Positions 1-64,000 of a stretch of 64,000 nt of DNA are shown one piece after another (positions within the stretch are counted from its first letter, which is position 1; each line of letters starts with the position of its first letter). The stretch lies in the NCBI GenBank assembly GCA_964540475.1, contig CAZIMC010000002.1, forward strand, positions 6,709 to 70,708. The letters are read 5' to 3'. The translations under genes were made by a program, and so were the position numbers. The notes beneath the pieces are model-generated. The model saw only the letters and a program-made list of their open reading frames with translations. It ran no database searches and had not been told where the DNA came from. Origin of the DNA: an uncultured Gammaproteobacteria bacterium. GTDB lineage: Bacteria; Patescibacteriota; Microgenomatia; UBA8517.

Positions 1-1574
1 ATTGCCTGGCTATATGACTCTAAAGCAAACTGGTCGGCACCCTCAGCAAAGGCAATTATCGACTGATAAGTTTGTCCGAGAAGTTCCCAGTTACCGGCTC
101 GGAATTGATTGAGAAGTACTGTGGTCTTCGCTTCTCTAATTGCTTGCTGAATGAGTTGTGCAATTATGTTTCTATCTTCCTCTGTTATATTTTCATTTTG
201 CGCAATCACATTTGCCAATGCCAAGTTTATTTGAGTGTAGCTCGCATGGTAACGATCAACATATGGATTAAGCGTTATTGCCTCGCGCATTAAGTCGTAA
301 GTAAGCCTGCCATCATTTGTGGCTGCCGCATCAAGTGCTTGCTTAAACTTATTTTCAGCATAGACGGCTCTTGATCCAAAACCCAAGAAAAGTACTACGA
401 GGACTAATGCAGGAGCTGCAATCAAAAATGAGGGAGCCTTTGACGACTTGGTGGATGACTGACTATACATAAAAGCTGAAAGTTGTATAGCTACTGGTTC
501 TACTTTCATATTTATCGCCAGAACCACAAAAAGGACAAATAAAAGCGATAAGTTCGCAGGAAAGAGAAGTAGCAGTACAGAAATTAGAGCCAAGGAGACA
601 AGGGGTAATTCATTCCTTCCTAACTGATATCCAACCCTTTCTTTAAAAAGGCTTCTGACCATCTTGAAAACCTTGAAAGCAATAAGAAGAAATGCTGCAA
701 ATCCCAGTAACCCAACTTCAGTGAGAAGGGTAAATGGCCAATTTCTTGCAGTCGTAAATCTAACTCCCCACATATCGGTGGAATTATAGGTAAAAGGTCT
801 AAACCTGTTAAAAGCAGTAAGATAGTTTCCTGGTCCAACTCCTAATACAGGAGTTTCTTTCAACGCATCAACTGATACACTCCAGGAGGTTTGAAAACTT
901 GCCAAGGCGGGTGTAGCACTTTTTCCGGGTAGCATATTAAATACCGAGAGAGCCAGACTTCCTGCAACTAAAATCATTGAAAGTGCGGCAACAGTCTTTT
1001 TGATAGGAGTTTTTTCCCTTAATACGATTTGAACCCCGAAAGGTATTATTGTTGCAAGAAATATTGCTTCGGGCAACTTACCTTCAAACAAGCTAAACTG
1101 TGGACTTCGTAAAAAAGCGGGTAGCTGGGGAATAGCAGAAAAGACATTAAAATATGTAAATATCGAGACTAACGAAACAAGTGCACCTGAGAAGAAAAGA
1201 AGAGTGGAAATCTTTTCTTTGGTAGCGGTGGCATTTAAAAGGAAGTATAGAAGTATTAGTGAAATAATTGCAGTTGCCGTCCCTGGGAACAAAAATGCCT
1301 CCATTTTGTTTGGAGTCCTTAGTAACGCTGAAATGATATAGGAGACCGCAAGAAGTAAGAGGGGGAAATCTATCGGACTTGTGCCAATCTTAAACTCTCC
1401 TTTTCTTAAGGTTATTATAGCTTTTGCTAATACGGCCAGGCTGACACCAAAGCTCAAAAGTACAAGCTTGGGGAATTCAAGAAAATTAGTGAAGGCAGTG
1501 CTAACAAACAAAGGAAGCAAAAAAACAATTGCTAAAAGTATATACTCCTGGACAGTTTCAAGTATTTTAGTCAT
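1..1574 (-). CDS. O-antigen ligase-like (Wzy_C) polytopic membrane protein with C-terminal TPR-like region. C-terminus runs off the window start. It is missing from the ORF track because there is no in-window stop.
   Basis: Hand translation of the minus strand from ATG at 1574 gives an uninterrupted frame of about 525 aa. It has around 12 hydrophobic segments and the Wzy_C-like motif ARNWPFTLLTEVGLLGFAAFLL, and is a paralog of 58436..60484. Confidence 0.6.
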   Translation of the reverse strand, partial: MTKILETVQEYILLAIVFLLPLFVSTAFTNFLEFPKLVLLSFGVSLAVLAKAIITLRKGEFKIGTSPIDFPLLLLAVSYIISALLRTPNKMEAFLFPGTATAIISLILLYFLLNATATKEKISTLLFFSGALVSLVSIFTYFNVFSAIPQLPAFLRSPQFSLFEGKLPEAIFLATIIPFGVQIVLREKTPIKKTVAALSMILVAGSLALSVFNMLPGKSATPALASFQTSWSVSVDALKETPVLGVGPGNYLTAFNRFRPFTYNSTDMWGVRFTTARNWPFTLLTEVGLLGFAAFLLIAFKVFKMVRSLFKERVGYQLGRNELPLVSLALISVLLLLFPANLSLLFVLFVVLAINMKVEPVAIQLSAFMYSQSSTKSSKAPSFLIAAPALVLVVLFLGFGSRAVYAENKFKQALDAAATNDGRLTYDLMREAITLNPYVDRYHASYTQINLALANVIAQNENITEEDRNIIAQLIQQAIREAKTTVLLNQFRAGNWELLGQTYQSIIAFAEGADQFALESYSQA

Positions 1575-1691
1575 TAGATCAGTTTATATTTTTAGTTTCT
1601 TTTTTCAATATGTCAATAGGTATATGCTACGAAATAATATTATATATATGAAATTATATAAATTGACATATTTATATAAGGTAATGAATCA

Positions 1692-4600
1692 CTATTCTTC
1701 CGCCGAGTCTAGGTCAATTACCCACCAATTAAATTCCACATCTACATCAAGAACGTTGCTAAAGCCTACAATGAAAAAGCCTTCGCCCTTGGCTTTTACA
1801 TATAGTACTCGGTTTTTTGTCGTAGAGGTGGGAGTTACATAGACTAGGGTTTTATCACTGACGTTTTCGTTTCTTACGATAATTTCATTAAGGCCGGCTG
1901 CGACAGTTGCTTTTCCGGCGGATGCATTACTTTCTATGATTTGTTTTGTGGCCAGGGAGGCAGAGGGGCTAGCAATATCGGCCGCAATAATGAGTTTTTG
2001 GGTCTGAACTTGTCTGAATTCAGCAGAACCGGAAGCATCGATTGCTGCATCGGTCCCAAAGAATGCATTCTGTGCATGGATATTTCCGGTTAAGTATAGA
2101 TTGCCAAAGATTTCTACATCACCATTTGTGTTTATTCTTACCTTACCTGCCATAAGGTCGATTGGAGCAAGAGCCAGGGATTGTAGTGATAAGGGAGCAA
2201 AAAGAGTATTAATACTATTGTCCTGTGAACTTATTACCATATCCGTACCGAAGGCTAGTGAAGTAGAAACTGACATACTGAAAAAAGCCGCCTGATCTGT
2301 AACAAAGAGGTGGTTGAGTGATAAGCTTGATAAATTGTTATATGTAGAATCAAGGTTGTTGTCGGTTGCAACCTCGTCAGTACCCACTTCAGTGGTTTGT
2401 GCCAATCCAGACAGAAGTTTTTGATTAAATTCTATCTCCTTCAGTAGATTTTCGATCTCCAATATTTTCTCCTTGGTAAGACCATCTGGGCTTTCAACAA
2501 AATTTGCAATAACCCTGTCAGCATAAATTGTTCCCGCAATTGTGGCGTCGTTACTTACTGCTAACTGGTTACTGTTTACAGTTCCGGAAAGTGTCGCGTC
2601 GGCTGCGGATATGCTACCCGCAAAATAGGCGTTACCCCGTGTGTCTATGCTAGATACCTCCACTTGGTCAGTATTTTGAACTACAAACCTTGACTCAGGC
2701 TCTAGTTCAGAAGATTCCAATCTGACTACCAAATCCTGACCACTGTTGGGGGTTATGAGTGCTGTTTTAACACTTGGCGTAACAAGACCGGAGGAAATAA
2801 GCAGATTATCAACTGTTGCCGTTGCTATATAAGAAGACTCGGCCACTAATTTTTTTGTCACCAAAGTTCCCGCAGTTATATTGGTGGTTATGATATCCAG
2901 AGCAATCAGGCTTTCTTCAATCGCTATTTTGGTTGCGGTGATTGTGCCAGCCTTAATGTTCTCAGCAATAAGATTCGCCGCAACCACGCTTGCAGCGATT
3001 ATCTTTTCTGTGAATATGTGAGAGGAAGCTATCACTCCCTTTTCCACCTTCTCATCCAGCTCCTGAACTGCTTTTACTAATGGGACTACTAAAGACGCAT
3101 AATCAACCCCCTTTATATCGTGAGCTATATATTGGACTGCTTCCGGGAAAACATTTTCTACATTTTGGGCAATAAGCCCTAGATTGCTTCGTTGGTTTCG
3201 TGTGGGATCTATCCAGCTATAAGTAACTGCTTCCAAAGACTTAATTTTGGTTAGAGCATCCTCCACGGGTGCAATATTTTGCTTAAGCCTGGAATCCGAG
3301 GCACAAGTAACTCCAGCCCCATCTCCAATTACGCAAGTTGTTCCCGAACCATAAAAATATGCATCTCCGTTATTTTTTATTTCGAACTTTGTCTCACCGG
3401 CTACCGAGGCGGTTAGGGGAGAGTTACTCCCAGTTTCATTAAAGACAGCCAGTGCAATGCTTTGTGTGGCAGTTCCCTCTATTGTGATCGGGTTTAGAAA
3501 GCTGGAAGTTGCTCTTATAGTAAAGTTGTTCTCGATTGAATTTCCCAAAGTCACATTTCCGTTTGCCTTGAATGTTTCGCCAACTGTCAGGTTATCTCTT
3601 ATTAATACATTACCTTTGGGAACATAGATGGCATAGGAGTCAGGCAAACCACCACTTCTTGTTACCACCAAAGTGTTAGTTGCAGAACCCGCTTCCTGTT
3701 CAATCTCATTTAGATCAAGAACTAGAAGGTCGGATGTGGAGGGGTTCATATCCTTTGTTATATTTTTACGTATTAAAGCATAGTCGTCAGCCAGTTGATT
3801 TATTTCAAACCGCCCCTGGGTTTGGTTATAGCCGGTAATATTTGCCAGCCCGCCACCGCTATCGAAGCGAACACTTTCTCCAATTCTCAGATCTCCAGTA
3901 AGGTTGACATCAAAAACTCCTAGGATGCTACCAGCCATACTCGTGTTTCCATTAGCATCGATTTGAAACTTCGTTTCGGGATCTGACCCGGTTTGGAATA
4001 CTAAGAGATCGTATGTACCACTGTCGTTGCCAACATATCCATAAAATAAGCTTCCGGAATTAAGATTTGCCGCTGCAGCTCCAAATAGATTACCTTCTTC
4101 ACCCTCTAAAATAACATTCAGTTTACCCTTCCCATCTGGGTTTAACGTAATATCACCGTCCGAAGCATCAGGGGTTGACAGAACGAGTTCTTGCCCTTGA
4201 AGAAGAAGGGCTTGATCGCTTACAATTCCGGGAGCATCACCTTCTAATTTGATTACACCTGCCTCAGAATAAACCCTAGTAAGCGCTTCTTGGTATGCAC
4301 CCAAAACACTTGTAGACCCAGACGGTATTTGCTCAGAGCTTAGGATGTCTTCAGGTAGAGTGGGTGTTGGCGTGAAGAAATTTTCGTTATCAAGGAGTAT
4401 AATTCCGGTTCCAACAATCAGCACCAAAACCCCGCCGCTAAAAAGAGCCTTAAATAAGCTTGACGCCTTTTTCCTGCTTTCCGGAAATACCACTGTGGCT
4501 TGTGGTGTAAGCTCAGGTTTAATTACCGCGTCTCTTGCGGTTATTTGAAGTGTAATGTGATTTTTTCGTGCCCAATCTAGGAACTTTTTGATGGACACGG

Positions 4601-5165
4601 CTTTTCGTTGGGCGGTCGAAGCAGAGAAGCTGTTTTCAAGATATGCCCTGTAAGCTGTAAGCGTCCCCTCTGATACTTTCAGATGACCCAGCCAGGCGAG
4701 GAAGTGGCGCACATCCGAAACGTAATTTTTAATTGTATTTTTAGAAACACGAAGTAGAGTTAAGTGGGTCTTAAAGCTGCCGATAATGCTCTCAAAGTCG
4801 TTTTTGTGCGGCAAGACGCTTAGGTTTTGTAGTCCTTGCGTAAAATCTGTATCCACCAACTGTCTGTTTACCAAAAATCGGGACAAAGCTCTTAGGGTTG
4901 AAAGTCTCCGGTTTATGGTTTTAATGGGGGTGTTAAGTGTAAGTAAGTGCTGCTTGTAATCCTTTGATATGTTTGGGTGTATAAAGGGAATACTTTCAGT
5001 AAAACTGTCTACAAAGACGCCATCCTGTCTTATTTTGTCAACAAACCACTGGGCGAAATGGTTTGCGTCCGACTTGTAATTTTTAAGTGTCATAAAACTT
5101 CTACCCGAGTTATCCAAGTCGAGGATAAAGTTTGTTAGTGTGGGGTCAATTGCTGAATTTTTCAT
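1692..5165 (-). CDS. Giant membrane-anchored surface protein. It has two N-terminal tyrosine-recombinase-type core-binding (SAM-like) domains, one TM helix, a beta-rich fibre-like ectodomain, and an internal Peptidase_S74 (intramolecular chaperone / autoproteolysis) motif.
   Basis: 1157-aa ORF. N-terminal repeats LKNYKSDANHFAQWFVDK and IKNYVSDVRHFLAWLGH resemble the phage-integrase N-terminal SAM-like domain. TM helix GGVLVLIVGTGIILL. SDSRLKQNIAPVEDALTKIKSLEAVTYSWID...GLIAQNVENVFPEAV matches the S74 self-cleavage consensus. Confidence 0.7.
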   Translation of the reverse strand: MKNSAIDPTLTNFILDLDNSGRSFMTLKNYKSDANHFAQWFVDKIRQDGVFVDSFTESIPFIHPNISKDYKQHLLTLNTPIKTINRRLSTLRALSRFLVNRQLVDTDFTQGLQNLSVLPHKNDFESIIGSFKTHLTLLRVSKNTIKNYVSDVRHFLAWLGHLKVSEGTLTAYRAYLENSFSASTAQRKAVSIKKFLDWARKNHITLQITARDAVIKPELTPQATVVFPESRKKASSLFKALFSGGVLVLIVGTGIILLDNENFFTPTPTLPEDILSSEQIPSGSTSVLGAYQEALTRVYSEAGVIKLEGDAPGIVSDQALLLQGQELVLSTPDASDGDITLNPDGKGKLNVILEGEEGNLFGAAAANLNSGSLFYGYVGNDSGTYDLLVFQTGSDPETKFQIDANGNTSMAGSILGVFDVNLTGDLRIGESVRFDSGGGLANITGYNQTQGRFEINQLADDYALIRKNITKDMNPSTSDLLVLDLNEIEQEAGSATNTLVVTRSGGLPDSYAIYVPKGNVLIRDNLTVGETFKANGNVTLGNSIENNFTIRATSSFLNPITIEGTATQSIALAVFNETGSNSPLTASVAGETKFEIKNNGDAYFYGSGTTCVIGDGAGVTCASDSRLKQNIAPVEDALTKIKSLEAVTYSWIDPTRNQRSNLGLIAQNVENVFPEAVQYIAHDIKGVDYASLVVPLVKAVQELDEKVEKGVIASSHIFTEKIIAASVVAANLIAENIKAGTITATKIAIEESLIALDIITTNITAGTLVTKKLVAESSYIATATVDNLLISSGLVTPSVKTALITPNSGQDLVVRLESSELEPESRFVVQNTDQVEVSSIDTRGNAYFAGSISAADATLSGTVNSNQLAVSNDATIAGTIYADRVIANFVESPDGLTKEKILEIENLLKEIEFNQKLLSGLAQTTEVGTDEVATDNNLDSTYNNLSSLSLNHLFVTDQAAFFSMSVSTSLAFGTDMVISSQDNSINTLFAPLSLQSLALAPIDLMAGKVRINTNGDVEIFGNLYLTGNIHAQNAFFGTDAAIDASGSAEFRQVQTQKLIIAADIASPSASLATKQIIESNASAGKATVAAGLNEIIVRNENVSDKTLVYVTPTSTTKNRVLYVKAKGEGFFIVGFSNVLDVDVEFNWWVIDLDSAEE

Positions 5166-5721
5166 TTATTATTGTCAGGCACGAATTACACAGATTACAC
5201 TGCTTATACCATTAAAAATTGACGGCTTAGTTATGTCAATGGTATTTTACACGCACGGGGCTAGCTTGGACTAATTACTGTTTTCATGCATCCTTATAAC
5301 ACAATTACCGCATAAATGTCACGCACGAGTAGGCTATTTTTACCATGACAGATTCGTCCTATAAGAACGTAAGATTGCAAAAGTGAGCTAATGTTTTCGT
5401 GCCTATTTCTACCATTGCGGAATATTGCGGTAAATGATTTCCGCAGGCATGTTGAAGCTGCAATCCGATAGCTATGCTACTAATTGGTGTGCTAAAGTGT
5501 AATTAGCAGACTGCTAATTTGAGTGATAGGAATTTTAACCAGTATTTTGGCCCGTGTGGTGGGCTATTTGTATTGCTGCTAGTTACTTATATTTTATTAC
5601 ACTAAAGACGTTTGCTTGAAGAGTTTACAGAACCTGGCTACTGGTCAAATAGTCACTATAATTGCTATTATTATTTTAATCCAGGCTCTACACTTTCTAA
5701 TTGCCAGCTAATAATCATACT

Positions 5722-5729
5722 TGTATAAT
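5722..5729 (+). promoter_or_regulatory. Extended -10 (TGtTATAAT) 8 nt upstream of the leuS ATG, suggesting a leaderless or near-leaderless leuS transcript.
   Basis: tgtataat at 5722-5729 and ATG at 5738. No SD sequence lies between them. Confidence 0.3.
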
Positions 5730-5737
5730 TTACAAGT

Positions 5738-8659
5738 ATGGTGAGCAAAAATATTACCTACGATCATAGGTCAGTTGAGGCTAGATGGCGGGATTACTGG
5801 GACAATTCAGGACTATACAAAACTGATCTGAATGCTTCGAGGGGACGTTTTTACAATTTATGGATGTTCCCGTATCCTTCCGGGGAGGGTCTACATGCCG
5901 GGCACGCTTTTGCTTCAACAGGTAGCGACATTTACGGCCGTTTTATGAGAATGAAAGGTAGAGAAGTGTTTCAGCCAATCGGCTACGACTCATTTGGCAT
6001 TCATTCTGAAAATTTTGCGATCAAGACAGGTGAAACGCCTCAAATAATGCTTACACGCACAACTAAGCACTACGAAGCACAGTTAAGAAGCCTGGGCCAC
6101 GGCTATGATTGGAGTAGAGTGTTGAGTACTTCTGATATAGATTATTATAAATGGACACAGTGGCTATTTGTCGAAATGTTTAAGGCTGGCCTTGCATACA
6201 AGAAAAAAGCTAGCGTTAATTATTGTCCTTCGTGCAAGACGGTGTTGGCAGACGAGCAGGTAATGACGCCAAAGCAGGCTGGGAAAGAACCCAAAGACGC
6301 AAGGGGTAATAGGGTTTCTGGAACTGATGATACCCGAGTTTGCGAGCGATGTGGTACGGTGGTCCAAAAAAAAGAATTGGATCAGTGGTTTTTTAGGATT
6401 ACCGACTATGCAGACCGGCTACTTTCTGGTTTAGATAAAATTGATTGGAGCGAGCGCGTTAAGATTGCTCAAAGAGAGTGGATAGGGCGGTCCGAGGGGC
6501 TTCGGATCCAATTCCAAATTACAAATTCCAAATTACAAATTCCGGTGTGGACTAAGTTTTGGGAAACAATATATGGGGCTACTTTTCTGGTTGTTGCACC
6601 CGAATACGCACAAAACGAGCTTGTCCACTTGATTCCCCAGGAAAATAAAAAGAAAGTTCTTGAATATATCAAAATGTCTCTTAGTAAGTCAGAACAGCGG
6701 AGGAAAGAAGAGGCAAAAGAAAAAACCGGAGTGTTTACAGGAATTTACGCTGTAAATCCGGCAAATGGTCAAAAGATCCCTGTTTGGGTTACCGACTATG
6801 TGTTATTGGGTGTTGGAACGGGTGCTGTAATGGGAGTTCCTGCGCACGACAAGCGCGACTTTGAATTTGCAAGAAAATTCAACTTGAGACTTCTCCCTGT
6901 TGTCAAACCTAAAGATAGCGCATATAGAAGCTATTTGATGGGTGCAAAAGATATATCAGATAAAGATCTGGAAGATATCAAAGTAATGCTTGTCGAGACC
7001 GATAAAGACGGAGACAAAAAGCTTATCATACCTTCGGATTCACTTGCTGAATATAAAAAGCTTATAAAAGAGAAGTTAGACTTTGGATTTTGGAATGAAG
7101 TGGTGGGAGATACTGTATGGTTTTGCTTTAAAGATAAAACTGGTAATACAACAGAATATATATTATCAGAAAATAATATGTCAGAAATTGCTAAAAAATG
7201 TTCTGAGTTTAACAACGATCCGCTTGAAAAAACAGAGAACCTGTGGCTCTATTTAGCAGAGAATGATTGGTATCAGCCACTCATTGTTCAAGAAAATGGC
7301 GGGGAGTTAATTAACTCAGGGCGGTTTGATGGCATGTCCGCCTGGGGAGAGGGTAAGAAAAAGATGGCTGAGTGGATGATTAAGGAAAGTTTTGCCGAGT
7401 GGAGCACGACTTACCATTTACGAGATTGGTTAGTAAGCAGACAGCGCTACTGGGGGCCTCCGATTCCAATGATCTACTGCCCGAAATGCGCCAAGGAGGG
7501 CAGGAGCTGGCTTAGTCAAAATGAAGCTAACGTTAGGAAAGATCAGACAGACTGGACTCATGCGGGTTGGTACCCTGAAGAAAATTTACCTGTCATCTTG
7601 CCAGAAATGGATAACTATCAGCCCTTAGGTACCGGCAAAAGTCCTTTGGCATCTGTGCCTGATTTTTATGAGGCTAAATGTCCTTACTGTGATGGCGATG
7701 CTACTCGCGAGACAGATGTTTCAGATACATTTGTTGATTCCGCGTGGTATTTCTTAAGATATCCGAGTGTTAATGCAGAAAGTAATAGTAAATTACCCTT
7801 TGATCCAGGAATAACAAAGAAATGGTTACCAGTTTCACTATACTTTGGCGGTGCCGAACATTCAGTGCTGCATTTGATGTATGCCCGTTTTGTAACAATG
7901 ATGCTTTATGATTTGAAGCTAGTTGATTTCGAGGAGCCTTTCCCGAAGTTTTTTGCCCACGGTTTAATGATCAAGGACGGTGCAAAGATGAGTAAATCCA
8001 GAGGAAATGTGGTTAACCCGGATGAGTATATTGAAAAATATGGCGCAGACACCTTGAGACTTTACACCATGTTTATGGGGCCAATGGATGGATATCCGGA
8101 TTTTCGTGACAGTGGGATTGAGGGCATGAGGAGATTTATTAATAAGGTTTATAAACTTTTCGGTGAAGCATTGGTGGAGGAAGAAGCGAATGAAGTAATC
8201 ACAAAACTGCATCAAACCATAAAAAAGACTACCGAAGATATTCAAGGTTTTAGATACAATACCGCAATTGCGTCAATTATGGAATTGGTAAATCTTATCC
8301 AGGTCAAAGGTACTTCAGAAAATACACTAAATGTACTAGCCAGACTCCTGGCGCCATTCACCCCGCACTTAGCCGAGGAATTATGGCAAGAAGTGTTGAA
8401 GCAGAGCGGGTCAGTTCACAATGCAAGCTGGCCAGAACACAATCCTGAATTGATAAATGTGGATCAAGTTGAGCTTGTAGTTCAGGTAGACGGAAAAGTT
8501 CGTGCCCAATTAATGGTAGGCATTAATCATTCCAAGGATCGTGACTTTGTATTCGATTTAGCCAGAAGGGAGCCTAAAGTCGTTAAATGGCTAGAGGGTA
8601 AAGAGGTCAAAGATGAGATATTTATTCCTGAAAAGCTCATTAACTTTGTTACTAAATAA
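5738..8659 (+). CDS. leuS: Leucyl-tRNA synthetase
   Basis: HAGH (HIGH) motif near the N-terminus and KMSKS motif (KMSKSRGN), 973 aa, class I LeuS architecture with editing insertion. Confidence 0.95.
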   Translation: MVSKNITYDHRSVEARWRDYWDNSGLYKTDLNASRGRFYNLWMFPYPSGEGLHAGHAFASTGSDIYGRFMRMKGREVFQPIGYDSFGIHSENFAIKTGETPQIMLTRTTKHYEAQLRSLGHGYDWSRVLSTSDIDYYKWTQWLFVEMFKAGLAYKKKASVNYCPSCKTVLADEQVMTPKQAGKEPKDARGNRVSGTDDTRVCERCGTVVQKKELDQWFFRITDYADRLLSGLDKIDWSERVKIAQREWIGRSEGLRIQFQITNSKLQIPVWTKFWETIYGATFLVVAPEYAQNELVHLIPQENKKKVLEYIKMSLSKSEQRRKEEAKEKTGVFTGIYAVNPANGQKIPVWVTDYVLLGVGTGAVMGVPAHDKRDFEFARKFNLRLLPVVKPKDSAYRSYLMGAKDISDKDLEDIKVMLVETDKDGDKKLIIPSDSLAEYKKLIKEKLDFGFWNEVVGDTVWFCFKDKTGNTTEYILSENNMSEIAKKCSEFNNDPLEKTENLWLYLAENDWYQPLIVQENGGELINSGRFDGMSAWGEGKKKMAEWMIKESFAEWSTTYHLRDWLVSRQRYWGPPIPMIYCPKCAKEGRSWLSQNEANVRKDQTDWTHAGWYPEENLPVILPEMDNYQPLGTGKSPLASVPDFYEAKCPYCDGDATRETDVSDTFVDSAWYFLRYPSVNAESNSKLPFDPGITKKWLPVSLYFGGAEHSVLHLMYARFVTMMLYDLKLVDFEEPFPKFFAHGLMIKDGAKMSKSRGNVVNPDEYIEKYGADTLRLYTMFMGPMDGYPDFRDSGIEGMRRFINKVYKLFGEALVEEEANEVITKLHQTIKKTTEDIQGFRYNTAIASIMELVNLIQVKGTSENTLNVLARLLAPFTPHLAEELWQEVLKQSGSVHNASWPEHNPELINVDQVELVVQVDGKVRAQLMVGINHSKDRDFVFDLARREPKVVKWLEGKEVKDEIFIPEKLINFVTK
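6509..6544 (+). repeat. In-frame tandem repeat (about 14-nt unit caaattccaaatta x2.5) inside leuS, encoding IQFQITNSKLQIP.
   Basis: ccaattccaaattacaaattccaaattacaaattcc read directly from the sequence. Confidence 0.8.
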
Positions 8660-8703
8660 TACCGATTGCGTGGGCTTAAATCTTTCCTATATGATGATAG
8701 TTG

Positions 8704-9357
8704 ATGGGAAGTTCCGAATCGGGCTTGAGTGAACTTTGGGAAAAGCTTCAGGGTATATTCTTCAAATTCAGGTTCTCCATCATTGTAACATTCATGGGGC
8801 TTATCTTGGTGGGTTTGGGGACGTTTTTCGTGAAAACTGAGGGTGAAGTATCGGGCGACCGTGTAGAGGTCCTTAAAAGTGCCACAGAAAGTCAAGAGAG
8901 GCAAATATTCGTTGAGGTTTCCGGTGCTGTTCAAAAACCTGGCGTTTACAGTTTTGACGGGTTGGCTAGAGTAGAGGATGCATTGGTGGCAGCGGGCGGG
9001 TTTTCAGAGAAAGCCGACCGGCAGTGGGTTGATAGAACTTTGAATCGAGCAAGTAAGTTGGTAGATGGTCAAAAGATCTACATACCTCATGTTAGCGAGC
9101 AGTCTTTGGTTTCAAGTGCTAATAATCAGGTGGTATATCAAAATGGATCATCCACTTTTGGAGCTTCCGATGGAGGACTAATCAATATTAACACTGCGAG
9201 CTCAAGTGAATTACAATCATTGAATGGAATTGGCCCTGCCTACGGCCAAAAGATCATTGATCAAAGACCTTACTCAAATATAGATGAGCTGTTAACTAAA
9301 AAGGTTATCCCTAAAAATACTTACGAAAAGATAAAGGATAGAATTTCTGTTTACTGA
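8704..9357 (+). CDS. comEA: ComEA-like competence protein (TM anchor plus SLBB and helix-hairpin-helix DNA-binding domain)
   Basis: C-terminal ININTASSSELQSLNGIGPAYGQKIIDQRP is a HhH motif. There is an N-terminal hydrophobic segment. Confidence 0.8.
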   Translation: MGSSESGLSELWEKLQGIFFKFRFSIIVTFMGLILVGLGTFFVKTEGEVSGDRVEVLKSATESQERQIFVEVSGAVQKPGVYSFDGLARVEDALVAAGGFSEKADRQWVDRTLNRASKLVDGQKIYIPHVSEQSLVSSANNQVVYQNGSSTFGASDGGLININTASSSELQSLNGIGPAYGQKIIDQRPYSNIDELLTKKVIPKNTYEKIKDRISVY

Positions 9358-9416
9358 TTGCAGTTTGCTGTTTTAATTGAGTAAGTGATAGCCAGCCGAC
9401 AGTTAATAAGTATATT

Positions 9417-10478
9417 ATGTACCGCATTTTCTTCTATGCATTTTTACTTACTATCATTGTAGTCAGATTTATAATGGTTCGGCCGGTTTATAAGGACGGT
9501 GATTTTGTGCGAGTTACCTCAAAGGTTAGGACACCTCCGACATACTATGAGGATTTTCAAGGCGTGTCTGTCGCCGGGTTAAGGACCTATCTGCCGCTGG
9601 ATCAGGAAATTTCATATGGCGACTTTATAGTGATAGAAGGTTTAGTAGAAGATAACAAAATCAAAAAGCCTCAAGTAATTAGCATTAGAAAGGCCGAAGG
9701 ATTTTTAGTTGGCTTAAGAAGCTTAATTCTTAACTTTTTTAACAAATATTTGCCGCAGGATCATGCGGCATTAATTGCAGGCATAGTATTGGGGGATAAA
9801 GGAGGCCTAAGTGAGGGTTTTTCCGACAAACTAAAAGCAAGTGGCACCATACATGTAGTTGTAGCATCAGGTCAAAACGTCACATTTGTGGCAGCATTTC
9901 TTGTTGCAATAATAACAATTGCACTAAAAAGAAGCATTGCTATACCTTTTGTTATAGGCGGGATTTTTATCTACAGTGTTTTGGCGGGTTTTGAACCACC
10001 AATTGTTAGAGCTGCCATTATGGGAACCTTTGCCTTTGTTGCTCAGGAATTCGGGCGTATATATACAACTTGGCACGCGCTTGTTTTGACCGCATTGGGT
10101 ATGTTGGTAATAAACCCGCTCTGGTCAGTCGATCTTGGTTTTATCCTTTCGTTTGTGGCTACAGTGTCAATTTTACTGTTCCATTCACGAATTAATAAAA
10201 AACTACTTGGACTGCCCAACTTCTTTCGAGAAGGTCTATCATCATCTTTTGCTGCTCAAATTGGGGTAACACCAATTCTTTTTGTCACTTTCGGTAACTT
10301 CAACATTCTTTCGCCAATAATCAATGCGCTTATTCTTTGGACTATTCCACTGATAATGAGCCTCGCAGGTTTGGCAGCCTTAACTTCTTTGTTGTCGGGT
10401 AGGTTGGCTAGTCTAATTCTATATTTAACATATCCTCTGACAAGCTGGTTTATATTTATTGTTGAACTGTTTAGCTAG
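9417..10478 (+). CDS. comEC: ComEC/Rec2 N-terminal competence (membrane channel) domain. It is in the same frame as the next ORF, separated only by an in-frame TAG.
   Basis: DHAALIAGIVLGDKGGLSEGFSDKLKASGTIHVVVASGQNVTFVAAFL competence-domain signature. Polytopic. Confidence 0.8.
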   Translation: MYRIFFYAFLLTIIVVRFIMVRPVYKDGDFVRVTSKVRTPPTYYEDFQGVSVAGLRTYLPLDQEISYGDFIVIEGLVEDNKIKKPQVISIRKAEGFLVGLRSLILNFFNKYLPQDHAALIAGIVLGDKGGLSEGFSDKLKASGTIHVVVASGQNVTFVAAFLVAIITIALKRSIAIPFVIGGIFIYSVLAGFEPPIVRAAIMGTFAFVAQEFGRIYTTWHALVLTALGMLVINPLWSVDLGFILSFVATVSILLFHSRINKKLLGLPNFFREGLSSSFAAQIGVTPILFVTFGNFNILSPIINALILWTIPLIMSLAGLAALTSLLSGRLASLILYLTYPLTSWFIFIVELFS

Positions 10479-10481
10479 AGA

Positions 10482-11369
10482 ATGGAGAGATATTGGAAAA
10501 TTGTCTTTGGGTTATTATTGCTCACGGCCAGTATGGTCTGGATTTCAGTATTAGTAGTTCCAGACAAAACATTTAAACTTATTGCCTGCGATGTAGGACA
10601 GGGTGATGCCATTCTTGCTGTTTACGGAGCAAATCAAATATTAACAGATGGGGGGCCGGGGAGTAGCGTAATTTCTTGTCTAGAAAAATACATGCCGTTT
10701 TATGATAGAAAAATCGAGCTTGTGGTTTTAACACACGCAGACCGTGACCATTACGGGGGATTGGTACATGTGTTTAAAAGATATGAGGTAAATACTTTAG
10801 TGGTAAGTAGTGTTGATTCTGGCAGTAGTGGATATGAAGTGCTAAAAAATGCCGTAGGGGGTAGTGCTACGCGAGTTATATACCCGGAAGAAGGGATTAC
10901 TGTCAGGTTGGGAAAGATGCATTTAGATATAGTCTATCCAAATGATTTGGCGTTGCGAGAAGAATATTCGCAAGTATTAGGTGCATCAGTACTTGAAGGA
11001 AAAACAAACGAAAATTCGATAGTTACTTTACTCTCATTCGGGGATTTTGATGCCTTATTAACAGGGGATATTGGTCCCAATGAAAACGATATGGTTGCCG
11101 ATAGAATCTTAAATAAGTATGCAAGCAAAACGCTCGAATATATCAAAGTGCCTCACCATGGCTCTAAAAATGGTTTGACTATCAAACTACTAGATGCAGT
11201 GAAGCCTAAACTAGCAGTAATTTCATCTGGTAAGGGAAACTCCTACGGTCATCCACACGCGGAGATTGTGGATATGTTAACCAAACATAGAGTTCAGATA
11301 TTAAGAACAGATGAACTTGGCGAAATTGTGTTGGAATCTGATGGAAGGCGAGTTTGGCTATCAAATTAA
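10482..11369 (+). CDS. comEC: ComEC C-terminal metallo-beta-lactamase domain
   Basis: CDVGQGDAILAV and HADRDHYGG MBL motifs. Same reading frame as 9417..10478. Confidence 0.8.
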   Translation: MERYWKIVFGLLLLTASMVWISVLVVPDKTFKLIACDVGQGDAILAVYGANQILTDGGPGSSVISCLEKYMPFYDRKIELVVLTHADRDHYGGLVHVFKRYEVNTLVVSSVDSGSSGYEVLKNAVGGSATRVIYPEEGITVRLGKMHLDIVYPNDLALREEYSQVLGASVLEGKTNENSIVTLLSFGDFDALLTGDIGPNENDMVADRILNKYASKTLEYIKVPHHGSKNGLTIKLLDAVKPKLAVISSGKGNSYGHPHAEIVDMLTKHRVQILRTDELGEIVLESDGRRVWLSN

Positions 11370-11861
11370 TTACCCACCCTCCAATCTTTACGGGAAATAG
11401 AAACATTTTTGCTAAATTGCTTCCTTTACACCTCTCTTTCGACTTAATTGTTTCGTTTCTGTATATAAACTGCTGGCTATCCAGGCTGACATATATTAAA
11501 ATATCTATTATGGGGGAGCGAAAGGAATATTTTATTTCAGATCTGACTGATTCAGAAATTGAAAGGTTAAGAGGCGTGTTAAGCAAGAATTGGGTGAGAG
11601 CGAGCCCCTGCCGTTTCGTGCTACTGATGAGGCAGCGGCACCGGCTGTGGGGGAGGCTGATATTTGGCAACCGGACGAGAGGTGTGTAACAATTTACAAA
11701 CAAACCAGCGCAGTTCACGCAAGCGAAATTGATATTGACTCCCGGCTGGGAGTTCTTCTTGAAGAACTTTCAAAGCTGCATCCTTCTAACGACTAACAGT
11801 AACACCAGGCTGTTTTAGCGGTTTGTTTAAACAAAGATTAATTTGATGTAAAATTGGTTAA

Positions 11862-13610
11862 ATGCCAAAGAAAGCTATTGAAAAAGCAATAAAAGATGTG
11901 ACTGGAGTTACCGACATTGAACTTTCTATTCCTGAAAATGAACTGCATGGGGATTACACGACAAACATCGCCATGATCATGTTTGCAAATTTTCAAAATC
12001 CAAATTCCAATTTTCAATCAAGCACCAATAATCAATTTTCAAAATACAAAAACCCAAGAGAACTTGCGAACGAATTAGTGACGGAACTTCAAAAAGACAA
12101 AGAGCTTTATAAAGTTGTTGAGAAAATTGATGTAGCAGGACCTGGGTTTGTTAACTTCTGGCTCAAGAAAGATGTGCTGTTTGATACTCTACTTAATATT
12201 AACTCACATATTGATACATTTGCAAAAGTAGATGTATTGGCTGGCAAGCGGATAATGATTGAGTTTGGTCAGCCTAACACTCACAAGCTTCCTCACATTG
12301 GGCATTTGTTTTCTTATATTTATGGTGAGAGTGTGGCTAGGCTACTTGAGGCTAACGGAGCCGAGGTGTTTAGAGCCAATTATCAGGGCGATGTAGGGTT
12401 ACATGTTGCAAAATGTCTTTGGGCCATAAGAGAAATTGGGATGGAAGAGTTTAGGAAAGTGGAAGCCAAAAGCTTACCAGAAAAGGCAGCCTATCTACAA
12501 AAAATGTATCAGGAAGGCAGTAAAGCTTATGATGAAAATGAGAACGCAAAAACTGCGATTCAGTCGTTAAATAAACAAATTTACGAAAAAGACGTTGAAG
12601 CTTTTCCATTATGGGAGGTGACTCGTGGTTGGAGTGTTGAATATTATAAAGAATTCGAAAAACGTTTGGAGATTAATTACGACCGGTATTTTTACGAATC
12701 TCAAGTCTACAAAGAAGGTGTTGAAATAGTTGAGCGTAATTTAAATAAAGTATTTAAGAAAAGCGAAGGGGCAGTAATTTTTGAAGGGAGCAAGCGCGGC
12801 CTTCATGATCGGGTTTTTGTAACGCGGTATGGAACTCCTACTTATGAGGCCAAAGACCTCTATCTTGAACAGCTGAAATATAAAGAGTGGCCGTTTGATC
12901 TTTTGATAATCACGACTGCCAATGAACAATCCGACTACTTTAAGGTGGTATATAAGGCGATTGAGGAAGTGGAGCCAAACCTCACAGGGAAATTAAAGCA
13001 TATAGGGTTTGGAATGGTTAACTTAAAGAGCGGAAAGATGAGCTCCCGAACGGGTAATATCATTAGTGCTATTGAACTGGTTGATGCAGTAGTTGATAGA
13101 GTGAGACAGTTAGGTAGTACTGGCGAAACTACAGAGATAGTCGGGATCGGGGCAGTTAAATATTCATTCCTGAAGAACAATCCTTTGCAGGATACCAGAT
13201 TTTCCCTGGAAGAAAGTATTGCAGCAGAAGGAAACAGTGGACCTTACCTTCAGTATACATACGCTCGTACGCATAGCGTACTGGCAAAAGCAAGGGCAAA
13301 TGGCAAATGGCAAATGACAAATTCAGCATTTAGCGTTGAGCATTTAGCGTTGAGCGCAGAAGAACTCGTTCTTGTGCGAATTTTATCCCAATTTCCTGAG
13401 ATTATTGCCGCTGCCGCCAAAAATTACTCACCAAACACACTCTGCAATTATCTTTTTAATTTAGCCCAAAAATACAACTCTTTCTATAATAGCAATAAAA
13501 TTCTCGGGGGTGAAAATGAGGAATTTCGGTTAATACTAACTTCGGCAGTGGCAAATATTCTTAAAAAAGGGCTTTATCTTCTTGGGATTTCGTCGCCTGC
13601 GAAAATGTGA
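11862..13610 (+). CDS. argS: Arginyl-tRNA synthetase
   Basis: HIGH motif (PHIGHLFSY), KMSSRTG (KMSKS-like), anticodon-binding C-terminus. 582 aa. Confidence 0.9.
   Translation: MPKKAIEKAIKDVTGVTDIELSIPENELHGDYTTNIAMIMFANFQNPNSNFQSSTNNQFSKYKNPRELANELVTELQKDKELYKVVEKIDVAGPGFVNFWLKKDVLFDTLLNINSHIDTFAKVDVLAGKRIMIEFGQPNTHKLPHIGHLFSYIYGESVARLLEANGAEVFRANYQGDVGLHVAKCLWAIREIGMEEFRKVEAKSLPEKAAYLQKMYQEGSKAYDENENAKTAIQSLNKQIYEKDVEAFPLWEVTRGWSVEYYKEFEKRLEINYDRYFYESQVYKEGVEIVERNLNKVFKKSEGAVIFEGSKRGLHDRVFVTRYGTPTYEAKDLYLEQLKYKEWPFDLLIITTANEQSDYFKVVYKAIEEVEPNLTGKLKHIGFGMVNLKSGKMSSRTGNIISAIELVDAVVDRVRQLGSTGETTEIVGIGAVKYSFLKNNPLQDTRFSLEESIAAEGNSGPYLQYTYARTHSVLAKARANGKWQMTNSAFSVEHLALSAEELVLVRILSQFPEIIAAAAKNYSPNTLCNYLFNLAQKYNSFYNSNKILGGENEEFRLILTSAVANILKKGLYLLGISSPAKM
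13295..13357 (+). repeat. Two adjacent in-frame tandem duplications inside argS (ggcaaat x3; gcatttagcgttgag x2). A second low-complexity caaatt-rich tract lies at about 11984-12060.
   Basis: gcaaatggcaaatggcaaatgacaaattcagcatttagcgttgagcatttagcgttgagc encodes ANGKWQMTNSAFSVEHLALSAEE. Confidence 0.8.
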
Positions 13611-14039
13611 TTACTTAAAGGTTACTGTTTCATCTGTTTTGACAGTTATCTTCTTGCCACGGCTTTTAAGCTCTTTGTGATATTTATGGTGAAGGTTCTT
13701 AAATTGCTGATGGAGTTCTTCAAGTTCGTCGTCGGAGACATCCTCAATGTTTACAAGGCTGGTTCTTGCCCCCTTAACACCTTTTAAAAGTTCATCGAGT
13801 TTGATGTGGATTGCTTTGGCGTCTCTATTTTGCGTGTTCTGAATTAAAAAAACCATTAAGAACGTGACTATTGTTGTCGAAGTGTTAATTATTAGTTGCC
13901 AAGTGTCTGAAAAGTTAAAAAGTGGGCCGCTTCCTGCCCAGACCAAAATTATTAAAATTGCACCCACAAATGCCGCTGGCGTGCCTACAGTTGTAGAAAT
14001 TTTCTCAGAAACCTTGCGAAAAATGTCGGACAGAGACAT
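13611..14039 (-). CDS. Low-affinity iron permease family small membrane protein (PF04120-like)
   Basis: FSDTWQLIINTSTTIVTFLMVFLIQNTQNRD is a close match to the conserved core of that family. Convergent and abutting the argS stop. Confidence 0.7.
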   Translation of the reverse strand: MSLSDIFRKVSEKISTTVGTPAAFVGAILIILVWAGSGPLFNFSDTWQLIINTSTTIVTFLMVFLIQNTQNRDAKAIHIKLDELLKGVKGARTSLVNIEDVSDDELEELHQQFKNLHHKYHKELKSRGKKITVKTDETVTFK

Positions 14040-14148
14040 GACCTAAATATAGACCTAAAATTTTTCCTTGCCAAGGGGATTTTATTACCGGTTTTGCCTT
14101 TTACACTTACTGCCACTTCTGTTAGAATCACAATATTACTTGTAAACC

Positions 14149-15423
14149 ATGAAATTTGAGAAGAGCAATCTTAAAAACGGCCTCACAATTCTAACTGTTC
14201 CCATGCCATCCCTCGAATCTGCAACTGTGACAGTATGGGTAAATACAGGTTCCAGAAAAGAAGAAAGGAAAACAAATGGCATTTCGCACTTTTTAGAGCA
14301 TATGACCTTCAAGGGTAGCAAAAAGCGCCCCAGCGCGAGGGCTATAGCGGAAGCTGTTGATTCATTTGGCGGAGAATTTAACGCAAGTACCTCTAAGGAG
14401 TGGACAAACTTTTATATAAAATCCCGAGCCGCGAATTTAAATGTTGCCTTTGATGTACTTTCCGATATGGTTTTAAACCCTATTTTGGACCCAACCGAAA
14501 TTGAACGGGAAAAGGGAGTGATTGTTGAGGAGATAAACATGTATGAAGACACACCACTTTGGAAAGTATGGGAGGTGTTTGAAACACTTATATTTGCAGG
14601 CAATAAGCTTAGCTGGGATATAGCAGGAAGTCCTGAGACAGTTCGCGCCACAAAGCAAAAAGACTTTATTAATTATAGGCAAACGCATTACTATCCTAAA
14701 AACATGCTCGTTAGCGTTGTAGGGAGTGTTACCCAAAAACAGGTTACTGCACATGTCGAAAAATACCTAAGCAATCTTAAAAACGGAAGAAGCAAGTCCG
14801 AGCCTCAAAAATTTGTGAGTAAGCAAAAAGGGGCCCAACTTAGGCTTCATGCGAAAAAGAAAGAACAGGCGCATTTTGTCCTAGGGTTCCCAAGCAGCCC
14901 CTTGGGTGATAAGAATAGATTTAAAGAAACTTTGATCGCAGCAATTCTTGGCGGCGGAATGAGTAGTAGGCTTTTCACTGAAGTACGCGAGAGACGGGGA
15001 CTAGCATATTCTGTTAAAACAGACGTAGAGCGGCTTACAGATACTGGTTATATTGCAGGTTATGCCGGGGTTGATCCTAAAAAAGCAGAAGAAGCTATAA
15101 AAGTAATGCTTGATCAATTTTATGGGTTAGCTGAAGGCCGATATGATATTGGAGAAATCGAGCTTAAAAAAGCAAAGGAGTATGTTAAGGGGCATTTAGC
15201 ACTTTCACTTGAAGACACACACGATGTTAGCAGGCTTTTTGGTGCAAGACAACTTCTGACAGGTAAAATCGATGCACCTGAAGATCTTTATACAGGAATT
15301 GATGCAGTTACCAAAGATGAGATTGTTGCCCATGCCAAAAAACTATTTGTGCATGAGAAGCTAAATTTAGCTATAATTGGGCCATACAAATCCGAAAGCA
15401 AGTTTGAGAAATTGATTAAATGA
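14149..15423 (+). CDS. M16 family zinc peptidase (insulinase-like)
   Basis: HFLEHMTFKGS inverted zinc-binding HxxEH motif. 424 aa. Confidence 0.85.
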   Translation: MKFEKSNLKNGLTILTVPMPSLESATVTVWVNTGSRKEERKTNGISHFLEHMTFKGSKKRPSARAIAEAVDSFGGEFNASTSKEWTNFYIKSRAANLNVAFDVLSDMVLNPILDPTEIEREKGVIVEEINMYEDTPLWKVWEVFETLIFAGNKLSWDIAGSPETVRATKQKDFINYRQTHYYPKNMLVSVVGSVTQKQVTAHVEKYLSNLKNGRSKSEPQKFVSKQKGAQLRLHAKKKEQAHFVLGFPSSPLGDKNRFKETLIAAILGGGMSSRLFTEVRERRGLAYSVKTDVERLTDTGYIAGYAGVDPKKAEEAIKVMLDQFYGLAEGRYDIGEIELKKAKEYVKGHLALSLEDTHDVSRLFGARQLLTGKIDAPEDLYTGIDAVTKDEIVAHAKKLFVHEKLNLAIIGPYKSESKFEKLIK

Positions 15424-16040
15424 AAACAAAACTACACGAGCAAACTTTGGTTCTTCTAAAGCCCGATTCCGTACAAAGAGGATTGGTGGGTGAGATAATT
15501 GGTCGTTTTGAAAGGAAGGGCTTAAAGATTGTTGCAGCAAAACTTGTAATGGCAGATACCAAACGTGCACGAGATCATTACGACATGCCAGAAGAGGATA
15601 AAATTAAGCTTGGAATGAAGTCGATCGAAAGCTATAAAGAACGCGGTATAACTATTGAAAAATCGCCAATGGAAATTGCGCAAGATATTCAAAAAAGGTT
15701 AGTGAGATATTTAACGAGCGGCCCAGTTTTGGCACTGGTTATTGAAGGCGCCCATGCCATTGAGCATGTAAGGAAAATACGTGGCAATACAAGTCCGTTG
15801 TCTGCTGATGTAGGAACAATAACGGCAGACCTAACAATTGACTCATACTTTCTATCCGACCCTGATGAGCGGGCTGTTAGAAACCTTGTTCATGCTTCCG
15901 GAAGTAAAGAAGAAGCAGAAAGAGAGATAAAGCTATGGTTTAAACCCGATGAGATATTGGAATATGACTTGGCGATTGAAAAGATCCTATACTCCAAGGA
16001 GTGGGAAGAAACCCGAAAAGAGCTTACTAAGCCTGAATAA
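15420..16040 (+). CDS. ndk: Nucleoside diphosphate kinase with an internal insertion of about 40 aa
   Basis: LVLLKPDSVQRGLVGEIIGRFERKGLKIVAAK N-terminus and HASGSKEEAEREIKLWF C-terminus. It is 206 aa against about 140 typical. 4-bp overlap with the upstream gene. Confidence 0.85.
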   Translation: MKTKLHEQTLVLLKPDSVQRGLVGEIIGRFERKGLKIVAAKLVMADTKRARDHYDMPEEDKIKLGMKSIESYKERGITIEKSPMEIAQDIQKRLVRYLTSGPVLALVIEGAHAIEHVRKIRGNTSPLSADVGTITADLTIDSYFLSDPDERAVRNLVHASGSKEEAEREIKLWFKPDEILEYDLAIEKILYSKEWEETRKELTKPE

Positions 16041-16138
16041 CTATCTTCTAGGGAGGAAAGCAGAGCTTGGCCATTATCAAGGCTAATGGTAAGGAAACCT
16101 TAGCCATTCTCAGTAGAGAATGGTAAAATACATCTTAA

Positions 16139-16210
16139 GCCCTCGTAGCTCAATGGACAGAGCATACCCGTCCTAAGGGTGTGATGTCAGTTCGATTCTG
16201 GCCGAGGGCA
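16139..16210 (+). tRNA. tRNA-Arg (anticodon CCT). The anticodon call depends on a fold with G at position 32.
   Basis: Hand-folded cloverleaf: acceptor GCCCTCG/CGAGGGC, T-loop TTCGATT, anticodon loop GTCCTAA. Confidence 0.6.
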
Positions 16211-16275
16211 CTAAAAAATCGTAGATTTTCAGTGTAAACACTAAAGTTCTTAATAGCATTTTAGAAGTAAGATTT

Positions 16276-16347
16276 CGGGATGTAGTGAATCGGTATCACG
16301 CTGCTTTCGGGTAGCAGAGACACTGGGTTCAATTCCCAGCATCCCGA
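16276..16347 (+). tRNA. tRNA-Pro (anticodon CGG)
   Basis: Acceptor CGGGATG/CATCCCG, anticodon stem CTGCT/AGCAG with loop TTCGGGT, T-loop TTCAATT. Confidence 0.75.
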
Positions 16348-16401
16348 CCCTGGGAGAATAACCCTCGATATGATCGATGTTAATTCCTGAGTACCGACCC
16401 A

Positions 16402-17613
16402 TTACTTCACAGTCAAAGAATACAAATTCGGGGGGTTTGAGTTTGCGCCGAGATTGGTCAGTATAAGTAGCCTATTGGTATTTACAAACGGATATGCAAA
16501 AGGTGCTGAATAGACCCCAGAATAAACCACTTGGCTGTTGGTGCCATCATAATCGGCAATTGCAACTTTGTCAGGTTCGGTAATTACTACATGCCTGGAA
16601 GTAGGGAACCAGCGAATTGCCAAGCTTTCTCCTTGCGGTTGGTCAGAAATGAGAAAATTGCGATCCTCTTTGATATCGTACACATAGGTGTTACCAGGTT
16701 TGATATCCCTGTCTTGGCGTTGAGTTGAAGAGCCAGGAAGCTGTTTTACCAGGTCCTCCTTAAGCGAAGCGGATGAGCTGGCGATATATAAAATCTTATT
16801 TTCGTCTGGTGAGAAACTTATACTTGTAGCGTTATTGGTGAATATTTCTATGAGCTCGGGATGGAGAGGCCTGAGTTGAGCAGTTAACTTGTTGAGTTTT
16901 TCCTCTTCCCATAAATCTAGCGTTTCCTGCTTTTTTACGGCGGACAGGCCCGTGAGTTGAGCCTGTGGGGTAAATGTGGTTGCATCTAGAAGGTATGAGA
17001 CTTCGGTTGCTGCTAATGTGCGCGTTCCTGCTGTGGTTTTGGTAAGCATAATTTGCCTGCCATTGGGTGAAAATTCATAAGTTGTATTTGACAGGTCACC
17101 ATCTGTAATTCTTCTCGGGTCTCGGGAAAAACCAAGTGGAAGGTTGATGGTCTCAATTACCCACAAGCCACCTTTTTCGGGATCTTCCTGGTTAAACGGA
17201 ACTGTGTATGCAATTTTTGTGTAGTCTGATGTTGTAATTGGGTTAATACTTGGCGAGAAGGTGGCAGGGGAAAGGGCCGGTGCTGTTCTAAAAAGTGTTA
17301 TGTTTGCTTCAGTAACAATTTCTTTTTCAATCACTAATGTTTTTTCCCAAGTAAAATATCCGTCTTTTCGTATGCTAATCTCATATTCACCCGGAGGGAG
17401 AGAAAGCGTTGCATTTGTGGCTGTCTTAAGCTCGCCGTCTATAAATATTTGTGCTGCTTCGGGATCACTCCTTATAACCAGGATACCATTCGGGGCGAAT
17501 TTAAATGTTTTAGGATCGAATCGGTATCCTCTGGCATAAAAGCCAAATAGAGTGCCAAAAGTGATAACCACAATGATGGTTAGAAAGAATACAAGTACGC
17601 GAAGCCTGGTCAT
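16402..17613 (-). CDS. Membrane-anchored PEGA-domain protein with TolB-like beta-propeller region
   Basis: N-terminal TM. PEGA-like DPEAAQIFIDGELKTATNATLSLPPGEYEISIRKDGY. Repeated beta-propeller-like blades follow. Confidence 0.6.
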   Translation of the reverse strand: MTRLRVLVFFLTIIVVITFGTLFGFYARGYRFDPKTFKFAPNGILVIRSDPEAAQIFIDGELKTATNATLSLPPGEYEISIRKDGYFTWEKTLVIEKEIVTEANITLFRTAPALSPATFSPSINPITTSDYTKIAYTVPFNQEDPEKGGLWVIETINLPLGFSRDPRRITDGDLSNTTYEFSPNGRQIMLTKTTAGTRTLAATEVSYLLDATTFTPQAQLTGLSAVKKQETLDLWEEEKLNKLTAQLRPLHPELIEIFTNNATSISFSPDENKILYIASSSASLKEDLVKQLPGSSTQRQDRDIKPGNTYVYDIKEDRNFLISDQPQGESLAIRWFPTSRHVVITEPDKVAIADYDGTNSQVVYSGVYSAPFAYPFVNTNRLLILTNLGANSNPPNLYSLTVK

Positions 17614-17796
17614 TCGTATATTATATAACAGACTGCAGAACTGATAAACTGTGTAACTAGTTTATAACTGAGCGAACTCAACAGTTTTCCAGTCAATCCG
17701 CTTCTCAATTAGTCAGTTGTCAATAGTTTTGTGCTAAAATGAATTCTTAGGATATGTCGAATAGTATATCAAAATATCTAACTAATATATAAGAGT

Positions 17797-18807
17797 ATGT
17801 CACTTCGTAAACGGATTGCTATAGATTTGGGTACAGCCAATACAGTAGTGTGGTTGGCCGGCGAGGGGATAGTCGCAAACGAGCCTACGGTTGTCGCCAT
17901 ATCGGCTGATGACAATAAGGTTGTTGCCGTTGGCGAAGATGCCAAAAAGATGCTTGGAAGAACCCCTGAAACGTTAATTGCAAGCAGGCCAATGCGTGAT
18001 GGAGTTATTGCCGATTATCAAGTAACCGAGGCAATGCTTCGCTATTTTATTGGCAAAGTAACTGGCAGATTCCAATTTATTAAGCCTGAGGTCATGGTCT
18101 GCGTGCCTGCAGGCTGCACACAGGTTGAAAGGCGGGCTGCGCTTGAGGCAACGCTTGCTGCAGGAGCAGGACATGCATATCTAATTGACGAGCCCCTGGC
18201 TGCGGCAATAGGAGCAGGAATTCCGGTTTCGGCTCCTTCCGGCCATATGATTGTTGATATTGGTGGTGGTTCAAGTGAGGCAGCCGTAATTTCACTGGGA
18301 GGCGTTGTAATACACCGCTCTGTTCGTGTTGCGGGTAATAAAATTGACGAAGCAATACAAAACTACATGAAGAAAAAGCACAACCTGATTATTGGCGACC
18401 AAACAGCAGAGGAACTTAAAATTAAACTTGGATCAGCTATAGATCTTCCTAAAGCGGAAACAATGGAGATTTCAGGCAGAGATCAGGTTTACGGATTGCC
18501 CCGTACTCATATGGCAACTTCAAAGGAGGTTACAGAAGCAATACGACCCATATTATTACAAATGATAGGCGCAGTTAAGGCTGTGCTTGAAGATACACCT
18601 CCGGAGCTTGCTGCTGACATTATTGATAAGGGGATAGTTATGAGCGGGGGGACAAGTAGCCTACGGAATTTTGAAAAGCTGATGACCGAAGAAACTGGTG
18701 TCCCTGCCCATGTTGCAGAAGATCCACTGTTTTGTGTGGTTAAAGGTACAGGTTTGGTACTTGAGAACCTGGAGCTTTGGAAAAGAAGCGTGACCACAAA
18801 GGGCTGA
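17797..18807 (+). CDS. mreB: Rod-shape-determining actin homolog MreB (paralog 1)
   Basis: IDLGTANTVVW phosphate-1 motif. 336 aa. About 45% identical by eye to 60549..61601. Confidence 0.9.
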   Translation: MSLRKRIAIDLGTANTVVWLAGEGIVANEPTVVAISADDNKVVAVGEDAKKMLGRTPETLIASRPMRDGVIADYQVTEAMLRYFIGKVTGRFQFIKPEVMVCVPAGCTQVERRAALEATLAAGAGHAYLIDEPLAAAIGAGIPVSAPSGHMIVDIGGGSSEAAVISLGGVVIHRSVRVAGNKIDEAIQNYMKKKHNLIIGDQTAEELKIKLGSAIDLPKAETMEISGRDQVYGLPRTHMATSKEVTEAIRPILLQMIGAVKAVLEDTPPELAADIIDKGIVMSGGTSSLRNFEKLMTEETGVPAHVAEDPLFCVVKGTGLVLENLELWKRSVTTKG

Positions 18808-19158
18808 ACCTACGCACCTTATCAATCCCAATAACGCTTATCTGTAAACTTTAAATAGATCCTATATTTATATCTACTATAATTAATATTATTTGAGGAC
18901 ACATTGAGGATAAATGAAATTTAATGAAGCTGTTAAATGAATCAATAATTTATACAAAATGTGTGTAATATTATCAAAAAAGTTACATCGCGGAGTCCTG
19001 TAGTAAATTTGACAAAATCAACTGTTTTACTGGTAAACAGAAATACTAACCAAACTGGCTGTTATAAGAGTAACCTTTCAGTTTAACTGCGTTTCAGTCA
19101 TTCAGTTGTTGTATTTTTTCTGCTAATATGGGTTCTAAGGATAATTCAGTAGCCTCAA

Positions 19159-19947
19159 ATGAAAAATCAATTGTATAAAACGTCCCAAGATATAGCCACT
19201 ATATTGGGAGTAAGAGTTGATAGCACTTCGACAATCAAAGTGCTAGATAAAATAATTGAAAAATTGCGCTTTAGCCACGAAAATAGCAAGTTTTATGTTG
19301 TTACGCCCAACCCGGAGATAGTGTTACAGGCACAAACCGATGAAAAATTAATGGACGTAATCAATAAAGCGGATGTAAGTGTGCCTGACGGGGTGGGTTT
19401 AAAACTTTTTGGTGATTTTACAATTAATATTATTCCAGGTAGGAAGCTTATGCTTAGTCTTTGTAGAGTGGCTACGGAGCATGGTTACCACTTATTTCTA
19501 CTTGGTGGTAGCAAGAAAGCAAATAGAAAGGCAGTTATTAACCTCCAGACGCGTTTTCCTGGATTACAAATTGAAGGATATGAGGGGCCGGTTTATGACA
19601 GTGAAGCAAATCCTGTATCAGAAGTTGATCTTGCGAGACACTTTGATACAGTTGAGAGAATAAATAAGTTTAAACCTCACTTAATCTTTGTAGCATTGGG
19701 TGCACCCAAGCAGGAAAAGTGGATTGATAAATACTTGCCGGTTGTAAACGCCCGGGGTGCGATGACCGTTGGCGGAGCAGTTGATTATTTATCAGGCGAG
19801 GCGAGCTTGCCGCCAGCTTGGATGGAAAACTTGAAACTGGAATGGCTCTGGCGTTTTGTGTCTCAGCCCTGGAGAGTTGGGAGAATACTAAATGCCACGT
19901 TGGTTTTCCCAGTACGGGTACTACTTAAAAGATACAAATTTGCATAG
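19159..19947 (+). CDS. WecB/TagA/CpsF family glycosyltransferase (N-acetylmannosaminyltransferase-like)
   Basis: LLGGSKKANRKAV...LIFVALGAPKQEKWI family signature. Confidence 0.8.
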   Translation: MKNQLYKTSQDIATILGVRVDSTSTIKVLDKIIEKLRFSHENSKFYVVTPNPEIVLQAQTDEKLMDVINKADVSVPDGVGLKLFGDFTINIIPGRKLMLSLCRVATEHGYHLFLLGGSKKANRKAVINLQTRFPGLQIEGYEGPVYDSEANPVSEVDLARHFDTVERINKFKPHLIFVALGAPKQEKWIDKYLPVVNARGAMTVGGAVDYLSGEASLPPAWMENLKLEWLWRFVSQPWRVGRILNATLVFPVRVLLKRYKFA

Positions 19948-19965
19948 GCATAATATAATTTTAGA

Positions 19966-20823
19966 ATGCCTGAGAAATTAAGTTACGTACCAGATTCACA
20001 CTCTTCGCTTTTAAGGGCTGAAAAAGTATTGAAGCCACTAAGAGGCTTGTATAGCTGTGTACCTCTTTCAATGCGCCAACCTATTGCCAGAATACTGCGA
20101 GGAGGTAATTTGCGCTTAAATACGGTAAGGCACATATCATTTGGTGGTGCAGAGGCCGATTTCCTTGTAAGAAGACATATTGAAGCTTTGCGTGTGCAGG
20201 TCAACTACGAACCAGAGTTGTTGCAGTCAATCCTAGTAACACTTAAAGATTATAAAGACGCGGGTTGTGATTGCAATTTTGTTAATGTTGGAGCAGCCGA
20301 GGGGCTTTATACAGTTTTAGGGGCAAGGTTTGCCAGCAAGGTTTACTCGTTTGAGCCTGATATCGAATGTCTAGCCTCTTTGTATCACAATGTAGAGCTT
20401 AACCGGTTGAATAATGTTACTATCTTCCCGTTCGCTTTGGGATCTTATGATGGTGAAGCTAGGTTTTACATCGACCCAAAACGGGGAAATGCAGCAAGCC
20501 TTCAAAGAACTTATGATCAGGATTGCGAGACACTGGTTGCCGTAAGAAAATACATTAGTCTCAACTGTGAAGGTGTTATAGAAACTCCCGACGTAATGTT
20601 AATTGATGTAGAAGGTGCCGAAGCGGAGGTATTAAAGGGGATGGGCGAAGTTAGGCCGAATCACTTGTTTATTGAACTGCACCGAGATTATTTGCCAGTT
20701 TTTGGAAGTTCAGTGGATGAAGTTATGGATATAGTTGGCAATTTGGGCTATTCAGCGGACTTTGCTGTCCGCAGGAAAGCAGAGTTGCAAGTGCATTTTG
20801 TACACAGAAATGGTTGCAATTGA
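19966..20823 (+). CDS. FkbM-family SAM-dependent methyltransferase
   Basis: NVGAAEGLYTVLGARFASKVYSFEPD...NVTIFPFALGSYDGEARFY matches the FkbM domain pattern. Confidence 0.7.
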   Translation: MPEKLSYVPDSHSSLLRAEKVLKPLRGLYSCVPLSMRQPIARILRGGNLRLNTVRHISFGGAEADFLVRRHIEALRVQVNYEPELLQSILVTLKDYKDAGCDCNFVNVGAAEGLYTVLGARFASKVYSFEPDIECLASLYHNVELNRLNNVTIFPFALGSYDGEARFYIDPKRGNAASLQRTYDQDCETLVAVRKYISLNCEGVIETPDVMLIDVEGAEAEVLKGMGEVRPNHLFIELHRDYLPVFGSSVDEVMDIVGNLGYSADFAVRRKAELQVHFVHRNGCN

Positions 20824-20875
20824 TGATTGTGTCAAAGCGCGTCTACCAATCTTAGCAACTGATTAATACCAAGAG

Positions 20876-21325
20876 CTAATCGCTCTCAATCACTTTCAAT
20901 AGTCGTACTGATTTTAAGTTGGATGGTTTTTGAGTTAAGGCCAACATTAGCGATTCTTTAAGAAACGCTTTTCTTAAAGGGTATTTATCTGCCATCAAGT
21001 TTTCCAAGGAAGCCCAAGCAAAGTTTCTGACTTCAGATTCTTGAATCGTTATTTTACTTTCATCATCAATTTCAGCATAGAAAAAGGCTATTACATAGTC
21101 ATTGTCTTTGTAGTGTGCGATATTGGTTTGCACAAGGCCAGTGAGATTTACTTCTAAGCCTGTCTCTTCTTTTATTTCGCGTCTTGCGCAGTCAATTAAG
21201 CTTTCTCCTGGTTCTGCGTGGCCAGAAGGCGGTCCCCATTTGTTTGGTTGTTTGCTTTCTTTTGTGGTTTGGAGAAGGAGGATTTTATTGTCTTTAACAA
21301 TACAACCTCCGGCGATAAATATCAT
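20876..21325 (-). CDS. NUDIX hydrolase
   Basis: Nudix box GHAEPGESLIDCARREIKEETGL. Confidence 0.85.
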   Translation of the reverse strand: MIFIAGGCIVKDNKILLLQTTKESKQPNKWGPPSGHAEPGESLIDCARREIKEETGLEVNLTGLVQTNIAHYKDNDYVIAFFYAEIDDESKITIQESEVRNFAWASLENLMADKYPLRKAFLKESLMLALTQKPSNLKSVRLLKVIESD

Positions 21326-21367
21326 TATGGTAATGATTATACAGGGTGTGATACAATTTTTCTCACT

Positions 21368-22642
21368 GTGGGTACTAAATTAAGCCTGCCAAAAGGCACA
21401 CAAACACCCAATCACATAGCCATTATTCCAGACGGGAACAGGCGTTGGGCCAGGGCTCGCGGCCTTCATACGCTAAGGGGACACAAAAGAGGCTTTGAAG
21501 CTGCTGTCAAAATTGGTAGGGCAGCACGCGATTTGGGGATTCACACCATCACTCTCTGGGGGTTCTCGACCGAAAATTGGGACAGGGATAAATCAGAAGT
21601 TGACTACTTAATGCGCCTGTATGTAAAGCTAGTGGACGACTATTTAAAAGAAGCAATGGAGAACAAGGTTAAAATAGTACATTTAGGAAGAAAGGATAGG
21701 CTACCAAAATTCCTTTTAAAAAAGCTTTCATACGCAGAAGAAAAGACAGCCCATTTTGACAAATTTATAATGAATATCGCCATAGATTATGGGGGGCAAG
21801 ATGATATTATTCGAGCAGTAAAGGCCATGATTGCAGAAGGGGTGAGTGGGGATGAAGTGGAAAAAGAACTGTTTGACAGATTTGTAGATACAAAAACCCA
21901 GCCATATCCATATGTAGATTTAATGATCAGGACTTCGGGCGAGCAACGCACAAGTGGGTTTTTATTATGGCAATCTGCATATACTGAGTATTATTGGGAG
22001 AGAGAACATTTCCCGGATTTTACTCCTGAAAAGTTTAAAGAGGCGATAATGGATTACTCACGGAGAAGAAGGAGGTTTGGTGGTAACGATGCCGTTGAGC
22101 ACTTTACATTTAAACCGGAAATTGCTGCTAAGTTTGAGCTTGCGTGGTGGCGTCTTGCTAAAATCCCGGAAGGAACAAAGTTCGTTGACTATGCAGTTAA
22201 CCATTTAAAGGAGCAGTACGGCCTTAGCAAGAAATTTGCTAAAGAGGCGGCTAAATTAATGCTCGAGGCAGCACTTCATGAAGAAGATGACAAATGGGAG
22301 AAAGCTAGAATCAAGCTTAAGAAGTTCTACGGCATAATTAAAGAGGAAGTTCAGCTTGCGTTTGAGCCGGAACTGGTCGCTCACCTAGAAGTTAAGTTAA
22401 GGCGGGAGATTGAAGGGAAAACTGAAGTTGAGGGGGTCGGGGAAGCTGAGGAGACTGCAAAAAGCTTATACGCAGAGGTTTACAGGATTTCGCTTTTCCA
22501 GGCTGCCAAACTGGCGCACCTTCGAGTTTTGGCTTCAGTTGAGCGTAATTTAGCAAGACGGGGTTTTGGAGATCATCATTGGGACCGCGCTCAGGACTAC
22601 CTCGAAAAATTCTACTATGCGCTGAAGGAACGCGTAGCGTGA
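21368..22642 (+). CDS. uppS: Undecaprenyl-diphosphate synthase (cis-prenyltransferase) fused to a helical K/E-rich C-terminal extension of about 200 aa. The start is uncertain. The ORF is open from 21218 but overlaps the NUDIX gene; a GTG at 21368 is proposed.
   Basis: HIAIIPDGNRRWA and MIRTSGEQRTSGFLLWQSAYTEYYW UppS motifs. The extension carries RRRRRFGG and has no recognisable domain. Confidence 0.75.
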   Translation: MGTKLSLPKGTQTPNHIAIIPDGNRRWARARGLHTLRGHKRGFEAAVKIGRAARDLGIHTITLWGFSTENWDRDKSEVDYLMRLYVKLVDDYLKEAMENKVKIVHLGRKDRLPKFLLKKLSYAEEKTAHFDKFIMNIAIDYGGQDDIIRAVKAMIAEGVSGDEVEKELFDRFVDTKTQPYPYVDLMIRTSGEQRTSGFLLWQSAYTEYYWEREHFPDFTPEKFKEAIMDYSRRRRRFGGNDAVEHFTFKPEIAAKFELAWWRLAKIPEGTKFVDYAVNHLKEQYGLSKKFAKEAAKLMLEAALHEEDDKWEKARIKLKKFYGIIKEEVQLAFEPELVAHLEVKLRREIEGKTEVEGVGEAEETAKSLYAEVYRISLFQAAKLAHLRVLASVERNLARRGFGDHHWDRAQDYLEKFYYALKERVA

Positions 22643-22752
22643 CGACTGCGCAGAGCCAAGCTACGCTTACCACGCACTCAAAGAGAGAGTTGCTTAAAGA
22701 TAATGCGTGGCCAAGCTCTGCTTACTATGCGCTGAAGGAACGAGTAGCCTAG
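22613..22752 (+). repeat. Direct repeat of the uppS 3' terminus (30 bp, synonymous variants only) flanking an insert of about 80 bp. The insert carries two copies of the GGCCAAGCT(NN)GCTTAC motif and a tRNA-Thr-5'-end-like fragment.
   Basis: tactatgcgctgaaggaacgcgtagcgtga occurs at 22613-22642 and tactatgcgctgaaggaacgagtagcctag at 22723-22752. Motif copies at 22654-22670 and 22707-22725. Confidence 0.8.
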
Positions 22753-23020
22753 GTAAAAACTTCAATATCCAAACTTCAAGAAACAAACAAATTCCAATTA
22801 CTTAAAATCCAATCCACTGGCATTAGTAGTTATGAATTACTTGTAACTTGGTGCTTGGTTATTGGAATTTCCCTTGAAAGGGGCTTGACACTCTTGTACT
22901 GCTTTGATATGTTGTGATTAACATAGTTAGCAAATACGCTCAAGGTAATATAAAAGAGCATACAAATGCTTAAAAGTATATCAGCGTGAAAACTAACTCA
23001 GTTTAGATAACAGCTAGACA

Positions 23021-23239
23021 ATGGACGAAAATAAAAAGAAAAAAGTACGGCTTGAGGACCTTCCAGACCTTTTGACAGTTCGTGAGGTCTCAGACCTGCT
23101 CCGAGTATCTCCGCTCACAATAAAAAGATGGGGAAAACGCGGCAAACTTCCCGCAATTCGAATAAATTCTAGGGGCGACAGAAGATACAAGAAAGAGGCA
23201 GTACTTTGGCTTCTCGGAATGCAAGAAAAATCTTCTTAA
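23021..23239 (+). CDS. Excisionase-family / AlpA-like helix-turn-helix DNA-binding protein (72 aa). No integrase is nearby.
   Basis: LTVREVSDLLRVSPLTIKRWGKRGKLPAIRI fits the HTH_17/excisionase DNA-binding domain pattern. Confidence 0.65.
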   Translation: MDENKKKKVRLEDLPDLLTVREVSDLLRVSPLTIKRWGKRGKLPAIRINSRGDRRYKKEAVLWLLGMQEKSS

Positions 23240-23282
23240 ACGATTTTTGTTTTCTCGCTGCTATTTTGATAATATATTATTG

Positions 23283-23563
23283 TTGACAGCTAAATAAATG
23301 CGTTAATATCGGAGTCGCGATCCGAGAGCAGCGGTAATAAATAACCGACGGATGCAAACCGTAAAAAGTTGCTAGAGTGTGTCGGAAACGGAGCACTCGA
23401 AATAATTGAGGGTTTAGCCCGCGTTTCGAGTCCCGCTTAGGCGGGTTTTTTAATGGGATAAACTAATAAAGGGTGGTACCGCACGTAAGAAGTGCCCCTT
23501 CAACGGCTTAAATAATTAGGCAGTTGGAGGGGCTTTTTTGTTGCCTTAAAGGGAGTATGTTAG
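23283..23563 (+). promoter_or_regulatory. Structured non-coding leader element L1. It has a sigma70-like promoter, a hairpin containing GCAAACC, two tandem intrinsic terminators and a GGTGGTACCGC box. It is a paralog of 25620..25911.
   Basis: TTGACA 23283-23288 and TAATAT 23304-23309. Terminator cccgcttaggcggg+U6 at 23432-23451. Terminator gccccttcaac...gttggaggggc+U6 at 23494-23538. ATG at 23564. Confidence 0.55.
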
Positions 23564-24385
23564 ATGGAAAGAGAAACAACAAGAACAGAATATGCAAACC
23601 AGGACTTATGGTCATTGATGGAATCTTCATGGCCGGGAGCCGTTGTAAAGAATAAGGAAAATTTTAAATTTGGACCAGTATCTAATGTATGCATTGTACT
23701 CTGTCCTTTATACAAAAAAGGCGATATTAAGAGAACCGACATTCTTGATGTCGGTGAGAGCTTGGAAGAATCGCGGGTTTTTGGTAAGACGAAAGCATAT
23801 GAAGCTGCTTTACGAGCGTTGAGTTTTTCTTTACAAAAAACGAGCTCGTCGTTAAGGGTGAATTTTGTTATTGCCAACAAAGGAGTTTTGCTTGAAAGAA
23901 ACCCTGTTGCTGAAGATTACGAAAAGCTTAAGTACCACAACGAACTTTATACCAGATTGATTGACGAATGGGCTCAAATAATGGGATTTGAGTATATCTT
24001 GACTGATTATTTTGAGAGAGGGATTGATTTCCCAGAGTTTGTGAGGGTGACCCAAAAGATCCCGAAAAATACTGAACACAGTGAAGATATCAATAAAAAT
24101 GAACCCTTTTTGCTGATAGAATATCTTAATAGATATCTGAAGCCAGTTGAGCTGATTCAAAACAATGGCAATAATAGGCATGTTGCAAAAAGTCTCATTA
24201 AGGCGTTCGGATTGAATGCAGCCTTTTGGCTGACTGCCGGATATTTGGTATTTGACCATAAAATCCCCGAAATCATTGGAGAAAATGGAATTTACATTGT
24301 GTCGGAGAGATTTGACCCTTTATATTCCATTGTTAAGTTTACACCAAACCTTGAGAAACTAACCAGAATCCAGTTAAAAGCATGA
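23564..24385 (+). CDS. Hypothetical protein (273 aa), no recognisable domain
   Basis: Long ORF directly downstream of the L1 leader, translationally coupled (ATGA) to the next gene. Confidence 0.6.
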   Translation: MERETTRTEYANQDLWSLMESSWPGAVVKNKENFKFGPVSNVCIVLCPLYKKGDIKRTDILDVGESLEESRVFGKTKAYEAALRALSFSLQKTSSSLRVNFVIANKGVLLERNPVAEDYEKLKYHNELYTRLIDEWAQIMGFEYILTDYFERGIDFPEFVRVTQKIPKNTEHSEDINKNEPFLLIEYLNRYLKPVELIQNNGNNRHVAKSLIKAFGLNAAFWLTAGYLVFDHKIPEIIGENGIYIVSERFDPLYSIVKFTPNLEKLTRIQLKA

Positions 24386-25170
24386 AGTTCAAATTTTTCT
24401 CATTCAACAAGATAGGGGGCACATTTTATGATAGTGAGTCAGGAAGTAAAACCTTGGTTATTTATGCCATGGGGGCACCGACAGTGCCTGACAATGGCAC
24501 GCTTACCATCGCACCTTATATTTTAGATAAGAAAATTGACTTGTTTGTTCCCGATTATATTGGATTTGGCAGAAGCTATGGAAAGTTTACTCCGAAAGGT
24601 TGCATTCGAACACTCCTCCTTCTTTATAACAGTTTTAAGAGAGGGGTGTTTGGGGTCAATCATTATGAGCTTGAGAAAAGGTTTTTCAAATACAAAAGAA
24701 TAATTTTTGTAGGCAAAAGCTTGGGTGCTGTTTATGTTGTCCTCCTTCCAAAATATAAAAGGGAAATTAAGGAGATTGGAATATTTTGTGGGTCTATGGA
24801 TCAAAGCGAGCAAGGGAAAATTAAAGGTGAAGAAAGCAATAAGAGTTTTATTGAAGGCCTCTCAAAGGATTTTACCTTCTTATACAGGGGAATGAATCCC
24901 GGCATTTGGTGGAAGCATGTTGAGGATGGGGATGGACTATCGCCAATGGATAATATAGGTTATCTCGAGAATACAAGGGTTTTTATCGCTCATGGCGCAA
25001 AAGATACATGTGTTCATTACTCAAAATCAGTAAAATTTTACGAAAAGTTAGTGAAAACATTTCCCAACAAAGTATCCAGTTTTAAGCTTAGACTTTACAG
25101 AAATGGTGACCACGGAGCCTCTACCACAGACAACGCGATTAATGATTTTCTTAAGTGGATTTCAGTTTAA
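24382..25170 (+). CDS. Alpha/beta-hydrolase fold protein
   Basis: Nucleophile elbow GKSLG, downstream acidic and HG motifs (FIAHGAKD, NGDHG). 262 aa. Confidence 0.6.
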   Translation: MKFKFFSFNKIGGTFYDSESGSKTLVIYAMGAPTVPDNGTLTIAPYILDKKIDLFVPDYIGFGRSYGKFTPKGCIRTLLLLYNSFKRGVFGVNHYELEKRFFKYKRIIFVGKSLGAVYVVLLPKYKREIKEIGIFCGSMDQSEQGKIKGEESNKSFIEGLSKDFTFLYRGMNPGIWWKHVEDGDGLSPMDNIGYLENTRVFIAHGAKDTCVHYSKSVKFYEKLVKTFPNKVSSFKLRLYRNGDHGASTTDNAINDFLKWISV

Positions 25171-25242
25171 AGTAATTGATTTTGACTTATTGCTTTACAA
25201 TAATGTTGCAGAAAATAGTTAACTATCATTCATTGGGACTCT

Positions 25243-25578
25243 ATGATTGAAATTAAATTTAACCAGATGGTTTCAGGGCTAACTACTGAAGATGAGGTTA
25301 ACAGGTATGCACAAGAAGGTCATTGCAGACTTTGGGTACTTCATGCTGCCGAAACATTGATGCGCGAGTTTGGTATAACTAAAAACGAGATAGAGTTTAG
25401 GGAGGTGGAGGTTTCGCCTATGTTTTTCCACACCTTTTTAAAAGTGAGTATTGGAGAAGACAATTATTTTTTGGATGGAGCGGGAGTCAACGGTTCAGGT
25501 AGTTACTTCGGTTTAGAATGTGAGGCGCCTGTTTACTTGCAAAACAGTAGGCAGGATAGTCTCAATTTCTATATTTGA
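25243..25578 (+). CDS. Hypothetical small protein (111 aa)
   Basis: ORF only. Confidence 0.4.
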   Translation: MIEIKFNQMVSGLTTEDEVNRYAQEGHCRLWVLHAAETLMREFGITKNEIEFREVEVSPMFFHTFLKVSIGEDNYFLDGAGVNGSGSYFGLECEAPVYLQNSRQDSLNFYI

Positions 25579-25619
25579 CAATTAATACCTGTTGCAAGTA
25601 GAATAGTTTTACTTTAAAA

Positions 25620-25911
25620 AGTTAATAGGATTGCTGAGAAGGAGCACAGTAGGTTTTTCTGGTGGCCATAGAGAGAACTGGTGGTTGGTGCAAACCAGTC
25701 GTACAGAAAAAAGCGAATTACACTCTGGAGCTGGTTTAAAGTAAATTAAACCCGGGTCGCCCGTAATAGCAAAAGGCGTGTCGCGCGAGTGATAAGCCCG
25801 AAAAGGTTAAGATGGTAACATTTTAACGAATCAAGGTGGTACCGCCTTAGAATGAAGGCCCTTGTTTGAACCTAGCATGTGGGTTCAAACAAGGGCCTTT
25901 TTTGATTTTAT
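25620..25911 (+). promoter_or_regulatory. Structured non-coding leader element L2, paralog of L1. It shares the GCAAACC-containing hairpin, the AAGGTGGTACCGCC-TTAGAA box, and a terminator hairpin of different sequence but the same position (covariation).
   Basis: ggtggtaccgcc at 25836-25847. Hairpin aaggcccttgtttgaacc...ggttcaaacaagggcctt plus U5 at 25855-25903. ATG at 25912. Confidence 0.55.
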
Positions 25912-26841
25912 ATGCCAGAAAGAATAAAAGACAAACAGGAACTGAAAGATATGTTTGTGTCTCAACCGACAATTGGGACAATTCTGCGTGTGTTGGATAA
26001 TGAAGTATACAGAAATTCGCATTTAGAAGAGCGTTTGGGATGGGTGGGAATATCTGGTAGTAAGGCTAGACATGCTGGGCTTGAAGGAAAGAACGGGGTG
26101 GTGAGTGACGAAGACTTGGTTATTATCCTAAAGGGATCTTCACAAAATGACCCATTAAACATGCAAGCTTATGAACAAGTCCTTGATTGTATTAATCAGG
26201 CAACGAAAATTATGGTTGAGGAAAAGGGTATTATTCCTGTATATGCATCAACAATCAGACTGGAAGATGCGCAAATGGCGCTTGCTAGACTGATTCATGC
26301 AAGTGGTCAGATAAGGATGATACACTCTCTAATTTATCCGTCTCCTGAGGCAGTGGTTGCGTTTGAACCGCCGCTTCTGGCACGCAATCTAGTAGGCCAA
26401 GCCCTGACTCTTTGGGGTGATGAAAGAATAGCAGAGGATGTAAACCGATCAGCCAGAAATGGTGCACGCGTAGAAAACATAAACTTGACGATAGGTGGAC
26501 TTGATGGAATCAGTGATAATTTTAGAATGCTCAGAACAAATAGACATGTCCTGCCGGCTCTATTCTTGGGCCCGCAGGCCGTGCATGTTCTTGACTACAG
26601 TGTAAAATGGGCAATGGCTCAAGTTGTAGAAAAAGCTGGTGGAGCAGAATGCGCAACTTGGGGTGAAATAATAGATAATTTTCCCTCTGAGGAGGGCGGT
26701 CAATTGTTGATAGAGGTAGTAAAAAAGATTAGACTGCTTCGGGCCCAAGAGGAACATGTCGATTTGGATGAATTAGAAAATCTATATAGAGAGGTAATTT
26801 CCTTGTGGCCACTATTTACCTCTATTAGAAGCGGAAAGTGA
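25912..26841 (+). CDS. Pol-beta-superfamily nucleotidyltransferase domain protein (309 aa). It resembles the ANT/AadA-like or CD-NTase-like GS...DxD architecture. Substrate unknown.
   Basis: GISGSKARHAGLEGKNGVVSDEDLVIIL fits the hG[GS]-x9-13-[DE]h[DE]h NTase active-site motif. Confidence 0.55.
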   Translation: MPERIKDKQELKDMFVSQPTIGTILRVLDNEVYRNSHLEERLGWVGISGSKARHAGLEGKNGVVSDEDLVIILKGSSQNDPLNMQAYEQVLDCINQATKIMVEEKGIIPVYASTIRLEDAQMALARLIHASGQIRMIHSLIYPSPEAVVAFEPPLLARNLVGQALTLWGDERIAEDVNRSARNGARVENINLTIGGLDGISDNFRMLRTNRHVLPALFLGPQAVHVLDYSVKWAMAQVVEKAGGAECATWGEIIDNFPSEEGGQLLIEVVKKIRLLRAQEEHVDLDELENLYREVISLWPLFTSIRSGK

Positions 26842-27608
26842 AGATAACTTTTCTTGGAACAGGTGGTGACGGGGGTATCCCGCAAATCAACTGCAGGTGT
26901 ATAAACTGTCGTAAAGCTCTCAATAACACCAGGCTTCGACGTTTACGTAGCTCGCTTATGGTTGTCCGAGATAGCAAAATGATAGTGATGGATTGTGGTC
27001 CAGACTTTAGACAACAGCTATTAAATGCTAATATATGGCTTAAAGATATCGCCCTTATTGTGATAACACATTTACATTTTGACCATGTAAATGGACTGAT
27101 GGAGCTGTCAACTGGAGCGCCTTATAACACCCCTTTGTATACATCAGAAAAGAACAAGAATTTACTTCTTCAAATGTCTAACATTTCATATCTTGTAAAA
27201 GCAGGATATGCCAGATTTGTTACCCCCAAGCAAGCATCGGAATTTGGAGTAAGTTTGTTTGAAATTCCGCATAGCAAAAGTTTTCCCACAAGCGCGGTAA
27301 TAGTAGCAGAGAAAGATAAGTCAGTTTGGTATTCACCGGATATATCGGATATTACACAAGAGATCAATAATAAGCTGACAAAAATGTCCCTGGTCATATT
27401 TGACTCCACTTTTTTGAATGAAGATAATCTACCAGCGCATAAGTTGGGTCACATAACCGTGGAGAATTCCTCTATAGTACTTTCCAATCTAGGAAGAAAA
27501 GTTTTGTATACACACATTAATCATACAGAGGATCAACGTGACCTAAATAGATATTTGGAAAAATTTGGATTCAGGCTTGCCCATGACATGTTATCATTAG
27601 AAGTTTGA
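26838..27608 (+). CDS. PqqB-like MBL-fold metallo-hydrolase
   Basis: N-terminal LGTGGDGGIPQINCRCINCR resembles PqqB (LGSAAGGGFPQWNCNCxNC). HxHxDH motif ITHLHFDHVNG. ATGA overlap with the NTase gene. Confidence 0.65.
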   Translation: MKITFLGTGGDGGIPQINCRCINCRKALNNTRLRRLRSSLMVVRDSKMIVMDCGPDFRQQLLNANIWLKDIALIVITHLHFDHVNGLMELSTGAPYNTPLYTSEKNKNLLLQMSNISYLVKAGYARFVTPKQASEFGVSLFEIPHSKSFPTSAVIVAEKDKSVWYSPDISDITQEINNKLTKMSLVIFDSTFLNEDNLPAHKLGHITVENSSIVLSNLGRKVLYTHINHTEDQRDLNRYLEKFGFRLAHDMLSLEV

Positions 27609-27734
27609 CAGAACGATACCCCGGGGTTTATGCAATTATTGACAAGAATGATTGGTTAGTTTATCATCACTTCAATAACTTGAATTGATAATGACAATTC
27701 TTTATACATATTTAATTTCGAAAGCGGAGAGATA

Positions 27735-27759
27735 AACGCGCCACAAGCGCGTTTTTTTT
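27735..27759 (+). terminator. Rho-independent terminator (acgcgcc-acaa-ggcgcgt plus U8) ending 5 nt before the ATG of the next gene
   Basis: aaacgcgccacaagcgcgtttttttt. Confidence 0.7.
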
Positions 27760-27764
27760 GTTTT

Positions 27765-29009
27765 ATGGCAGTTGAGATTGATATACATCCACAATCAAAC
27801 GGAGTTGTTGATAGGACGGATTGGGCTCGAGAAAACCTTCCGTTTCTTGATGCAAGAGGGGAGCTTGTTTATTTGAAGGAATGGCGAGATTCAAAAAGCT
27901 CCGCAGTGGGGTGGTTGGCAAGATGGGGTGACCCAGAAGTAAATGTTTCTGGTGGAGGTGTGCGTATGAAAATAGGTGGACAACCTCATGAAGCTGTATT
28001 TCTTGCATCAACAATGTATGAAAAATTCGGCATAGCAGGACCTCAGATTAACGGATCGAAATTTGTTATAGATTATGATCCCACTGCACCAGACAAGTTG
28101 GATGTACTGGACAGATTTCTCACAGCATTTTTGCTGGATCTTGAAAATGTGGGCACTGCTGGCGACTTAAATGTTTCTGAAAGTGAGGTGGCAGGTGTTT
28201 TGGGAAGGCACGGTATAGGCAATCCACAGCAAGGAATTCTTAAGTCCTTGGGTATTGAAGGCAACCTGGGAAGGTTGACTCAACTTATGAGAATGCCTTT
28301 TTCTGAAAGTTTTAGTCCAAAGCACAGTCACCTAATGGATGTTACGGCGGGTTGGAGCACGTACATTGCTACTGAAACGTACTTTAGAAAAATGGGTATG
28401 GATTTGCATGGTCGCACAATTGCAATTCAAGGGATAGGAGCGGTTGGGGGTAGCGCGGCTTACTTTTTCGAAAAAGCTGGCGCAAGGGTCGTTGCCGCTG
28501 CTGATGCACAAGGATCCTTCCGTATCGGCCCCGGGGGATTAACGTCTTGCCTTAGAAACATAGATACGGTAACAGGATGTGTGCCTCGAGAGAAAGGGCT
28601 AGAGGTTGCGGGAGATTCTCAGGCAATTCTTCAGATTCCAGTGGACGTTTTAGTGCTCGCTGCGAAATCGGAAGTTGTGGGCCTAGAAGAAGCAAGATGT
28701 ATACAAGCCCCGCTTATAGTAGAAGGAGCAAATCATCCCATCCTGCGTGATGCCGAAAAGTATCTCACACAGCGGGGGGTAAAAGTTTTGCCAGACTTTA
28801 TTGCTAATGCGGGCACCGCTGAATTTTTCACTATTGGTATGTTGGGAAGCGAGGAACTTTCCGAACAGGGCGTATTAGACCAGGTTGCGCAGATTACTAT
28901 AAACGCTATGACAGAAACCATTGAAACCGCTGACAATTCGGGATTAACGTATAGACAGGCAGCTCAGATAGTATCTACCAATAACTTGTGGCAGAAAGTT
29001 GTGAGATAA
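27765..29009 (+). CDS. Glu/Leu/Phe/Val-dehydrogenase-family amino-acid dehydrogenase-like protein. It is visibly more G+C-rich than its neighbours.
   Basis: Rossmann GIGAVGGSAAYFFEKAGARVVAAAD and C-terminal VLPDFIANAGTAEF resemble the family. The N-terminal catalytic Lys/GGG box is not clearly conserved. Confidence 0.55.
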   Translation: MAVEIDIHPQSNGVVDRTDWARENLPFLDARGELVYLKEWRDSKSSAVGWLARWGDPEVNVSGGGVRMKIGGQPHEAVFLASTMYEKFGIAGPQINGSKFVIDYDPTAPDKLDVLDRFLTAFLLDLENVGTAGDLNVSESEVAGVLGRHGIGNPQQGILKSLGIEGNLGRLTQLMRMPFSESFSPKHSHLMDVTAGWSTYIATETYFRKMGMDLHGRTIAIQGIGAVGGSAAYFFEKAGARVVAAADAQGSFRIGPGGLTSCLRNIDTVTGCVPREKGLEVAGDSQAILQIPVDVLVLAAKSEVVGLEEARCIQAPLIVEGANHPILRDAEKYLTQRGVKVLPDFIANAGTAEFFTIGMLGSEELSEQGVLDQVAQITINAMTETIETADNSGLTYRQAAQIVSTNNLWQKVVR

Positions 29010-29012
29010 TTT

Positions 29013-30278
29013 ATGACAAAAGAGATTTTAGCTTCCTTACTTTCTCCAGAGAGGGCTGCCACTTCCATAAATGACGCATTGACAAGGGGTGTGGTGGAAA
29101 TCTTACCCGATAGGGAGAGTTTGGAAGCTGTTATGCGTGGGAATAAAATCCGGCTTTATTTAGGAATCGATCCCACAAGCCCCGATCTTCATATTGGCCA
29201 CACAGTACCCCTTCGAAAGCTTAGGCAGTTTCAGGATCTTGGACACGATGTAATCCTTTTGTTTGGTACTTTTACTGGTATGATAGGCGATCCTACTGAC
29301 AAATCTGCTTCCAGGGTCCGACTAACTCGAGAGCAAATTGAAGGAAACGTGAGTAGTTATGCTGACCAGGCAAGTAGAATATTGGACATGTCAAAAGATG
29401 CTCCCAACCCGGTTACCATACTATATAACCACGAATGGCTGGGTGAATTGAAATTTGAACAAGTTGTAGATATTGCTTCGAATTTCACAATTTCTGAAAT
29501 GCTTGATCGATCCATGTTTCAGCGGAGGTTAGAAGAAGGTAAACCTCCCAGATTGCATGAAATTTTATATCCATTGATGCAGGGCTACGACTCTGTTGCT
29601 ATGAATGTAGATTTAGAAGTGGGAGGCAGTGACCAAACATTTAATATGCTTGTAGGGCGCGATCTAATGAAAGTTTATGGTGGAAAAGAGAAGTGGGTTA
29701 TGGCAACACGACTAATTTCTGACCCTGCTGGAAACAAGATGGGTAAAACCGAGGGAAATATTGTAAACGTTCGTGATTTGCCGGAGGTTAAATACGAAGC
29801 CATTATGTCTTGGCCAGATACTGCAATTGGTGTCGGGTTTGAGCTATTAACAAATGTTCCTATGTCAGTTGTAAAAAGAATACAAGACGAAATTTTGCCA
29901 CAATCGATTGAAGGAGGTTCTGAGATTGGCATCGTTGCATTAAAGGAGGCGTTGGCTTTTCGGGTGGTAGCTGAATTGGATGGGGAGCCTGAGGCTCGTT
30001 TTGCAATGGAGGAGTTTGATCGCGTAAAAAGAAAGAAGAAGTTCCCAAGGCGAATGAGGGAGATCAGTGTACCTCGTGGATCACTAGTTGAAGATATATT
30101 AGTTGCGTCAGGTTTAGTAAAAGATGTTGATGAAGCGAGGGCTCGCATAGCCCAAGGCTCTGTTGTCCTTGGTGAGCAGCCGGTTAGAAGGAGTATGTAT
30201 GCTAATTTTGATTCGGCGATAATCTCAATCGGTAAAAACCCTATACGCTTAATAGCGCGTGTGAACACAAAGAAATAG
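29013..30278 (+). CDS. tyrS: Tyrosyl-tRNA synthetase with C-terminal S4 domain
   Basis: GIDPTSPDLHIGHTVPL (HIGH), GDPTDKS, KMGKTEGN (KMSKS). 421 aa. Confidence 0.9.
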   Translation: MTKEILASLLSPERAATSINDALTRGVVEILPDRESLEAVMRGNKIRLYLGIDPTSPDLHIGHTVPLRKLRQFQDLGHDVILLFGTFTGMIGDPTDKSASRVRLTREQIEGNVSSYADQASRILDMSKDAPNPVTILYNHEWLGELKFEQVVDIASNFTISEMLDRSMFQRRLEEGKPPRLHEILYPLMQGYDSVAMNVDLEVGGSDQTFNMLVGRDLMKVYGGKEKWVMATRLISDPAGNKMGKTEGNIVNVRDLPEVKYEAIMSWPDTAIGVGFELLTNVPMSVVKRIQDEILPQSIEGGSEIGIVALKEALAFRVVAELDGEPEARFAMEEFDRVKRKKKFPRRMREISVPRGSLVEDILVASGLVKDVDEARARIAQGSVVLGEQPVRRSMYANFDSAIISIGKNPIRLIARVNTKK

Positions 30279-30314
30279 CTTTGTTTATTGTGAGGTTTTA
30301 TTTTAGATACAAAT

Positions 30315-30926
30315 CTATTTAACGAGCCTTGAGAAAACGACCAGGCGGTCGGTGTAGTTTCTTTCAGTTCTGTCAAAAACTCCCTCGCAGGTAATTAGAA
30401 TTACATTTGACTCGTTGTTTGGGCCAAACACCAAATCTAAGGGAAAACTTCTGTCTTCAAAAATAGAAACTCTATAAACTTCATATGTCAATGTGTTGCC
30501 CGAAGTATCGGTGACCTGAATAGCATCGCCGATTGCTATCCGGTCAAGGTTATAAAACACAGCAGCACCACCCGAGCTGGTATCTAAGTGTCCGGCGAAA
30601 ACGGCATTTCCTGCTTCACCCGGTTTTGCGCCGTACATATACCAGCCAACATTCTCATTCAGTTTTGGTACATCCATCTTTTTTTCGGAATCTAACCCCA
30701 CTTCCTCAACTGTTGCCGAAACGTTTATCTTTGGAATAGTAAGTTGCCCAGGATTTGAAAAAACTACCTCTGGTGATGGGGTCGGGAGGGGAGTTTGGAT
30801 TTGTGTAACCTGCGCGGTTTTTGGGATTGAGGATGGGGAAAATTGCGCCAAGACAACACGAAAAGCCAAAAAGGCTGATATTAGTGCAATTGGGATCAAA
30901 AGAAATATTTTTTTCATCTTACACAT
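30315..30926 (-). CDS. Sortase-family transpeptidase (class E/F-like)
   Basis: N-terminal anchor. Catalytic His in NAVFAGHLD, Cys in VILITCEG, Arg in TDRLVVFSRLV. Confidence 0.85.
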   Translation of the reverse strand: MCKMKKIFLLIPIALISAFLAFRVVLAQFSPSSIPKTAQVTQIQTPLPTPSPEVVFSNPGQLTIPKINVSATVEEVGLDSEKKMDVPKLNENVGWYMYGAKPGEAGNAVFAGHLDTSSGGAAVFYNLDRIAIGDAIQVTDTSGNTLTYEVYRVSIFEDRSFPLDLVFGPNNESNVILITCEGVFDRTERNYTDRLVVFSRLVK

Positions 30927-30996
30927 GGCAAGTGCCTAAGCGTGTTGTACCCAGACACTTGCCTCCTCGGTGATCTTCAATTTTACCACTCGCCTG

Positions 30997-31167
30997 CTAC
31001 ATTCCCCCAAAGCCGGTTGCCGGTGCTCCCGCTGGTGTAGGGGAAGCTGTTGGGCTAGGCGAAGGCGACGGGGATGGCGACGGGGATTGCGCGTACGCAA
31101 CTCCGGTCATTAAAACTACCGCACCCATAATAAGTGAAACAATAAACACTGCTATTTTCTTCTGCAT
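30997..31167 (-). CDS. Small secreted peptide (56 aa): signal peptide plus a (SP)n / Pro-rich tail. It sits immediately upstream of the sortase on the same strand and is below the ORF-track cutoff.
   Basis: Hand translation: MQKKIAVFIVSLIMGAVVLMTGVAYAQSPSPSPSPSPSPTASPTPAGAPATGFGGM. Confidence 0.4.
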   Translation of the reverse strand: MQKKIAVFIVSLIMGAVVLMTGVAYAQSPSPSPSPSPSPTASPTPAGAPATGFGGM

Positions 31168-31279
31168 ATTATTCACCCCCTTCCAATAAAGAAACTACTA
31201 GGGAAATGTTATGTCGGAAGAAAAATAGGGTAAGAGAAAAGTAAGATGTAGATCTAAACATGCCCATCGGGTGTTGGGG

Positions 31280-33070
31280 TTAAGTTAAATCAACTTGAAG
31301 GTCCCAGAGATGCTTATATAAGCCATTTTCCTTCATAAGTAATTCTTTGTGTGAACCAATTTCCTTTATTTTTCCATCCTGCATGACAACAATTTTGTCC
31401 GCCTTCATGATTGTTGAAAGACGGTGGGCGATAACAATTGTTGTTTTGTTTTTAGCCGTTTTCCAGAAAGACTCCTGAATAAGGCGCTCAGATTCAGAAT
31501 CAAGGTGGCTTGTTGCCTCGTCAAAAATGATTATAGAAGGATCCGCCAAAATTACTCTTGCGATTGCAAGACGTTGTTTTTGGCCGCCAGAGAGCTTAAC
31601 TCCACGTTCGCCAACTTCTGTTTTATACTTCTTGGGTAGACTTTCAATAAACTCATCAATATTTGCAAGCTTGGTCGCCGCTTTTATTTCTTTTAAGCTA
31701 GCTTCCGGCTTGGCGTAGCCGATGTTATAAGCAATAGTGTTGTTAAAAAGTATTGGCTCCTGGGGGACAAGGCCAATGAAGCTTCTTAAATTGCTTTTTG
31801 TAACATCCTTAATGTTAACGCCGTCGATAGTAATTTCTCCCTTTTGTGGATCGTAAAAGCGCATTAAAAGCCGAATCATCGTAGTTTTACCGGAACCAGA
31901 TCTTCCAACAAGTGCAACGGATTGTCCCTGGCGGATATTTAGAGATAGGCCATTGATCGCATGTTTGGTACGCTCTTTATATGAAAAGGAAATATTTTTA
32001 AATTGAATTTCACCACGAACTTGCTCCAAACCGACCGGATTGTCAGGATCTTTAACAGATATGTTATAGTCCAATACACCGAAATATTTCTCTATATCCG
32101 AGTAATTTTTAGCAATCTCTCTAAAGCCCCATACCATGTCCCACAGTCTAGGGTAGAAAATCCCAATAAAACCCGTAACTAGAACAAAGTCTGCGATAGT
32201 CATTGTACCCGTGACGGTCTCCCTAAGACTTAATAGAAGTATCGCAAACATACTAATGTTTATTATTGAGAAAACATCAATATCGATATATCTGAATGAA
32301 TATGTATATCCCCAAAGTGCTTTAAGCCAGGGGACGAGGCTACCACTCAAACGGTTTCTTTCCCAGGATTCTTTTGCAAAATATTTAACAGTGTCAAAGT
32401 TTATTAGATTATCAACGATTACTCCTGAGACCTTATCCTCCTCGGAATTAAATTCATCGCGACGTTGAACATTTTTCTTGATTAGAAACTTCATACTTAC
32501 AATAGTTACGATGAATGAAAGCAGTACAATTCCAGCAACCATAATGTTAAGGCTTACGAAAAAACCGAACATTACAATGAAGCCAACCAGAACGTTTAAT
32601 AAATTGTGGTGAATTGAGTGAAACAAGTTATAATATGCCCCATCGCCTCGTTTGAAAGTTGAGATCAGTGAACCGGTGCTTTTTGATGAATGAAAAGCAA
32701 AATCAAGGTCCTGGACGTGGTTAAAAATTTCTCGTCTAGCGTCGGTTGCCGCGCTAAAGAGAACCTTGTCTCCAACTAAAAACGAACCAATATCCAAAGC
32801 TTGACCAACGATGCGAACCCCCATAAAAACTAAAAGAATACCAACAAGTTTTTGGTAATCTAAGGAAGGGATGTTTTCTACAAAGAGCTTATAAAAGTAT
32901 GGGTTTAATGAAAATATAACTGCGGTTCCAATAACCATAAAAAGGAAGACAATAAAAATTGCCTTTTTCTTAAAAACAAAGCTATAAAATACTTTTAGAA
33001 CTTTAAACATAATTTTTTTATTGTTACTTTCTTGCGTCTCCAAGAAAGTAACCAAAGAAAGAGCCGCCAA
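31280..33070 (-). CDS. ABC transporter, fused permease/ATPase (MsbA-type exporter)
   Basis: Walker A GRSGSGKTT, signature LSGGQKQRLAIAR, Walker B IIIFDEATSHLD. Six N-terminal TM helices. Confidence 0.9.
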   Translation of the reverse strand: MAALSLVTFLETQESNNKKIMFKVLKVFYSFVFKKKAIFIVFLFMVIGTAVIFSLNPYFYKLFVENIPSLDYQKLVGILLVFMGVRIVGQALDIGSFLVGDKVLFSAATDARREIFNHVQDLDFAFHSSKSTGSLISTFKRGDGAYYNLFHSIHHNLLNVLVGFIVMFGFFVSLNIMVAGIVLLSFIVTIVSMKFLIKKNVQRRDEFNSEEDKVSGVIVDNLINFDTVKYFAKESWERNRLSGSLVPWLKALWGYTYSFRYIDIDVFSIINISMFAILLLSLRETVTGTMTIADFVLVTGFIGIFYPRLWDMVWGFREIAKNYSDIEKYFGVLDYNISVKDPDNPVGLEQVRGEIQFKNISFSYKERTKHAINGLSLNIRQGQSVALVGRSGSGKTTMIRLLMRFYDPQKGEITIDGVNIKDVTKSNLRSFIGLVPQEPILFNNTIAYNIGYAKPEASLKEIKAATKLANIDEFIESLPKKYKTEVGERGVKLSGGQKQRLAIARVILADPSIIIFDEATSHLDSESERLIQESFWKTAKNKTTIVIAHRLSTIMKADKIVVMQDGKIKEIGSHKELLMKENGLYKHLWDLQVDLT

Positions 33071-33404
33071 TAAAAATTTGAGTTCCTTCAGCTTCGTTCA
33101 TGCCCTGCAAAATAACTTCCTTCGATACATATCTCAGTCGAACATATTTTGCTCTGATAGAGTATTCACTCAGCCAAATGAAAGCAAATTTTTAAAGGCG
33201 ATAAAGCACTAACCCATTGCTGACTCGCGTGCTCGGAACACTATTTGTGGCCGCGATCGCTAGTCAGCAGGGACCCGCAAAAGTGGACGCCGACGCGAGA
33301 GGCAGTAAACGTCTGCCATTTGATTGCTAAGGGAAGGCTAATTATTGCATATTTAAAACTTAAATTGCTAGAGGTGGCGGAAAGCGCACTGAAAATAGTA
33401 TAAT

Positions 33405-34268
33405 ATGGCTACTTTCTTTAACTTAAATCCCATGCGTAAACCTTTCATATTATTGGCGTTTTTAGTAAGTCTTTTCGGTAGCTTTTTTGCAAGTACGGCA
33501 GTTTTTGCGCAAGCTCAGGTTACTGAGGAGAAAGTAGAATTACAGCAGCAGGTTACAGGATTAGAATTGCAACTTGAAACTCAAGAATTAGGGCCAGTGC
33601 TGCCATTTAACCCAGTTAAATACGCTATACGCCGTGCGGTGTCTGCAGGTGTTCCAGCAAACACAATTGTAATGCTACTCCTTTTACCATTAGTAGCTGC
33701 CATCATAGCTGCAACACGGCATATTGTGGGGCTTCGGGGGTTTGGGATTTTTCTTCCTGCCGCTCTGGCCGTAACATTTCTGGCGATTGGTCCGCTTTTG
33801 GGAATAGGGTTATTTTTAATAATTGTTACTGTTTCAACAATTTCAAGAATTACACTCAGGCGTCTCAAGTTAAAGCTTCAGTACTTGCCCCGCATGGCAT
33901 TAATTTTATGGTTCGTGTCATTTGCCGTTTTGGTGGTACTGTTCGCTGCACCACTGGCTCCGCTTTTGGGGTTAGCGAACATTTCTATCTTTGCTGTTCT
34001 AATATTAGCCCTGTTGGCCGAAGACTTCACCCGGGTTCAGTTAGGCAAGAGTGCCAAGGTGGCTGTGAATTTAACGATTGAGACTATTATTCTGGCTTTA
34101 ATCTCATTCTTCTTCTTGACCTTGCCTGCTATCCAAGCATTTGCACTTCTGCGACCAGAAATTATGTTACTTGGCATATTTGCTTTCAATCTATTACTTG
34201 GTCGTTACACGGGTCTTCGACTTTTGGAAATTTGGCGGTTCAGGAAAATGATTTTTAACTTGAAATGA
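33405..34268 (+). CDS. Signal peptide plus 7TM membrane protein of the type that partners RimK-like ATP-grasp ligases (7TM_transglut-like). No transglutaminase-like domain is present.
   Basis: Seven hydrophobic helices after a coiled N-terminal segment. ATGA overlap with the downstream ATP-grasp gene. Family assignment is by architecture and context, so this is an inference. Confidence 0.5.
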   Translation: MATFFNLNPMRKPFILLAFLVSLFGSFFASTAVFAQAQVTEEKVELQQQVTGLELQLETQELGPVLPFNPVKYAIRRAVSAGVPANTIVMLLLLPLVAAIIAATRHIVGLRGFGIFLPAALAVTFLAIGPLLGIGLFLIIVTVSTISRITLRRLKLKLQYLPRMALILWFVSFAVLVVLFAAPLAPLLGLANISIFAVLILALLAEDFTRVQLGKSAKVAVNLTIETIILALISFFFLTLPAIQAFALLRPEIMLLGIFAFNLLLGRYTGLRLLEIWRFRKMIFNLK

Positions 34269-35584
34269 AGTTAGCTAATGTCCTTGGTCTAAACGCAAGA
34301 TCGCAATTGTTTGCCTACAAATACAATAATCTGCGTAGTAAAAAGGTGGCAGATTCAAAAATCCAAACTGCACGGATATTGGCAAACGCCGGTGTTCCGA
34401 CCCCTCAACTTTATCAGAAGTTCAGAAATGCAAGAGAAATATTTAATTTTGATTGGCTTACATTACCTGATTCGTTTGCTCTAAAGCCAAGTAAAGGCTT
34501 GGGAGGGGAGGGTATCATTGTCATAAAAAAACGTAGCGAAGGCGGAGAAGGCTATATAACTACACAAAGGAAAAAAGTTACTCCAGATGACTTGAAACTT
34601 CACGCATTGGATATAGTAGAAGGTGCATTTAGTATGACGAGTGAGCCGGATGTTGCTTTGGTTCAGGAGTATGTGGGAAGACATAAGGCGTTTAGAAAGT
34701 ACGCCTATCGCGGCACTCCGGATATAAGAATTATAGTTTTTAATAAAGTGCCTGTTATGGCTATGCTTCGGCTTCCAACTAAAGAATCAGGGGGTCGGGC
34801 GAATATGTTTCAAGGAGCAATTGCGGTTGGTGTTGATATAGCCACGGGAATTACCACCAGGGCAGTTCTTCATGGTGATTTAATTACCTATAAACCTGGA
34901 ACTAAACGTAAACTGCGAGGAATTAAAATACCCAACTGGACAGAAGTATTAGAAACCGCAGTTAAGGCCCAGATTGCATCGGGACTGGGATACTTGGGTG
35001 TTGATATCGTATTGCACCCGGAGAAGGGACCCCAGGTTTTAGAATTAAATGCCCAGCCGGGGCTTAAGATTCAACTTGCGAATATGGCAGGGCTAAAGAA
35101 GCGTTTAGAAAGAGTTGAAGATTTAGAAGTACGCGATGCCGAGCATGGTGTTAAAATTGCAAAAGCTCTTTTTGCCTCTTCATTTGCCACCAAGGTAAAG
35201 CCGGATGAGTCACTGAAGATAATAGAGCCAGTTGAAACTGTAAAAGTTTTGTCGGCCAGCGGGAAGAAGGAAGGTGTTTTGGCGAGGATTGATACTGGCG
35301 CTGTAAGAAGTTCAATAGACAAAGGCTTAGCAGATAAGCTTGGACTAATGACTAAGGAGAACATACTTTGGAAAGATAGATATGAGTACAGGTCGGCAAC
35401 AGGTTTACAAACTCGTCCAGTAATCGGTATAACCTTTTGGTTAGGAGGAAAGAAAAAAGTTACAAGCGCTTCGGTTGCCGACAGATCGAAAATGCAATAC
35501 AAGATGTTGATTGGAAGAAGGGATATGAGTGGTTTTCTTGTAAAGCCGGAATTTACCGGCCAATCTCCTCTAGGTAGTCAATAA
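34265..35584 (+). CDS. RimK-like ATP-grasp ligase (alpha-L-glutamate-ligase-related) fused to a C-terminal retropepsin-like 'putative ATP-dependent Zn protease' domain
   Basis: ATP-grasp core (ALKPSKGLGGEGIIVIKK...VLELNAQPG). C-terminal RIDTGAVRSSID...MLIGRRDMSGF resembles the PF05618 aspartyl-protease-like domain. Confidence 0.7.
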   Translation: MKLANVLGLNARSQLFAYKYNNLRSKKVADSKIQTARILANAGVPTPQLYQKFRNAREIFNFDWLTLPDSFALKPSKGLGGEGIIVIKKRSEGGEGYITTQRKKVTPDDLKLHALDIVEGAFSMTSEPDVALVQEYVGRHKAFRKYAYRGTPDIRIIVFNKVPVMAMLRLPTKESGGRANMFQGAIAVGVDIATGITTRAVLHGDLITYKPGTKRKLRGIKIPNWTEVLETAVKAQIASGLGYLGVDIVLHPEKGPQVLELNAQPGLKIQLANMAGLKKRLERVEDLEVRDAEHGVKIAKALFASSFATKVKPDESLKIIEPVETVKVLSASGKKEGVLARIDTGAVRSSIDKGLADKLGLMTKENILWKDRYEYRSATGLQTRPVIGITFWLGGKKKVTSASVADRSKMQYKMLIGRRDMSGFLVKPEFTGQSPLGSQ

Positions 35585-36389
35585 TCCTGGAAGCAACATT
35601 TATACCGGTAGTCTTTGTAAAGCCTTCCCATTGCGGAATACTGTTTGTCTCGATCATATAAACCTTTTCTTTGTTTTGCATAAAATCTACGCCTGCAATT
35701 TCTAGGTCAAGATTTTTACATATTAGTTCAGACATGTTAAAAAGTCTCATTCTCAGGTCGGCATTTTCGACTTTCTCACCGAAACCTCCGAGGGATATAT
35801 TGGCCCTAAATTCTCCCTGTTTCGGCCTACGCTTAAAAGTACCCACCGCCTTGCCCCCCACAACTATAACCCGATAATCTCCGTCGTTTTCAAGGAATTC
35901 TTGAAGGATAAAACTTGTCAGGTTTGTGGATTCTATTGTAGCTTTAAGTTCATCATTATCTTTACAGAGGAAAACGCCTTCTCCTTTAGCGCTTATATTA
36001 CTTTTAACGACGAGGGGAAAGCCTAGAATTTTGGAAGCATTTTCAATTGCATTTCTCGAAGATTTAATGAAAAATGTTTTAGGGGTCGGTATACCCAGCT
36101 TTTGTGCTTCCGAGATTTGGTAATATTTCCTTCCTATTAAAGGTTTCGTGGCATACGCAGTGTTGATAAACGGAATACTGCGCAAGAGTGCCTCCTTTGC
36201 AACAACACTTCTTTTTTCTGGATGCCCAACGCGCCAATATATAGCCTGGTGTGACTCAAAAAAATTGCCAAAGGGCACTGGGATGATATCGGAATTGATA
36301 ACATCCAAGACATGACTCCTTCTCTTTGCCACTTCAAAGAGATTTTTGTCTTGGAAAAACTGACCCGTCGAGATTAGTGCGAATTTCAT
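35553..36389 (-). CDS. RimK-family ATP-grasp ligase (paralog 2). Start assigned to MKFALIS; the ORF track extends to 36425.
   Basis: KGEGVFLCKDNDEL and LDLEIAGVDFMQ...YMIETNSIPQWEGF ATP-grasp motifs. Confidence 0.75.
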   Translation of the reverse strand: MKFALISTGQFFQDKNLFEVAKRRSHVLDVINSDIIPVPFGNFFESHQAIYWRVGHPEKRSVVAKEALLRSIPFINTAYATKPLIGRKYYQISEAQKLGIPTPKTFFIKSSRNAIENASKILGFPLVVKSNISAKGEGVFLCKDNDELKATIESTNLTSFILQEFLENDGDYRVIVVGGKAVGTFKRRPKQGEFRANISLGGFGEKVENADLRMRLFNMSELICKNLDLEIAGVDFMQNKEKVYMIETNSIPQWEGFTKTTGINVASRIIDYLEEIGR

Positions 36390-37351
36390 ATCGTAAGTTT
36401 TGGTCCGGAAAACAAGCCGTTCCACTCCGCCAGTAGCATTATAACTAAAGTATTGGCGTGCTCAAATAAGGCGTCCTTTGATTCATTCAGATCGAGTAGT
36501 CCAGTATCCTCGTTAACTTTTTGGTAAATTAGCTCTTTATAACCTTCTAGCTCCGTCTCGTAGTCTGGATTTAACTTAAACACTACGCCGGTTTCAGCAA
36601 TCAGGTCAAGATTTTGTGAATTAAAGATATAAGACCTATTAGATTTAAAGTATTCATAAACCCAGCAATACTCTTTGTTGTTAGGGTATTTTTGGTAATA
36701 ACCAGAATCAGCAATAAGGATGTGTGTGTACGCATAAATGTTATTCAAAAAATTAAATTCTGAGGTGGTATTAATTTTAGTGGCAGGGTAAAGGAGTTTG
36801 AGAGATTTTATAACGCTATCGGTAATATTGGTTATTTCCAAATCTTTTAACCAGAATGCTAAATTTATATTCTGAACAGGATCAAAAAATAGTAGATCAT
36901 TATCTGAGAATATTTTTTTCCAATCAATTCTGCCTAATCTTGTGATGGCCACTTTATATCCTTGTGAGTTAAGATATTTGCTAACTTGGTAATCTGAAAT
37001 TTTTAGCATTAAATAAATCAAACTTTGATAATATTTTATTTCTGGATGTTTTTCGTAATACTCCCATCGTATTTTTTTGAGGGGGGATAGATCTTTAAGA
37101 AGATTTAGTTTTTCTAACCCTTCCCGTTTCTCTTTACTTATATCTCCGGCAATTTTAGCTTTGTTCTCAAAATCCCGCATTAATTCCTGGAAAGCACTGG
37201 AAAGTGGAGGAATAAACCGTGCTTGACCTGTGACTCTATACATACGCTCATAAAAGTGAAGTTTTCTGTTAGGCCTAAAGCTTTCTATTCTTTTGGCTAG
37301 ATTGGTTATGGCCCGCTCTGAAGCTTTCTTGTAAATTGGGTTTGCTGTCAT
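36386..37351 (-). CDS. Conserved hypothetical protein (321 aa) embedded between two ATP-grasp genes with overlapping stop/start codons
   Basis: ORF only. Translational coupling on both sides. No domain recognised by eye. Confidence 0.6.
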   Translation of the reverse strand: MTANPIYKKASERAITNLAKRIESFRPNRKLHFYERMYRVTGQARFIPPLSSAFQELMRDFENKAKIAGDISKEKREGLEKLNLLKDLSPLKKIRWEYYEKHPEIKYYQSLIYLMLKISDYQVSKYLNSQGYKVAITRLGRIDWKKIFSDNDLLFFDPVQNINLAFWLKDLEITNITDSVIKSLKLLYPATKINTTSEFNFLNNIYAYTHILIADSGYYQKYPNNKEYCWVYEYFKSNRSYIFNSQNLDLIAETGVVFKLNPDYETELEGYKELIYQKVNEDTGLLDLNESKDALFEHANTLVIMLLAEWNGLFSGPKLTI

Positions 37352-38187
37352 TAAAGTTGTGAAAGCCTTGCCACGATTTTTTTAGCCACACTGACTCCGG
37401 TTATTTCTTCTAAAGTTTTAAAACCAGCGTCTATGTTTATCTCCAATATCCTGGGCTTTCCGCCAATATGGATGATATCAACACCCAGACAGTCAGCTTC
37501 TAGATGTTTTGAGGCAGAAAGAGCAAGAGAGACCTCTTCATTTGTGGGGGTATAGTTTTCTGAAATACCGTCAATGGCAGATTTAAAACTATTAGTTGCA
37601 ATCCTCTTATACGAGGCAACAACGCTTTCTCCTACAACAAAAATTCTTAAATCATACCCAGTATCAATAAATGGTTGTATAAACACATTTGCTAAACGAT
37701 GTTTTTTTAACTCAAGACTTAAATCTTTTTCGGAATTAACTTTCCAAACCTTCTTGGACCTATTTCCTTTGGTTGCTTTTAATATTACAGGAAAATCAAA
37801 AGGGGATTTGAAATTAGATTTTAAGGATTGAAAGCTTGGAACAACAGGAATCCCGGCCTCTTCAAGTACTAAATACTCGATTAGTTTGTTGTAATCAGGT
37901 AATTTAAGAATTAAGTTTTTGTTAAATGTCTTTACCCCAAGCTCATCTGCTTTTCTCACAAGGATTGTTCGTTGATTATAATATCCGTCGCTTATTCTGG
38001 TTAGCAGGTGTGTATATTCCCTGAGTGGTTTTTCCCCAAGCTCGATTTGTAAACCGTTTTCTCCCCAGTGAAAGCAGACCTCTTTCCAGTTATATATGTC
38101 AATTACCTGAAAATTTTCTCTTGCCTCTTGGCAGATTCTCTTGATTGAATATAAGCTTTTTTTATTACCAATAATAGCCAACTTCAT
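37351..38187 (-). CDS. RimK-family ATP-grasp ligase (paralog 3)
   Basis: DLRIFVVGESVVASYKR and GVDIIHIGGKPRILEINIDAGF ATP-grasp motifs. Confidence 0.75.
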   Translation of the reverse strand: MKLAIIGNKKSLYSIKRICQEARENFQVIDIYNWKEVCFHWGENGLQIELGEKPLREYTHLLTRISDGYYNQRTILVRKADELGVKTFNKNLILKLPDYNKLIEYLVLEEAGIPVVPSFQSLKSNFKSPFDFPVILKATKGNRSKKVWKVNSEKDLSLELKKHRLANVFIQPFIDTGYDLRIFVVGESVVASYKRIATNSFKSAIDGISENYTPTNEEVSLALSASKHLEADCLGVDIIHIGGKPRILEINIDAGFKTLEEITGVSVAKKIVARLSQL

Positions 38188-38242
38188 GATGAGTTGTTAA
38201 ATTATATCAAAGAAGCTATTCATTTGGTAAAATAGGTAAGAT

Positions 38243-39133
38243 ATGAAGTTATTGGTATTAAACCGGAGTAGGAACGATTACGCAAAAGGGAGGTTTTTAA
38301 GTGAAGCGAGAAATTTAGGAATTGAGGCAAATGTTATAAACTATTCGCATCTTCATATTTTTCTAAAGGAAGGCCGGTTAAGCGTCACTGCGATGGATGG
38401 ACAGAACTTAGAAGACTTTGACTTGATGGTTGTAAGAAGCCCGGGTTTGACCAACCGTTATACTTGGCAGGAAAGAGTAATTATCGAGTGGATGCATGGT
38501 TACGGGAAAAGAGTTCTTAACTATGATTCTTTAACAACTTACCCGGGAGAATTTGATAAGCTTTTGCAAACGCATATATTCCTAAAAAACGGTATTCCTT
38601 TTGTTGAAACCCACAGTTTGGGCACTTCCACCTTTTTGGAACAGAATGTACTTACATATCCATTTATTTTAAAACGAACAATGGGAAGTTTGGGTCGCGA
38701 CTTTATAGTGGTTAGAAGCAAAGTCCAGTTAGATGAGTTTTTAAGAGATAAGAGTTTGTTCGAGTTTATTGCGCAGCCATTTTTGCCTACAGGCGCGGAC
38801 TTTCGGGTTATTGTTCTGGGGGGGCAAGTTCTGGGAGCAATGAAACGAAGTACCGATTCTCCCGACAAGCCAACAAATGCCGCGGCAGGCGGACGAGTTG
38901 AAAAGGCAGAATTAACTCCCAAGCTTGAAGAACTCGCCCTAAGAGCGGCAAAAAGCCTGAGTTGTGAATTTTGCGGGGTTGATATTATGCATGACCTGGA
39001 AGGAACTGCATACGTATTGGAGGTTAACAGATATTCTGTCTTTAAAGAGTTTGAAAAAGTTACCGGAGTTAATGTTGCAGGGAAAATCATTGAGTATTTA
39101 ATTGCAACTGTTAAAAATGACGGAAAATCCTAA
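38243..39133 (+). CDS. RimK-family ATP-grasp ligase (paralog 4)
   Basis: DFRVIVLGGQVLGAMKR and CGVDIMHDLEGTAYVLEVNRYS ATP-grasp motifs. Confidence 0.75.
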   Translation: MKLLVLNRSRNDYAKGRFLSEARNLGIEANVINYSHLHIFLKEGRLSVTAMDGQNLEDFDLMVVRSPGLTNRYTWQERVIIEWMHGYGKRVLNYDSLTTYPGEFDKLLQTHIFLKNGIPFVETHSLGTSTFLEQNVLTYPFILKRTMGSLGRDFIVVRSKVQLDEFLRDKSLFEFIAQPFLPTGADFRVIVLGGQVLGAMKRSTDSPDKPTNAAAGGRVEKAELTPKLEELALRAAKSLSCEFCGVDIMHDLEGTAYVLEVNRYSVFKEFEKVTGVNVAGKIIEYLIATVKNDGKS

Positions 39134-39860
39134 ATCACCGGAAGTTTTGTCGCGGGGGAAAGTTTTAATAATAAATGCTTCACCCGGCAGAAACGCCCAT
39201 TTTGAAATAGCCGAAAGACTTTTTGATATCAAATCCGATACATTTGATAGTTTCGGAAACGCTGTAGTAAATCAGATAAAATCTCCGCCAAAAGAGGCTG
39301 GAATAACAAATACTCAAAGGTCAAATCAATCAGAGCTTGCTTTACCAGATTCCGTCGATGACTTTAAAGCCATAATTGTTAGCGGGAGTCCATATTCAGC
39401 CTATCCTTATGAAAGGAAAGAAGGGGGATATAAGCTTGCTTGGTGGAAACACGATCTTTTGCAGTTTGTATCACAGGCTGTTCGTTCTGGTAAACCCTAT
39501 TTTGGCATATGTTTTGGTGCGCAGATTCTAGCCGAAGCAACCGGTGGAAGGGTAGTTGAAATGCGCTCCGTAATGGGTAAAAAGCTAATCGAAAAGGGCT
39601 ATAGCATGGTCAACAAGTCTGCGGGTGCATTTAGTGATTCTGTGATGCGCGAATTGCCTGATAACTTTGTTGTAGACCAGAATCACTGGTCAGTTGTTGC
39701 AAACCTTCCCCCTGGTGGTGTTTTACTTGCTGAGAATAAATATGGAGTACAGGCCTTCAAAGTGGGGAATGCATATGGGGTGGAATTTCACCCAGAAAGG
39801 GGTACGCCCGTTACAGACTCACTGTTTAGGAATTTTCTCCAACTGGCTTGGAAAGAGTAG
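39102..39860 (+). CDS. Class-I glutamine amidotransferase-like / peptidase C26 (gamma-glutamyl hydrolase-like)
   Basis: Nucleophile Cys in YFGICFGAQILAEA, His in VEFHPE. 252 aa. Confidence 0.7.
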   Translation: MQLLKMTENPKSPEVLSRGKVLIINASPGRNAHFEIAERLFDIKSDTFDSFGNAVVNQIKSPPKEAGITNTQRSNQSELALPDSVDDFKAIIVSGSPYSAYPYERKEGGYKLAWWKHDLLQFVSQAVRSGKPYFGICFGAQILAEATGGRVVEMRSVMGKKLIEKGYSMVNKSAGAFSDSVMRELPDNFVVDQNHWSVVANLPPGGVLLAENKYGVQAFKVGNAYGVEFHPERGTPVTDSLFRNFLQLAWKE

Positions 39861-39874
39861 TGCTTTAAACCAAA

Positions 39875-39905
39875 AATCCGAACCTTGAGGTTCGGATTGC
39901 TTTGG
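39875..39905. terminator. Bidirectional hairpin terminator between convergent genes
   Basis: aatccgaacc-ttga-ggttcggatt followed by gcttt. Confidence 0.65.
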
Positions 39906-39966
39906 GCACTTAAATGAGTTTTATCCTCACTTAAGTTCAACTGTGGTTTACTGCGTAGATTGAGGT

Positions 39967-40431
39967 TTACTTCAACTCTACCGTAGCACCCGCAGCTTTG
40001 AGTTTCTCTTCAGCAGCTTTTGCATCTTCAGCTTTTGCATCTTTCAAAACCTCTGCAGGAACTGCTTCGGTCATTCCCTTGGCATCCATAAGAGTTAAGT
40101 TTTGATTAATCTCACGAAGTGCTTTGATAACAGCAATTTTGTTAGCTCCTGCATTGGTCATAACAACTGTTTGGTTTGCGCCTCCAGCTGTTTCAGCTGC
40201 AGGTGTGTCACCATTTGCTGCAGGTGCTGCAACGGTAGGAGCGGCTACTGGCATCGCAGAAACTCCAAGTTTGTCTTGGAGCGCATTAACCAATTCTGAA
40301 AGCTCCAAAACTGAAAGTTCTGAAATTGAGTCTACTAATTTAGAAACATTTGAAGAAAGCTTTTTCTCCTCTTTTGATTCTTCCTTAGCTACTTCTTTTA
40401 CTTCTTCTTGATTTGTTGGTTCATCAGCCAT
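39967..40431 (-). CDS. rplL: Ribosomal protein bL12 (L7/L12) with an E/K-rich N-terminal extension of about 25 aa
   Basis: ANKIAVIKALREI...AEEKLKAAGATVELK C-terminal domain. Confidence 0.9.
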   Translation of the reverse strand: MADEPTNQEEVKEVAKEESKEEKKLSSNVSKLVDSISELSVLELSELVNALQDKLGVSAMPVAAPTVAAPAANGDTPAAETAGGANQTVVMTNAGANKIAVIKALREINQNLTLMDAKGMTEAVPAEVLKDAKAEDAKAAEEKLKAAGATVELK

Positions 40432-40436
40432 TATTT

Positions 40437-40961
40437 TTATTCACCGCCTCTCGACTTCTGATCTAAAATATAAACTAATTTCTGCAAATTTCCATTAAGC
40501 GTTCCCACTAGACCATAAGTGGGGGACATTAAGGCCCCTAAGACTTGGCCAAGTAGAGCATCCCGTCCTGGTAACGTTGAAAGTTTGGTTAGCCCTGCTT
40601 CGTCCTGGAACATTCCTTCGACAATGCCAATTTTAAATTTGGGAATTTCGTTTTCCTTGGCAAATTTACCTAATACTTGAATTGGAGCAATTGGGTCTTC
40701 ATCTGCCAAAATTAAAGCGGTCTGGCCGGAAAGAACTGTATCTGCAAAATTAGTTGTATCCAATTTTGCTTCCTTTGCTGCAAGTTTTAGCAGTGTGTTT
40801 TTAACCACCAGCATACGCCCATTGGCTTCTTTAAGCTTTTTTTTAAGATCCTGTTGAGATTTAACTGAAAGCCCTGCGTAGTTAACCAATACGAGAGCTT
40901 TAGAACCTTTTAATTCCTCTCTTAAATTTTCCACAAAAGCTTGTTTGTCTGTTTTGTTCAT
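40437..40961 (-). CDS. rplJ: Ribosomal protein uL10
   Basis: Position upstream of rplL and a typical L10 N-terminus (MNKTDKQAFVENLREELKGSKALVLVNYAGLSV). Confidence 0.9.
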   Translation of the reverse strand: MNKTDKQAFVENLREELKGSKALVLVNYAGLSVKSQQDLKKKLKEANGRMLVVKNTLLKLAAKEAKLDTTNFADTVLSGQTALILADEDPIAPIQVLGKFAKENEIPKFKIGIVEGMFQDEAGLTKLSTLPGRDALLGQVLGALMSPTYGLVGTLNGNLQKLVYILDQKSRGGE

Positions 40962-41158
40962 TTTTACATTAAAAAAGGCACCATCGAGGTGCCAAAATCT
41001 AGTGCCTAGTTTCTACCGGTGAAACCGGCCAAGCTTAGCTTATTGCCTAGTGCCTAGTTTTTTACCCTCGGTACGACTTATGAATGCGTACTGTCTTCGG
41101 ACAACTGTTAATATATCAAAACTCTAATATAAACGCAAATACGCCAAATACCCTAAAC
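40962..41158 (-). promoter_or_regulatory. rplJ 5' leader region (expected L10(L12)4 autoregulatory leader). It contains a hairpin and one copy of the GGCCAAGCTTAGCTTA motif.
   Basis: ggcaccatcgaggtgcc hairpin. Motif at 41026-41041. Confidence 0.4.
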
Positions 41159-41959
41159 TTATTTGACCTCTACCTTAACAGACGGACCCATTGAGGCCTT
41201 GGTGTAAACGCTAATAATCTGCTTATTGCCCCCCAAAGCCTTGAAAATGCTTTCTGCATTTTCCACCAACTTTCCGGTCTCCTGGCTTACTTTACCAATT
41301 GCAGTGTGAATTAGGGGAGCTGACTTTTCGGTTTTCAGAGTTACCGAATTAGCAGAATAATTTTTAGCTTTAGAGGGGTCAGAAATAAGAGTTTCATTTT
41401 TTGGATTTGGCATCATACCCCTGGGGCCTAGGATTCTTGCAAATGGGACTAATTTTGGCATCATGTCAGGGGTTGCCAAAAGTACGTCAAAGTCAACTTT
41501 TCCTTCGCTTAATTTTTTAATTGTTTCATCGGTCGCAACCTCAACTCTTTTTTCTTTTCCTGTTGAGTTGGGGAGAGTGACGTTTGCGCTCGTACCAACC
41601 CTCTTAACCATTATATGAAGCTCAACTGAGCCGTCAAAACTTGAATATGATGTTTCCTGAGCCAGTTTTATTGCCTCAGGGAGATTATATGCCTTGCCTT
41701 GCGCGACTTTGGCCTTTGCTTCATCGTATTTCTTTGAGCGGGTTCTTGGCTTCGTAGCTTCTTTGGTTTTCTTGGTATCTTTATCACCCAGTTTCTCAGT
41801 ATCTTCTGGTAGTTGTTCAGCTTCTACAATCTTAACCCTCCTTTGTCCGCCTTTCAATCCTGCCACGCGAACCCTTCGGCTTTGCTCAGGGCCTTTAGCC
41901 TTATCCTTATTTTTATCTTGCGTTTCTTCGCCAATGAATGCGGTTTTAGTTTTTCCCAT
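41159..41959 (-). CDS. rplA: Ribosomal protein uL1 with a K-rich N-terminal extension. Start set at MGKTKTAF, 2 nt after the rplK stop.
   Basis: L1 core (ATPDMMPKLVPFARILGPRGMMPNPK). The ORF-track start at 42004 would overlap rplK by 44 nt. Confidence 0.85.
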   Translation of the reverse strand: MGKTKTAFIGEETQDKNKDKAKGPEQSRRVRVAGLKGGQRRVKIVEAEQLPEDTEKLGDKDTKKTKEATKPRTRSKKYDEAKAKVAQGKAYNLPEAIKLAQETSYSSFDGSVELHIMVKRVGTSANVTLPNSTGKEKRVEVATDETIKKLSEGKVDFDVLLATPDMMPKLVPFARILGPRGMMPNPKNETLISDPSKAKNYSANSVTLKTEKSAPLIHTAIGKVSQETGKLVENAESIFKALGGNKQIISVYTKASMGPSVKVEVK

Positions 41960-41960
41960 T

Positions 41961-42386
41961 TTATTCTGTCTTGACCCCCATGCTTCTTGCCACACCTTCA
42001 ACAACCCGTTTGGCAGATTCTAAATTGTCTGTATTAAGATCGTCAATTTTGTCCTTAGCGATGGCTTCAACCTGATCTCTGGTAAGTGTTCCAACAATTT
42101 CTTTGGGAGTTGAACCTGAACCCTTCTCAAGACCCAGTGTTTTCTTAATCATGTCCGCAATTGGTGCTTTTTTGATCTCAAAATCAAATGTCCTGTCTTC
42201 ATAGATTGTGATAACAGCAGGTACGACTTGCCCGCGCATATCGGCGGTTTTGTCGTTATACGCCTTAACAAAATCCATAATTGCAACACCGTGCTGCCCC
42301 AATGCCGTTCCTACCGGAGGAGCGGGAGTTGCTTCTCCTGCTTTAAGATTAATTTTTACGACTGTTTTTATTTTTTTAGCGGCCAT
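41961..42386 (-). CDS. rplK: Ribosomal protein uL11
   Basis: MAAKKIKTVVKINLKAGEATPAPPVGTALGQHGVAIMDF. Confidence 0.95.
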   Translation of the reverse strand: MAAKKIKTVVKINLKAGEATPAPPVGTALGQHGVAIMDFVKAYNDKTADMRGQVVPAVITIYEDRTFDFEIKKAPIADMIKKTLGLEKGSGSTPKEIVGTLTRDQVEAIAKDKIDDLNTDNLESAKRVVEGVARSMGVKTE

Positions 42387-42819
42387 ATATTAAAGAATTA
42401 TAAATTACATATGCTAAATTAAGAGCAAGAAGAAATGATAGAAGAAATTCTAAAGATTTCGACTTGCGTCTCCCTCGCAATTTACGAGGTATAGAAATTA
42501 TAACACCTGACTGACAAAAAGTGAATAGTTGACACGGTGATTTCTACAAACTAACATAACTGTATGGGTATCGAGGGTGACAGCGGTTCGACAGACGATA
42601 AATCACCGCGTGCAAATTGGGAGACGCCACCTAGGCACGTCAGAGATATTTCGCAAGTTCCAGTTGGGAAATTGGAGGATGCTTATAATCGCAGGGGTAC
42701 TCAAGTAAATTTTGGTGCTCCCCAGAAGGACGGCAGTATTCCTGCAGATGTAAATAGGGTGAGTGTTGAGGGAATGCCCACCAAACGTTGGTGGCAGTTT
42801 TGGAAAAAGTAACCGCTCA

Positions 42820-43020
42820 CTATTCTTCCGCACCTTCTGGGTATCTAGCGGCAATTACTCCGTCCATGAATGCGTTTACAACTTCTGGAGGAGTCCGTGG
42901 GTCTTGAAGCAGTCTCTTCATGTTATCGCTTACCTGATTTAGCGAACCAGCTATTCGGCCGGCGATTGTCGCTCCCGCAATTATGTGGTCTGATTTTCCT
43001 GGGTTATCTTCTATTGACAT
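42820..43020 (-). CDS. Small ORF (66 aa) translationally coupled to the nusG stop (TAATG), inserted between nusG and rplK
   Basis: The ATG overlaps the nusG TAA by 1 nt. No recognisable domain. Confidence 0.45.
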   Translation of the reverse strand: MSIEDNPGKSDHIIAGATIAGRIAGSLNQVSDNMKRLLQDPRTPPEVVNAFMDGVIAARYPEGAEE

Positions 43021-43625
43021 TAAACCTTCTGAATTTGCAAAAAGTCTAGTTCTACCGGAGTCTCTCTTCCGAAGATGCTAACTAAAACCTTAACTTTTCC
43101 TTTTTCCTCATCAATTTCATGAATTGTTCCAAGAAAGTCTGCAAAAGGACCATCTGTGATTTTGATTGCCTCTCCAGTTGAAAACTTAGTTTTAAATCTT
43201 GGTGCCGGTGCTGAAATAAACTTTTGAATATTTAAAACCTCAGCTTCTGAAAGGGGGGTTGGTTTATTGCCAACGCCAACGAAACCGGTTACTCCCGGAG
43301 TAGTGCGCACAGCTAGCCATGCCTCATCGTCAAGGATCATCTTAACTAAAAGGTATCCGGGGAAAATTTTATCTTTAACTGTAGCTTTTTTACCGCCCCG
43401 AATGACAACTTTGTCTTGAGTGGGGACAAGAAGCTCAAAAACTTTGGCTTTGTAACCCATTGTCTCAACTCTTTGCCTTAATGTTTCAGAAACGCGGGCC
43501 TCGTGACCGGAAGCTGTATGCACAACATACCATTTTGCATTTGGGTCTTCAGTTTTACCTATAACGATGTGGCCCGGAATTTTCTTTTTTCCGGTTCCGC
43601 GTTCATTTACTGATTCAGGGTTCAT
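43020..43625 (-). CDS. nusG: Transcription antitermination factor NusG
   Basis: NGN and KOW domains (WYVVHTASGHEARV...GEAIKITDGPFADFLGTI). Confidence 0.9.
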   Translation of the reverse strand: MNPESVNERGTGKKKIPGHIVIGKTEDPNAKWYVVHTASGHEARVSETLRQRVETMGYKAKVFELLVPTQDKVVIRGGKKATVKDKIFPGYLLVKMILDDEAWLAVRTTPGVTGFVGVGNKPTPLSEAEVLNIQKFISAPAPRFKTKFSTGEAIKITDGPFADFLGTIHEIDEEKGKVKVLVSIFGRETPVELDFLQIQKV

Positions 43626-43807
43626 ATTGATAATATAGTTTCTAAAAGCTTTGTAAGTGTAAAATCTACAGCTCCGATATAACTACCAACTATTGCTGCG
43701 ATTAATACAACCACGAAAGTAAGCCTAACGACTTCCTCTCTCTTGGGCCAAGTTACTTTGGAAAGTTCTAACCTAACCTCAGAGAAGAATGAGATTACTT
43801 TGTTCAC
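43622..43807 (-). CDS. secE: Preprotein translocase subunit SecE
   Basis: 61 aa, FFSEVRLELSKVTWPKREEV followed by a single TM. 4-bp overlap with nusG. Confidence 0.85.
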   Translation of the reverse strand: MNKVISFFSEVRLELSKVTWPKREEVVRLTFVVVLIAAIVGSYIGAVDFTLTKLLETILSI

Positions 43808-43832
43808 AGAATGAAATTATATCAGATATTTT

Positions 43833-44263
43833 TTGGGATTGCGAATGTGGTGTAAATCGAGTGATATAATTTCTATTATGCCCAAAGAAAGGCTATTTAA
43901 TAAAAGATTTGGTTTTGAAAGGAGGGCGACATACCTTCCTCCCGAAGGTACTTTTGAATCCGCATTAATGGTGGTGAAAGAAGTTTTTCCTGATCAAACC
44001 CTGGTGTGTCGGACACTTCATTTTGGTCAGAGTTTGAAAACAAAGCCACAATGGATCCCAGGGCTGCTTGCCTTCAATATTTTCTGGCAGGTAAGGGTCA
44101 TAGGAAATTAGCGTCTGAACTTTTAAATCACTTTGCAATGTTTAGAGAGGGAGTTCAAACTGGAAAGATTAGTAGATCAGAGAAGGATGAAATGACAGGC
44201 AGGCTTTCTAATAGACTATATCGTTATTATCCTGTTAGGTATAAGGAAAAAATAAAAAGATGA
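43833..44263 (+). pseudogene. Two overlapping ORFs in different frames (43833..44111 and 44006..44263) upstream of rnhB. Possibly one gene disrupted by a frameshift, or two small genes.
   Basis: The frames overlap for about 100 nt. No domain recognised. Confidence 0.3.
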
Positions 44264-44946
44264 ATTCTCCAACTTTTTCTTTCGAACAAGGACTTTGGGA
44301 AAAAGGCTTCAAGCATATTTGTGGGGTAGATGAAGTGGGAAGGGGAAGCTTTGCCGGTCCGGTGTTTGCGGGGGCGGTTGTTTTTGCTCCCTTTAGTAGT
44401 TTTCAGTTTCCAATCTTCAATAAATTTTCAAAAAGGATATTAATCAATGATTCAAAAAGATTAACTGCAAAGCAAAGGGAAGCTGCAGCCAGCTGGATCA
44501 AGGAAAATGCGATTGGCTGGGGAGTGGGGAGTGCAAGCGTTGGGCAAATAAATCGGTTGGGCATCAAGAAAGCCACGGAAGTTGCATACCGGCGAGCTAT
44601 TAGAGGTGTTGATGTTTTAGTCTCAAATATCGAATATCTGCTAATCGATGCTTTTTATATCCCCAATGTGCGCGGACTAGGTAGGGGTAAACAGCTTCCG
44701 ATTGTTAAGGGAGACAACTTAAGTTTTACAATCGCCGCAGCATCAATCATTGCCAAAGTGGCAAGAGACGAGTATATGTCTGAACTTGGGAAACAAGCAG
44801 AATACCGGAATTATTATTGGGGCAAAAATAAAGGTTATGGAACAAGGGATCACCGAACCGCCATAAACTGTAATGGGGCCACGGTGCATCATAGAACCCA
44901 ATTTATAAATAATTATTTACCAGATTCCAAAAGTCGAAGAAATTAA
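44260..44946 (+). CDS. rnhB: Ribonuclease HII
   Basis: ICGVDEVGRGSFAGPVFAGAVVF and INDSKRLTAKQRE motifs. Confidence 0.9.
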   Translation: MNSPTFSFEQGLWEKGFKHICGVDEVGRGSFAGPVFAGAVVFAPFSSFQFPIFNKFSKRILINDSKRLTAKQREAAASWIKENAIGWGVGSASVGQINRLGIKKATEVAYRRAIRGVDVLVSNIEYLLIDAFYIPNVRGLGRGKQLPIVKGDNLSFTIAAASIIAKVARDEYMSELGKQAEYRNYYWGKNKGYGTRDHRTAINCNGATVHHRTQFINNYLPDSKSRRN

Positions 44947-44949
44947 ATA

Positions 44950-45144
44950 TTAATAGCTTCTTTTCTTTTCCATCTCCCTGAGGTATTGAATTCTGTATTT
45001 TTTCTCTTTCCTTTTCTCCGCAGGCTTTTTATAGCGTTCGCGGTCTTTAAGCTCCAGCAGAATCCCCTCGTTTAAGACCTTTTTCTTGAAACGAGCTATC
45101 AACTTGTCGTCTGACTCTCCCTTTTTCTTTTTGACAAAAAACAT
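44950..45144 (-). CDS. rpsU: Ribosomal protein bS21
   Basis: 64 aa, basic. LIARFKKKVLNEGILLELKDRERYKKPAEKRKEKK matches the S21 pattern. Confidence 0.75.
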   Translation of the reverse strand: MFFVKKKKGESDDKLIARFKKKVLNEGILLELKDRERYKKPAEKRKEKKYRIQYLREMEKKRSY

Positions 45145-45255
45145 AATTTGTCATCGCCTCCTTCCAGATTGTATATGTAGTGAGTTTATTAAAATAAACC
45201 ATTTAAAATCACCAGACCTATATTTTATCAGGTTACTGCAATATATTAAAGTGGA

Positions 45256-45501
45256 TCAGCTAGTATTAGGTTGCTTATTTCTAAACGAGAAGCCTGTTGT
45301 CTTATTAAGCTTATTTGCCTCACGTTTTGCCCGTTCTTGCTCTAGCTGTTTGTCTAATTTTTTCTGACAAAGCGGGTCTTCACACCTCATCTCCCTGCTT
45401 GTAACCAAACTGTTCCCGATAAGTTCCTCCGTTTCCGATACAACAATACGTTGTTTACCGCAAAGAGAGCAGGTATTGGAAACACTGTCTGGTTTTACCA
45501 T
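45256..45501 (-). CDS. Small zinc-ribbon protein (CxxC...CxxxxC)
   Basis: CSLCGK and CEDPLC pairs. Confidence 0.5.
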   Translation of the reverse strand: MVKPDSVSNTCSLCGKQRIVVSETEELIGNSLVTSREMRCEDPLCQKKLDKQLEQERAKREANKLNKTTGFSFRNKQPNTS

Positions 45502-45860
45502 CGCTTAGACCTCCCGCCTCGGCTAAAACCACCTCTTCGGTTGTCATCTCGTCTTCCGCCACCTCCGTGACCACCTCGACCTCCTCCATGAAAGTCGTTT
45601 CTGGGCCTTTCTTCTAATGGTCTTGCTTCGTTAACGATGATTTTTCTTCCGTCAACTTCGGTGTCGTTAAGTTCGTCAATCGCTTTTTGAGCTTCTTCTT
45701 CGGTTGACATTTCAACAAACCCAAAGCCCTTGCTGCGTCCGGAAAATTTGTCAATTATTACATTAGCAGAAACTACTGTACCAACTTTAGCGAAGATTTC
45801 GTTTAATTGCTGATCATTTACTGCCCAGGGAAGTCCGCCTACAAATAATCTTTTATTCAA
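45495..45860 (-). CDS. RRM-type RNA-binding protein with Gly/Arg-rich tail
   Basis: RNP2 LFVGGL and RNP1 KGFGFVEM. C-terminal GGGRGGHGGGGRR. Confidence 0.85.
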   Translation of the reverse strand: MNKRLFVGGLPWAVNDQQLNEIFAKVGTVVSANVIIDKFSGRSKGFGFVEMSTEEEAQKAIDELNDTEVDGRKIIVNEARPLEERPRNDFHGGGRGGHGGGGRRDDNRRGGFSRGGRSKRW

Positions 45861-46001
45861 TTTAAATCACCACCATTCATATCTCTTGCTAACCAGTTAG
45901 TGGTAATAATAAAGTCTTTTGAGAAGTTTTATTAATTAACCGATACCGTTTATGCAAACACGCTTATTGCGTAATTTATTTTACCACAATATGGCTTAAA
46001 A

Positions 46002-46967
46002 CTAAATCGGTAAATATTGATGAAGAATCTGGGTAGTTAAAAAGACCAGATAGACAGCCATAAGGATTAAGCCTTCTTTGCGCGAAATATCTCTATGTGA
46101 TCTGGAAAACCGGTAAAATATTGTTAGGCCTACAATTGCTAGAATTATTGTAAAGAGAAATCCGTTTTCTGCTTTTACGTCACCATTATTTATAAGTGTT
46201 AATACTCCAAAAAGAAAAGTGGTGGACGAGGCTGCGCCAATATAATCACCAAAGGCAATATCCTTTTTTCTAAGATATATCGATCTTATCGCAAGTGATA
46301 ATTCTGGCAGGTTAGTCCCGACAGAGAGGAAAAGCAGGCTTATTAAAAAGGGGGAAATGCCAAGAACGATTGAAAATTCTATTGTCTTATCAACGATAAT
46401 GTGCCCCGAAACGAAAACGATTGCAACACCGGCCATTGTTTTAAATATATCCCAAAGTGAGTATGAACGGATTTGTAGAAGTTTGTGATTTGAATTGTCA
46501 AAGATGCCCTTATCAAGCTGAATCACAACAAACAGAATCAGGTACAAAACTATACAGATAATACCTTCTGTATTTGTTACCTTCCGGTCAAGCACAAAAA
46601 ACAAAGGAGCTGTTGCAACAACGAGCGCGAGAATTAGTTGGTGGCCTTTGAGATCCTGGCCAATCTTTATCCCACCTCCCAGAATAGCTAGAATTGGTAT
46701 AACCAGAAAAAACAGCACTATTTTTCCGCCTATCAAATTTCCAATAAATATTTCTGGCAAACCTTCGGAAATTGACGTAAGCCCAACAGCAAGTTCCGGT
46801 ATAGAAGTCAAAATTCCTAAAATAAAAAATGAAATTGCAAACGCCGAAAGCTTAAGTCGCCGAGCAAAATCATCAACTGCATTGACTATCAAACCCGCAC
46901 CAATCCAAATGGCGAAGAATGAGCCTATATAAATGACAGCATCCTGGGCAAGCATAATATCCAGCAC
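46002..46967 (-). CDS. Ca2+/cation antiporter (CaCA family, YrbG-like)
   Basis: Two alpha-repeat signatures (G-SIPELAVG, GTNLPELSLAIRS). 10 TM. Confidence 0.8.
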   Translation of the reverse strand: MLDIMLAQDAVIYIGSFFAIWIGAGLIVNAVDDFARRLKLSAFAISFFILGILTSIPELAVGLTSISEGLPEIFIGNLIGGKIVLFFLVIPILAILGGGIKIGQDLKGHQLILALVVATAPLFFVLDRKVTNTEGIICIVLYLILFVVIQLDKGIFDNSNHKLLQIRSYSLWDIFKTMAGVAIVFVSGHIIVDKTIEFSIVLGISPFLISLLFLSVGTNLPELSLAIRSIYLRKKDIAFGDYIGAASSTTFLFGVLTLINNGDVKAENGFLFTIILAIVGLTIFYRFSRSHRDISRKEGLILMAVYLVFLTTQILHQYLPI

Positions 46968-47003
46968 AACAAAGTATATATGAACGGTGTAAGTTTGTAA
47001 TCC

Positions 47004-47453
47004 GTGAATTTGATTGTTATACTACGGGCTATGTCAGAAAGAATAGCACGGTTAGCGGCACTTGGTGCTTTTGCAATTGGTACATCAGCCTGTAGGGCAG
47101 GGGTTGACATAGAAGCAACTCAAACACAGCAATGGGACTGGGTTGAAGGCACTGCTACTCAACTAGTACTTTCCAGGACTCCTACACCAACTATTACACC
47201 TACTCCAACACCAGATATGACAATGGTTGCAGAGGTCAACAACCGAGTAATAAGAGCATTAGCTGCCTCAACTGGAACACAAATGAGAACTAACACAATT
47301 GCCACAGCCACGCAAGTTGCAAAAATTCATGCACAGCAAGTGCGTAACGAACGAAGTAAAGATATGCTTGTTAAAGGAGCCTTGGCAACAGCCATCCTCG
47401 GAGGAGCTGGTTACATAGTTAATCGCAGGATGCGAGTAGGCAGAAAGAAGTAA
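47004..47453 (+). CDS. Hypothetical secreted/membrane protein with a (TP)n linker
   Basis: ORF, signal-like N-terminus, C-terminal TM. Confidence 0.45.
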   Translation: MNLIVILRAMSERIARLAALGAFAIGTSACRAGVDIEATQTQQWDWVEGTATQLVLSRTPTPTITPTPTPDMTMVAEVNNRVIRALAASTGTQMRTNTIATATQVAKIHAQQVRNERSKDMLVKGALATAILGGAGYIVNRRMRVGRKK

Positions 47454-47483
47454 CCTTCAATAACAGCTTTGTTATGACTAAAT

Positions 47484-47505
47484 ACGCCACACGCGTGGCG
47501 TGTTT
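47484..47505 (+). terminator. Rho-independent terminator
   Basis: acgccacacgcgtggcgt followed by gttt. Confidence 0.6.
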
Positions 47506-47924
47506 GATATAATACCTGAACCAATCTGATAATTATGTCACAAGTTGAAGTAATATTTTATTTTGATCCTAAAATTCAAGAGCATGCCAATGAACGGTTA
47601 ACAAAGGCAGAAGACATATTAAGTAATCATGGGACAATAACAGGTGGAAGCTACAGATTGCTTAAGAGGGGAATTGAAGAGGTCACACTGCTTTCGAAAG
47701 CAAGCTAAACAGAGCCTGGCCTGAGGGCTGTGGTGCAGGCATTGTTCAGGAAGCTTAGGGTATAGAACAGCAAGACATAGAACTTAACACTGCACTCCTC
47801 GTTTACGAAGCATTTGATAATAGTACCCACAATCCTCACGGCTTAAATAATACCGAAACCATTATGGTTGAGAGAAAACAGGTGCGAGGATTAAAAACGA
47901 GCACAACACAATAAAGTATGTTTT

Positions 47925-48194
47925 TTACTGCCTAAAATATAGCATAAGGATCGCAGCAGTAAGGAGGATTAGTAGTACTACAATTCCAGCAAAAATTAAA
48001 GTAAGCAGTGTAGAAATTTTGTTCAATGAATTAGTAAAGTTGTTAAACCAACGAAGCACCGCTTCCATCTTCGGATAGTTTTTCTCCATCCCAGATAGTC
48101 TGGTGCGCAGTTTGGGTAGGAGAAGTGGGCCCAAAAGGGCAGCAGCAATGATTACTAATATCTTCATCACAATATAATTATAACATTGGGTCAT
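47925..48194 (-). CDS. Small membrane protein (89 aa, 2 TM)
   Basis: ORF with two hydrophobic helices. Confidence 0.45.
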   Translation of the reverse strand: MTQCYNYIVMKILVIIAAALLGPLLLPKLRTRLSGMEKNYPKMEAVLRWFNNFTNSLNKISTLLTLIFAGIVVLLILLTAAILMLYFRQ

Positions 48195-48272
48195 AGAAGT
48201 TTTTGTATTTTAATTAATATGTAGACAAGCTGCTTATTGACAAATGCAACCCTGTTGCATTAGTATATTCGA

Positions 48273-49052
48273 ATGATAAATTTGGTTCAACCAAGCCGAA
48301 TTGAGCAAATTTACACAAGCATATTAGCTTTTAAGTCGTTAAAGCCTAACAACGAGGTAAACACAGCGTTTGAAAACTTAGTTAGATACTCACTTAGTCA
48401 ACATAAAATTGAACTAGATGTTAGAAAAATAAGTCGCCTTCAAAAAATATGCAGCAAAGCAGAATATGAGCTTGAGCTGCACTGGAGTAAATTAATAGCA
48501 AAAAGTGATAATTCCTGGGAAAAACTGCGACAGTTTCCATACCACAAGAACTATCAAGGTCTGACGAAAATGGAATGGCTCAGTTTACTTGGTTGTACGA
48601 ACCATAAAAGTCATTCTGTACTTTTTATTGGTGGCGGGCCACTTCCGCTTACAGCAATTGAATTAGCTAAAAACTACAATATTCCAGTCACAGTCCTCGA
48701 GAGAGTAAAAGAGGCTGCAGTTTTATCTAATAAATTAATTACCAAGTTGCAGCTTGGCGACAGAGTTAAGATATTACAAAGAGACGCGGCACGTTTTCAG
48801 GATTATTCAAAGTACAACGTCATATTTTTGGCTGCATTAGCGGGGGTTAAGGCAGATGAAAAAACTAGAATATTATCGCTTTTTAAAACACATGCAAAAT
48901 CCGGGACACATATTTTAGCAAGAAGTAGTTGGGGTAATCGCAAGCTACTTTATAAACCACTCAACGTTCGGGAAATAATGATGCTTAAGCCGATTTTGGA
49001 AGTCAGGCCTCATAATGACGTGGTCAATTCTGTAATAATTTTCCAAGTATGA
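48273..49052 (+). CDS. Nicotianamine-synthase-like (NAS/CntL-like) SAM-dependent aminobutyryl transferase
   Basis: LFIGGGPLPLTAIELA and VIFLAALAGVKADEKTRIL...GTHILARSSWGNRKLLYKP match conserved NAS blocks. Confidence 0.7.
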   Translation: MINLVQPSRIEQIYTSILAFKSLKPNNEVNTAFENLVRYSLSQHKIELDVRKISRLQKICSKAEYELELHWSKLIAKSDNSWEKLRQFPYHKNYQGLTKMEWLSLLGCTNHKSHSVLFIGGGPLPLTAIELAKNYNIPVTVLERVKEAAVLSNKLITKLQLGDRVKILQRDAARFQDYSKYNVIFLAALAGVKADEKTRILSLFKTHAKSGTHILARSSWGNRKLLYKPLNVREIMMLKPILEVRPHNDVVNSVIIFQV

Positions 49053-49534
49053 GAATTATTATTCCATCTGAAATGAAACTCTCACTTGTGAGGGATTTTA
49101 TGTTGTTTATAGTTGAGGACGATTTTAATTATAAGTTTAACCCGGAATGGCACTGGGATATTGCGTCACTTAAGGAGACTTACTTAAATTCCAAGAGCTT
49201 ACTGTTGGCAGCAGAAGAGAAAGGTGAGATTATTGCAACTATTGCCGGGCGGCCATACGACCGGGATTATAGAAAACTAAAAGGAAAATATGATAATAAT
49301 ACGTTGGGAGTTTGGAGGCACTATGTTAAAAAAGAGTTACGCGGCAACGGAATTGGGACAAAATTATTAGATGAGTTTGAGAAACAAGCAAAGAATAAGG
49401 GCTATAAAAAGCTATACCTTCATACACAAAAAACAATACCTGGTTCACTTGAATATTGGCTCGCCAAGGGTTACCTGATTACAAATGATACTAATGATCG
49501 GTTTAAGACCGTTCACTTAGAGAAAACTTTTTAA
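49049..49534 (+). CDS. GNAT-family N-acetyltransferase, ATGA-coupled to the NAS-like gene
   Basis: Acetyl-CoA binding motif RGNGIGTKLLDEFEKQAKNKGYKKLYLHT. Confidence 0.75.
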   Translation: MRIIIPSEMKLSLVRDFMLFIVEDDFNYKFNPEWHWDIASLKETYLNSKSLLLAAEEKGEIIATIAGRPYDRDYRKLKGKYDNNTLGVWRHYVKKELRGNGIGTKLLDEFEKQAKNKGYKKLYLHTQKTIPGSLEYWLAKGYLITNDTNDRFKTVHLEKTF

Positions 49535-49537
49535 GGT

Positions 49538-50116
49538 TTAGTTTTCGTATCGAAAGCTTTCCAGAAGTCGATAATAAATTTCTCTGTCGGAATCTAAACT
49601 ATCTGGAGAAGAAAAGAGCCTGAACCAGAAAGTTTGGTTGTTTGCTGTAGCTACGAATTCAAGTTGGCTTTCTGGCATTTCCGGGTTATGGGAGGTTTCT
49701 TGCGTGGTTGCTATAAACAATTTCCCTGTTAAATTGCCGAACTCTCGTTCTTCTTCCAGTTGTCCATCAAACTCAGTTATAATTTTATCTTCAATCGACT
49801 GGGGTGATTCTTCTGTCATAATGACTGCAATGCTTGAAGCGGTGAAGTTGTTTTCTTCAGTTTGCTCAACAACATCAACCCGGTTAACTACTGGAGGGGT
49901 GGGGGGTTGGCCAATGGTCAATATCCAGTCTGCAGGGTACAAGAACGAAAAGCCGTCTTCGTGGCCATACTGTTGCCATTCATTCTGGGATTCGGGTGTT
50001 GGTGCGGGGGCGGTTGGTGCAAGGAAGTTTCGGAGTCCGCCTGTCCTGGCTGCAAAACCTACCAGTATTATGAGAAGTATTCCAGTTACGATAATTAATA
50101 TTCTATTCCTGTTCAT
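49538..50116 (-). CDS. Hypothetical membrane-anchored secreted protein
   Basis: N-terminal TM, Pro/Thr linker. No domain recognised. Confidence 0.5.
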   Translation of the reverse strand: MNRNRILIIVTGILLIILVGFAARTGGLRNFLAPTAPAPTPESQNEWQQYGHEDGFSFLYPADWILTIGQPPTPPVVNRVDVVEQTEENNFTASSIAVIMTEESPQSIEDKIITEFDGQLEEEREFGNLTGKLFIATTQETSHNPEMPESQLEFVATANNQTFWFRLFSSPDSLDSDREIYYRLLESFRYEN

Positions 50117-50257
50117 ATAAAAGGATTATTTCAGAAGCTTGCTACAATATCAAGCGCTAGAGCTGGAAGTGTGCAGCCTGCGAGTTAGCTAGGAAGCGTA
50201 GGATCCGTATGCACAAAATGCTCCCTTGCTTGTCACGCAGCTCTCCTAGAAAAGCGG

Positions 50258-50328
50258 CAGGCTCGCTAGGATTCGAACCTAGAAAAGCGGTTTTGGAGAC
50301 CGCTGTGATACCATTTCACCACGAGCCT
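50258..50328 (-). tRNA. tRNA-Trp (CCA)
   Basis: Hand-folded cloverleaf: acceptor AGGCTCG/CGAGCCT, anticodon loop CTCCAAA, T-loop TTCGAAT. Confidence 0.75.
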
Positions 50329-50440
50329 ATGGAAGTATTATATCAGGAAGAGACTAGGAAGAAAAAAATCGGGCGCTTCTTGTGTCTGGTGTTACTGGTT
50401 GTCGCGGATGCGACTGACACAAAAAGCGCCCTTGATTTGG

Positions 50441-50716
50441 CTAGAGTCGGATGTTTAAAAACTTGAGCAGAGCTTGAGTGTCAACGTTTGACCCCTCGTA
50501 AGCCTTTTTGATGCGCTTTTTAAGCATCTCCAAGGCTTCCTTAGCCAGCTGCTCTTCCGTCTTGGCCGAATTGGTGGTCTCAGCTTCAGCCCGAAACGGT
50601 GTGCCATTACGATTGAAATCGGCGATGGCTCTCCGTACCGGACCCAAAGAAGTCGTTCTCACGATGAGCACGACATCCTTTCCACCAACATTTCCCCTCT
50701 TGCTCTTGTCAAGCAT
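50441..50716 (-). CDS. Hypothetical small protein (91 aa). Start placed at the ATG preceded by AAAGGAGG.
   Basis: Strong SD taaaggaggcaaagcaATG. The ORF track extends further upstream to 50773. Confidence 0.5.
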   Translation of the reverse strand: MLDKSKRGNVGGKDVVLIVRTTSLGPVRRAIADFNRNGTPFRAEAETTNSAKTEEQLAKEALEMLKKRIKKAYEGSNVDTQALLKFLNIRL

Positions 50717-50827
50717 TGCTTTGCCTCCTTTAAGGCTGGTATGGGGGATGATACGGTAGACTTTTGAGCGCAATTGCTCTTAGTCGATCAATTATACATT
50801 AACTATTCAAGTCTTTTGAAGAAATGC

Positions 50828-50999
50828 TACTTTAACTTCGAAGATTCTTTGTGTAGCTGAACCTTTTTGCAAACATTGCAGAACTTTTTGGTTTCGAGCT
50901 TTTTTTCCATGTTAACCTTGTTCCTGGTTGTAATGTAATTTTGGCTTTTACAAACGGAACAGATTAAAGCAACGTATTCTCGTGCGCCCTTTTTTGCCA
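50828..50999 (-). CDS. rpmG: Ribosomal protein bL33 (56 aa; below the ORF-track cutoff)
   Basis: Hand translation: MAKKGAREYVALICSVCKSQNYITTRNKVNMEKKLETKKFCNVCKKVQLHKESSKLK, with two CxxC pairs typical of L33. Confidence 0.8.
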
Positions 51000-51042
51000 T
51001 ATTTAGTTATTAGTTACTTAGTTATTGGTTACTTAGAAATGC

Positions 51043-51387
51043 TTAAACTTTGGATTTAAGTTTGCTAAGCTGTTTTGCCAGGATAACCAGTTGATTATAC
51101 CAGAATTGATATTGATTTCCAGTAATTAGATTATTTGTATGTGCTAGCTTTAACAGTGGCACACATTCGTAAACAGACCCTCTTGCAATTCCAATAAACC
51201 GCTTAAATTCAATTTTAGTTCTACTACTGCCTTCGGCGATGTTAAGTGAGATTGATAAAGATGCTCTTCTAAGTTGATCTGCAAGGGAATACTGGTACTT
51301 AGAAGGCCACTTTATAGTGTTTTTATATATATCATCTGCGAATTTCAAGGAAGAGTTGTAAACATCCAGTTTTTCAAAATTAAACAT
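51043..51387 (-). CDS. Four-helix-bundle protein (23S rRNA IVS-encoded protein family)
   Basis: FEKLDVYNSSLKFADDIY...ISLNIAEGSSRTKIEFKRFIGIARGSVYEC matches the TIGR02436-type family. Confidence 0.75.
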   Translation of the reverse strand: MFNFEKLDVYNSSLKFADDIYKNTIKWPSKYQYSLADQLRRASLSISLNIAEGSSRTKIEFKRFIGIARGSVYECVPLLKLAHTNNLITGNQYQFWYNQLVILAKQLSKLKSKV

Positions 51388-51470
51388 AATTAATTTTACT
51401 TACTATGTTTGGAGTTTCCAAGTAACCAATTAACCAAGGACGAAATAACCATTGCATTCAATATTTCAAA

Positions 51471-52715
51471 TTGACTAATATAAATGCAATTGTGAAGGTT
51501 TTTATATTGGCTACGCGTGTGGCGGGAAATGATGGCGTGTCTCTTGAAGCAGTTCGTTGGGAAGAAGTGCTTACAAGAATGGGACACAAAGTGAGTTTCA
51601 TTGCAGGACAGTTAGATAGAAAAGGAGTACTTCTTCCAGATCTTCATTTCCAAAATTCAAAGATTGTTAGGCTTCATGACAGCGTCGTGTATGGAAAAAA
51701 CAATTATCGTGATATCGAAAAAGAAATATTTACCATTGCAGGAAAAATTGAAGGGCAATTGAGAGAGATTTTTAATTCAAATGGAAAGATTGATCTATTA
51801 ATAGTTCCCAACGTGTTATCTTTGCCTGTGCACTTTCCACTAGCAGTTGCATTAGCACGGGTTATCGAAGAAAAAAATATTAAAACAATTGCCAGGCATC
51901 ACGATTTCTGGTGGGAGAGACAAAGATTTCTTAAGTCCAATTTATTTCCCTTTTTTAAGAAATGGTTTCCGCCGGATCTACCCAGTATATCGCATGTAGT
52001 TATTAATTCAGAAAGTCAGAGTGAGCTAAAAAGGAGAACTGGTTTGGATGCAGAAATAATTTGGGACTGCTTTGATTTTAATGCTGACAAGAGCATTGAT
52101 TCGTACTCCAGGAATTTCAGGAAAGACTTTGGGATCGCAGTGGAAGATTTTGTTTTTCTTCAGGCAACACGGATAGTTCCAAGAAAGAGAATTGAGCTTG
52201 CAATTGAGTTAGTTAAGAAATTAAACGACCCCAGGGTGGTATATGTTGTTGCAGGAAGAGCTGGAGATGAGGCGGGGGATTATGAAAAGTATGTTCGCAG
52301 ATTGGCAAAAGAGAGCGGTATTAGATATAAATTCATAGGAAACAGGATTAATTCCCACAGAAAAATTATAGATGGCAGAAGAATTTATACGCTTTGGGAC
52401 GCGTTTTTAAATTGCGATTTTGTGACATATCCAACGGAACTTGAGGGGTTTGGTAATCAATTTGTTGAAGCGGTATATTTTAAAAAACCAGTAATTATTA
52501 CTCCTTACCCTGTATACGAAAAAGATATTAGACCTTTGGGTTTTCAATCGATCGAAATGACTGAAAAGATTTCTGGCAGTGTCATCCAAAAAGTGCGGGA
52601 TTTAATGGAGGATAAAGCCAAAAGAGAATCACTAGCCTTGCACAACTTTGAATTGGGAAGAAAATATTTCTCCTACGAGTGGGTGCAAAATAAACTCGAG
52701 AAACTTTTAAAGTGA
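51471..52715 (+). CDS. GT-B fold glycosyltransferase (GT4-like)
   Basis: C-terminal E-x7-E region ELEGFGNQFVEAVYFKKPVI. 414 aa. Confidence 0.65.
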   Translation: MTNINAIVKVFILATRVAGNDGVSLEAVRWEEVLTRMGHKVSFIAGQLDRKGVLLPDLHFQNSKIVRLHDSVVYGKNNYRDIEKEIFTIAGKIEGQLREIFNSNGKIDLLIVPNVLSLPVHFPLAVALARVIEEKNIKTIARHHDFWWERQRFLKSNLFPFFKKWFPPDLPSISHVVINSESQSELKRRTGLDAEIIWDCFDFNADKSIDSYSRNFRKDFGIAVEDFVFLQATRIVPRKRIELAIELVKKLNDPRVVYVVAGRAGDEAGDYEKYVRRLAKESGIRYKFIGNRINSHRKIIDGRRIYTLWDAFLNCDFVTYPTELEGFGNQFVEAVYFKKPVIITPYPVYEKDIRPLGFQSIEMTEKISGSVIQKVRDLMEDKAKRESLALHNFELGRKYFSYEWVQNKLEKLLK

Positions 52716-52821
52716 TCCTGAGATGGGAATATGAATTGCAAATTCATATGACTTAGCTTGCTTTATTTCAATTCTTAAGAATTTTCAAGTCGCAAGATGC
52801 GTCATTGAACCCATATTGTTT

Positions 52822-52898
52822 GGGAGCCTGGATCGGGAGTCGAACCCGAGACCTCATTCTTACCAAGAATGCGCTCTGCCAACTGAGCTATCCAGGCT
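52822..52898 (-). tRNA. tRNA-Thr (GGT), CCA encoded
   Basis: Acceptor GCCTGGA/TCCAGGC, anticodon loop TTGGTAA, T-loop TTCGACT. Confidence 0.75.
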
Positions 52899-52953
52899 TA
52901 TCTCTTCTAAGGCGCAGGGAAATTATACCAGAAAACACTGCTATAATTTAAGC

Positions 52954-53865
52954 GTGAGAAGGGTAATTCCTTTACTAATTATCGGGTTCATGCTCATTGG
53001 TGTTGGGGTAGAATTTTTAGCTTCGCGATATACCAAGCAAACAGGCGGTATTACTACAAGTCGTAAACCCAAAGCGGAGGTCGAAATTATTTTAGCCGGG
53101 GATGTGATGCTTGGAAGAACGGTTATGAGCCGGAGCTTGGATATGAGCGATCCTGTTTACCCATTCAGAAAAGTAGGGGAGGTGCTTTCTCAAGCTGATA
53201 TTGTTTTTGTGAACCTAGAAAATCCAATTCTTGAAAATTGCCCTAGGCATTATACGGGATTTACTTTTTGCGCAGAACCCAAAATGATCGAAGGACTGGA
53301 ATTTGCGGGTGTAGATGTGGCGACTTTGGCTAATAATCGCTCAAGAAATTATGGAGAGCGAGGGTTGTTACGAACAAAAGAGCTATTGGAAGAAAAGGGA
53401 ATTTTGGTTACCGGTTTGGGGAATTTGGCAGTAATTGAGAAAAGTGGAGTCAAATTTGGCTTTTTGGGATTTGATTATGTAGATAAAAACATAACTGATG
53501 AAGATTTGGAGTTAGTGCGTGAATCAGATAAAAGGGTGGATGTTTTGATTGCCGGAGTACATTGGGGGGCGGAATACCGGGACACGGCATCGGCGAAGCA
53601 AAATGAAATTGCCAAGAAATTGGTAGAAAACGGAGTAGATCTAATAGCTGGTCACCATCCACATTGGGTGCAAAATCAGGAGACCATAAACGGGAAGCCA
53701 GTTTATTATTCACTAGGAAACTTTATTTTTGACCAGATGTGGAGCGCAAAGACTCGCGAAGGGTTGGCAATTAGGATTATTTATAACGAAAAAGGCGAGA
53801 TTGTGAGGGAAGAAGATCTGCCAGTCTTTATGTACAGCTGGGCCCAACCCGAATGGGTAGAGTAG
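52954..53865 (+). CDS. CapA-family metallophosphatase (poly-gamma-glutamate capsule biosynthesis CapA-like). The start is uncertain; the ORF-track N-terminus is a translation of the antisense tRNA.
   Basis: ILAGDVMLGR, VHWGAEY and GHHPH metallophosphatase/CapA motifs. GTG at 52954 is preceded by TATAAT. Confidence 0.7.
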   Translation: MRRVIPLLIIGFMLIGVGVEFLASRYTKQTGGITTSRKPKAEVEIILAGDVMLGRTVMSRSLDMSDPVYPFRKVGEVLSQADIVFVNLENPILENCPRHYTGFTFCAEPKMIEGLEFAGVDVATLANNRSRNYGERGLLRTKELLEEKGILVTGLGNLAVIEKSGVKFGFLGFDYVDKNITDEDLELVRESDKRVDVLIAGVHWGAEYRDTASAKQNEIAKKLVENGVDLIAGHHPHWVQNQETINGKPVYYSLGNFIFDQMWSAKTREGLAIRIIYNEKGEIVREEDLPVFMYSWAQPEWVE

Positions 53866-53868
53866 AAT

Positions 53869-55296
53869 CTAGAAATCTTCACCTCGTTGAGTACTCAAAC
53901 GGAACCTCTCGAAAGCTGCCTTTCTGGATCTATTAACTTGCCCACCCAGCAAGGTGATTCTGTCGAATATATCATGGTAGGTAGGCATTGGAGAAGGAAT
54001 TGTAGCAGGGAGGTTTCTTCGATCCCATAATTGTGGTTTATGGCGAAGCTCATTTATAGACTTGTGATATTCATCTGCCATAAGCAAGCAGTAGTTGCCA
54101 ATGGTTACCACATCTTCCTCGATGCGTATTCGGGTTTGTTCGGATAAATTAGAACCACTTAACAATTTTAATGCTTGCATAAGAGGTTTAGTAAAAAGAT
54201 TAATTTTTTGATTTTCAAAACTCTGTGAGGGATTGTACTTTGGTGCGGCTTTAAGCAGTTCATCGATTTGTTCATTGCTAAACCCTCCCCGTGTTGTAAT
54301 GTAGTTCATCAGCACGTCTCGGACATGCTCATAGACTTTTCCCGGCATGTAAAAAATTTTATCAGCCGGAAATTTTTTACCAGATTCTGCCACTGCTGGT
54401 ATACTTTCTGCGTAGCTAATAAAACTGGCAACCATTTCTGGCAGATATAATATTGTGGGCCAGTTCTCTTCAGTTTTGGTGCCGGGAAATTTTTTCTCGA
54501 CTTGATGAATTATTCCTAATGGGTATGGGTTAGTAAATGTTCCAGGATTTCGAGACCTTTCCAAGGCCAGCTCACTAAGCCATGACGCGACTCTCGAGAA
54601 GAATATGTCAATATCAAAATTAGAACCAGTATTTACAGAAGACAGGTCTTTAAAAATCTTTTCATCTACGAGCAACAAAAATCCACCGTATAACGCTTTG
54701 ATGTTTAAATCTAAACCATTTCGTTGTGTATGCTCTTTAAGTATGTGAAGATTTGAGGCGTTGTGCTGAAAGCTTTTGTCTGTTACTAACTTATATGCCA
54801 GAAGAGCATTCATAAAATTATCAACAAAGCTTTCCGGCCCAAATGGATCGTATGCAGTACGCGTATCGACTACTTTATCGTGTTCGTCAAAATGTTCTGC
54901 GAATATGCTATATGAGTATACTTTTAAGGGATCAGTACCGATTATTCGGCGTATATCCGGTATGACTTTGTGACCTTTAGACAAGAGTAGTTTTGATCTT
55001 TGTCTCCATACAAGTTCGCGAAGACTGGTGCTATTGTCATTAAGTAATGCAAGAAAGTCTTCGCGAGATAAAGTCGAGAACTTATATACCAAAGCGGAAT
55101 ATTCTCTTTGTTCGCGGGGTGACAGGGAATTAAAAGTAGCTCTTATATCGGGTCTGGATGAAAATATTGATTCTAAGATTTTAGACTCGGCTAATACAGT
55201 ACCTCTATGAGGTGCGATTGGCAGTTTTGCCGAGAGAGTAGAGTTTTCGAACTCACGCCAAAAATTGAATGGTTTATTGTCTCTTTCTGTAGTCAT
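53869..55296 (-). CDS. Hypothetical protein (475 aa)
   Basis: Long ORF. No domain recognised. Confidence 0.55.
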   Translation of the reverse strand: MTTERDNKPFNFWREFENSTLSAKLPIAPHRGTVLAESKILESIFSSRPDIRATFNSLSPREQREYSALVYKFSTLSREDFLALLNDNSTSLRELVWRQRSKLLLSKGHKVIPDIRRIIGTDPLKVYSYSIFAEHFDEHDKVVDTRTAYDPFGPESFVDNFMNALLAYKLVTDKSFQHNASNLHILKEHTQRNGLDLNIKALYGGFLLLVDEKIFKDLSSVNTGSNFDIDIFFSRVASWLSELALERSRNPGTFTNPYPLGIIHQVEKKFPGTKTEENWPTILYLPEMVASFISYAESIPAVAESGKKFPADKIFYMPGKVYEHVRDVLMNYITTRGGFSNEQIDELLKAAPKYNPSQSFENQKINLFTKPLMQALKLLSGSNLSEQTRIRIEEDVVTIGNYCLLMADEYHKSINELRHKPQLWDRRNLPATIPSPMPTYHDIFDRITLLGGQVNRSRKAAFERFRLSTQRGEDF

Positions 55297-55431
55297 TTAT
55301 CATATTGGCAGGTAGTAAAGCAGTAAGTTGATAATGTTGAGGCAAGCCTGCTTACGCAGGCAGGAATACGCCTTAAAAAACTATTCCATCTTGGCACTAT
55401 CGAACCTAAGCTCAAAGCACAAGTTTTCGTG

Positions 55432-55516
55432 TGCTGGGGGAAGGATTCGAACCTTCGTAGCCCTTTCGAGCGACAGTTTTACAGACTGTTGCAATTGTCC
55501 ACTCTGCCACCCCAGC
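55432..55516 (-). tRNA. tRNA-Tyr (GTA) with long variable arm
   Basis: Acceptor GCTGGGG/CCCCAGC, anticodon loop CTGTAAA, long variable arm, T-loop TTCGAAT. Confidence 0.7.
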
Positions 55517-55529
55517 TAATAATATTTAT

Positions 55530-55605
55530 TGGGAGCCGTCTTAGGGACTCGAACCCTAGACCTGCTGTTTACAAAACAGCTGCTCTACCACTGAGCTAAG
55601 ACGGC
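55530..55605 (-). tRNA. tRNA-Thr (TGT), CCA encoded
   Basis: Acceptor GCCGTCT/AGACGGC, anticodon loop TTTGTAA, T-loop TTCGAGT. Confidence 0.75.
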
Positions 55606-55679
55606 TAAGTTCAAAATGCTCGGTGGCCAAGCTTTGCTTACCACTGAGCTAAGACAGCAACGTTTTGGAAATTATACCA
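55606..55679 (-). repeat. Leader of the tRNA-Thr(TGT) transcript. It contains the GTGGCCAAGCTTTGCTTAC motif, a duplicated 17-nt copy of the tRNA-Thr 5' end (one mismatch), and the tRNA promoter -10.
   Basis: Motif at 55623-55641. ccactgagctaagacAgc at 55641-55658 against the tRNA's ccactgagctaagacGgc at 55588-55605. -10 ggaaattatacca at 55667-55679, reverse complement TGGTATAAT. Confidence 0.75.
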
Positions 55680-55905
55680 AAAATGGGGCATTCCGTGAAG
55701 CTAAAATGGTTTTGCCAAGGAATGACCCTGCTTCAGGATCGAGCAAACTTTCCTGGAAAATCCAGGTGGGTGAGCTGATTTTAACCCCACGGGGCCAAAA
55801 TACTTCGCCCTCCCAGTAAACTCAACTAGTCAGGAGAGTTTACCTCGAATCCCTTTAAACAGGGTCATATATATTCTAACAAAGCGGGTCAAGCAAATAA
55901 AAGCA

Positions 55906-56559
55906 CTAAATTAACGGGTTTCCGGGGACTAAAAGATTTAAAAGGAAATTGATTATGGGGGAGATAATCATAAAGACAGGCGATACTCCTCCTAAAATTG
56001 GGAAAATAAGGAAAAATAACATTATTATTCCAAACTGTCTCAAAAACATGTCAACCTGGTGCGATTCTTTTGGTGGTAATATTCCAACCAATATTTTTCC
56101 TCCATCAAGTGGGTGAATAGGGATTAGGTTAAAAACCGCCAGAACAACGTTAAGTAGAATGAATGGGTAAACAACATTTGTAAGCGCGTTAATAGGTGAG
56201 AAAGGTGTTGAAAATACTCTCACCAAAACAGAAAGAACAGTCGCCAATATAATATTAGCAGCTGGCCCGGCAAGTGAAATCAAGGCTGCGTCTCGCCTTG
56301 GATTAGTTAAATTGTACGGGTCAAATCTAACTGGTTTTGCCCAACCGAAAGGTATAACCGGGACACCTAAAGACCTTAGAATTACGAGTACAAAAAGAAG
56401 CGTTGTACCGACAGGGTCATAATGCACAAGAGGATTTAATGACAACCTTCCTTCCATCCGCGGTGTGGGGTCACCGAGCCTGTCAGCCGCCCAAGCGTGC
56501 GCTGCTTCGTGAATCGTTATAGCCACTGCAAAAGCTAAAAGCCAAAAAACTATTACCAT
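55906..56559 (-). CDS. Site-2 protease family (M50) zinc metalloprotease
   Basis: HEAAHAWAA (HExxH) and LNLIPIHPLDGGKIL. Confidence 0.85.
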   Translation of the reverse strand: MVIVFWLLAFAVAITIHEAAHAWAADRLGDPTPRMEGRLSLNPLVHYDPVGTTLLFVLVILRSLGVPVIPFGWAKPVRFDPYNLTNPRRDAALISLAGPAANIILATVLSVLVRVFSTPFSPINALTNVVYPFILLNVVLAVFNLIPIHPLDGGKILVGILPPKESHQVDMFLRQFGIIMLFFLIFPILGGVSPVFMIISPIINFLLNLLVPGNPLI

Positions 56560-56618
56560 AAGTTTGATAATCTCTCTCTTTATTAGTATAATCTACCAGA
56601 GCTAAAAGCTCAAAATAT

Positions 56619-56870
56619 ATGGCATATATGTGCGAAAACTGCGGTAAAACTTTAAGTGTAGGGCGAACCCAACGCCATGGACGTGGTGTTGCCGGAAAAC
56701 GCTGGAGGAAACGTGCCCAAAAGACAGTCAAGATTATTAAACCAAATATCCAAAAGATTGGGGTTTTGGTTGATGGTAAGAAAGTTTCCCTTAACCTTTG
56801 CACAAGCTGCATCAGAAGATTTAAAAAAGACGGGAAGTTAGGCTTTTATTCCTCGGTATCTGCTTCATAA
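56619..56870 (+). CDS. rpmB: Ribosomal protein bL28
   Basis: MAYMCENCGKTLSVGRTQRHGRG...LCTSCIRR. Confidence 0.75.
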   Translation: MAYMCENCGKTLSVGRTQRHGRGVAGKRWRKRAQKTVKIIKPNIQKIGVLVDGKKVSLNLCTSCIRRFKKDGKLGFYSSVSAS

Positions 56871-57835
56871 AAAACGCTTTCTGGATAGGCATCTTTGAAT
56901 TGTCCCCAGGAAACTGGGTTTTTGCCTTCAAGCTGTACAGTATCCAATACTAAGCTCACAGCAGACGGACTACTGTCTTCCGTGTGAGACTTTAAGAGTT
57001 TAATTCTCTTTTGAGCAGTAGCCTGTAGACTGTTACCTCTAAGCGAAACATGTGTCCACGCAACAGGCCAAGGTTGCATAGCACGAATAAATTGCTCAAG
57101 GGAATAGGCACTAGGCACAAGTGAACAGTTTTTAATAAAAGAAATTTCTAACTCGTCTTTAATAGATTTTCCTTGAAGGGCGGCATTTAATAATTTAGGT
57201 TTAATGAATGCGTGCTCTTTTTTAACCAGAATGGTGAAGGTTGCTTTTGTGTCGTCCTGCGGTTTGGGTCTGACCTTGCCTTTTATATACGGGGTTAAGA
57301 GTTCTGAAAGTACGTCAGCGGATCGTTCGAATAATCTGTTCCTTAATGTTTCGGTAGTGTCAGAATGCAAAATATCCTCTTTAAATTGAGTTATTATGGG
57401 GCCGTGATCAAGTTTCTCGTCAAGTTTGATTATTGTTGCTCCGGTTGTTTTTTCTCCCGAGGCAATAGCTGCCTGGACCGGCGAAGCTCCCCTGAACTTG
57501 GGAAGAAGTGAAGGGTGGATATTTAATATGCCGTGTGGAAAAAGGTTTAATACTTCTTTGGGGATAATTTCGCCAAAGCTCGCAAGAATTCCTAGATCGG
57601 CCTCAATATCGCTTTTAAGAATCTCACGGCTTGAATAAAAAACTGGTATGTTCCTGTCATGTGCCCATTCGTCAATTGGGCTAAATTGCCTGTATTTTTT
57701 TCTTCCAACTGGCTTGGGGCTTTGAGTGACAACGGCAACAATAGGAGACTTACCTGGGCCTGTCACGAATCTTTTGTGGATTTCATGAATAACAGGTACA
57801 ACGTATGCTGGTGTTCCAAAAAAGACTATTTTCAT
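56846..57835 (-). CDS. fmt: Methionyl-tRNA formyltransferase
   Basis: MKIVFFGTP, ILNIHPSLLPKFRGASPVQ. Confidence 0.9.
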   Translation of the reverse strand: MKIVFFGTPAYVVPVIHEIHKRFVTGPGKSPIVAVVTQSPKPVGRKKYRQFSPIDEWAHDRNIPVFYSSREILKSDIEADLGILASFGEIIPKEVLNLFPHGILNIHPSLLPKFRGASPVQAAIASGEKTTGATIIKLDEKLDHGPIITQFKEDILHSDTTETLRNRLFERSADVLSELLTPYIKGKVRPKPQDDTKATFTILVKKEHAFIKPKLLNAALQGKSIKDELEISFIKNCSLVPSAYSLEQFIRAMQPWPVAWTHVSLRGNSLQATAQKRIKLLKSHTEDSSPSAVSLVLDTVQLEGKNPVSWGQFKDAYPESVFYEADTEE

Positions 57836-57872
57836 ATTAATATAATTCTTCGACTTCGCTCAGGATTTCGCT

Positions 57873-58418
57873 CTATACGAGCTCAACCTCCTCCCAGTCT
57901 TTGCCTTCAAACTTGTATAACGGCTTTTTTTGCTCAAGGAGTCTGTCAATAAAAAGTATCCCATTTAGATGGTCAATTTCATGCAGAATAATTTGGGCAT
58001 ATAAATTATTAAACTCTTCTTCTTGGGTCATACCTGCTTCATCCATATATTTAATCTTTATATAATTTGGTCTTTTTATCGGTCCATAATAGTTGGGAAG
58101 CGAGAGACAGCCTTCCAATATATCCTGATTTTTCGGCTTTTTAACAGCCGCAACTTCTTTAATTTCTATTACTTCAGGGTTGATAACGACCTTTTTTACA
58201 TCTTTATGGTCTACAACAAATATTCTTACATTTTTGCCAATTTGCGGAGCGGCAAGCCCAACTCCTTCCGGATCTTTTTGAACAACCAATGTGTCTTTTA
58301 GATCCTGAATAACTTCAAGCACTTTCTTGTCAATTTTTTCAATGGGCCTACTAACTTCTCTAAGTTTCGCATCGCCGGAGTGGAGTACTTTTCTAATCAT
58401 ATCAATATTATATCCCAC
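57873..58418 (-). CDS. def: Peptide deformylase
   Basis: GVGLAAPQIG, EGCLSLP, HEIDHLNG. Confidence 0.95.
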   Translation of the reverse strand: MGYNIDMIRKVLHSGDAKLREVSRPIEKIDKKVLEVIQDLKDTLVVQKDPEGVGLAAPQIGKNVRIFVVDHKDVKKVVINPEVIEIKEVAAVKKPKNQDILEGCLSLPNYYGPIKRPNYIKIKYMDEAGMTQEEEFNNLYAQIILHEIDHLNGILFIDRLLEQKKPLYKFEGKDWEEVELV

Positions 58419-58435
58419 CTATAGTTATGATTCCA

Positions 58436-60484
58436 TTACATATTTTTAATTTCTTCCAAAAAATCTTTAATGCCTGTATCTTTTGGATCAATCTCTGTTA
58501 GCACATATTCAAGAAGTTTTATGGCTTCAGCCCTTTCTCCTTTATCGGCAAGCAAGGCAGCAAGAGTGAAATATCCCTCTTTATAATTAGGTTTAATAGT
58601 AATAACTTCACGAAGTAATGGTTCGGCAGTATCATTTTGTCCAATCCTTAAATAACTTAATGCCAGGTTAAACTTAATTTTTGCATCGGTCGGTGCTAAT
58701 CTATCAGCCTCCACCAATGTGCGATTGGCTTTTAGAAGATATGAGTTATCAACCATCGCGAGTTTGGTGAGCGAACCGGCTGTGTCTCTTTTGATATTCA
58801 AGTTGCGGGACGAAAGCCTTTGGGCGGTACTCATGTGCCTCTCAGCTAATTGGGCCAGTTCACTTGCCTCATCGCTTCTCTCGTTTTCGTGAAGGATCAA
58901 GGCAAGGTTTGTGTCTGCTTTTGCTAGCTCACTTATGTAAAGAGCCTCCCGGGGAGACAAATAAATTGCTTTTGTGAGAAAATTTCGTGCAGCCAGGTAA
59001 TTTTGGCGCTCGTTTTCAAGTTTACCCTTGGCATACAAAGTGTCTGCATACCAGTATTTTGAAATTGCGAATAGTGCATAGAGCATAGTGCATAGGACGA
59101 TAAGCAAGAAGGACTTTTGAGAGGCAGCCAAGCTGGAAATATTATTACTCTGCGCTATGGGCTTTGCGCTACTTTCTATAGTCGATGACATTGCCGGGAA
59201 AAGGAAAAACATTAGAGCTACGGTCACGACGGAGAAACCGAAAAAATTGGTAATTAAGATGCTCGCAAATCCCGCCAATAATCCTGCCTTCCAAATTTGC
59301 GAATCTTCCGAAGGATTGGTTGCAGATGGTTGTTGTTTCTTTCCTTTACTAATCTGGTATAGGCAAAATATTATTAATAATATGTAGCTTATAATTCCAA
59401 CCGTGCCTGTTGTAGCTGCGAAGTTTAAGTATTCGTTATGGGCTTTGTTGTATAAGAAGTCCCACTCAGACACCAGGTTATGTTTTACTGGTCTGAACTG
59501 ATAATAAGAAAAGGCAAAGGTTTCAAGGCCACTCCCGAAAATCGGATAGTTTTTCCAGACATCAATTGCTCCTTTCCATACAATTTTTCTTATTTCACCG
59601 GATTCGGTTCCGCCGGTTTCAAGAACTGTACCGGAAATTGGAGTAGCGGGCTGTTGTTTGTTTGTGACATTTGTAATTGATGGTGTCCAGGGGGTACCTA
59701 TTAACAGTATAAGAATTATGAATGATGAATTATGAATGATGAAAGATTTGAACGCATGTATTTTGTCTTTCCAAATTACATACGGCCAGAATATAAGCCA
59801 TGCCGCGGTTAAACCCAACATTCCGGAGCGGGACTTGGTGTATAAAAGTGTCAGAAAAAAAACTGCAGATAGAACTGTCCAGAGGTAATGCTGAATTTTC
59901 TTTTTGGAGCTCTTCATTGAAAACACCCAAGCAACAGGAATCAAAGAGACCAGCCAAGCAGCAAGCCAGTTAGGCTGACCCATGGTAGAAAAAATTCTGT
60001 TTTGTACGTCCTGAACCCACAAATTTTTATCTATACCAAAATGTTGTAGAACTCCATATGCACACACAACAAATCCTGATGCCAAAAGTGTCTTAAGCCC
60101 GGTTGTAGTTTTTTGCCTGTCGATATTACTTACATAAGCCCAGTATAGAAGGGAATAGACAATTACTGATGCGAGTCCGCCATGGAATCTGGAGTAATAT
60201 CCTAAAAATGACGTGCGCGTGTCTATTGATAAAATAGCTGATATAAATTGAGAGACTAAAAATAGTAATAAAGGTATATCCAATATTGTGCGACGAAATA
60301 CGAATTTATTCTCAATAACCATTATTCCTACCCAAGAAGCAACAATAACTGAAGTAAATGCATAAACAAGAACCAGTTTATTGAATTCAAAAATTTCAGA
60401 GCTAAAGGGATACAAAATTAAGGGAACAAAAAAAAATATACCCAGGTAGCAATAAGTAATTACCTTTTTGAATAACATTACCAT
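58436..60484 (-). CDS. O-antigen ligase-like (Wzy_C) polytopic membrane protein with C-terminal TPR repeats. It contains two in-frame tandem duplications.
   Basis: NKAHNEYLNFAATTGTVG Wzy_C motif. TPR-like C-terminal third. Repeats at 59043-59095 and 59712-59750. Confidence 0.75.
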   Translation of the reverse strand: MVMLFKKVITYCYLGIFFFVPLILYPFSSEIFEFNKLVLVYAFTSVIVASWVGIMVIENKFVFRRTILDIPLLLFLVSQFISAILSIDTRTSFLGYYSRFHGGLASVIVYSLLYWAYVSNIDRQKTTTGLKTLLASGFVVCAYGVLQHFGIDKNLWVQDVQNRIFSTMGQPNWLAAWLVSLIPVAWVFSMKSSKKKIQHYLWTVLSAVFFLTLLYTKSRSGMLGLTAAWLIFWPYVIWKDKIHAFKSFIIHNSSFIILILLIGTPWTPSITNVTNKQQPATPISGTVLETGGTESGEIRKIVWKGAIDVWKNYPIFGSGLETFAFSYYQFRPVKHNLVSEWDFLYNKAHNEYLNFAATTGTVGIISYILLIIFCLYQISKGKKQQPSATNPSEDSQIWKAGLLAGFASILITNFFGFSVVTVALMFFLFPAMSSTIESSAKPIAQSNNISSLAASQKSFLLIVLCTMLYALFAISKYWYADTLYAKGKLENERQNYLAARNFLTKAIYLSPREALYISELAKADTNLALILHENERSDEASELAQLAERHMSTAQRLSSRNLNIKRDTAGSLTKLAMVDNSYLLKANRTLVEADRLAPTDAKIKFNLALSYLRIGQNDTAEPLLREVITIKPNYKEGYFTLAALLADKGERAEAIKLLEYVLTEIDPKDTGIKDFLEEIKNM

Positions 60485-60548
60485 ACAATCTTTAAGCAGA
60501 TTTCGTATATACTGTGCTTGCTATACTACTCACTACTTAGCTTAACAA

Positions 60549-61601
60549 ATGAAAATAAAAATTGTAGACAAATTGTTCGGACTTTTTTCCCACGATGTGG
60601 GTATAGATTTGGGTACTGCCAACACATTGGTGTGGGTTTCCGGCAAAGGTGTTGTAATACGCGAGCCTTCCGTCGTTGCTAGACACAAAAAAACAAAGGA
60701 GATTCTGGCAATTGGTGCGTCAGCTAAAAAGATGCTTGGACGGGCCCCTGCGACAATTGAAACCATCAGGCCCCTTCGGGATGGTGTGATTGCGGATTTT
60801 GATGCTACTGAAGCAATGCTTACAAAATATATTAAGAAGGTTCATGAAAGTGGGACTATGTTACCCAAAATTCCCAAGCCAAAAGTGGTTATTGGTATAC
60901 CCTCGGGTGTAACAGAAGTAGAAAGAAGAGCTGTTTCTGATGCAGCAGTAGGAGCAGGAGCTCGGGAAGCGTACCTAATAGAAGAACCATTGGCAGCTGC
61001 AATTGGAGCAGGCTTACCAGTTGAATCGGCAGAAGGGGTTTTTATTGTTGATATTGGTGGAGGAACTTCGGAAATCGCTGTTATATCTCTTGGCGGTATT
61101 GTTTTGGGGCGCTCTGTAAGGACCGCGGGAGATGAGATGGATGAGGCGATAATTAATTATGTAAGACTTAAGTACTCACTACTTTTGGGGCAGCCGACAG
61201 CTGAAAGTATTAAAGTCAATATAGCTTCTTTGACAGGTGGTAAGGAAAAATTTACTGTTGTAAGGGGGCGAGATTTAGAGAGTGGGCTACCTAAATCTGT
61301 AAAACTGGAGAGTTCTGAAATCCGTGAGGCTTTGGCCCCAACCATTCAAGAAATAATTGTGAATATTGCACAAGTTCTAGAAGAGACTCCGCCAGAACTG
61401 GCTTCAGATATAATGGAAAAGGGAATATACTTGGCAGGAGGTGGGGCTCTCCTTCCGGGCATTGACAAGATGGTATCAGAAGAGACCAAAATGGATGTGT
61501 GGATTGCGGATGATCCACTAACATGCGTAGTGAGAGGCTGCGGGAAAGTCTTGGATGATTCTACCCTGGTTTCCAGAATAAAACTTACAAAAAATTATTA
61601 G
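60549..61601 (+). CDS. mreB: Rod-shape-determining actin homolog MreB (paralog 2)
   Basis: IDLGTANTLVW. 350 aa. Confidence 0.9.
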   Translation: MKIKIVDKLFGLFSHDVGIDLGTANTLVWVSGKGVVIREPSVVARHKKTKEILAIGASAKKMLGRAPATIETIRPLRDGVIADFDATEAMLTKYIKKVHESGTMLPKIPKPKVVIGIPSGVTEVERRAVSDAAVGAGAREAYLIEEPLAAAIGAGLPVESAEGVFIVDIGGGTSEIAVISLGGIVLGRSVRTAGDEMDEAIINYVRLKYSLLLGQPTAESIKVNIASLTGGKEKFTVVRGRDLESGLPKSVKLESSEIREALAPTIQEIIVNIAQVLEETPPELASDIMEKGIYLAGGGALLPGIDKMVSEETKMDVWIADDPLTCVVRGCGKVLDDSTLVSRIKLTKNY

Positions 61602-61603
61602 CT

Positions 61604-63232
61604 ATGCAGACCTTAGGGACAACCAATAAAGGAGGATGGCTTTCATGGTTCTTAAGGGGTGTTTTGTTTCTGGGTTTTATTATACTGGTTGGCAGACTTG
61701 GTGAACTTCAAATAATAAAGGGAGAGTATTATAAAAACCTATCTGAGGGTAACCGTGTAAGAAGAGTTCCTCTACCTGCCCCGAGGGGTCAAATTCTGGC
61801 ACGAGGCGGCGAGGTATTAGTTGGGAACACGAAAGTAATGAGTAGAGTTAAATATGATCCGGCCAGGGGATATGAATTAACAGATGATTTGGCAGAAGCA
61901 AGCGACGACGAAATAATTATTGATTGGTCGCGGGATTACAAATTGGGAGACGCAGCCGCACACGTAACCGGGTATTTGGGGGCGGTTTCAGAAAAAGAAG
62001 TTGGGAAAGTTGATCCATTATGTCCCGACAAAGGTCCACGTAAAGCATATTCCCTGGTGGGCAGAATGGGGTTGGAAGAAAAATATAATTGTTTATTATC
62101 AGGGGTAGATGGAGAGGAACTTATAGAGGTTGATACTGTGGGGAGAAAGGTGCGAACCATTGGGAGGAGAGACCCATTACCAGGTGCTGATATACGTGTA
62201 GCCATTGATGCTGGGTTACAAGAGACTGCATATAAGAGTTTGGAAGGAAGGAAGGGTGCTGTGGTTATAACTACTCCTAGAGGAGAAGTGATCGCGTTAG
62301 TTTCATCCCCTTCATTTGATCCTAACGAATTCAGCCGTAGGCCTGATGCCAATAAGGTCGCAGAAATTTTTGAGAATAAAGATTTACCGCTTTTTAATAG
62401 GGCAATAGGTGGCCTTTATCACCCTGGATCTGTTTTTAAGCCGGTAGTAAGCATTGCTGCCCTTGAAGAGGGTAAGATTAGTAGGGATTTTATATATCAT
62501 GATACAGGGATTATTACAGTTAATGATTTCTCTTATACGAACTGGTATTTAACACAGTATGGTGGAGTGGAGGGTGATATAGAACTAACTCGTGCACTTG
62601 CACGTTCAACAGATACATTTTTTTACAAAGTGGGTGAATTTTTGGGACCTAATAAACTAGCAGAGTGGTCTAGCAAGTTTGGCTTTGGTAAAAAGACTGG
62701 CATAGATATACCGGGGGAGGTTTTTGGTCTAGTACCTTCACCTGAATGGAAGCGGGAAGTTAAAAAAGAAAACTGGTTTTTGGGTAACACATACCATTAC
62801 GCTATTGGGCAAGGGGATTTGGCTGTGACGCCACTTGAAGTGAATATGGCAATTGCTTCTTTGGCTTCAGGGGGCTGGTATTGCACTCCCACTTTGGTCA
62901 TTGGCGAAGCGAAAACACATTGCAATGACCTGCACATTAGTGCAGCAAATATAAATCTAGTTGAGCTAGGTATGAAAAAGGCTTGTGAGGAAGGTGGAAC
63001 CGGATTTACCTTTTTTGATTTTGAGCCGCAAGTTGCCTGTAAGACTGGAACAGCTGAAACAGATGAAGAAGGGGCAAACCATGCCTGGTTTACACTATAC
63101 GGCCCCGTCGCGGAAGGATATGAGACGGAGTTGGTTATAACCGTCTTGGTTGAAAAAGCCGGAGAAGGATCTCGGGAGGCAGGGCCTGTGGCAAGAAAAA
63201 TTATGGACTTTTGGAAATCGCGTCTTCCATGA
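61604..63232 (+). CDS. mrdA: Penicillin-binding protein 2 (class B transpeptidase)
   Basis: SVFKP (SxxK), KTGTAE (KTG). N-terminal TM plus dimerisation domain. Confidence 0.9.
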   Translation: MQTLGTTNKGGWLSWFLRGVLFLGFIILVGRLGELQIIKGEYYKNLSEGNRVRRVPLPAPRGQILARGGEVLVGNTKVMSRVKYDPARGYELTDDLAEASDDEIIIDWSRDYKLGDAAAHVTGYLGAVSEKEVGKVDPLCPDKGPRKAYSLVGRMGLEEKYNCLLSGVDGEELIEVDTVGRKVRTIGRRDPLPGADIRVAIDAGLQETAYKSLEGRKGAVVITTPRGEVIALVSSPSFDPNEFSRRPDANKVAEIFENKDLPLFNRAIGGLYHPGSVFKPVVSIAALEEGKISRDFIYHDTGIITVNDFSYTNWYLTQYGGVEGDIELTRALARSTDTFFYKVGEFLGPNKLAEWSSKFGFGKKTGIDIPGEVFGLVPSPEWKREVKKENWFLGNTYHYAIGQGDLAVTPLEVNMAIASLASGGWYCTPTLVIGEAKTHCNDLHISAANINLVELGMKKACEEGGTGFTFFDFEPQVACKTGTAETDEEGANHAWFTLYGPVAEGYETELVITVLVEKAGEGSREAGPVARKIMDFWKSRLP

Positions 63233-64000
63233 CCGAAAAAGAGACACTGCTTGCACTAACGACTTTCGTACCCTTTGGTCCTGCAAGGCTGGGCTTGCTT
63301 ATTAATTATTTTGGCTCTGCCAAACGAGTGTGGAAAGCTTCTCGTACACAGTTACTTAAAGTTGGGTTGAGCCCCAAAATTGTCGAAACATTTCTGAAAC
63401 ATAAAGAAAATTTCCCGCGCGACTATTTTGATAGTTTAAGATTGAAGAACATTAGCTATATTACACAAGCGGATGATGCGTATCCGGAGAAATTAAAAGC
63501 GCAAAATGGCTCACCCGTTACTCTATATCTAAAGGGAAATGTAGATTGCCTCTTAGAAAAGTCTGTTGCAATCGTGGGAAGTAGAAAAATGACATCCTAC
63601 GGAAAGGAAGTGGCCGATATTTTTACACGGGACCTGGTTTTGGCTGGTGTGGCAATTATTTCAGGTCTTGCTCGTGGTATAGATACTGTTGCGCACAGGT
63701 CAACTGTTGATAGCGGTGGAAAAACTATTGCAGTGTTGGGTTGTGGTCTAGATAGCATTTATCCTCCTGAAAACACCAATTTAGCTCGCGAAATTGTCGA
63801 AAAAGGTGGGTCGCTAATTTCGGAATACCCCTTAGGATATCCGGCTTTCCCTGTAAATTTTGCAAATCGAAATAGAATAGTATCGGGGCTATCAGATGCG
63901 GTACTAGTAATTGAAGGTGCTGAAAAGAGCGGCACACTATTAACTGCTTCCCACGCGGCGGATCAAGGAAAAACTGTCTTTGCGGTACCCGGGCAAATAA
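63229..64000 (+). CDS. dprA: DNA-processing protein DprA/Smf (partial; runs off the window end, so it is absent from the ORF track)
   Basis: Hand translation: IVGSRKMTSYGKEVADIFTRDLVLAGVAIISGLARGIDTVAHRSTVDSGGKTIAVLGCGLDSIYPPEN. ATGA overlap with mrdA. Confidence 0.8.
   Translation, partial: MTEKETLLALTTFVPFGPARLGLLINYFGSAKRVWKASRTQLLKVGLSPKIVETFLKHKENFPRDYFDSLRLKNISYITQADDAYPEKLKAQNGSPVTLYLKGNVDCLLEKSVAIVGSRKMTSYGKEVADIFTRDLVLAGVAIISGLARGIDTVAHRSTVDSGGKTIAVLGCGLDSIYPPENTNLAREIVEKGGSLISEYPLGYPAFPVNFANRNRIVSGLSDAVLVIEGAEKSGTLLTASHAADQGKTVFAVPGQI

Follow-up and report, generated by a model that had tools for sequence, protein, structure and literature searches.

A nicotianamine synthase-family gene overlapping a GNAT acetyltransferase gene points to a possible acetylated branch of the nicotianamine chelators

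Results and discussion

In the 64,000-nucleotide stretch of DNA analysed here (called 'the window' throughout), a gene for an enzyme of the nicotianamine synthase (NAS) family overlaps a gene for a GNAT N-acetyltransferase. The same pair of families was found adjacent or fused in other prokaryotes, is not a chance pairing, and suggests a so far undescribed branch of the nicotianamine chelator family whose members are acetylated. The features concerned are listed below; both ORFs lie exactly where an earlier note on this DNA had placed them.

48237..48266, + strand: predicted sigma-70-like promoter, TTGACA-18 nt-TAGTAT (10/12 matches; the best promoter-like site in 47800-49900)
48243..48261, no strand: putative operator, a perfect 8-3-8 palindrome AATGCAAC-CCT-GTTGCATT with the core TGCAA-N5-TTGCA at 48245-48259
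48273..49052, + strand: NAS family enzyme gene, 259 aa (Pfam NAS, PDB sequence search, AF2 model)
49049..49052, + strand: ATGA start/stop overlap of the NAS TGA with the GNAT ATG (gtATGAgaa at 49047-49055)
49049..49534, + strand: NAS-associated GNAT N-acetyltransferase gene, 161 aa (Pfam GNAT, AF2 fold, subfamily motifs)

The first gene encodes a NAS with plant/fungal-type active-site features

The product of 48273-49052 matched the Pfam NAS family (PF03059) over model positions 11-269 of 276 (E 2.6e-52, 178.3 bits, cut-off 27.1). A sequence search of the PDB matched it to the thermonicotianamine synthase of Methanothermobacter thermautotrophicus (MtNAS; PDB 3FPE/3FPF/3O31) at E 1.6e-18, with CntL at E 0.45. 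The N-terminal helical domain and the Rossmann domain of the AF2 model (pLDDT 94.9) superposed on both MtNAS and CntL, with TM scores of 0.82 to MtNAS (3fpj/3fpe), 0.73-0.76 to CntL (7c9m) and at most 0.52 to methyltransferases. The HMM and structure comparison that the earlier note had proposed thus affirmed the NAS family, and its GGGPLPLT block was found as FIGGGPLPLT at residues 118-127, in agreement with the modified motif I, F-x-G-x-G-P-L-P. Residues E68 and Y94, invariant in 24 homologues, align with the amine-deprotonating catalytic pair of the family (E81/Y107 in MtNAS, E77/Y106 in AtNAS1) (PMC10491745, PMC10248798). The gene product is a genuine NAS-family protein and, by family membership, as a probable SAM-dependent 3-amino-3-carboxypropyl transferase.

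The possibility that the first gene is an ordinary class-I methyltransferase, standing beside the GNAT gene by mere juxtaposition, is hardly conceivable. A weak secondary Pfam match to RrnaAD (14.9 bits) is below the cut-off, and the C-terminal Rossmann fold is common to NAS and methyltransferases; against this stand the full-length Pfam NAS match of 178 bits, the gap between the TM scores to MtNAS and to methyltransferases, the presence of the catalytic Glu and Tyr and of the GGGPLP motif, and the conservation of the pairing across phyla. The methyltransferase reading, by which the earlier note would have stood refuted, was ruled out by Pfam NAS, by the PDB sequence search and by structural superposition.

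The description 'NAS/CntL-like' in that note held for its first half (178.3 bits, TM 0.82) and failed for its second, since the NCBIfam CntL model (NF033601) scored 19.5 bits against a cut-off of 350 and the PDB match to CntL had an E value of 0.45. The enzyme shares with MtNAS the family, the two-domain fold, the catalytic Glu/Tyr pair and the GGGPLPLT SAM motif at 26% identity, but MtNAS has Gly at the position of E64, lacks the four-residue loop after AALA, and scores 91 bits with Pfam NAS, relative to 178 for the window protein. Plant and fungal NAS (EC 2.5.1.43; AtNAS1, Neurospora NAS) resemble it in other respects: the active-site helix is near-identical (ICSKAEYELELHW in the window, MCSNAEYELELHW in a fungal NAS), the Pfam score of a fungal NAS, 187 bits, is almost equalled by the 178 bits of the window enzyme, and the latter is a short core-NAS without a C-terminal extension. 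E64 (in AEYELELHW), four residues before the catalytic Glu, is the equivalent of AtNAS1 E73; in the alignment it was invariant across the CPR clade, present in the fungal cluster P0067, and Gly in the Methanobacteria enzymes. In AtNAS1, E73 is essential and has been reported as plant-specific, and the loop 206-VGMD-209 is essential as well (PMC10248798). At the loop position the window protein has AGVK, compared with VGET in fungal NAS, VGMN in Pyxidicoccus and a gap in MtNAS, so that the length is shared with AtNAS1 and the sequence is not. Identity to plant and fungal NAS is only about 33%, and the window gene, unlike theirs, would be regulated by a putative bacterial operator. The window enzyme is thus NAS-like rather than CntL-like, with active-site features that are otherwise confined to plant and fungal NAS.

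A GNAT subfamily associated with NAS

The ATG of the second gene (49049) overlaps the TGA of the first (49050-49052), as the earlier note had recorded, which predicts translational coupling of the two. The assignment to the GNAT N-acetyltransferases was likewise borne out: the product matched PF00583 (Pfam GNAT; E 3.2e-16, 60 bits, cut-off 20.7), carries the acyl-CoA-binding motif A as R98-G-N-G-I-G103, and gave an AF2 model (pLDDT 95) with a TM score of 0.81 to the closest solved structure, the GNAT 3d8p, itself uncharacterised. Its signature motifs are DFxY..NPEWH.DI, RPYD, WRHY, YLHTQK, GSLEYW and TVHLEK. The NAS-associated GNAT subfamily was defined here by P.WH.D, R.YD, YLHT, GSLE/D-Y/F-W and TVHxEK together with linkage or fusion to NAS; the window protein has all of these motifs as well as the linkage, and the alignment of the subfamily includes members from both CPR and Methanobacteria, with identities of 37-41%. 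All invariant columns of the respective family alignments are retained in the NAS protein and in the GNAT, so that both enzymes look functional.

No NCBIfam equivalog reached its cut-off for the GNAT (ArsN1a, the top match, 29.3 bits vs 170; RimI 25.7 vs 86.4; PaiA 16 vs 250), the characterised types RimI, ArsN1/PAT, SSAT/PaiA, AAC(6') and EctA included, and homology pointed to no particular acceptor, NCBIfam, PDB profile search and Foldseek having returned only generic or uncharacterised GNATs. The nearest structures are polyamine, N-alpha and amino-acid alpha-N-acetyltransferases, which suggests that the enzyme is amine-acetylating in character.

Distribution and gene order of the pair

Close NAS relatives were found at 29 species-level loci of CPR and at two of DPANN; CPR commonly carry NAS, and the earlier view of the pathway as unexpected in a reduced genome did not survive. 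The GNAT adjoins NAS in only three of the 29 CPR species-level loci, an unrelated gene ('unk200', for which no Pfam or PDB relative was found) takes its place in 15, and several have neither. The GNAT is therefore not essential to NAS function, as most CPR NAS loci have no adjacent GNAT. GNAT-linked NAS did not form a separate clade, being interspersed with unk200-linked NAS in a neighbour-joining tree.

In about 10 CPR loci (L006, L019, L023, L080-82, L118/119 and L120) a gene of the GNAT subfamily immediately follows NAS, with the -4 overlap of the window also present in L019, L080, L082, L118 and L120 and overlaps of -8 to -17 in L006, L081 and L023. In Methanobacteria a divergent GNAT gene stands next to NAS in 11 of 18 genomes and in 15 metagenome loci (more than 25 loci), and the two genes adjoin in five actinobacterial loci. 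NAS-GNAT fusions were found in at least nine protein clusters (P0035, P0093, P0094, P0096, P0109, P0111, P0133, P0134 and P0194) and involve at least two NAS subtypes. The GNAT subfamily itself is rare, with nine stand-alone and nine fused clusters among the best 150 matches from 1.84 billion representatives. With the GNAT as query, NAS was adjacent in 18 of 37 loci, most of the remainder being too short to judge. Conserved adjacency in three phyla and the fusion clusters argue that NAS is functionally tied to the GNAT, and the pair is widespread and probably ancient; neither this spread nor the operator described below was part of the earlier note.

The genus of MtNAS also has the GNAT subfamily beside NAS, in divergent orientation across a 70-bp gap (L058). 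The methanogen loci differ from the window in that the GNAT gene is divergent and not overlapping, in their neighbours (CbiMQO, CbiX and HcgF) and in a shared control region with the motif GTAATAC. No report of NAS-GNAT pairing was found in the literature accessible for search, and no mention of the GNAT neighbour of Methanothermobacter NAS in the searchable literature.

About five distinct GNAT loci with full flanks have no adjacent NAS. Such loci are consistent with another reading, namely that the substrate of the GNAT is a protein, as it is for RimI, and could be NAS itself or a protein of the ribosome or of metal handling, or that adjacency reflects co-regulation without shared chemistry. 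JGI labels relatives 'RimI-like', and the neighbours by sequence and by structure include RimI, Naa50/60 and the protein acetyltransferase HP0935. However, the RimI model scored 25.7 bits against its cut-off of 86.4, and a general protein acetylase would not be expected to form a narrow subfamily that accompanies NAS in two domains of life and is fused to it at least nine times. Even the GNATs without NAS occur in metal or metallophore-transport contexts (L101 inside a Nik/Opp-type importer operon, L084 beside CobW), and we consider this reading quite improbable.

In CPR the NAS gene always precedes the GNAT gene, all fusions included, which bears on whether the two reactions could run in reverse: the GNAT would then acetylate a diamine, a diamino acid or a SAM-derived unit first, and NAS would extend the remaining amine, the acetyl group defining the starter. 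This is improbable in view of the gene order, of the features that CPR NAS has in common with enzymes needing no external starter, and of the wide occurrence of NAS without the GNAT, which means that it cannot depend on an acetylated starter. The idea nevertheless draws on the opposite gene order in L041 (GNAT then NAS), on the polyamine acetyltransferases PaiA and Ta0374 as close structural neighbours of the GNAT, and on the fact that prokaryotic NAS-like enzymes differ mainly in the starter amino acid (Glu, D-His or L-His) (PMC10248798).

Promoter, putative operator and gene neighbourhoods

The predicted promoter ends 6 nt before the NAS ATG, and the mRNA would therefore be leaderless or nearly so; no Shine-Dalgarno sequence was found ahead of this ATG, and 48273 is the only possible NAS start, because the reading frame opens at 48264. 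The palindrome fills the promoter spacer between TTGACA and TAGTAT. Its exact core, TGCAA-N5-TTGCA, has a single occurrence in the 64 kb window. The core was found 13-49 nt upstream of NAS in nine of the 29 CPR loci and also upstream of Fur genes (L003, L006, L007 and L120), with 20 matches in 353 kb relative to 0.4 expected; a similar (Nur-like) box was not found in the actinobacterial or methanogen loci. The palindrome is presumed, from these sequence comparisons, to be bound by a metal repressor of the Fur family whose gene lies elsewhere, as no Fur homologue was found in the window by tblastn and profile search. A Fur-family gene is present in seven of nine distinct GNAT-type relatives.

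Nur of Streptomyces coelicolor is a nickel-responsive Fur homologue, and its regulon offers the closest parallel in box architecture (6-5-6) and core: the window site, aTGCAA-CCCTG-TTGCAt, overlaps the promoter and corresponds to the Nur box consensus tTGCaa-N5-ttGCAA (PMC2691836). As with Nur, a Fur-family gene lies beside the operator in CPR relatives. The CPR regulators are, however, not specifically Nur-like (in the PDB their profile gave 90-96 bits with Fur and PerR, compared with 72 bits for Nur, 3eyy), the window has no regulator gene, and the ZIP and COG0523 neighbours in CPR relatives look more like a zinc regulon. An assignment of the CPR proteins to Zur, Nur or Fur was not obtained, as no NCBIfam model reached its cut-off and the PDB profile search does not separate the three.

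In CPR relatives the NAS-GNAT pair is surrounded by genes for Fur, ZIP, CobW and YibE/F, and the neighbours of the methanogen pair include CbiM, CbiQ, an ABC ATPase and CbiX. None of Fur, CobW, ZIP, YibE/F or unk200 was found in the window, and the search for a linked exporter or importer, proposed in the earlier note, recovered none of the expected kinds there. The transporters nearest to the pair are a Na/Ca-exchanger-type membrane protein, encoded at 46002-46967 on the strand opposite to the pair, and an ABC exporter (31280-33067), neither of which recurs in relatives.

The opine metallophore pathways based on CntKLM (staphylopine, pseudopaline, yersinopine and bacillopaline) would resemble the window pair in combining a NAS-family enzyme with a second enzyme that acts on the free amine of its product, and in expression upon metal limitation under Fur-family repression. 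They differ in that neither the window nor the recurrent CPR neighbourhoods hold the opine dehydrogenase CntM, the racemase CntK, the importer CntABCDF or the exporters CntE/CntI, and in that the second enzyme here is an acyl-CoA transferase and not an NAD(P)H-dependent reductive condensase. CntM, CntK and a Cnt transporter were absent from the window genes at 29-63 kb, from the recurrent neighbours of the 29 CPR loci and from the Pfam-annotated loci L117-L120, the absence of CntM being judged from gene annotation and Pfam of the neighbours. The contrast that the earlier note drew with CntM- and racemase-containing operons is in keeping with this. Its further statement that CntL is not paired with an acetyltransferase is too general, since accessory acetyltransferases of obscure role have occasionally been reported in CntLM clusters (PMC7438024).

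Proposed pathway

The NAS and the GNAT may form a metal-starvation-inducible two-enzyme pathway to a modified nicotianamine-type chelator, with product, metal and transport route deduced from the comparisons above; we hold this to be the likeliest of the readings considered, and about as likely as not. Under metal sufficiency, a Fur-family repressor encoded outside the window would bind the palindrome in the promoter spacer and block transcription, as the operator and the relatives suggest, and metal limitation would derepress a leaderless bicistronic mRNA. NAS would take 3-amino-3-carboxypropyl units from S-adenosylmethionine, releasing MTA, and build a nicotianamine-like polyaminocarboxylate; E68 and Y94 would remove the proton from the attacking amine. 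Because of E64 and a loop of plant/fungal length, this product may be nicotianamine itself, a trimer of SAM-derived units with an azetidine ring, and not glutamate-primed thermonicotianamine or a histidine-primed CntL product. The GNAT, whose synthesis the ATGA overlap ties to that of NAS, would then move an acetyl group from acetyl-CoA onto the single primary amine of the NAS product. The same primary amine is modified by the known downstream enzymes, NAAT in grasses and CntM in bacteria. We know of no eukaryotic NAS with an acetyltransferase partner, the downstream enzymes there being NAAT and DMAS. An N-acetylated product is what we would most economically infer, and acetylation would be expected to prevent further chain extension, to remove one positive charge and to alter the donor set and metal preference.

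The acetyltransferase could instead serve self-protection, detoxifying a by-product of NAS (free azetidine-2-carboxylate, if plant-type ring closure misfires) or excess chelator, in which case the unacetylated molecule would be the functional one. Such a role would fit the plant/fungal-type features of the window NAS, which are associated with azetidine-forming NAS, and the resistance acetyltransferases (BAR/PAT, ArsN and tabtoxin resistance) among the structural neighbours of the GNAT, ArsN1 being the top, sub-threshold NCBIfam match; N-acetyltransferases that accompany bacterial azetidine-2-carboxylate synthase clusters have also been interpreted as detoxifiers (PMC11794875). We nevertheless take self-protection to be unlikely, if worth keeping in view: in Methanobacteria this GNAT subfamily is the partner of enzymes whose product, thermonicotianamine, has no azetidine ring, the 1:1 covalent fusions in at least nine clusters are easier to reconcile with successive steps of one pathway than with a safety valve, and PDB searches gave no particular similarity of the GNAT to the yeast AZE acetyltransferase.

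For the two-enzyme chelator pathway, a link to metal is drawn from the conservation of the operator, from the Fur, CobW, ZIP and YibE/F neighbours in CPR, from CbiM, CbiQ, the ABC ATPase and CbiX in methanogens, and from the contexts of L101 and L084. Zinc is favoured as the metal, with nickel or cobalt possible. The chelator would help to acquire metal or to buffer it inside the cell, acting alongside ZIP, COG0523 and YibE/F proteins such as those encoded near the pair in relatives, though not in the window. Acetylating a ligand amine normally weakens chelation of zinc or iron, so that a scavenging role sits awkwardly with the proposed product.

In its widest form, the proposal is that NAS-GNAT represents an ancient pan-prokaryotic module (CPR, Actinomycetota and Methanobacteria; often fused) that makes N-acetylated nicotianamine-type chelators. 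The methanogen product would then be N-acetyl-thermonicotianamine and not the thermonicotianamine observed in crystals, and the CPR enzymes would produce nicotianamine proper and could exemplify the type of prokaryotic lineage that donated NAS to eukaryotes. This wider proposal is put forward tentatively, and we think it somewhat more doubtful than not.

Implications

Plants depend on nicotianamine-type chelators for their iron and zinc nutrition, and metal piracy by pathogens is likewise based on such chelators. To our knowledge, only two ways of finishing a nicotianamine-type molecule have been described: in grasses it is transaminated and reduced, and in bacteria CntM converts it into an opine. 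Acetylation by a conserved partner enzyme would, if true, constitute a third route whose consequences for charge, chain-length control and metal preference can be foreseen, and the assumed product of the only structurally studied archaeal NAS would then need revising. The presence in CPR NAS of residues reported as plant-NAS-specific is relevant to the debate on the prokaryotic donors of fungal and plant NAS, in which bacterial sampling has so far been very thin (PMC12454661). For the organisms themselves, the pair would mean that ultra-small CPR and DPANN symbionts, although without most biosynthesis, spend costly SAM on a molecule for metal handling, under presumed repressor control, and this bears on how they obtain metals from their hosts or compete with them for metals.

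The overlapping NAS and GNAT genes

The two ORFs that the earlier note had placed in an ATGA overlap, a nicotianamine synthase (NAS) family gene (gene 1) and a GNAT acetyltransferase gene (gene 2), were both recovered:

48273..49052, same strand as the GNAT ORF, NAS-family ORF (259 aa)
49049..49534, same strand as the NAS ORF, GNAT ORF (161 aa)
49049-49052, ATGA overlap of the NAS and GNAT ORFs, read from the sequence

Gene 1 matched the Pfam NAS model PF03059 (E 2.6e-52, 178 bits, model positions 11-269 of 276) and gene 2 the Pfam GNAT model PF00583 (E 3e-16), and both products kept all residues invariant in their homologue alignments. Gene 1 is a genuine NAS-family aminocarboxypropyl transferase. 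In a sequence search of solved structures its nearest relative was the archaeal thermonicotianamine synthase of Methanothermobacter thermautotrophicus (MtNAS; E 1.6e-18), with the opine-metallophore enzyme CntL of S. aureus marginal (E 0.45). The AlphaFold model (pLDDT 94.9) superposed over its full length on MtNAS (TM 0.82), followed by CntL (TM 0.73-0.76), whereas ordinary class-I methyltransferases covered the Rossmann half only (TM <=0.52), so that the alternative named in the earlier note, an ordinary class-I methyltransferase, is ruled out. Of the earlier note's 'NAS/CntL-like' description, the NAS part stands and the CntL part does not: on the NCBIfam CntL model, gene 1 reaches 19.5 bits where the cut-off is 350. 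E68 and Y94, invariant across 24 homologues, align with MtNAS E81 and Y107, which deprotonate the attacking amine (PMC10491745) and whose AtNAS1 equivalents, E77 and Y106, are essential in that plant enzyme (PMC10248798).

An extra Glu and a four-residue loop, both essential in AtNAS1, were reported by Seebach et al. to be conserved among plant NAS only (PMC10248798), but the Glu, and a loop of equal length, were present in the window NAS and throughout its CPR clade. The extra Glu, E64, lies four residues upstream of E68 and is the equivalent of AtNAS1 E73; the motif around it (ICSKAEYELELHW) is near-identical to that of one fungal NAS (MCSNAEYELELHW). The loop follows AALAG and reads AGVK, a sequence different from the VGMD of AtNAS1. 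In contrast, Methanobacteria NAS have a Gly at the E64 position and a gap at the loop. These features agree with the order of the Pfam NAS scores (178 bits for the window, 187 for one fungal NAS and 91 for one Methanothermobacter NAS), and together suggest, rather than prove, that the chemistry of the window enzyme resembles true nicotianamine synthesis more than it does the Glu- or His-primed prokaryotic variants.

Gene 2 is a canonical GNAT, as had been proposed, with a motif A of RGNGIG and a model (pLDDT 95) resembling 3d8p, an uncharacterised S. aureus GNAT (TM 0.81). No characterised equivalog came near threshold among the NCBIfam models. The structural neighbours of the model are polyamine, N-alpha and amino-acid alpha-N-acetyltransferases, in keeping with an amine acceptor without specifying which. 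Beyond the generic GNAT core, a narrow subfamily that includes gene 2 is marked by distinctive motifs (DFGY..P.WH.DI, R.YD, WR.Y, YLHTQK, GSLEYW and TVHLEK), which, judging from general GNAT architecture, probably map to the parts of the fold that form the acceptor pocket. The residues invariant in the subfamily include many His, Arg and Lys and would suit a polycarboxylate acceptor; that the enzyme acetylates a protein instead is very improbable.

Conservation of the pairing and an alternative partner

In a NAS-anchored survey of 79 loci from species-representative genomes, a window-type GNAT lay immediately 3' of NAS in three loci (L006, L019 and L023) and divergently upstream of it in 11 of 18 Methanobacteriaceae loci; in a Methanothermobacter (L058) the divergent genes were separated by 70 bp. 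A more divergent but full-length subfamily member adjoined NAS in five actinobacterial loci. When the search was anchored on the GNAT, NAS was adjacent in 18 of 37 metagenome loci, three with overlapping pairs of the CPR type and 15 with divergent archaeal ones, and the remainder were mostly too short to judge; additional CPR pairs with the same -4 overlap were found (loci L118/119 and L120). The two genes are also fused in frame (P0035), and eight further fusion clusters (26-35% identity to P0035), covering at least two NAS subtypes, emerged when 1.84 billion representatives were searched exhaustively; one of these clusters is from a Doudnabacteria MAG and annotated only as 'GNAT family N-acetyltransferase'. 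The GNAT subfamily is rare, with 9 stand-alone and 9 fused clusters among the best 150 matches, a list biased to fusions, which score on their NAS half too. The overlap, the synteny shared by two domains of life and the repeated fusion leave functional coupling as the only reasonable reading, and these comparisons indicate that the pairing is conserved and ancient.

Two variant arrangements were also seen. Methanobacterium sp. MBAC-LM (L074:5088-8564) has two NAS paralogues in tandem (6552-7358 and 7761-8564) downstream of its divergent GNAT. In a protein of 2670 aa (P0176), residues 617-872 form a NAS-like domain and another stretch matches as well; this may be a NAS domain within a multidomain synthetase.

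The commonest partner 3' of NAS in 29 CPR loci was a protein of about 200 aa unrelated to GNAT (unk200; 15 loci), frequently preceded by a CobW gene and in one sequence (P0064) fused to NAS as the C-terminal half. It had no relative in Pfam or PDB, and was absent from all GNAT-type loci and from the window, which makes GNAT and unk200 look like alternative NAS accessories; in CPR the NAS-GNAT pairing is optional, not a rule. GNAT-linked and unk200-linked NAS were interspersed in a crude NJ tree, which argues for repeated partner exchange.

The unk200 family (about 170-270 aa; alignment A5, L005:9688-10290 and 18 other loci) has invariant W, Y, K, Y, H, C, R, W, E, K and W residues. It directly follows NAS or NAS-CobW in about 15 CPR, two Nanohaloarchaea and one Methanosarcinales loci, and is a candidate second, entirely unknown accessory of the nicotianamine pathway. 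The Nanohaloarchaea (DPANN) NAS (L020 and L021), with unk200 partners, nest within the CPR NAS clade of the NJ tree, suggesting gene transfer between two ultra-small episymbiont lineages. The MAGs with L001, L002, L003, L011, L019 and L023 are labelled Gammaproteobacteria, yet their NAS and neighbourhoods are CPR-typical, and the taxonomic labels of these 'uncultured Gammaproteobacteria' look unreliable. For the window itself, the names borne by the closest MreB homologues point to a CPR bacterium of the Microgenomates/Woesebacteria group.

Predicted promoter and operator, and metal context

The NAS ATG comes 6 nt after the end of the best promoter-like site (TTGACA-18-TAGTAT), so a leaderless message is predicted. 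A perfect palindrome, AATGCAAC-CCT-GTTGCATT, makes up the promoter spacer; its core, TGCAA-N5-TTGCA, has a single copy in the 64 kb window and 20 copies in 353 kb of CPR loci, where 0.4 would be expected. The core was located 13-49 nt upstream of NAS in 9 of the 29 CPR loci, and upstream of an adjacent Fur-family gene in others. The Nur box of the nickel-responsive Fur homologue of Streptomyces has an equal consensus (6-5-6; PMC2691836), although the CPR Fur-family regulators are not specifically Nur-like.

The sole one-mismatch copy of the core in the window (25196) is near a T-box leader at Rfam gathering score (25627-25866, 105 bits). In Methanobacteria, a different heptamer, GTAATAC/GTATTAC, was present in 18 of 19 NAS-GNAT divergent intergenic regions (for example, L058:7640-7709 and L071:7669-7871), at 4.8 per kb compared with 0.34 per kb in the remainder of those loci. 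Often two copies lie inverted, about 25-27 nt from each other, close to the GNAT start, and the heptamer is probably an archaeal regulator site common to both genes.

Genes near NAS in CPR relatives encode a Fur-family regulator, a COG0523/CobW GTPase, a ZIP transporter and a His-tailed YibE/F membrane protein, and this neighbourhood was seen at all GNAT-type CPR loci with enough flank (CobW-Fur-NAS::GNAT-ZIP in L117). Methanogen neighbours were CbiM, CbiQ, an ABC ATPase, CbiX and HcgF. GNAT loci lacking NAS were still in a metal context, L101 placing the GNAT within an importer operon of Nik/Opp type and L084 next to CobW. Fur, ZIP, CobW, CntM and Opp/Nik genes were not found in the window, where housekeeping genes surround the pair; in contrast to its CPR relatives, it is an isolated bicistron that has kept the operator, and with no Fur in the window its control would be in trans.

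The L101 operon (2957-8696) consists of two oligo_HPY ATPases, the GNAT and then two family-5 solute-binding proteins, NAS being absent within 5 kb, and hints that NAS-type GNATs perhaps also act on imported metallophore-like substrates. An ArsP_1-type permease and a TIGR03943 permease subunit, divergent from the L117 operon (L117:2663-4593), are a possible transporter there for the chelator or its metal complex. Elsewhere in the window (33405-39860), four RimK/ATP-grasp ligases, a 7TM_transglut membrane protein, a DUF3541 protein and a class-I glutamine amidotransferase look like a peptide or poly-amino-acid ligase system, seemingly unrelated to the NAS pair.

Proposed function

Under metal limitation, a putative Fur-family repressor would leave the operator, NAS would join SAM-derived aminocarboxypropyl units into a nicotianamine-type chelator, and the co-translated GNAT would acetylate the sole primary amine of this predicted product, which may act inside or outside the cell. 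To our knowledge, all known downstream enzymes of the NAS family act on this position (NAAT in grasses, CntM in bacteria). This is the most likely mechanism, although we consider the model as a whole evenly balanced between right and wrong. Acetylation of the starter unit, rather than of the finished chelator, is improbable; somewhat less so, though still unlikely, is a detoxifying role for the GNAT towards a by-product, for instance azetidine-2-carboxylate (see PMC11794875). If the chelator is indeed the substrate, Zn or Fe should be bound less tightly once a donor amine is acetylated, which counts against a simple scavenger role. Alternatively, acetylation might limit chain extension, mark the molecule for transport or tune selectivity, the last being speculation based on the ability of Ni and Cu to bind deprotonated amides.

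CntM served as the anchor of a systematic survey of zincophore clusters in bacteria, which says that systems independent of CntM would escape it (PMC7438024), and a 2025 study of NAS evolution included four bacterial sequences and termed the bacterial distribution poorly known (PMC12454661). In the literature covered, no match was found for acetylated nicotianamine, and on NAS in CPR there was nothing more than passing mention of AzeJ homologues; the archaeal GNAT neighbour may have been mentioned earlier in the main review of nicotianamine-like metallophores, which lies outside that literature. Although neither the enzymes nor the overall logic is new, the partner enzyme and the probable product appear to be undescribed, and the phylogenetic spread of the NAS-GNAT pairing is unexpectedly wide.

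What the first reader, a model, noticed from the sequence alone, without database searches (positions are those of the whole stretch)
55588..55679. Same motif with a duplicated tRNA-Thr 5' end in the tRNA-Thr(TGT) leader
Immediately upstream of tRNA-Thr(TGT), on the minus strand, the transcript leader contains GTGGCCAAGCTTTGCTTAC followed by an 18-nt near-exact copy of the tRNA's own 5' acceptor and D-arm. It lies between the tRNA and its TGgTATAAT promoter. The spacer agttcaaaatgctcg resembles the spacer agttgcttaaagataatgcgt at the uppS locus. This is the same unit (spacer, 19-nt motif, copy of the adjacent gene end) as at 22613-22752, here targeting a tRNA 5' end rather than a protein gene 3' end.
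Basis: seen in the sequence. Interest (0 to 1): 0.55.

Follow-up and report, generated by a model that had tools for sequence, protein, structure and literature searches.

The report
Tiny hairpin repeat carrying spare gene-ends
The duplicated tRNA 5' end is real: it marks one copy of an apparently undescribed family of about 30-base hairpin repeats, spread through Woesebacteria-type (CPR) genomes, that sit inside the ends of tRNA and protein genes while carrying a replacement copy of the gene end they displace.

Summary

- **The unit.** The 19-nt motif is the conserved right half of a 24-34-nt unit: YTA | variable hairpin H1 | CCAAGC-NNN-GCTTA.
- **Abundance.** I found about 210 unique copies in about 1 Mb of CPR DNA (Woesebacteria/Microgenomates).
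- **Where it sits.** Units lie just after YTA (TGG|TA on the other strand). These sites are tRNA D-loops, extended -10 boxes, terminator tails and a few ORFs, where the insert is in frame.
- **Signs of mobility.** Units form tandem and nested arrays. Orthologous sites are occupied in some genomes and empty in others.
- **Gene-end copies.** When the YTA lies inside a gene near its end, the unit carries a copy of that end plus an arm complementary to it, and an older copy lies beyond the core. Of 76 tRNA-linked units, 48 have such a copy, and it ends at tRNA +1.
- **The uppS locus.** Three stacked gene ends all encode Y[Y/H]ALKERVA* with only synonymous changes, so they are alleles and not decayed duplicates.

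Best reading: a non-autonomous mobile hairpin element (REP/MITE-like) with captured gene ends, spreading between lineages. The mobilising enzyme is unknown; nothing was found in cis. Readings as a guide RNA (TIGR/CRISPR-like), a leader-RNA structure or an integrase scar fit worse. I judge it a new variant of a known kind.

The parts
55534..55605 (-). Functional tRNA-Thr(TGT). ARAGORN calls 55530-55606, including the CCA.
   Evidence: Rfam tRNA, 73.1 bits
55586..55587 (+). TA (reverse complement of tRNA D-loop nt 19-20). This is the left boundary of the unit, the YTA| site.
   Evidence: Of the 189 units with a detectable H1 hairpin, 93 have TTA or CTA immediately before the hairpin.
55588..55605 (+). 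X: reverse complement of tRNA nt 1-18, contiguous with the rest of the tRNA. Its first 9 nt (CCACTGAGC) form the 5' arm of hairpin H1.
55606..55617 (+). H1 loop, which is also the immediate 5' leader of the functional tRNA (TAAGTTCAAAAT).
55618..55626 (+). 3' arm GCTCGGTGG. It is complementary (8 Watson-Crick pairs + 1 G.T) to CCACTGAGC, which is present in both X and X'.
   Evidence: both alternative hairpins are predicted
55627..55640 (+). Conserved core CCAAGC-TTT-GCTTA: a 4-bp mini-hairpin (AAGC/GCTT) with a variable triloop.
55641..55658 (+). X': displaced copy of tRNA nt 1-18 (C3>T), still 12 nt from the -10 box.
55671..55679 (-). TGGTATAAT extended -10 box that must drive X' + unit + tRNA-Thr + tRNA-Tyr.
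   Evidence: Sequence only; not tested experimentally.
22613..22669 (+). uppS module 1: TA (22613-14), functional gene end X (22615-22642, stop TGA), arm1 (22646-22655), core1 (22656-22669).
22670..22724 (+). uppS module 2: divergent gene-end allele X'' (22670-22697, encodes (Y)HALKERVA*, stop TAA), AGAT, arm2 (22702-22710), core2 (22711-22724).
   Evidence: the same allele type is the distal copy in L148
22725..22752 (+). uppS X': most distal displaced gene end ((Y)YALKERVA*, stop TAG), followed by the native flank.
41013..41042 (+). Simple unit: CTA | CCGGT-gaa-ACCGG | CCAAGCTTAGCTTA. It is flanked by a 14-nt direct repeat (40999-41012 and 41047-41060).
16056..16123 (-). Two units, one with a decayed core, directly upstream of the TGGTAAAAT -10 box (16121-16129) of tRNA-Arg(CCT). 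On the + strand: cores at 16056-16070 and 16090-16103, H1 hairpins at 16071-16089 and 16104-16123.

Best explanation
The feature is one copy of a dispersed, non-autonomous mobile hairpin repeat found in Woesebacteria/Microgenomates-type CPR bacteria.

**The basic element.** It is 24-34 nt: a variable hairpin H1 (closing CC...GG) followed by an invariant mini-hairpin core, CCAAGC-NNN-GCTTA. It is found immediately 3' of YTA. The site reads TTA|CCA, which is TGG|TA on the other strand. That sequence occurs in tRNA D-loops (GGTAGAG), in the extended -10 box TGGTAWAAT, and in terminator tails.

**The gene-end form.** When the YTA lies inside a gene close to its end, only a cargo-carrying form is seen. 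In this form the 5' arm and loop of H1 are a copy of the gene end plus a few nt of flank, and the 3' arm is complementary to that gene end.

**What happened here.** Such a module (55588-55640) sits in the D-loop site of tRNA-Thr(TGT). It supplies tRNA nt 1-18 and leaves an older copy (55641-55658) next to the promoter. Transcription from TGGTATAAT reads through the old copy and the element, and RNase P would then trim to a normal tRNA.

**Shown:**
- the anatomy of the unit;
- the site preference;
- arrays;
- presence/absence at orthologous sites;
- co-variation of the arm with the gene end;
- the allelic nature of the stacked gene ends.

**Inferred:**
1. A trans-acting enzyme cuts and joins at the foot of the hairpins. 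An HUH/Y1-type single-strand transposase is suggested by analogy with IS200/IS605 and REP/RAYT.
2. Gene ends are captured when the 3' arm pairs with a YTA-adjacent sequence inside the neighbouring gene, so that a longer segment is mobilised.
3. Occupied alleles spread between lineages, either by re-insertion at the cognate site or by homologous recombination after DNA uptake.
For: **Anatomy.**
- 209 unique cores were analysed. 189 have an H1 hairpin, and 93 of those are preceded by TTA or CTA (about 3% expected by chance).
- In 66 simple units the right flank starts with C in 57, and the consensus is CCA.
- The predicted folds show H1 + H2, or the alternative long hairpin.

**Co-variation.** The 2 nt before GGCC follow the D-loop sequence: GTGG/CCAC, TTGG/CCAA, ATGG/CCAT, GCGG/CCGC. 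Arms of up to 17-18 nt match each individual tRNA.

**Mobility.**
- The same H1 families occur in different loci and flanking contexts: 11 units in 9 loci, and 8 units in 7 loci.
- There are tandem and nested arrays, for example L029 A-B-B-A.
- Copy number differs between near-identical contigs: L030 vs L075 and L034 vs L136.
- There is an in-frame 3 x 30-nt array inside an ORF.
- Empty orthologous sites exist: L022 and L030/L075 for tRNA-Thr(TGT), and L145 for uppS.

**Gene-end cargo.**
- 48 of 76 tRNA-linked units have a copy running from a TA to tRNA +1, covering 21 different tRNA species. 39 of the 48 are identical to the tRNA, and homology stops within 0-2 nt of +1 in 40 of 48.
- There is also a tRNA 3'-end case, L111.

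**Allelic origin of the uppS copies.**
- All three uppS ends encode Y[Y/H]ALKERVA*. None of 200,000 random mutation sets with the same number of changes reached this for X''; the fraction was 0.00175 for X'.
- ALKERVA* is the conserved C-terminus of the Woesebacteria homologues.
- arm1 pairs with X (8/10) and not with X'' (4/10). arm2 pairs with X'' (8/9) and not with X' (5/9) (counted by hand from the coordinates verified).
- The X'' allele, together with its AGA flank, is the distal and frameshifted copy in L148.

**DNA uptake.** ComEA and ComEC are encoded in the window.
Against: - No mobilising enzyme was found. There was no IS200-like ORF in 970 kb (single probe recalled from memory). There was no transposase, Cas, TnpB, RT or Nop-domain protein among 40 window ORFs or 10 array-flanking ORFs.
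- Unit orientation shows no bias relative to GC skew (39 vs 40), unlike IS200/IS605.
- G.T and A.C mismatches in the stems are equal (16 vs 18), so no strand can be singled out as the active one.
- In four tRNA cases (L142, L098, L130, L040) the displaced copy is a different allele that does not fit the 3' acceptor strand of the functional tRNA. Simple insertion into the D-loop does not predict this; it would need whole-gene replacement or recombination.
- Only about 5 of the 153 TACCA/TGGTA pentamers in the window carry a unit, so the site motif alone is not sufficient.
- How arms of 9-18 nt complementary to each target arise is unexplained.
Confidence: 0.6

Rival explanations
1. Orphan guide-RNA modules of an RNA-guided DNA-binding system. 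The core would be the scaffold, and the arm and X' would be guides against the tRNA gene. Candidates are the nuclease-dead TasR (TIGR-Tas) repressors known from CPR bacteria, or a crRNA/omega-RNA-like handle plus guide. The module would regulate or mark the adjacent gene.
For: - CPR bacteria are the only non-viral hosts of TIGR stem-loop arrays. Their dead TasR proteins act as repressors, and their tigRNAs have a short hairpin between two 9-10-nt spacers (bioRxiv 10.64898/2026.09.09.750476).
- Box D 'UG' and box C 'CCA' (PMC12045711) resemble the ..UGG|CCA.. and ..UUA|CCA.. junctions here.
- The arm and X' match opposite strands of the target.
- The copy is 18 nt and starts right after the conserved core.
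Against: - The TIGR spacers show no co-variation with each other and together specify one 18-bp target. Here the arm and X' are mutually complementary and cover the same positions.
- Simple units (66) have only 4-8-bp self-complementary arms, with no room for two 8-12-nt spacers.
- No Nop/tas gene lies next to any array examined, nor in the window.
- Units occur in frame inside unrelated ORFs.
- Copies end exactly at gene boundaries and carry synonymous-only differences. That is expected of gene alleles, not of guides.
Confidence: 0.1
2. A cis-acting structured RNA in the pre-tRNA leader (or in the mRNA 3' UTR), inherited vertically. It would control processing, stability or transcription. For example, the mimic of the tRNA 5' end could act as a decoy for an anti-tRNA arm.
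For: - It lies between the promoter and the tRNA.
- A stable hairpin is predicted.
- The displaced copy is kept identical in 39/48 cases while the arm is imperfect, which hints at constraint on X'.
Against: - The same unit occurs antisense to tRNAs, sense at the uppS and tRNA-Gly 3' ends, inside ORFs, and after terminators.
- G.U pairs are not favoured over A.C.
- The minus (tRNA-sense) strand folds no better than shuffled sequence (z = -0.12).
- There is presence/absence at orthologous sites.
- There is no Rfam family.
Confidence: 0.12
3. Attachment-site scars: remnants of integrase-mediated integration of larger elements into tRNA or gene ends, with the element body later deleted.
For: - Direct repeats of tRNA ends are the classic signature of integrative elements.
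- A 3'-end duplication of tRNA-Thr exists in L022.
- An ORF with a phage-integrase SAM-like domain is present in the window.
Against: - The material between the repeats is only 35-55 nt and always ends in the same 14-nt core, at more than 200 sites.
- Most cases duplicate the 5' end, not the 3' end.
- No integrase is adjacent.
- Simple units have no duplication at all.
Confidence: 0.05
4. Chance similarity, a local slippage duplication, or an assembly artefact.
For: The repeats are short, and microhomology (TGGTA) is present at the junctions.
Against: - 3 matches were found against 0.06 expected.
- The feature recurs in dozens of independent assemblies and for 21 tRNA species.
- The uppS copies differ only by synonymous changes.
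Confidence: 0.02

Closest known systems
REP / REPIN elements mobilised by RAYT (IS200/IS605-like Y1 transposases), and Rickettsia palindromic elements (RPE)
   Same: - Palindromic repeats of 20-40 nt with a conserved tag at one end.
- High copy number.
- Found next to stop codons and terminators.
- Form clusters.
- Some copies are in frame inside ORFs (PMC3733652; PMC3116915).
   Different: - Here the stem (H1) is variable and partly made of target sequence, while a second mini-hairpin is the invariant part.
- The tag is GTAAGC, not GTAG or CGTC.
- Units carry replacement gene ends.
- No RAYT was found.
IS200/IS605 family and its miniature derivatives (PATEs)
   Same: - Insertion immediately 3' of a short specific sequence, without an obligatory target duplication (IS608: TTAC; my recollection).
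- Hairpins at the ends.
- The element's own end resembles the target.
   Different: - The unit is ten-fold smaller.
- There is no strand bias relative to GC skew.
- No TnpA or TnpB was detected.
Small dispersed repeats (SDR) of Nostoc (Elhai et al. 2008, Genome Res 18:1484)
   Same: Mobile repeats of about 21-27 nt, far smaller than MITEs (known to me from the citations in PMC3116915 and PMC3733652 and from memory).
   Different: - Different phylum and different sequence.
- I could not read the paper, so details such as target duplication could not be compared.
Integrative elements that carry a copy of the tRNA end in attP
   Same: The functional gene keeps an intact end while an older copy is displaced; the copies can be different alleles.
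   Different: - They replace the 3' end and are kilobases long with an integrase.
- Here it is mostly the 5' end, in 35-55 nt, with no integrase.
TIGR-Tas stem-loop arrays of CPR bacteria
   Same: - Same host group.
- Short tandem units.
- UG/CCA-like junctions.
- A small hairpin between two target-matching segments that address both DNA strands.
   Different: - The geometry of the two segments differs (overlapping, not adjacent).
- The unit size differs.
- No adjacent tas gene.
- The copies end at gene boundaries.

Membership tests
REP/RAYT (REPIN) | Short (20-40 nt) imperfect palindrome present in many dispersed copies | tested here: met
   About 210 unique units of 24-34 nt with hairpins
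REP/RAYT (REPIN) | Conserved GTAG (or CGTC) tetranucleotide at one end | tested here: not met
   The end reads GTAAGC (reverse complement of GCTTAC). GTAG occurs only in the tRNA D-loop target.
REP/RAYT (REPIN) | A RAYT (Y1 HUH transposase) gene in the genome, typically flanked by REPs | tested here: inconclusive
   None in the 64-kb window or in 970 kb of motif-bearing loci, using one IS200 probe and Pfam on 50 ORFs. Whole genomes could not be scanned.
IS200/IS605-type single-strand transposition | Insertion 3' of a fixed short sequence without a target-site duplication | tested here: met
   YTA| precedes 93/189 units. Simple units have no duplication beyond C/CC/CCA.
IS200/IS605-type single-strand transposition | Orientation bias relative to the replication strand | tested here: not met
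   39 positive vs 40 negative local GC skew in unit orientation
MITE | Terminal inverted repeats matching a parent IS, and a fixed-length target-site duplication | tested here: not met
   There are no terminal inverted repeats. The duplicated segment varies (0-5, 7, 18-20, 28 nt) and ends at gene boundaries.
TIGR-Tas array | Adjacent gene for a Nop-domain Tas protein | tested here: not met
   No Nop domain in 40 window ORFs or in 10 ORFs flanking arrays. Genome-wide absence was not tested.
TIGR-Tas array | Two 8-12-nt spacers per unit, flanked by box C/D, non-overlapping, addressing adjacent halves of an 18-bp target | tested here: not met
   The arm and X' are complementary to each other and cover the same tRNA positions. 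Simple units have 4-8-nt self-complementary arms.
CRISPR array / crRNA | Regular repeat-spacer array with foreign-derived spacers and cas genes | tested here: not met
   The 'spacers' are palindromic or copies of the adjacent gene. No cas genes are present.
Integrase att-site duplication | Kilobase element with an integrase between direct repeats of a tRNA 3' end | tested here: not met
   35-55 nt lie between the repeats, it is mostly the 5' end, and there is no integrase.

The most novel reading that the evidence does not exclude
The arm plus gene-end copy is a built-in homing device. A selfish module of about 50 nt would carry both a replacement for the end of an essential gene and a sequence that base-pairs with that gene, as DNA or as RNA (possibly read by a CPR Nop/RuvC-type protein such as dead TasR). 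It could then invade tRNA and housekeeping genes without killing the host and spread between lineages. This would be a minimal, nucleic-acid-guided 'gene-end-replacing' mobile element with no described counterpart.
Probability: 0.2. Interest if true: 0.85.

Novelty: new variant of a known kind. Interest (0 to 1): 0.66.

Why it matters
- **Mobile DNA in CPR bacteria.** These bacteria have tiny genomes and are thought to carry little mobile DNA. A family of 30-nt elements that inhabits promoters, tRNA genes and ORFs would be a hidden layer of genome dynamics, and a marker of gene flow between lineages.
- **Safe residence in essential genes.** The gene-end-carrying form shows how an element can sit inside an essential gene, by bringing a spare end with it. 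It also leaves a stack of fossil alleles that records past transfers.
- **Practical effects.** The repeats create long structured pre-tRNA leaders and in-frame peptide inserts (GQALLT...). They can also mislead gene callers and tRNA or CRISPR/TIGR array finders.
- **A possible new enzyme.** If the enzyme that recognises the mini-hairpin and the target-paired arm is found, it may be a new small site- or guide-directed DNA-joining activity.

Tried and rejected
- **Cyanobacterial origin and type V-K CAST homing crRNA.** This was my first guess. I rejected it because the organism is a Woesebacteria-type CPR bacterium and the motif does not resemble Cas12k repeats (from memory).
- **Cas12a-like 19-nt handle plus guide.** Dropped once simple units without any target copy were seen.
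- **Fixed-length target-site duplication.** Rejected because the lengths are 0-5, 7, 18-20 and 28 nt and track gene boundaries.
- **Run-off reverse transcription of mature tRNA** (to explain the sharp +1 boundary). Rejected because tRNA 3'-end and uppS stop-codon cases show the same boundary rule in sense orientation.
- **Displaced copy generated from the arm by template switching.** Rejected because X' matches X, not the complement of the imperfect arm.
- **Module = arm + core + downstream copy.** Rejected for uppS because the arms pair with the upstream copy (counted by hand from the coordinates). It remains possible for some tRNA cases.
- **Core as a -35 promoter element.** The spacing to TAAAAT is only 13-14 nt and varies.
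- **Searches that found nothing.**
  - A recurrent neighbouring protein: only housekeeping clusters, plus GIY-YIG and LAGLIDADG-like ORFs with no fixed position relative to the unit.
  - IS200 probe: no hit.
  - Rfam: nothing.
  - The sequence in the literature: no hit.
- **Elhai 2008.** The paper could not be retrieved.
- **Exact-protein look-up of the window's UppS.** It failed twice.

Full report
**1.

On the + strand, 55623-55641 is GTGGCCAAGCTTTGCTTAC. The next 18 nt, 55641-55658 (CCACTGAGCTAAGACAGC), are the reverse complement of nt 1-18 of tRNA-Thr(TGT). They differ at one position from the real copy at 55588-55605. The TGGTATAAT box is at 55671-55679 on the minus strand, so the displaced copy and the motif lie between promoter and tRNA. 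The motif with up to 3 mismatches occurs 3 times in the window against 0.06 expected. A relaxed core adds copies at 22655, 41028 and 16056.

**2. The host is a CPR bacterium and the feature is widespread**

- An exact-motif scan of one genome per species returned 22 loci. About 17 come from Woesebacteria, Microgenomates or Patescibacteria MAGs; several are labelled 'uncultured Gammaproteobacteria' but have the same gene content.
- In almost all of these the motif lies 10-28 nt from a tRNA 5' end and is followed by a copy of that end.
- A metagenome scan stopped at its 120-locus limit. A viral scan gave 2 loci.
- The window's UppS is 70-78% identical to Woesebacteria proteins.
- The window encodes ordinary housekeeping genes, including ComEA and ComEC.

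**3. What the unit really is**

Aligning all occurrences shows that the 19-nt motif is the right part of a unit:

(T/C)TA | CC-arm ... loop ... arm-GG | CC AAGC NNN GCTT A | C(CA)

This is a variable hairpin H1 followed by an invariant 4-bp mini-hairpin with a free triloop.

- Of 209 unique cores, 189 have an upstream hairpin ending at the core. In 93 of these the hairpin starts right after TTA or CTA, against about 3% expected.
- Sixty-six 'simple' units (stem of at least 4 bp, loop of at most 9 nt) have a left flank YTTA and a right flank C (57/66), then CC, then CCA. The occupied site therefore reads TTA|CCA, which is TGG|TA on the other strand.
- That pentamer is the tRNA D-loop (GGTAGAG) and the extended -10 box of these organisms (TGGTATAAT, TGGTAAAAT).
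- Many simple units abut a TAAAAT box upstream of a tRNA, and their terminal TGG restores the extended -10. Examples are L016, L017 and L055, and in the window the two units before tRNA-Arg(CCT) at 16056-16123.

**4. Evidence for mobility**

- The same H1 families recur in different loci and flanks.
- Units form tandem arrays with 23-34-nt periods and nested arrangements such as L029 A-B-B-A. This is expected if a unit can insert after the TTA of another unit.
- Copy number differs between otherwise identical contigs: L030 vs L075 and L034 vs L136.
- A 3 x 30-nt array sits in frame inside a membrane-protein ORF, adding GQALLTQPLR repeats.
- Orthologous sites are empty in relatives. For tRNA-Thr(TGT), L022 and L030/L075 are empty, against the window, L001, L027, L138 and L142, which are occupied. 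For uppS, L145 is empty, against the window, L147 and L148.

**5. The gene-end form**

When the YTA lies inside a gene near its end, the 5' arm and loop of H1 are the gene end itself. The 3' arm is complementary to it, and a second copy of the gene end follows the core.

- Among 76 unique units within 200 nt antisense-upstream of a tRNA 5' end, 48 have such a copy, covering 21 tRNA species.
- The copy runs from the D-loop TA (18-20 nt, 42 cases) or from the TA at positions 8-9 (7 nt, 6 cases) to +1.
- 39 of the 48 are identical to the tRNA, and similarity stops within 0-2 nt of +1 in 40 of 48. Beyond +1 the two flanks are unrelated.
- The nucleotides before GGCC co-vary with the D-loop, and arms of up to 17-18 nt match each tRNA.
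- A tRNA-Gly 3' end (L111) and the uppS 3' end follow the same rule in sense orientation.
- The boundary is therefore the functional end of the gene. It is not set by a fixed stagger or by a run-off end.

**6. The uppS locus shows what the module is**

Three gene ends are spaced 55 nt apart. They encode YYALKERVA*, YHALKERVA* and YYALKERVA*, with stops TGA, TAA and TAG.

- The middle copy differs at 11 of 30 nt, 8 of them at third codon positions. None of 200,000 random mutation sets kept the peptide. For the distal copy the fraction was 0.00175.
- ALKERVA* is the conserved C-terminus of all homologues examined. The copies are therefore alleles shaped by selection in some genome, not decayed local duplicates.
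- Each arm pairs with the copy upstream of it: arm1 with X 8/10 against X'' 4/10, and arm2 with X'' 8/9 against X' 5/9 (counted by hand from the coordinates verified). The coherent module is thus [gene end + a few nt + arm + core].
- The middle allele, with its AGA flank, is also the most distal (and now frameshifted) copy in L148. This is as expected if it was the native end of a donor lineage that was captured and moved.

**7. Mechanism**

*Shown:* the anatomy, site preference, arrays, gain and loss, arm/gene-end co-variation, and allelic stacking.

*Inferred:*
- A trans-acting activity cuts and joins at the hairpin feet. By analogy with IS608 (which inserts after TTAC) and REP/RAYT, this would be an HUH single-strand enzyme.
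- Gene ends are captured when the 3' arm pairs with a YTA-adjacent sequence in the neighbouring gene. The tRNA D-loop CTCTACCAC mimics the usual left junction TTTTACCAC.
- The module then re-inserts at the cognate site, or is transferred by homologous recombination after DNA uptake.

*At this locus:* the tRNA would be made by read-through from TGGTATAAT and RNase P trimming.

*Against this model, or left open:*
- No enzyme was found.
- There is no GC-skew orientation bias and no excess of G.T over A.C.
- In L142, L098, L130 and L040 the displaced copy is an allele that does not fit the functional tRNA's 3' acceptor strand. This needs whole-gene replacement or recombination rather than simple insertion.
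- The origin of the long custom arms is unexplained.

**8. Comparison with known systems**

- **REP/REPIN/RPE-type palindromic repeats.** These are the closest kind, matching in size, hairpin, clustering, position next to stop codons and in-frame ORF copies (PMC3733652). The differences are that the tag is GTAAGC rather than GTAG, the conserved part is a second mini-hairpin while the main stem is variable or target-derived, and gene-end cargo is not a described feature.
- **IS200/IS605-like insertion.** The insertion logic fits, but the strand bias does not.
- **TIGR-Tas stem-loop arrays of CPR bacteria.** I examined these closely because of the shared host, the UG/CCA-like junctions and a hairpin between two target-matching segments. 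The geometry fails (overlapping, mutually complementary segments), the units are too short, and no tas gene is adjacent.
- **Databases.** Rfam has no family for it, and the sequence is absent from the searchable literature.

**9. Verdict**

The tRNA-Thr(GGT) locus is not the empty site, because its D-loop lacks GG|TA. I rate this a new variant of a known kind (very small mobile hairpin repeats) with an unusual property, portable replacement gene ends. The mobilising enzyme is still unknown.

Noticed in passing
L034 11708-11945; L027 6666-6950: Nested tRNA-Thr(TGT) genes. An outer tRNA is split after its anticodon (36|37) by an insert of 164 nt in L034 (longer in L027). The insert has inverted-repeat ends (CCCAGTACA / TGTACTGGG) and contains a hairpin, a GTAAAAT box and a complete second tRNA-Thr(TGT) of another allele. 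In L027 the inner gene also carries the hairpin unit. It could be intron-like or a mobile tRNA cassette.
   Followed up: partly
window 55721-55868 (-): Weak 6S RNA match (RF00013, 34.4 bits, below the gathering score of 46.4, E = 2.6e-5) directly upstream of the tRNA-Thr promoter. The same region is conserved upstream of tRNA-Thr(TGT) in L022, L030, L075, L138 and L142.
   Followed up: no
L034 7713-7786 within ORF 6322-8637: Three 30-nt units inserted in frame in a membrane-protein gene, adding GQALLTQPLR repeats. L029 and L078 have arrays translated at ORF 5' ends.
   Followed up: partly
L022 2559-2640 (-): The last 19 nt of tRNA-Thr(TGT) are repeated 50 nt downstream of the gene. The insert between them contains GGTTCAATAGTGCCAAGC. 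A similar GGTTCGATAGTGCCAAG follows tRNA-Tyr in the window (about 55375-55400).
   Followed up: no
L020, L039, L055, L069, L083, L089, L095, L102, L139, L144: Small GIY-YIG (about 95 aa) and LAGLIDADG-like (LYWAEGSK motif) ORFs recur between tRNA genes in the motif-bearing contigs, with no fixed position relative to the unit.
   Followed up: partly
window 40999-41060: The simple unit at 41013-41042 is flanked by a 14-nt direct repeat (CTAGTGCCTAGTTT) whose left copy lies upstream of the YTA site. This geometry differs from the gene-end cases and is unexplained.
   Followed up: partly
window 1692-5165 (-): A 1157-aa ORF combines a phage-integrase N-terminal SAM-like domain with a Peptidase_S74 (endosialidase chaperone) domain.
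   Followed up: no
L001, L002, L005, L009, L011-L013, L018, L020: Nine genome records titled 'uncultured Gammaproteobacteria bacterium' carry the CPR-type unit. At least L001 and L020 also carry genes orthologous to the window's (for example the M50 peptidase next to tRNA-Thr). They are probably mislabelled CPR MAGs.
   Followed up: no
L147 2250-2330: The uppS end is duplicated (..EALKERVA* / ..EALKERVT*), with only a 15-nt degenerate core-like spacer (GAAGACTCGCTTTCC) between the copies. It is possibly a decayed unit.
   Followed up: no
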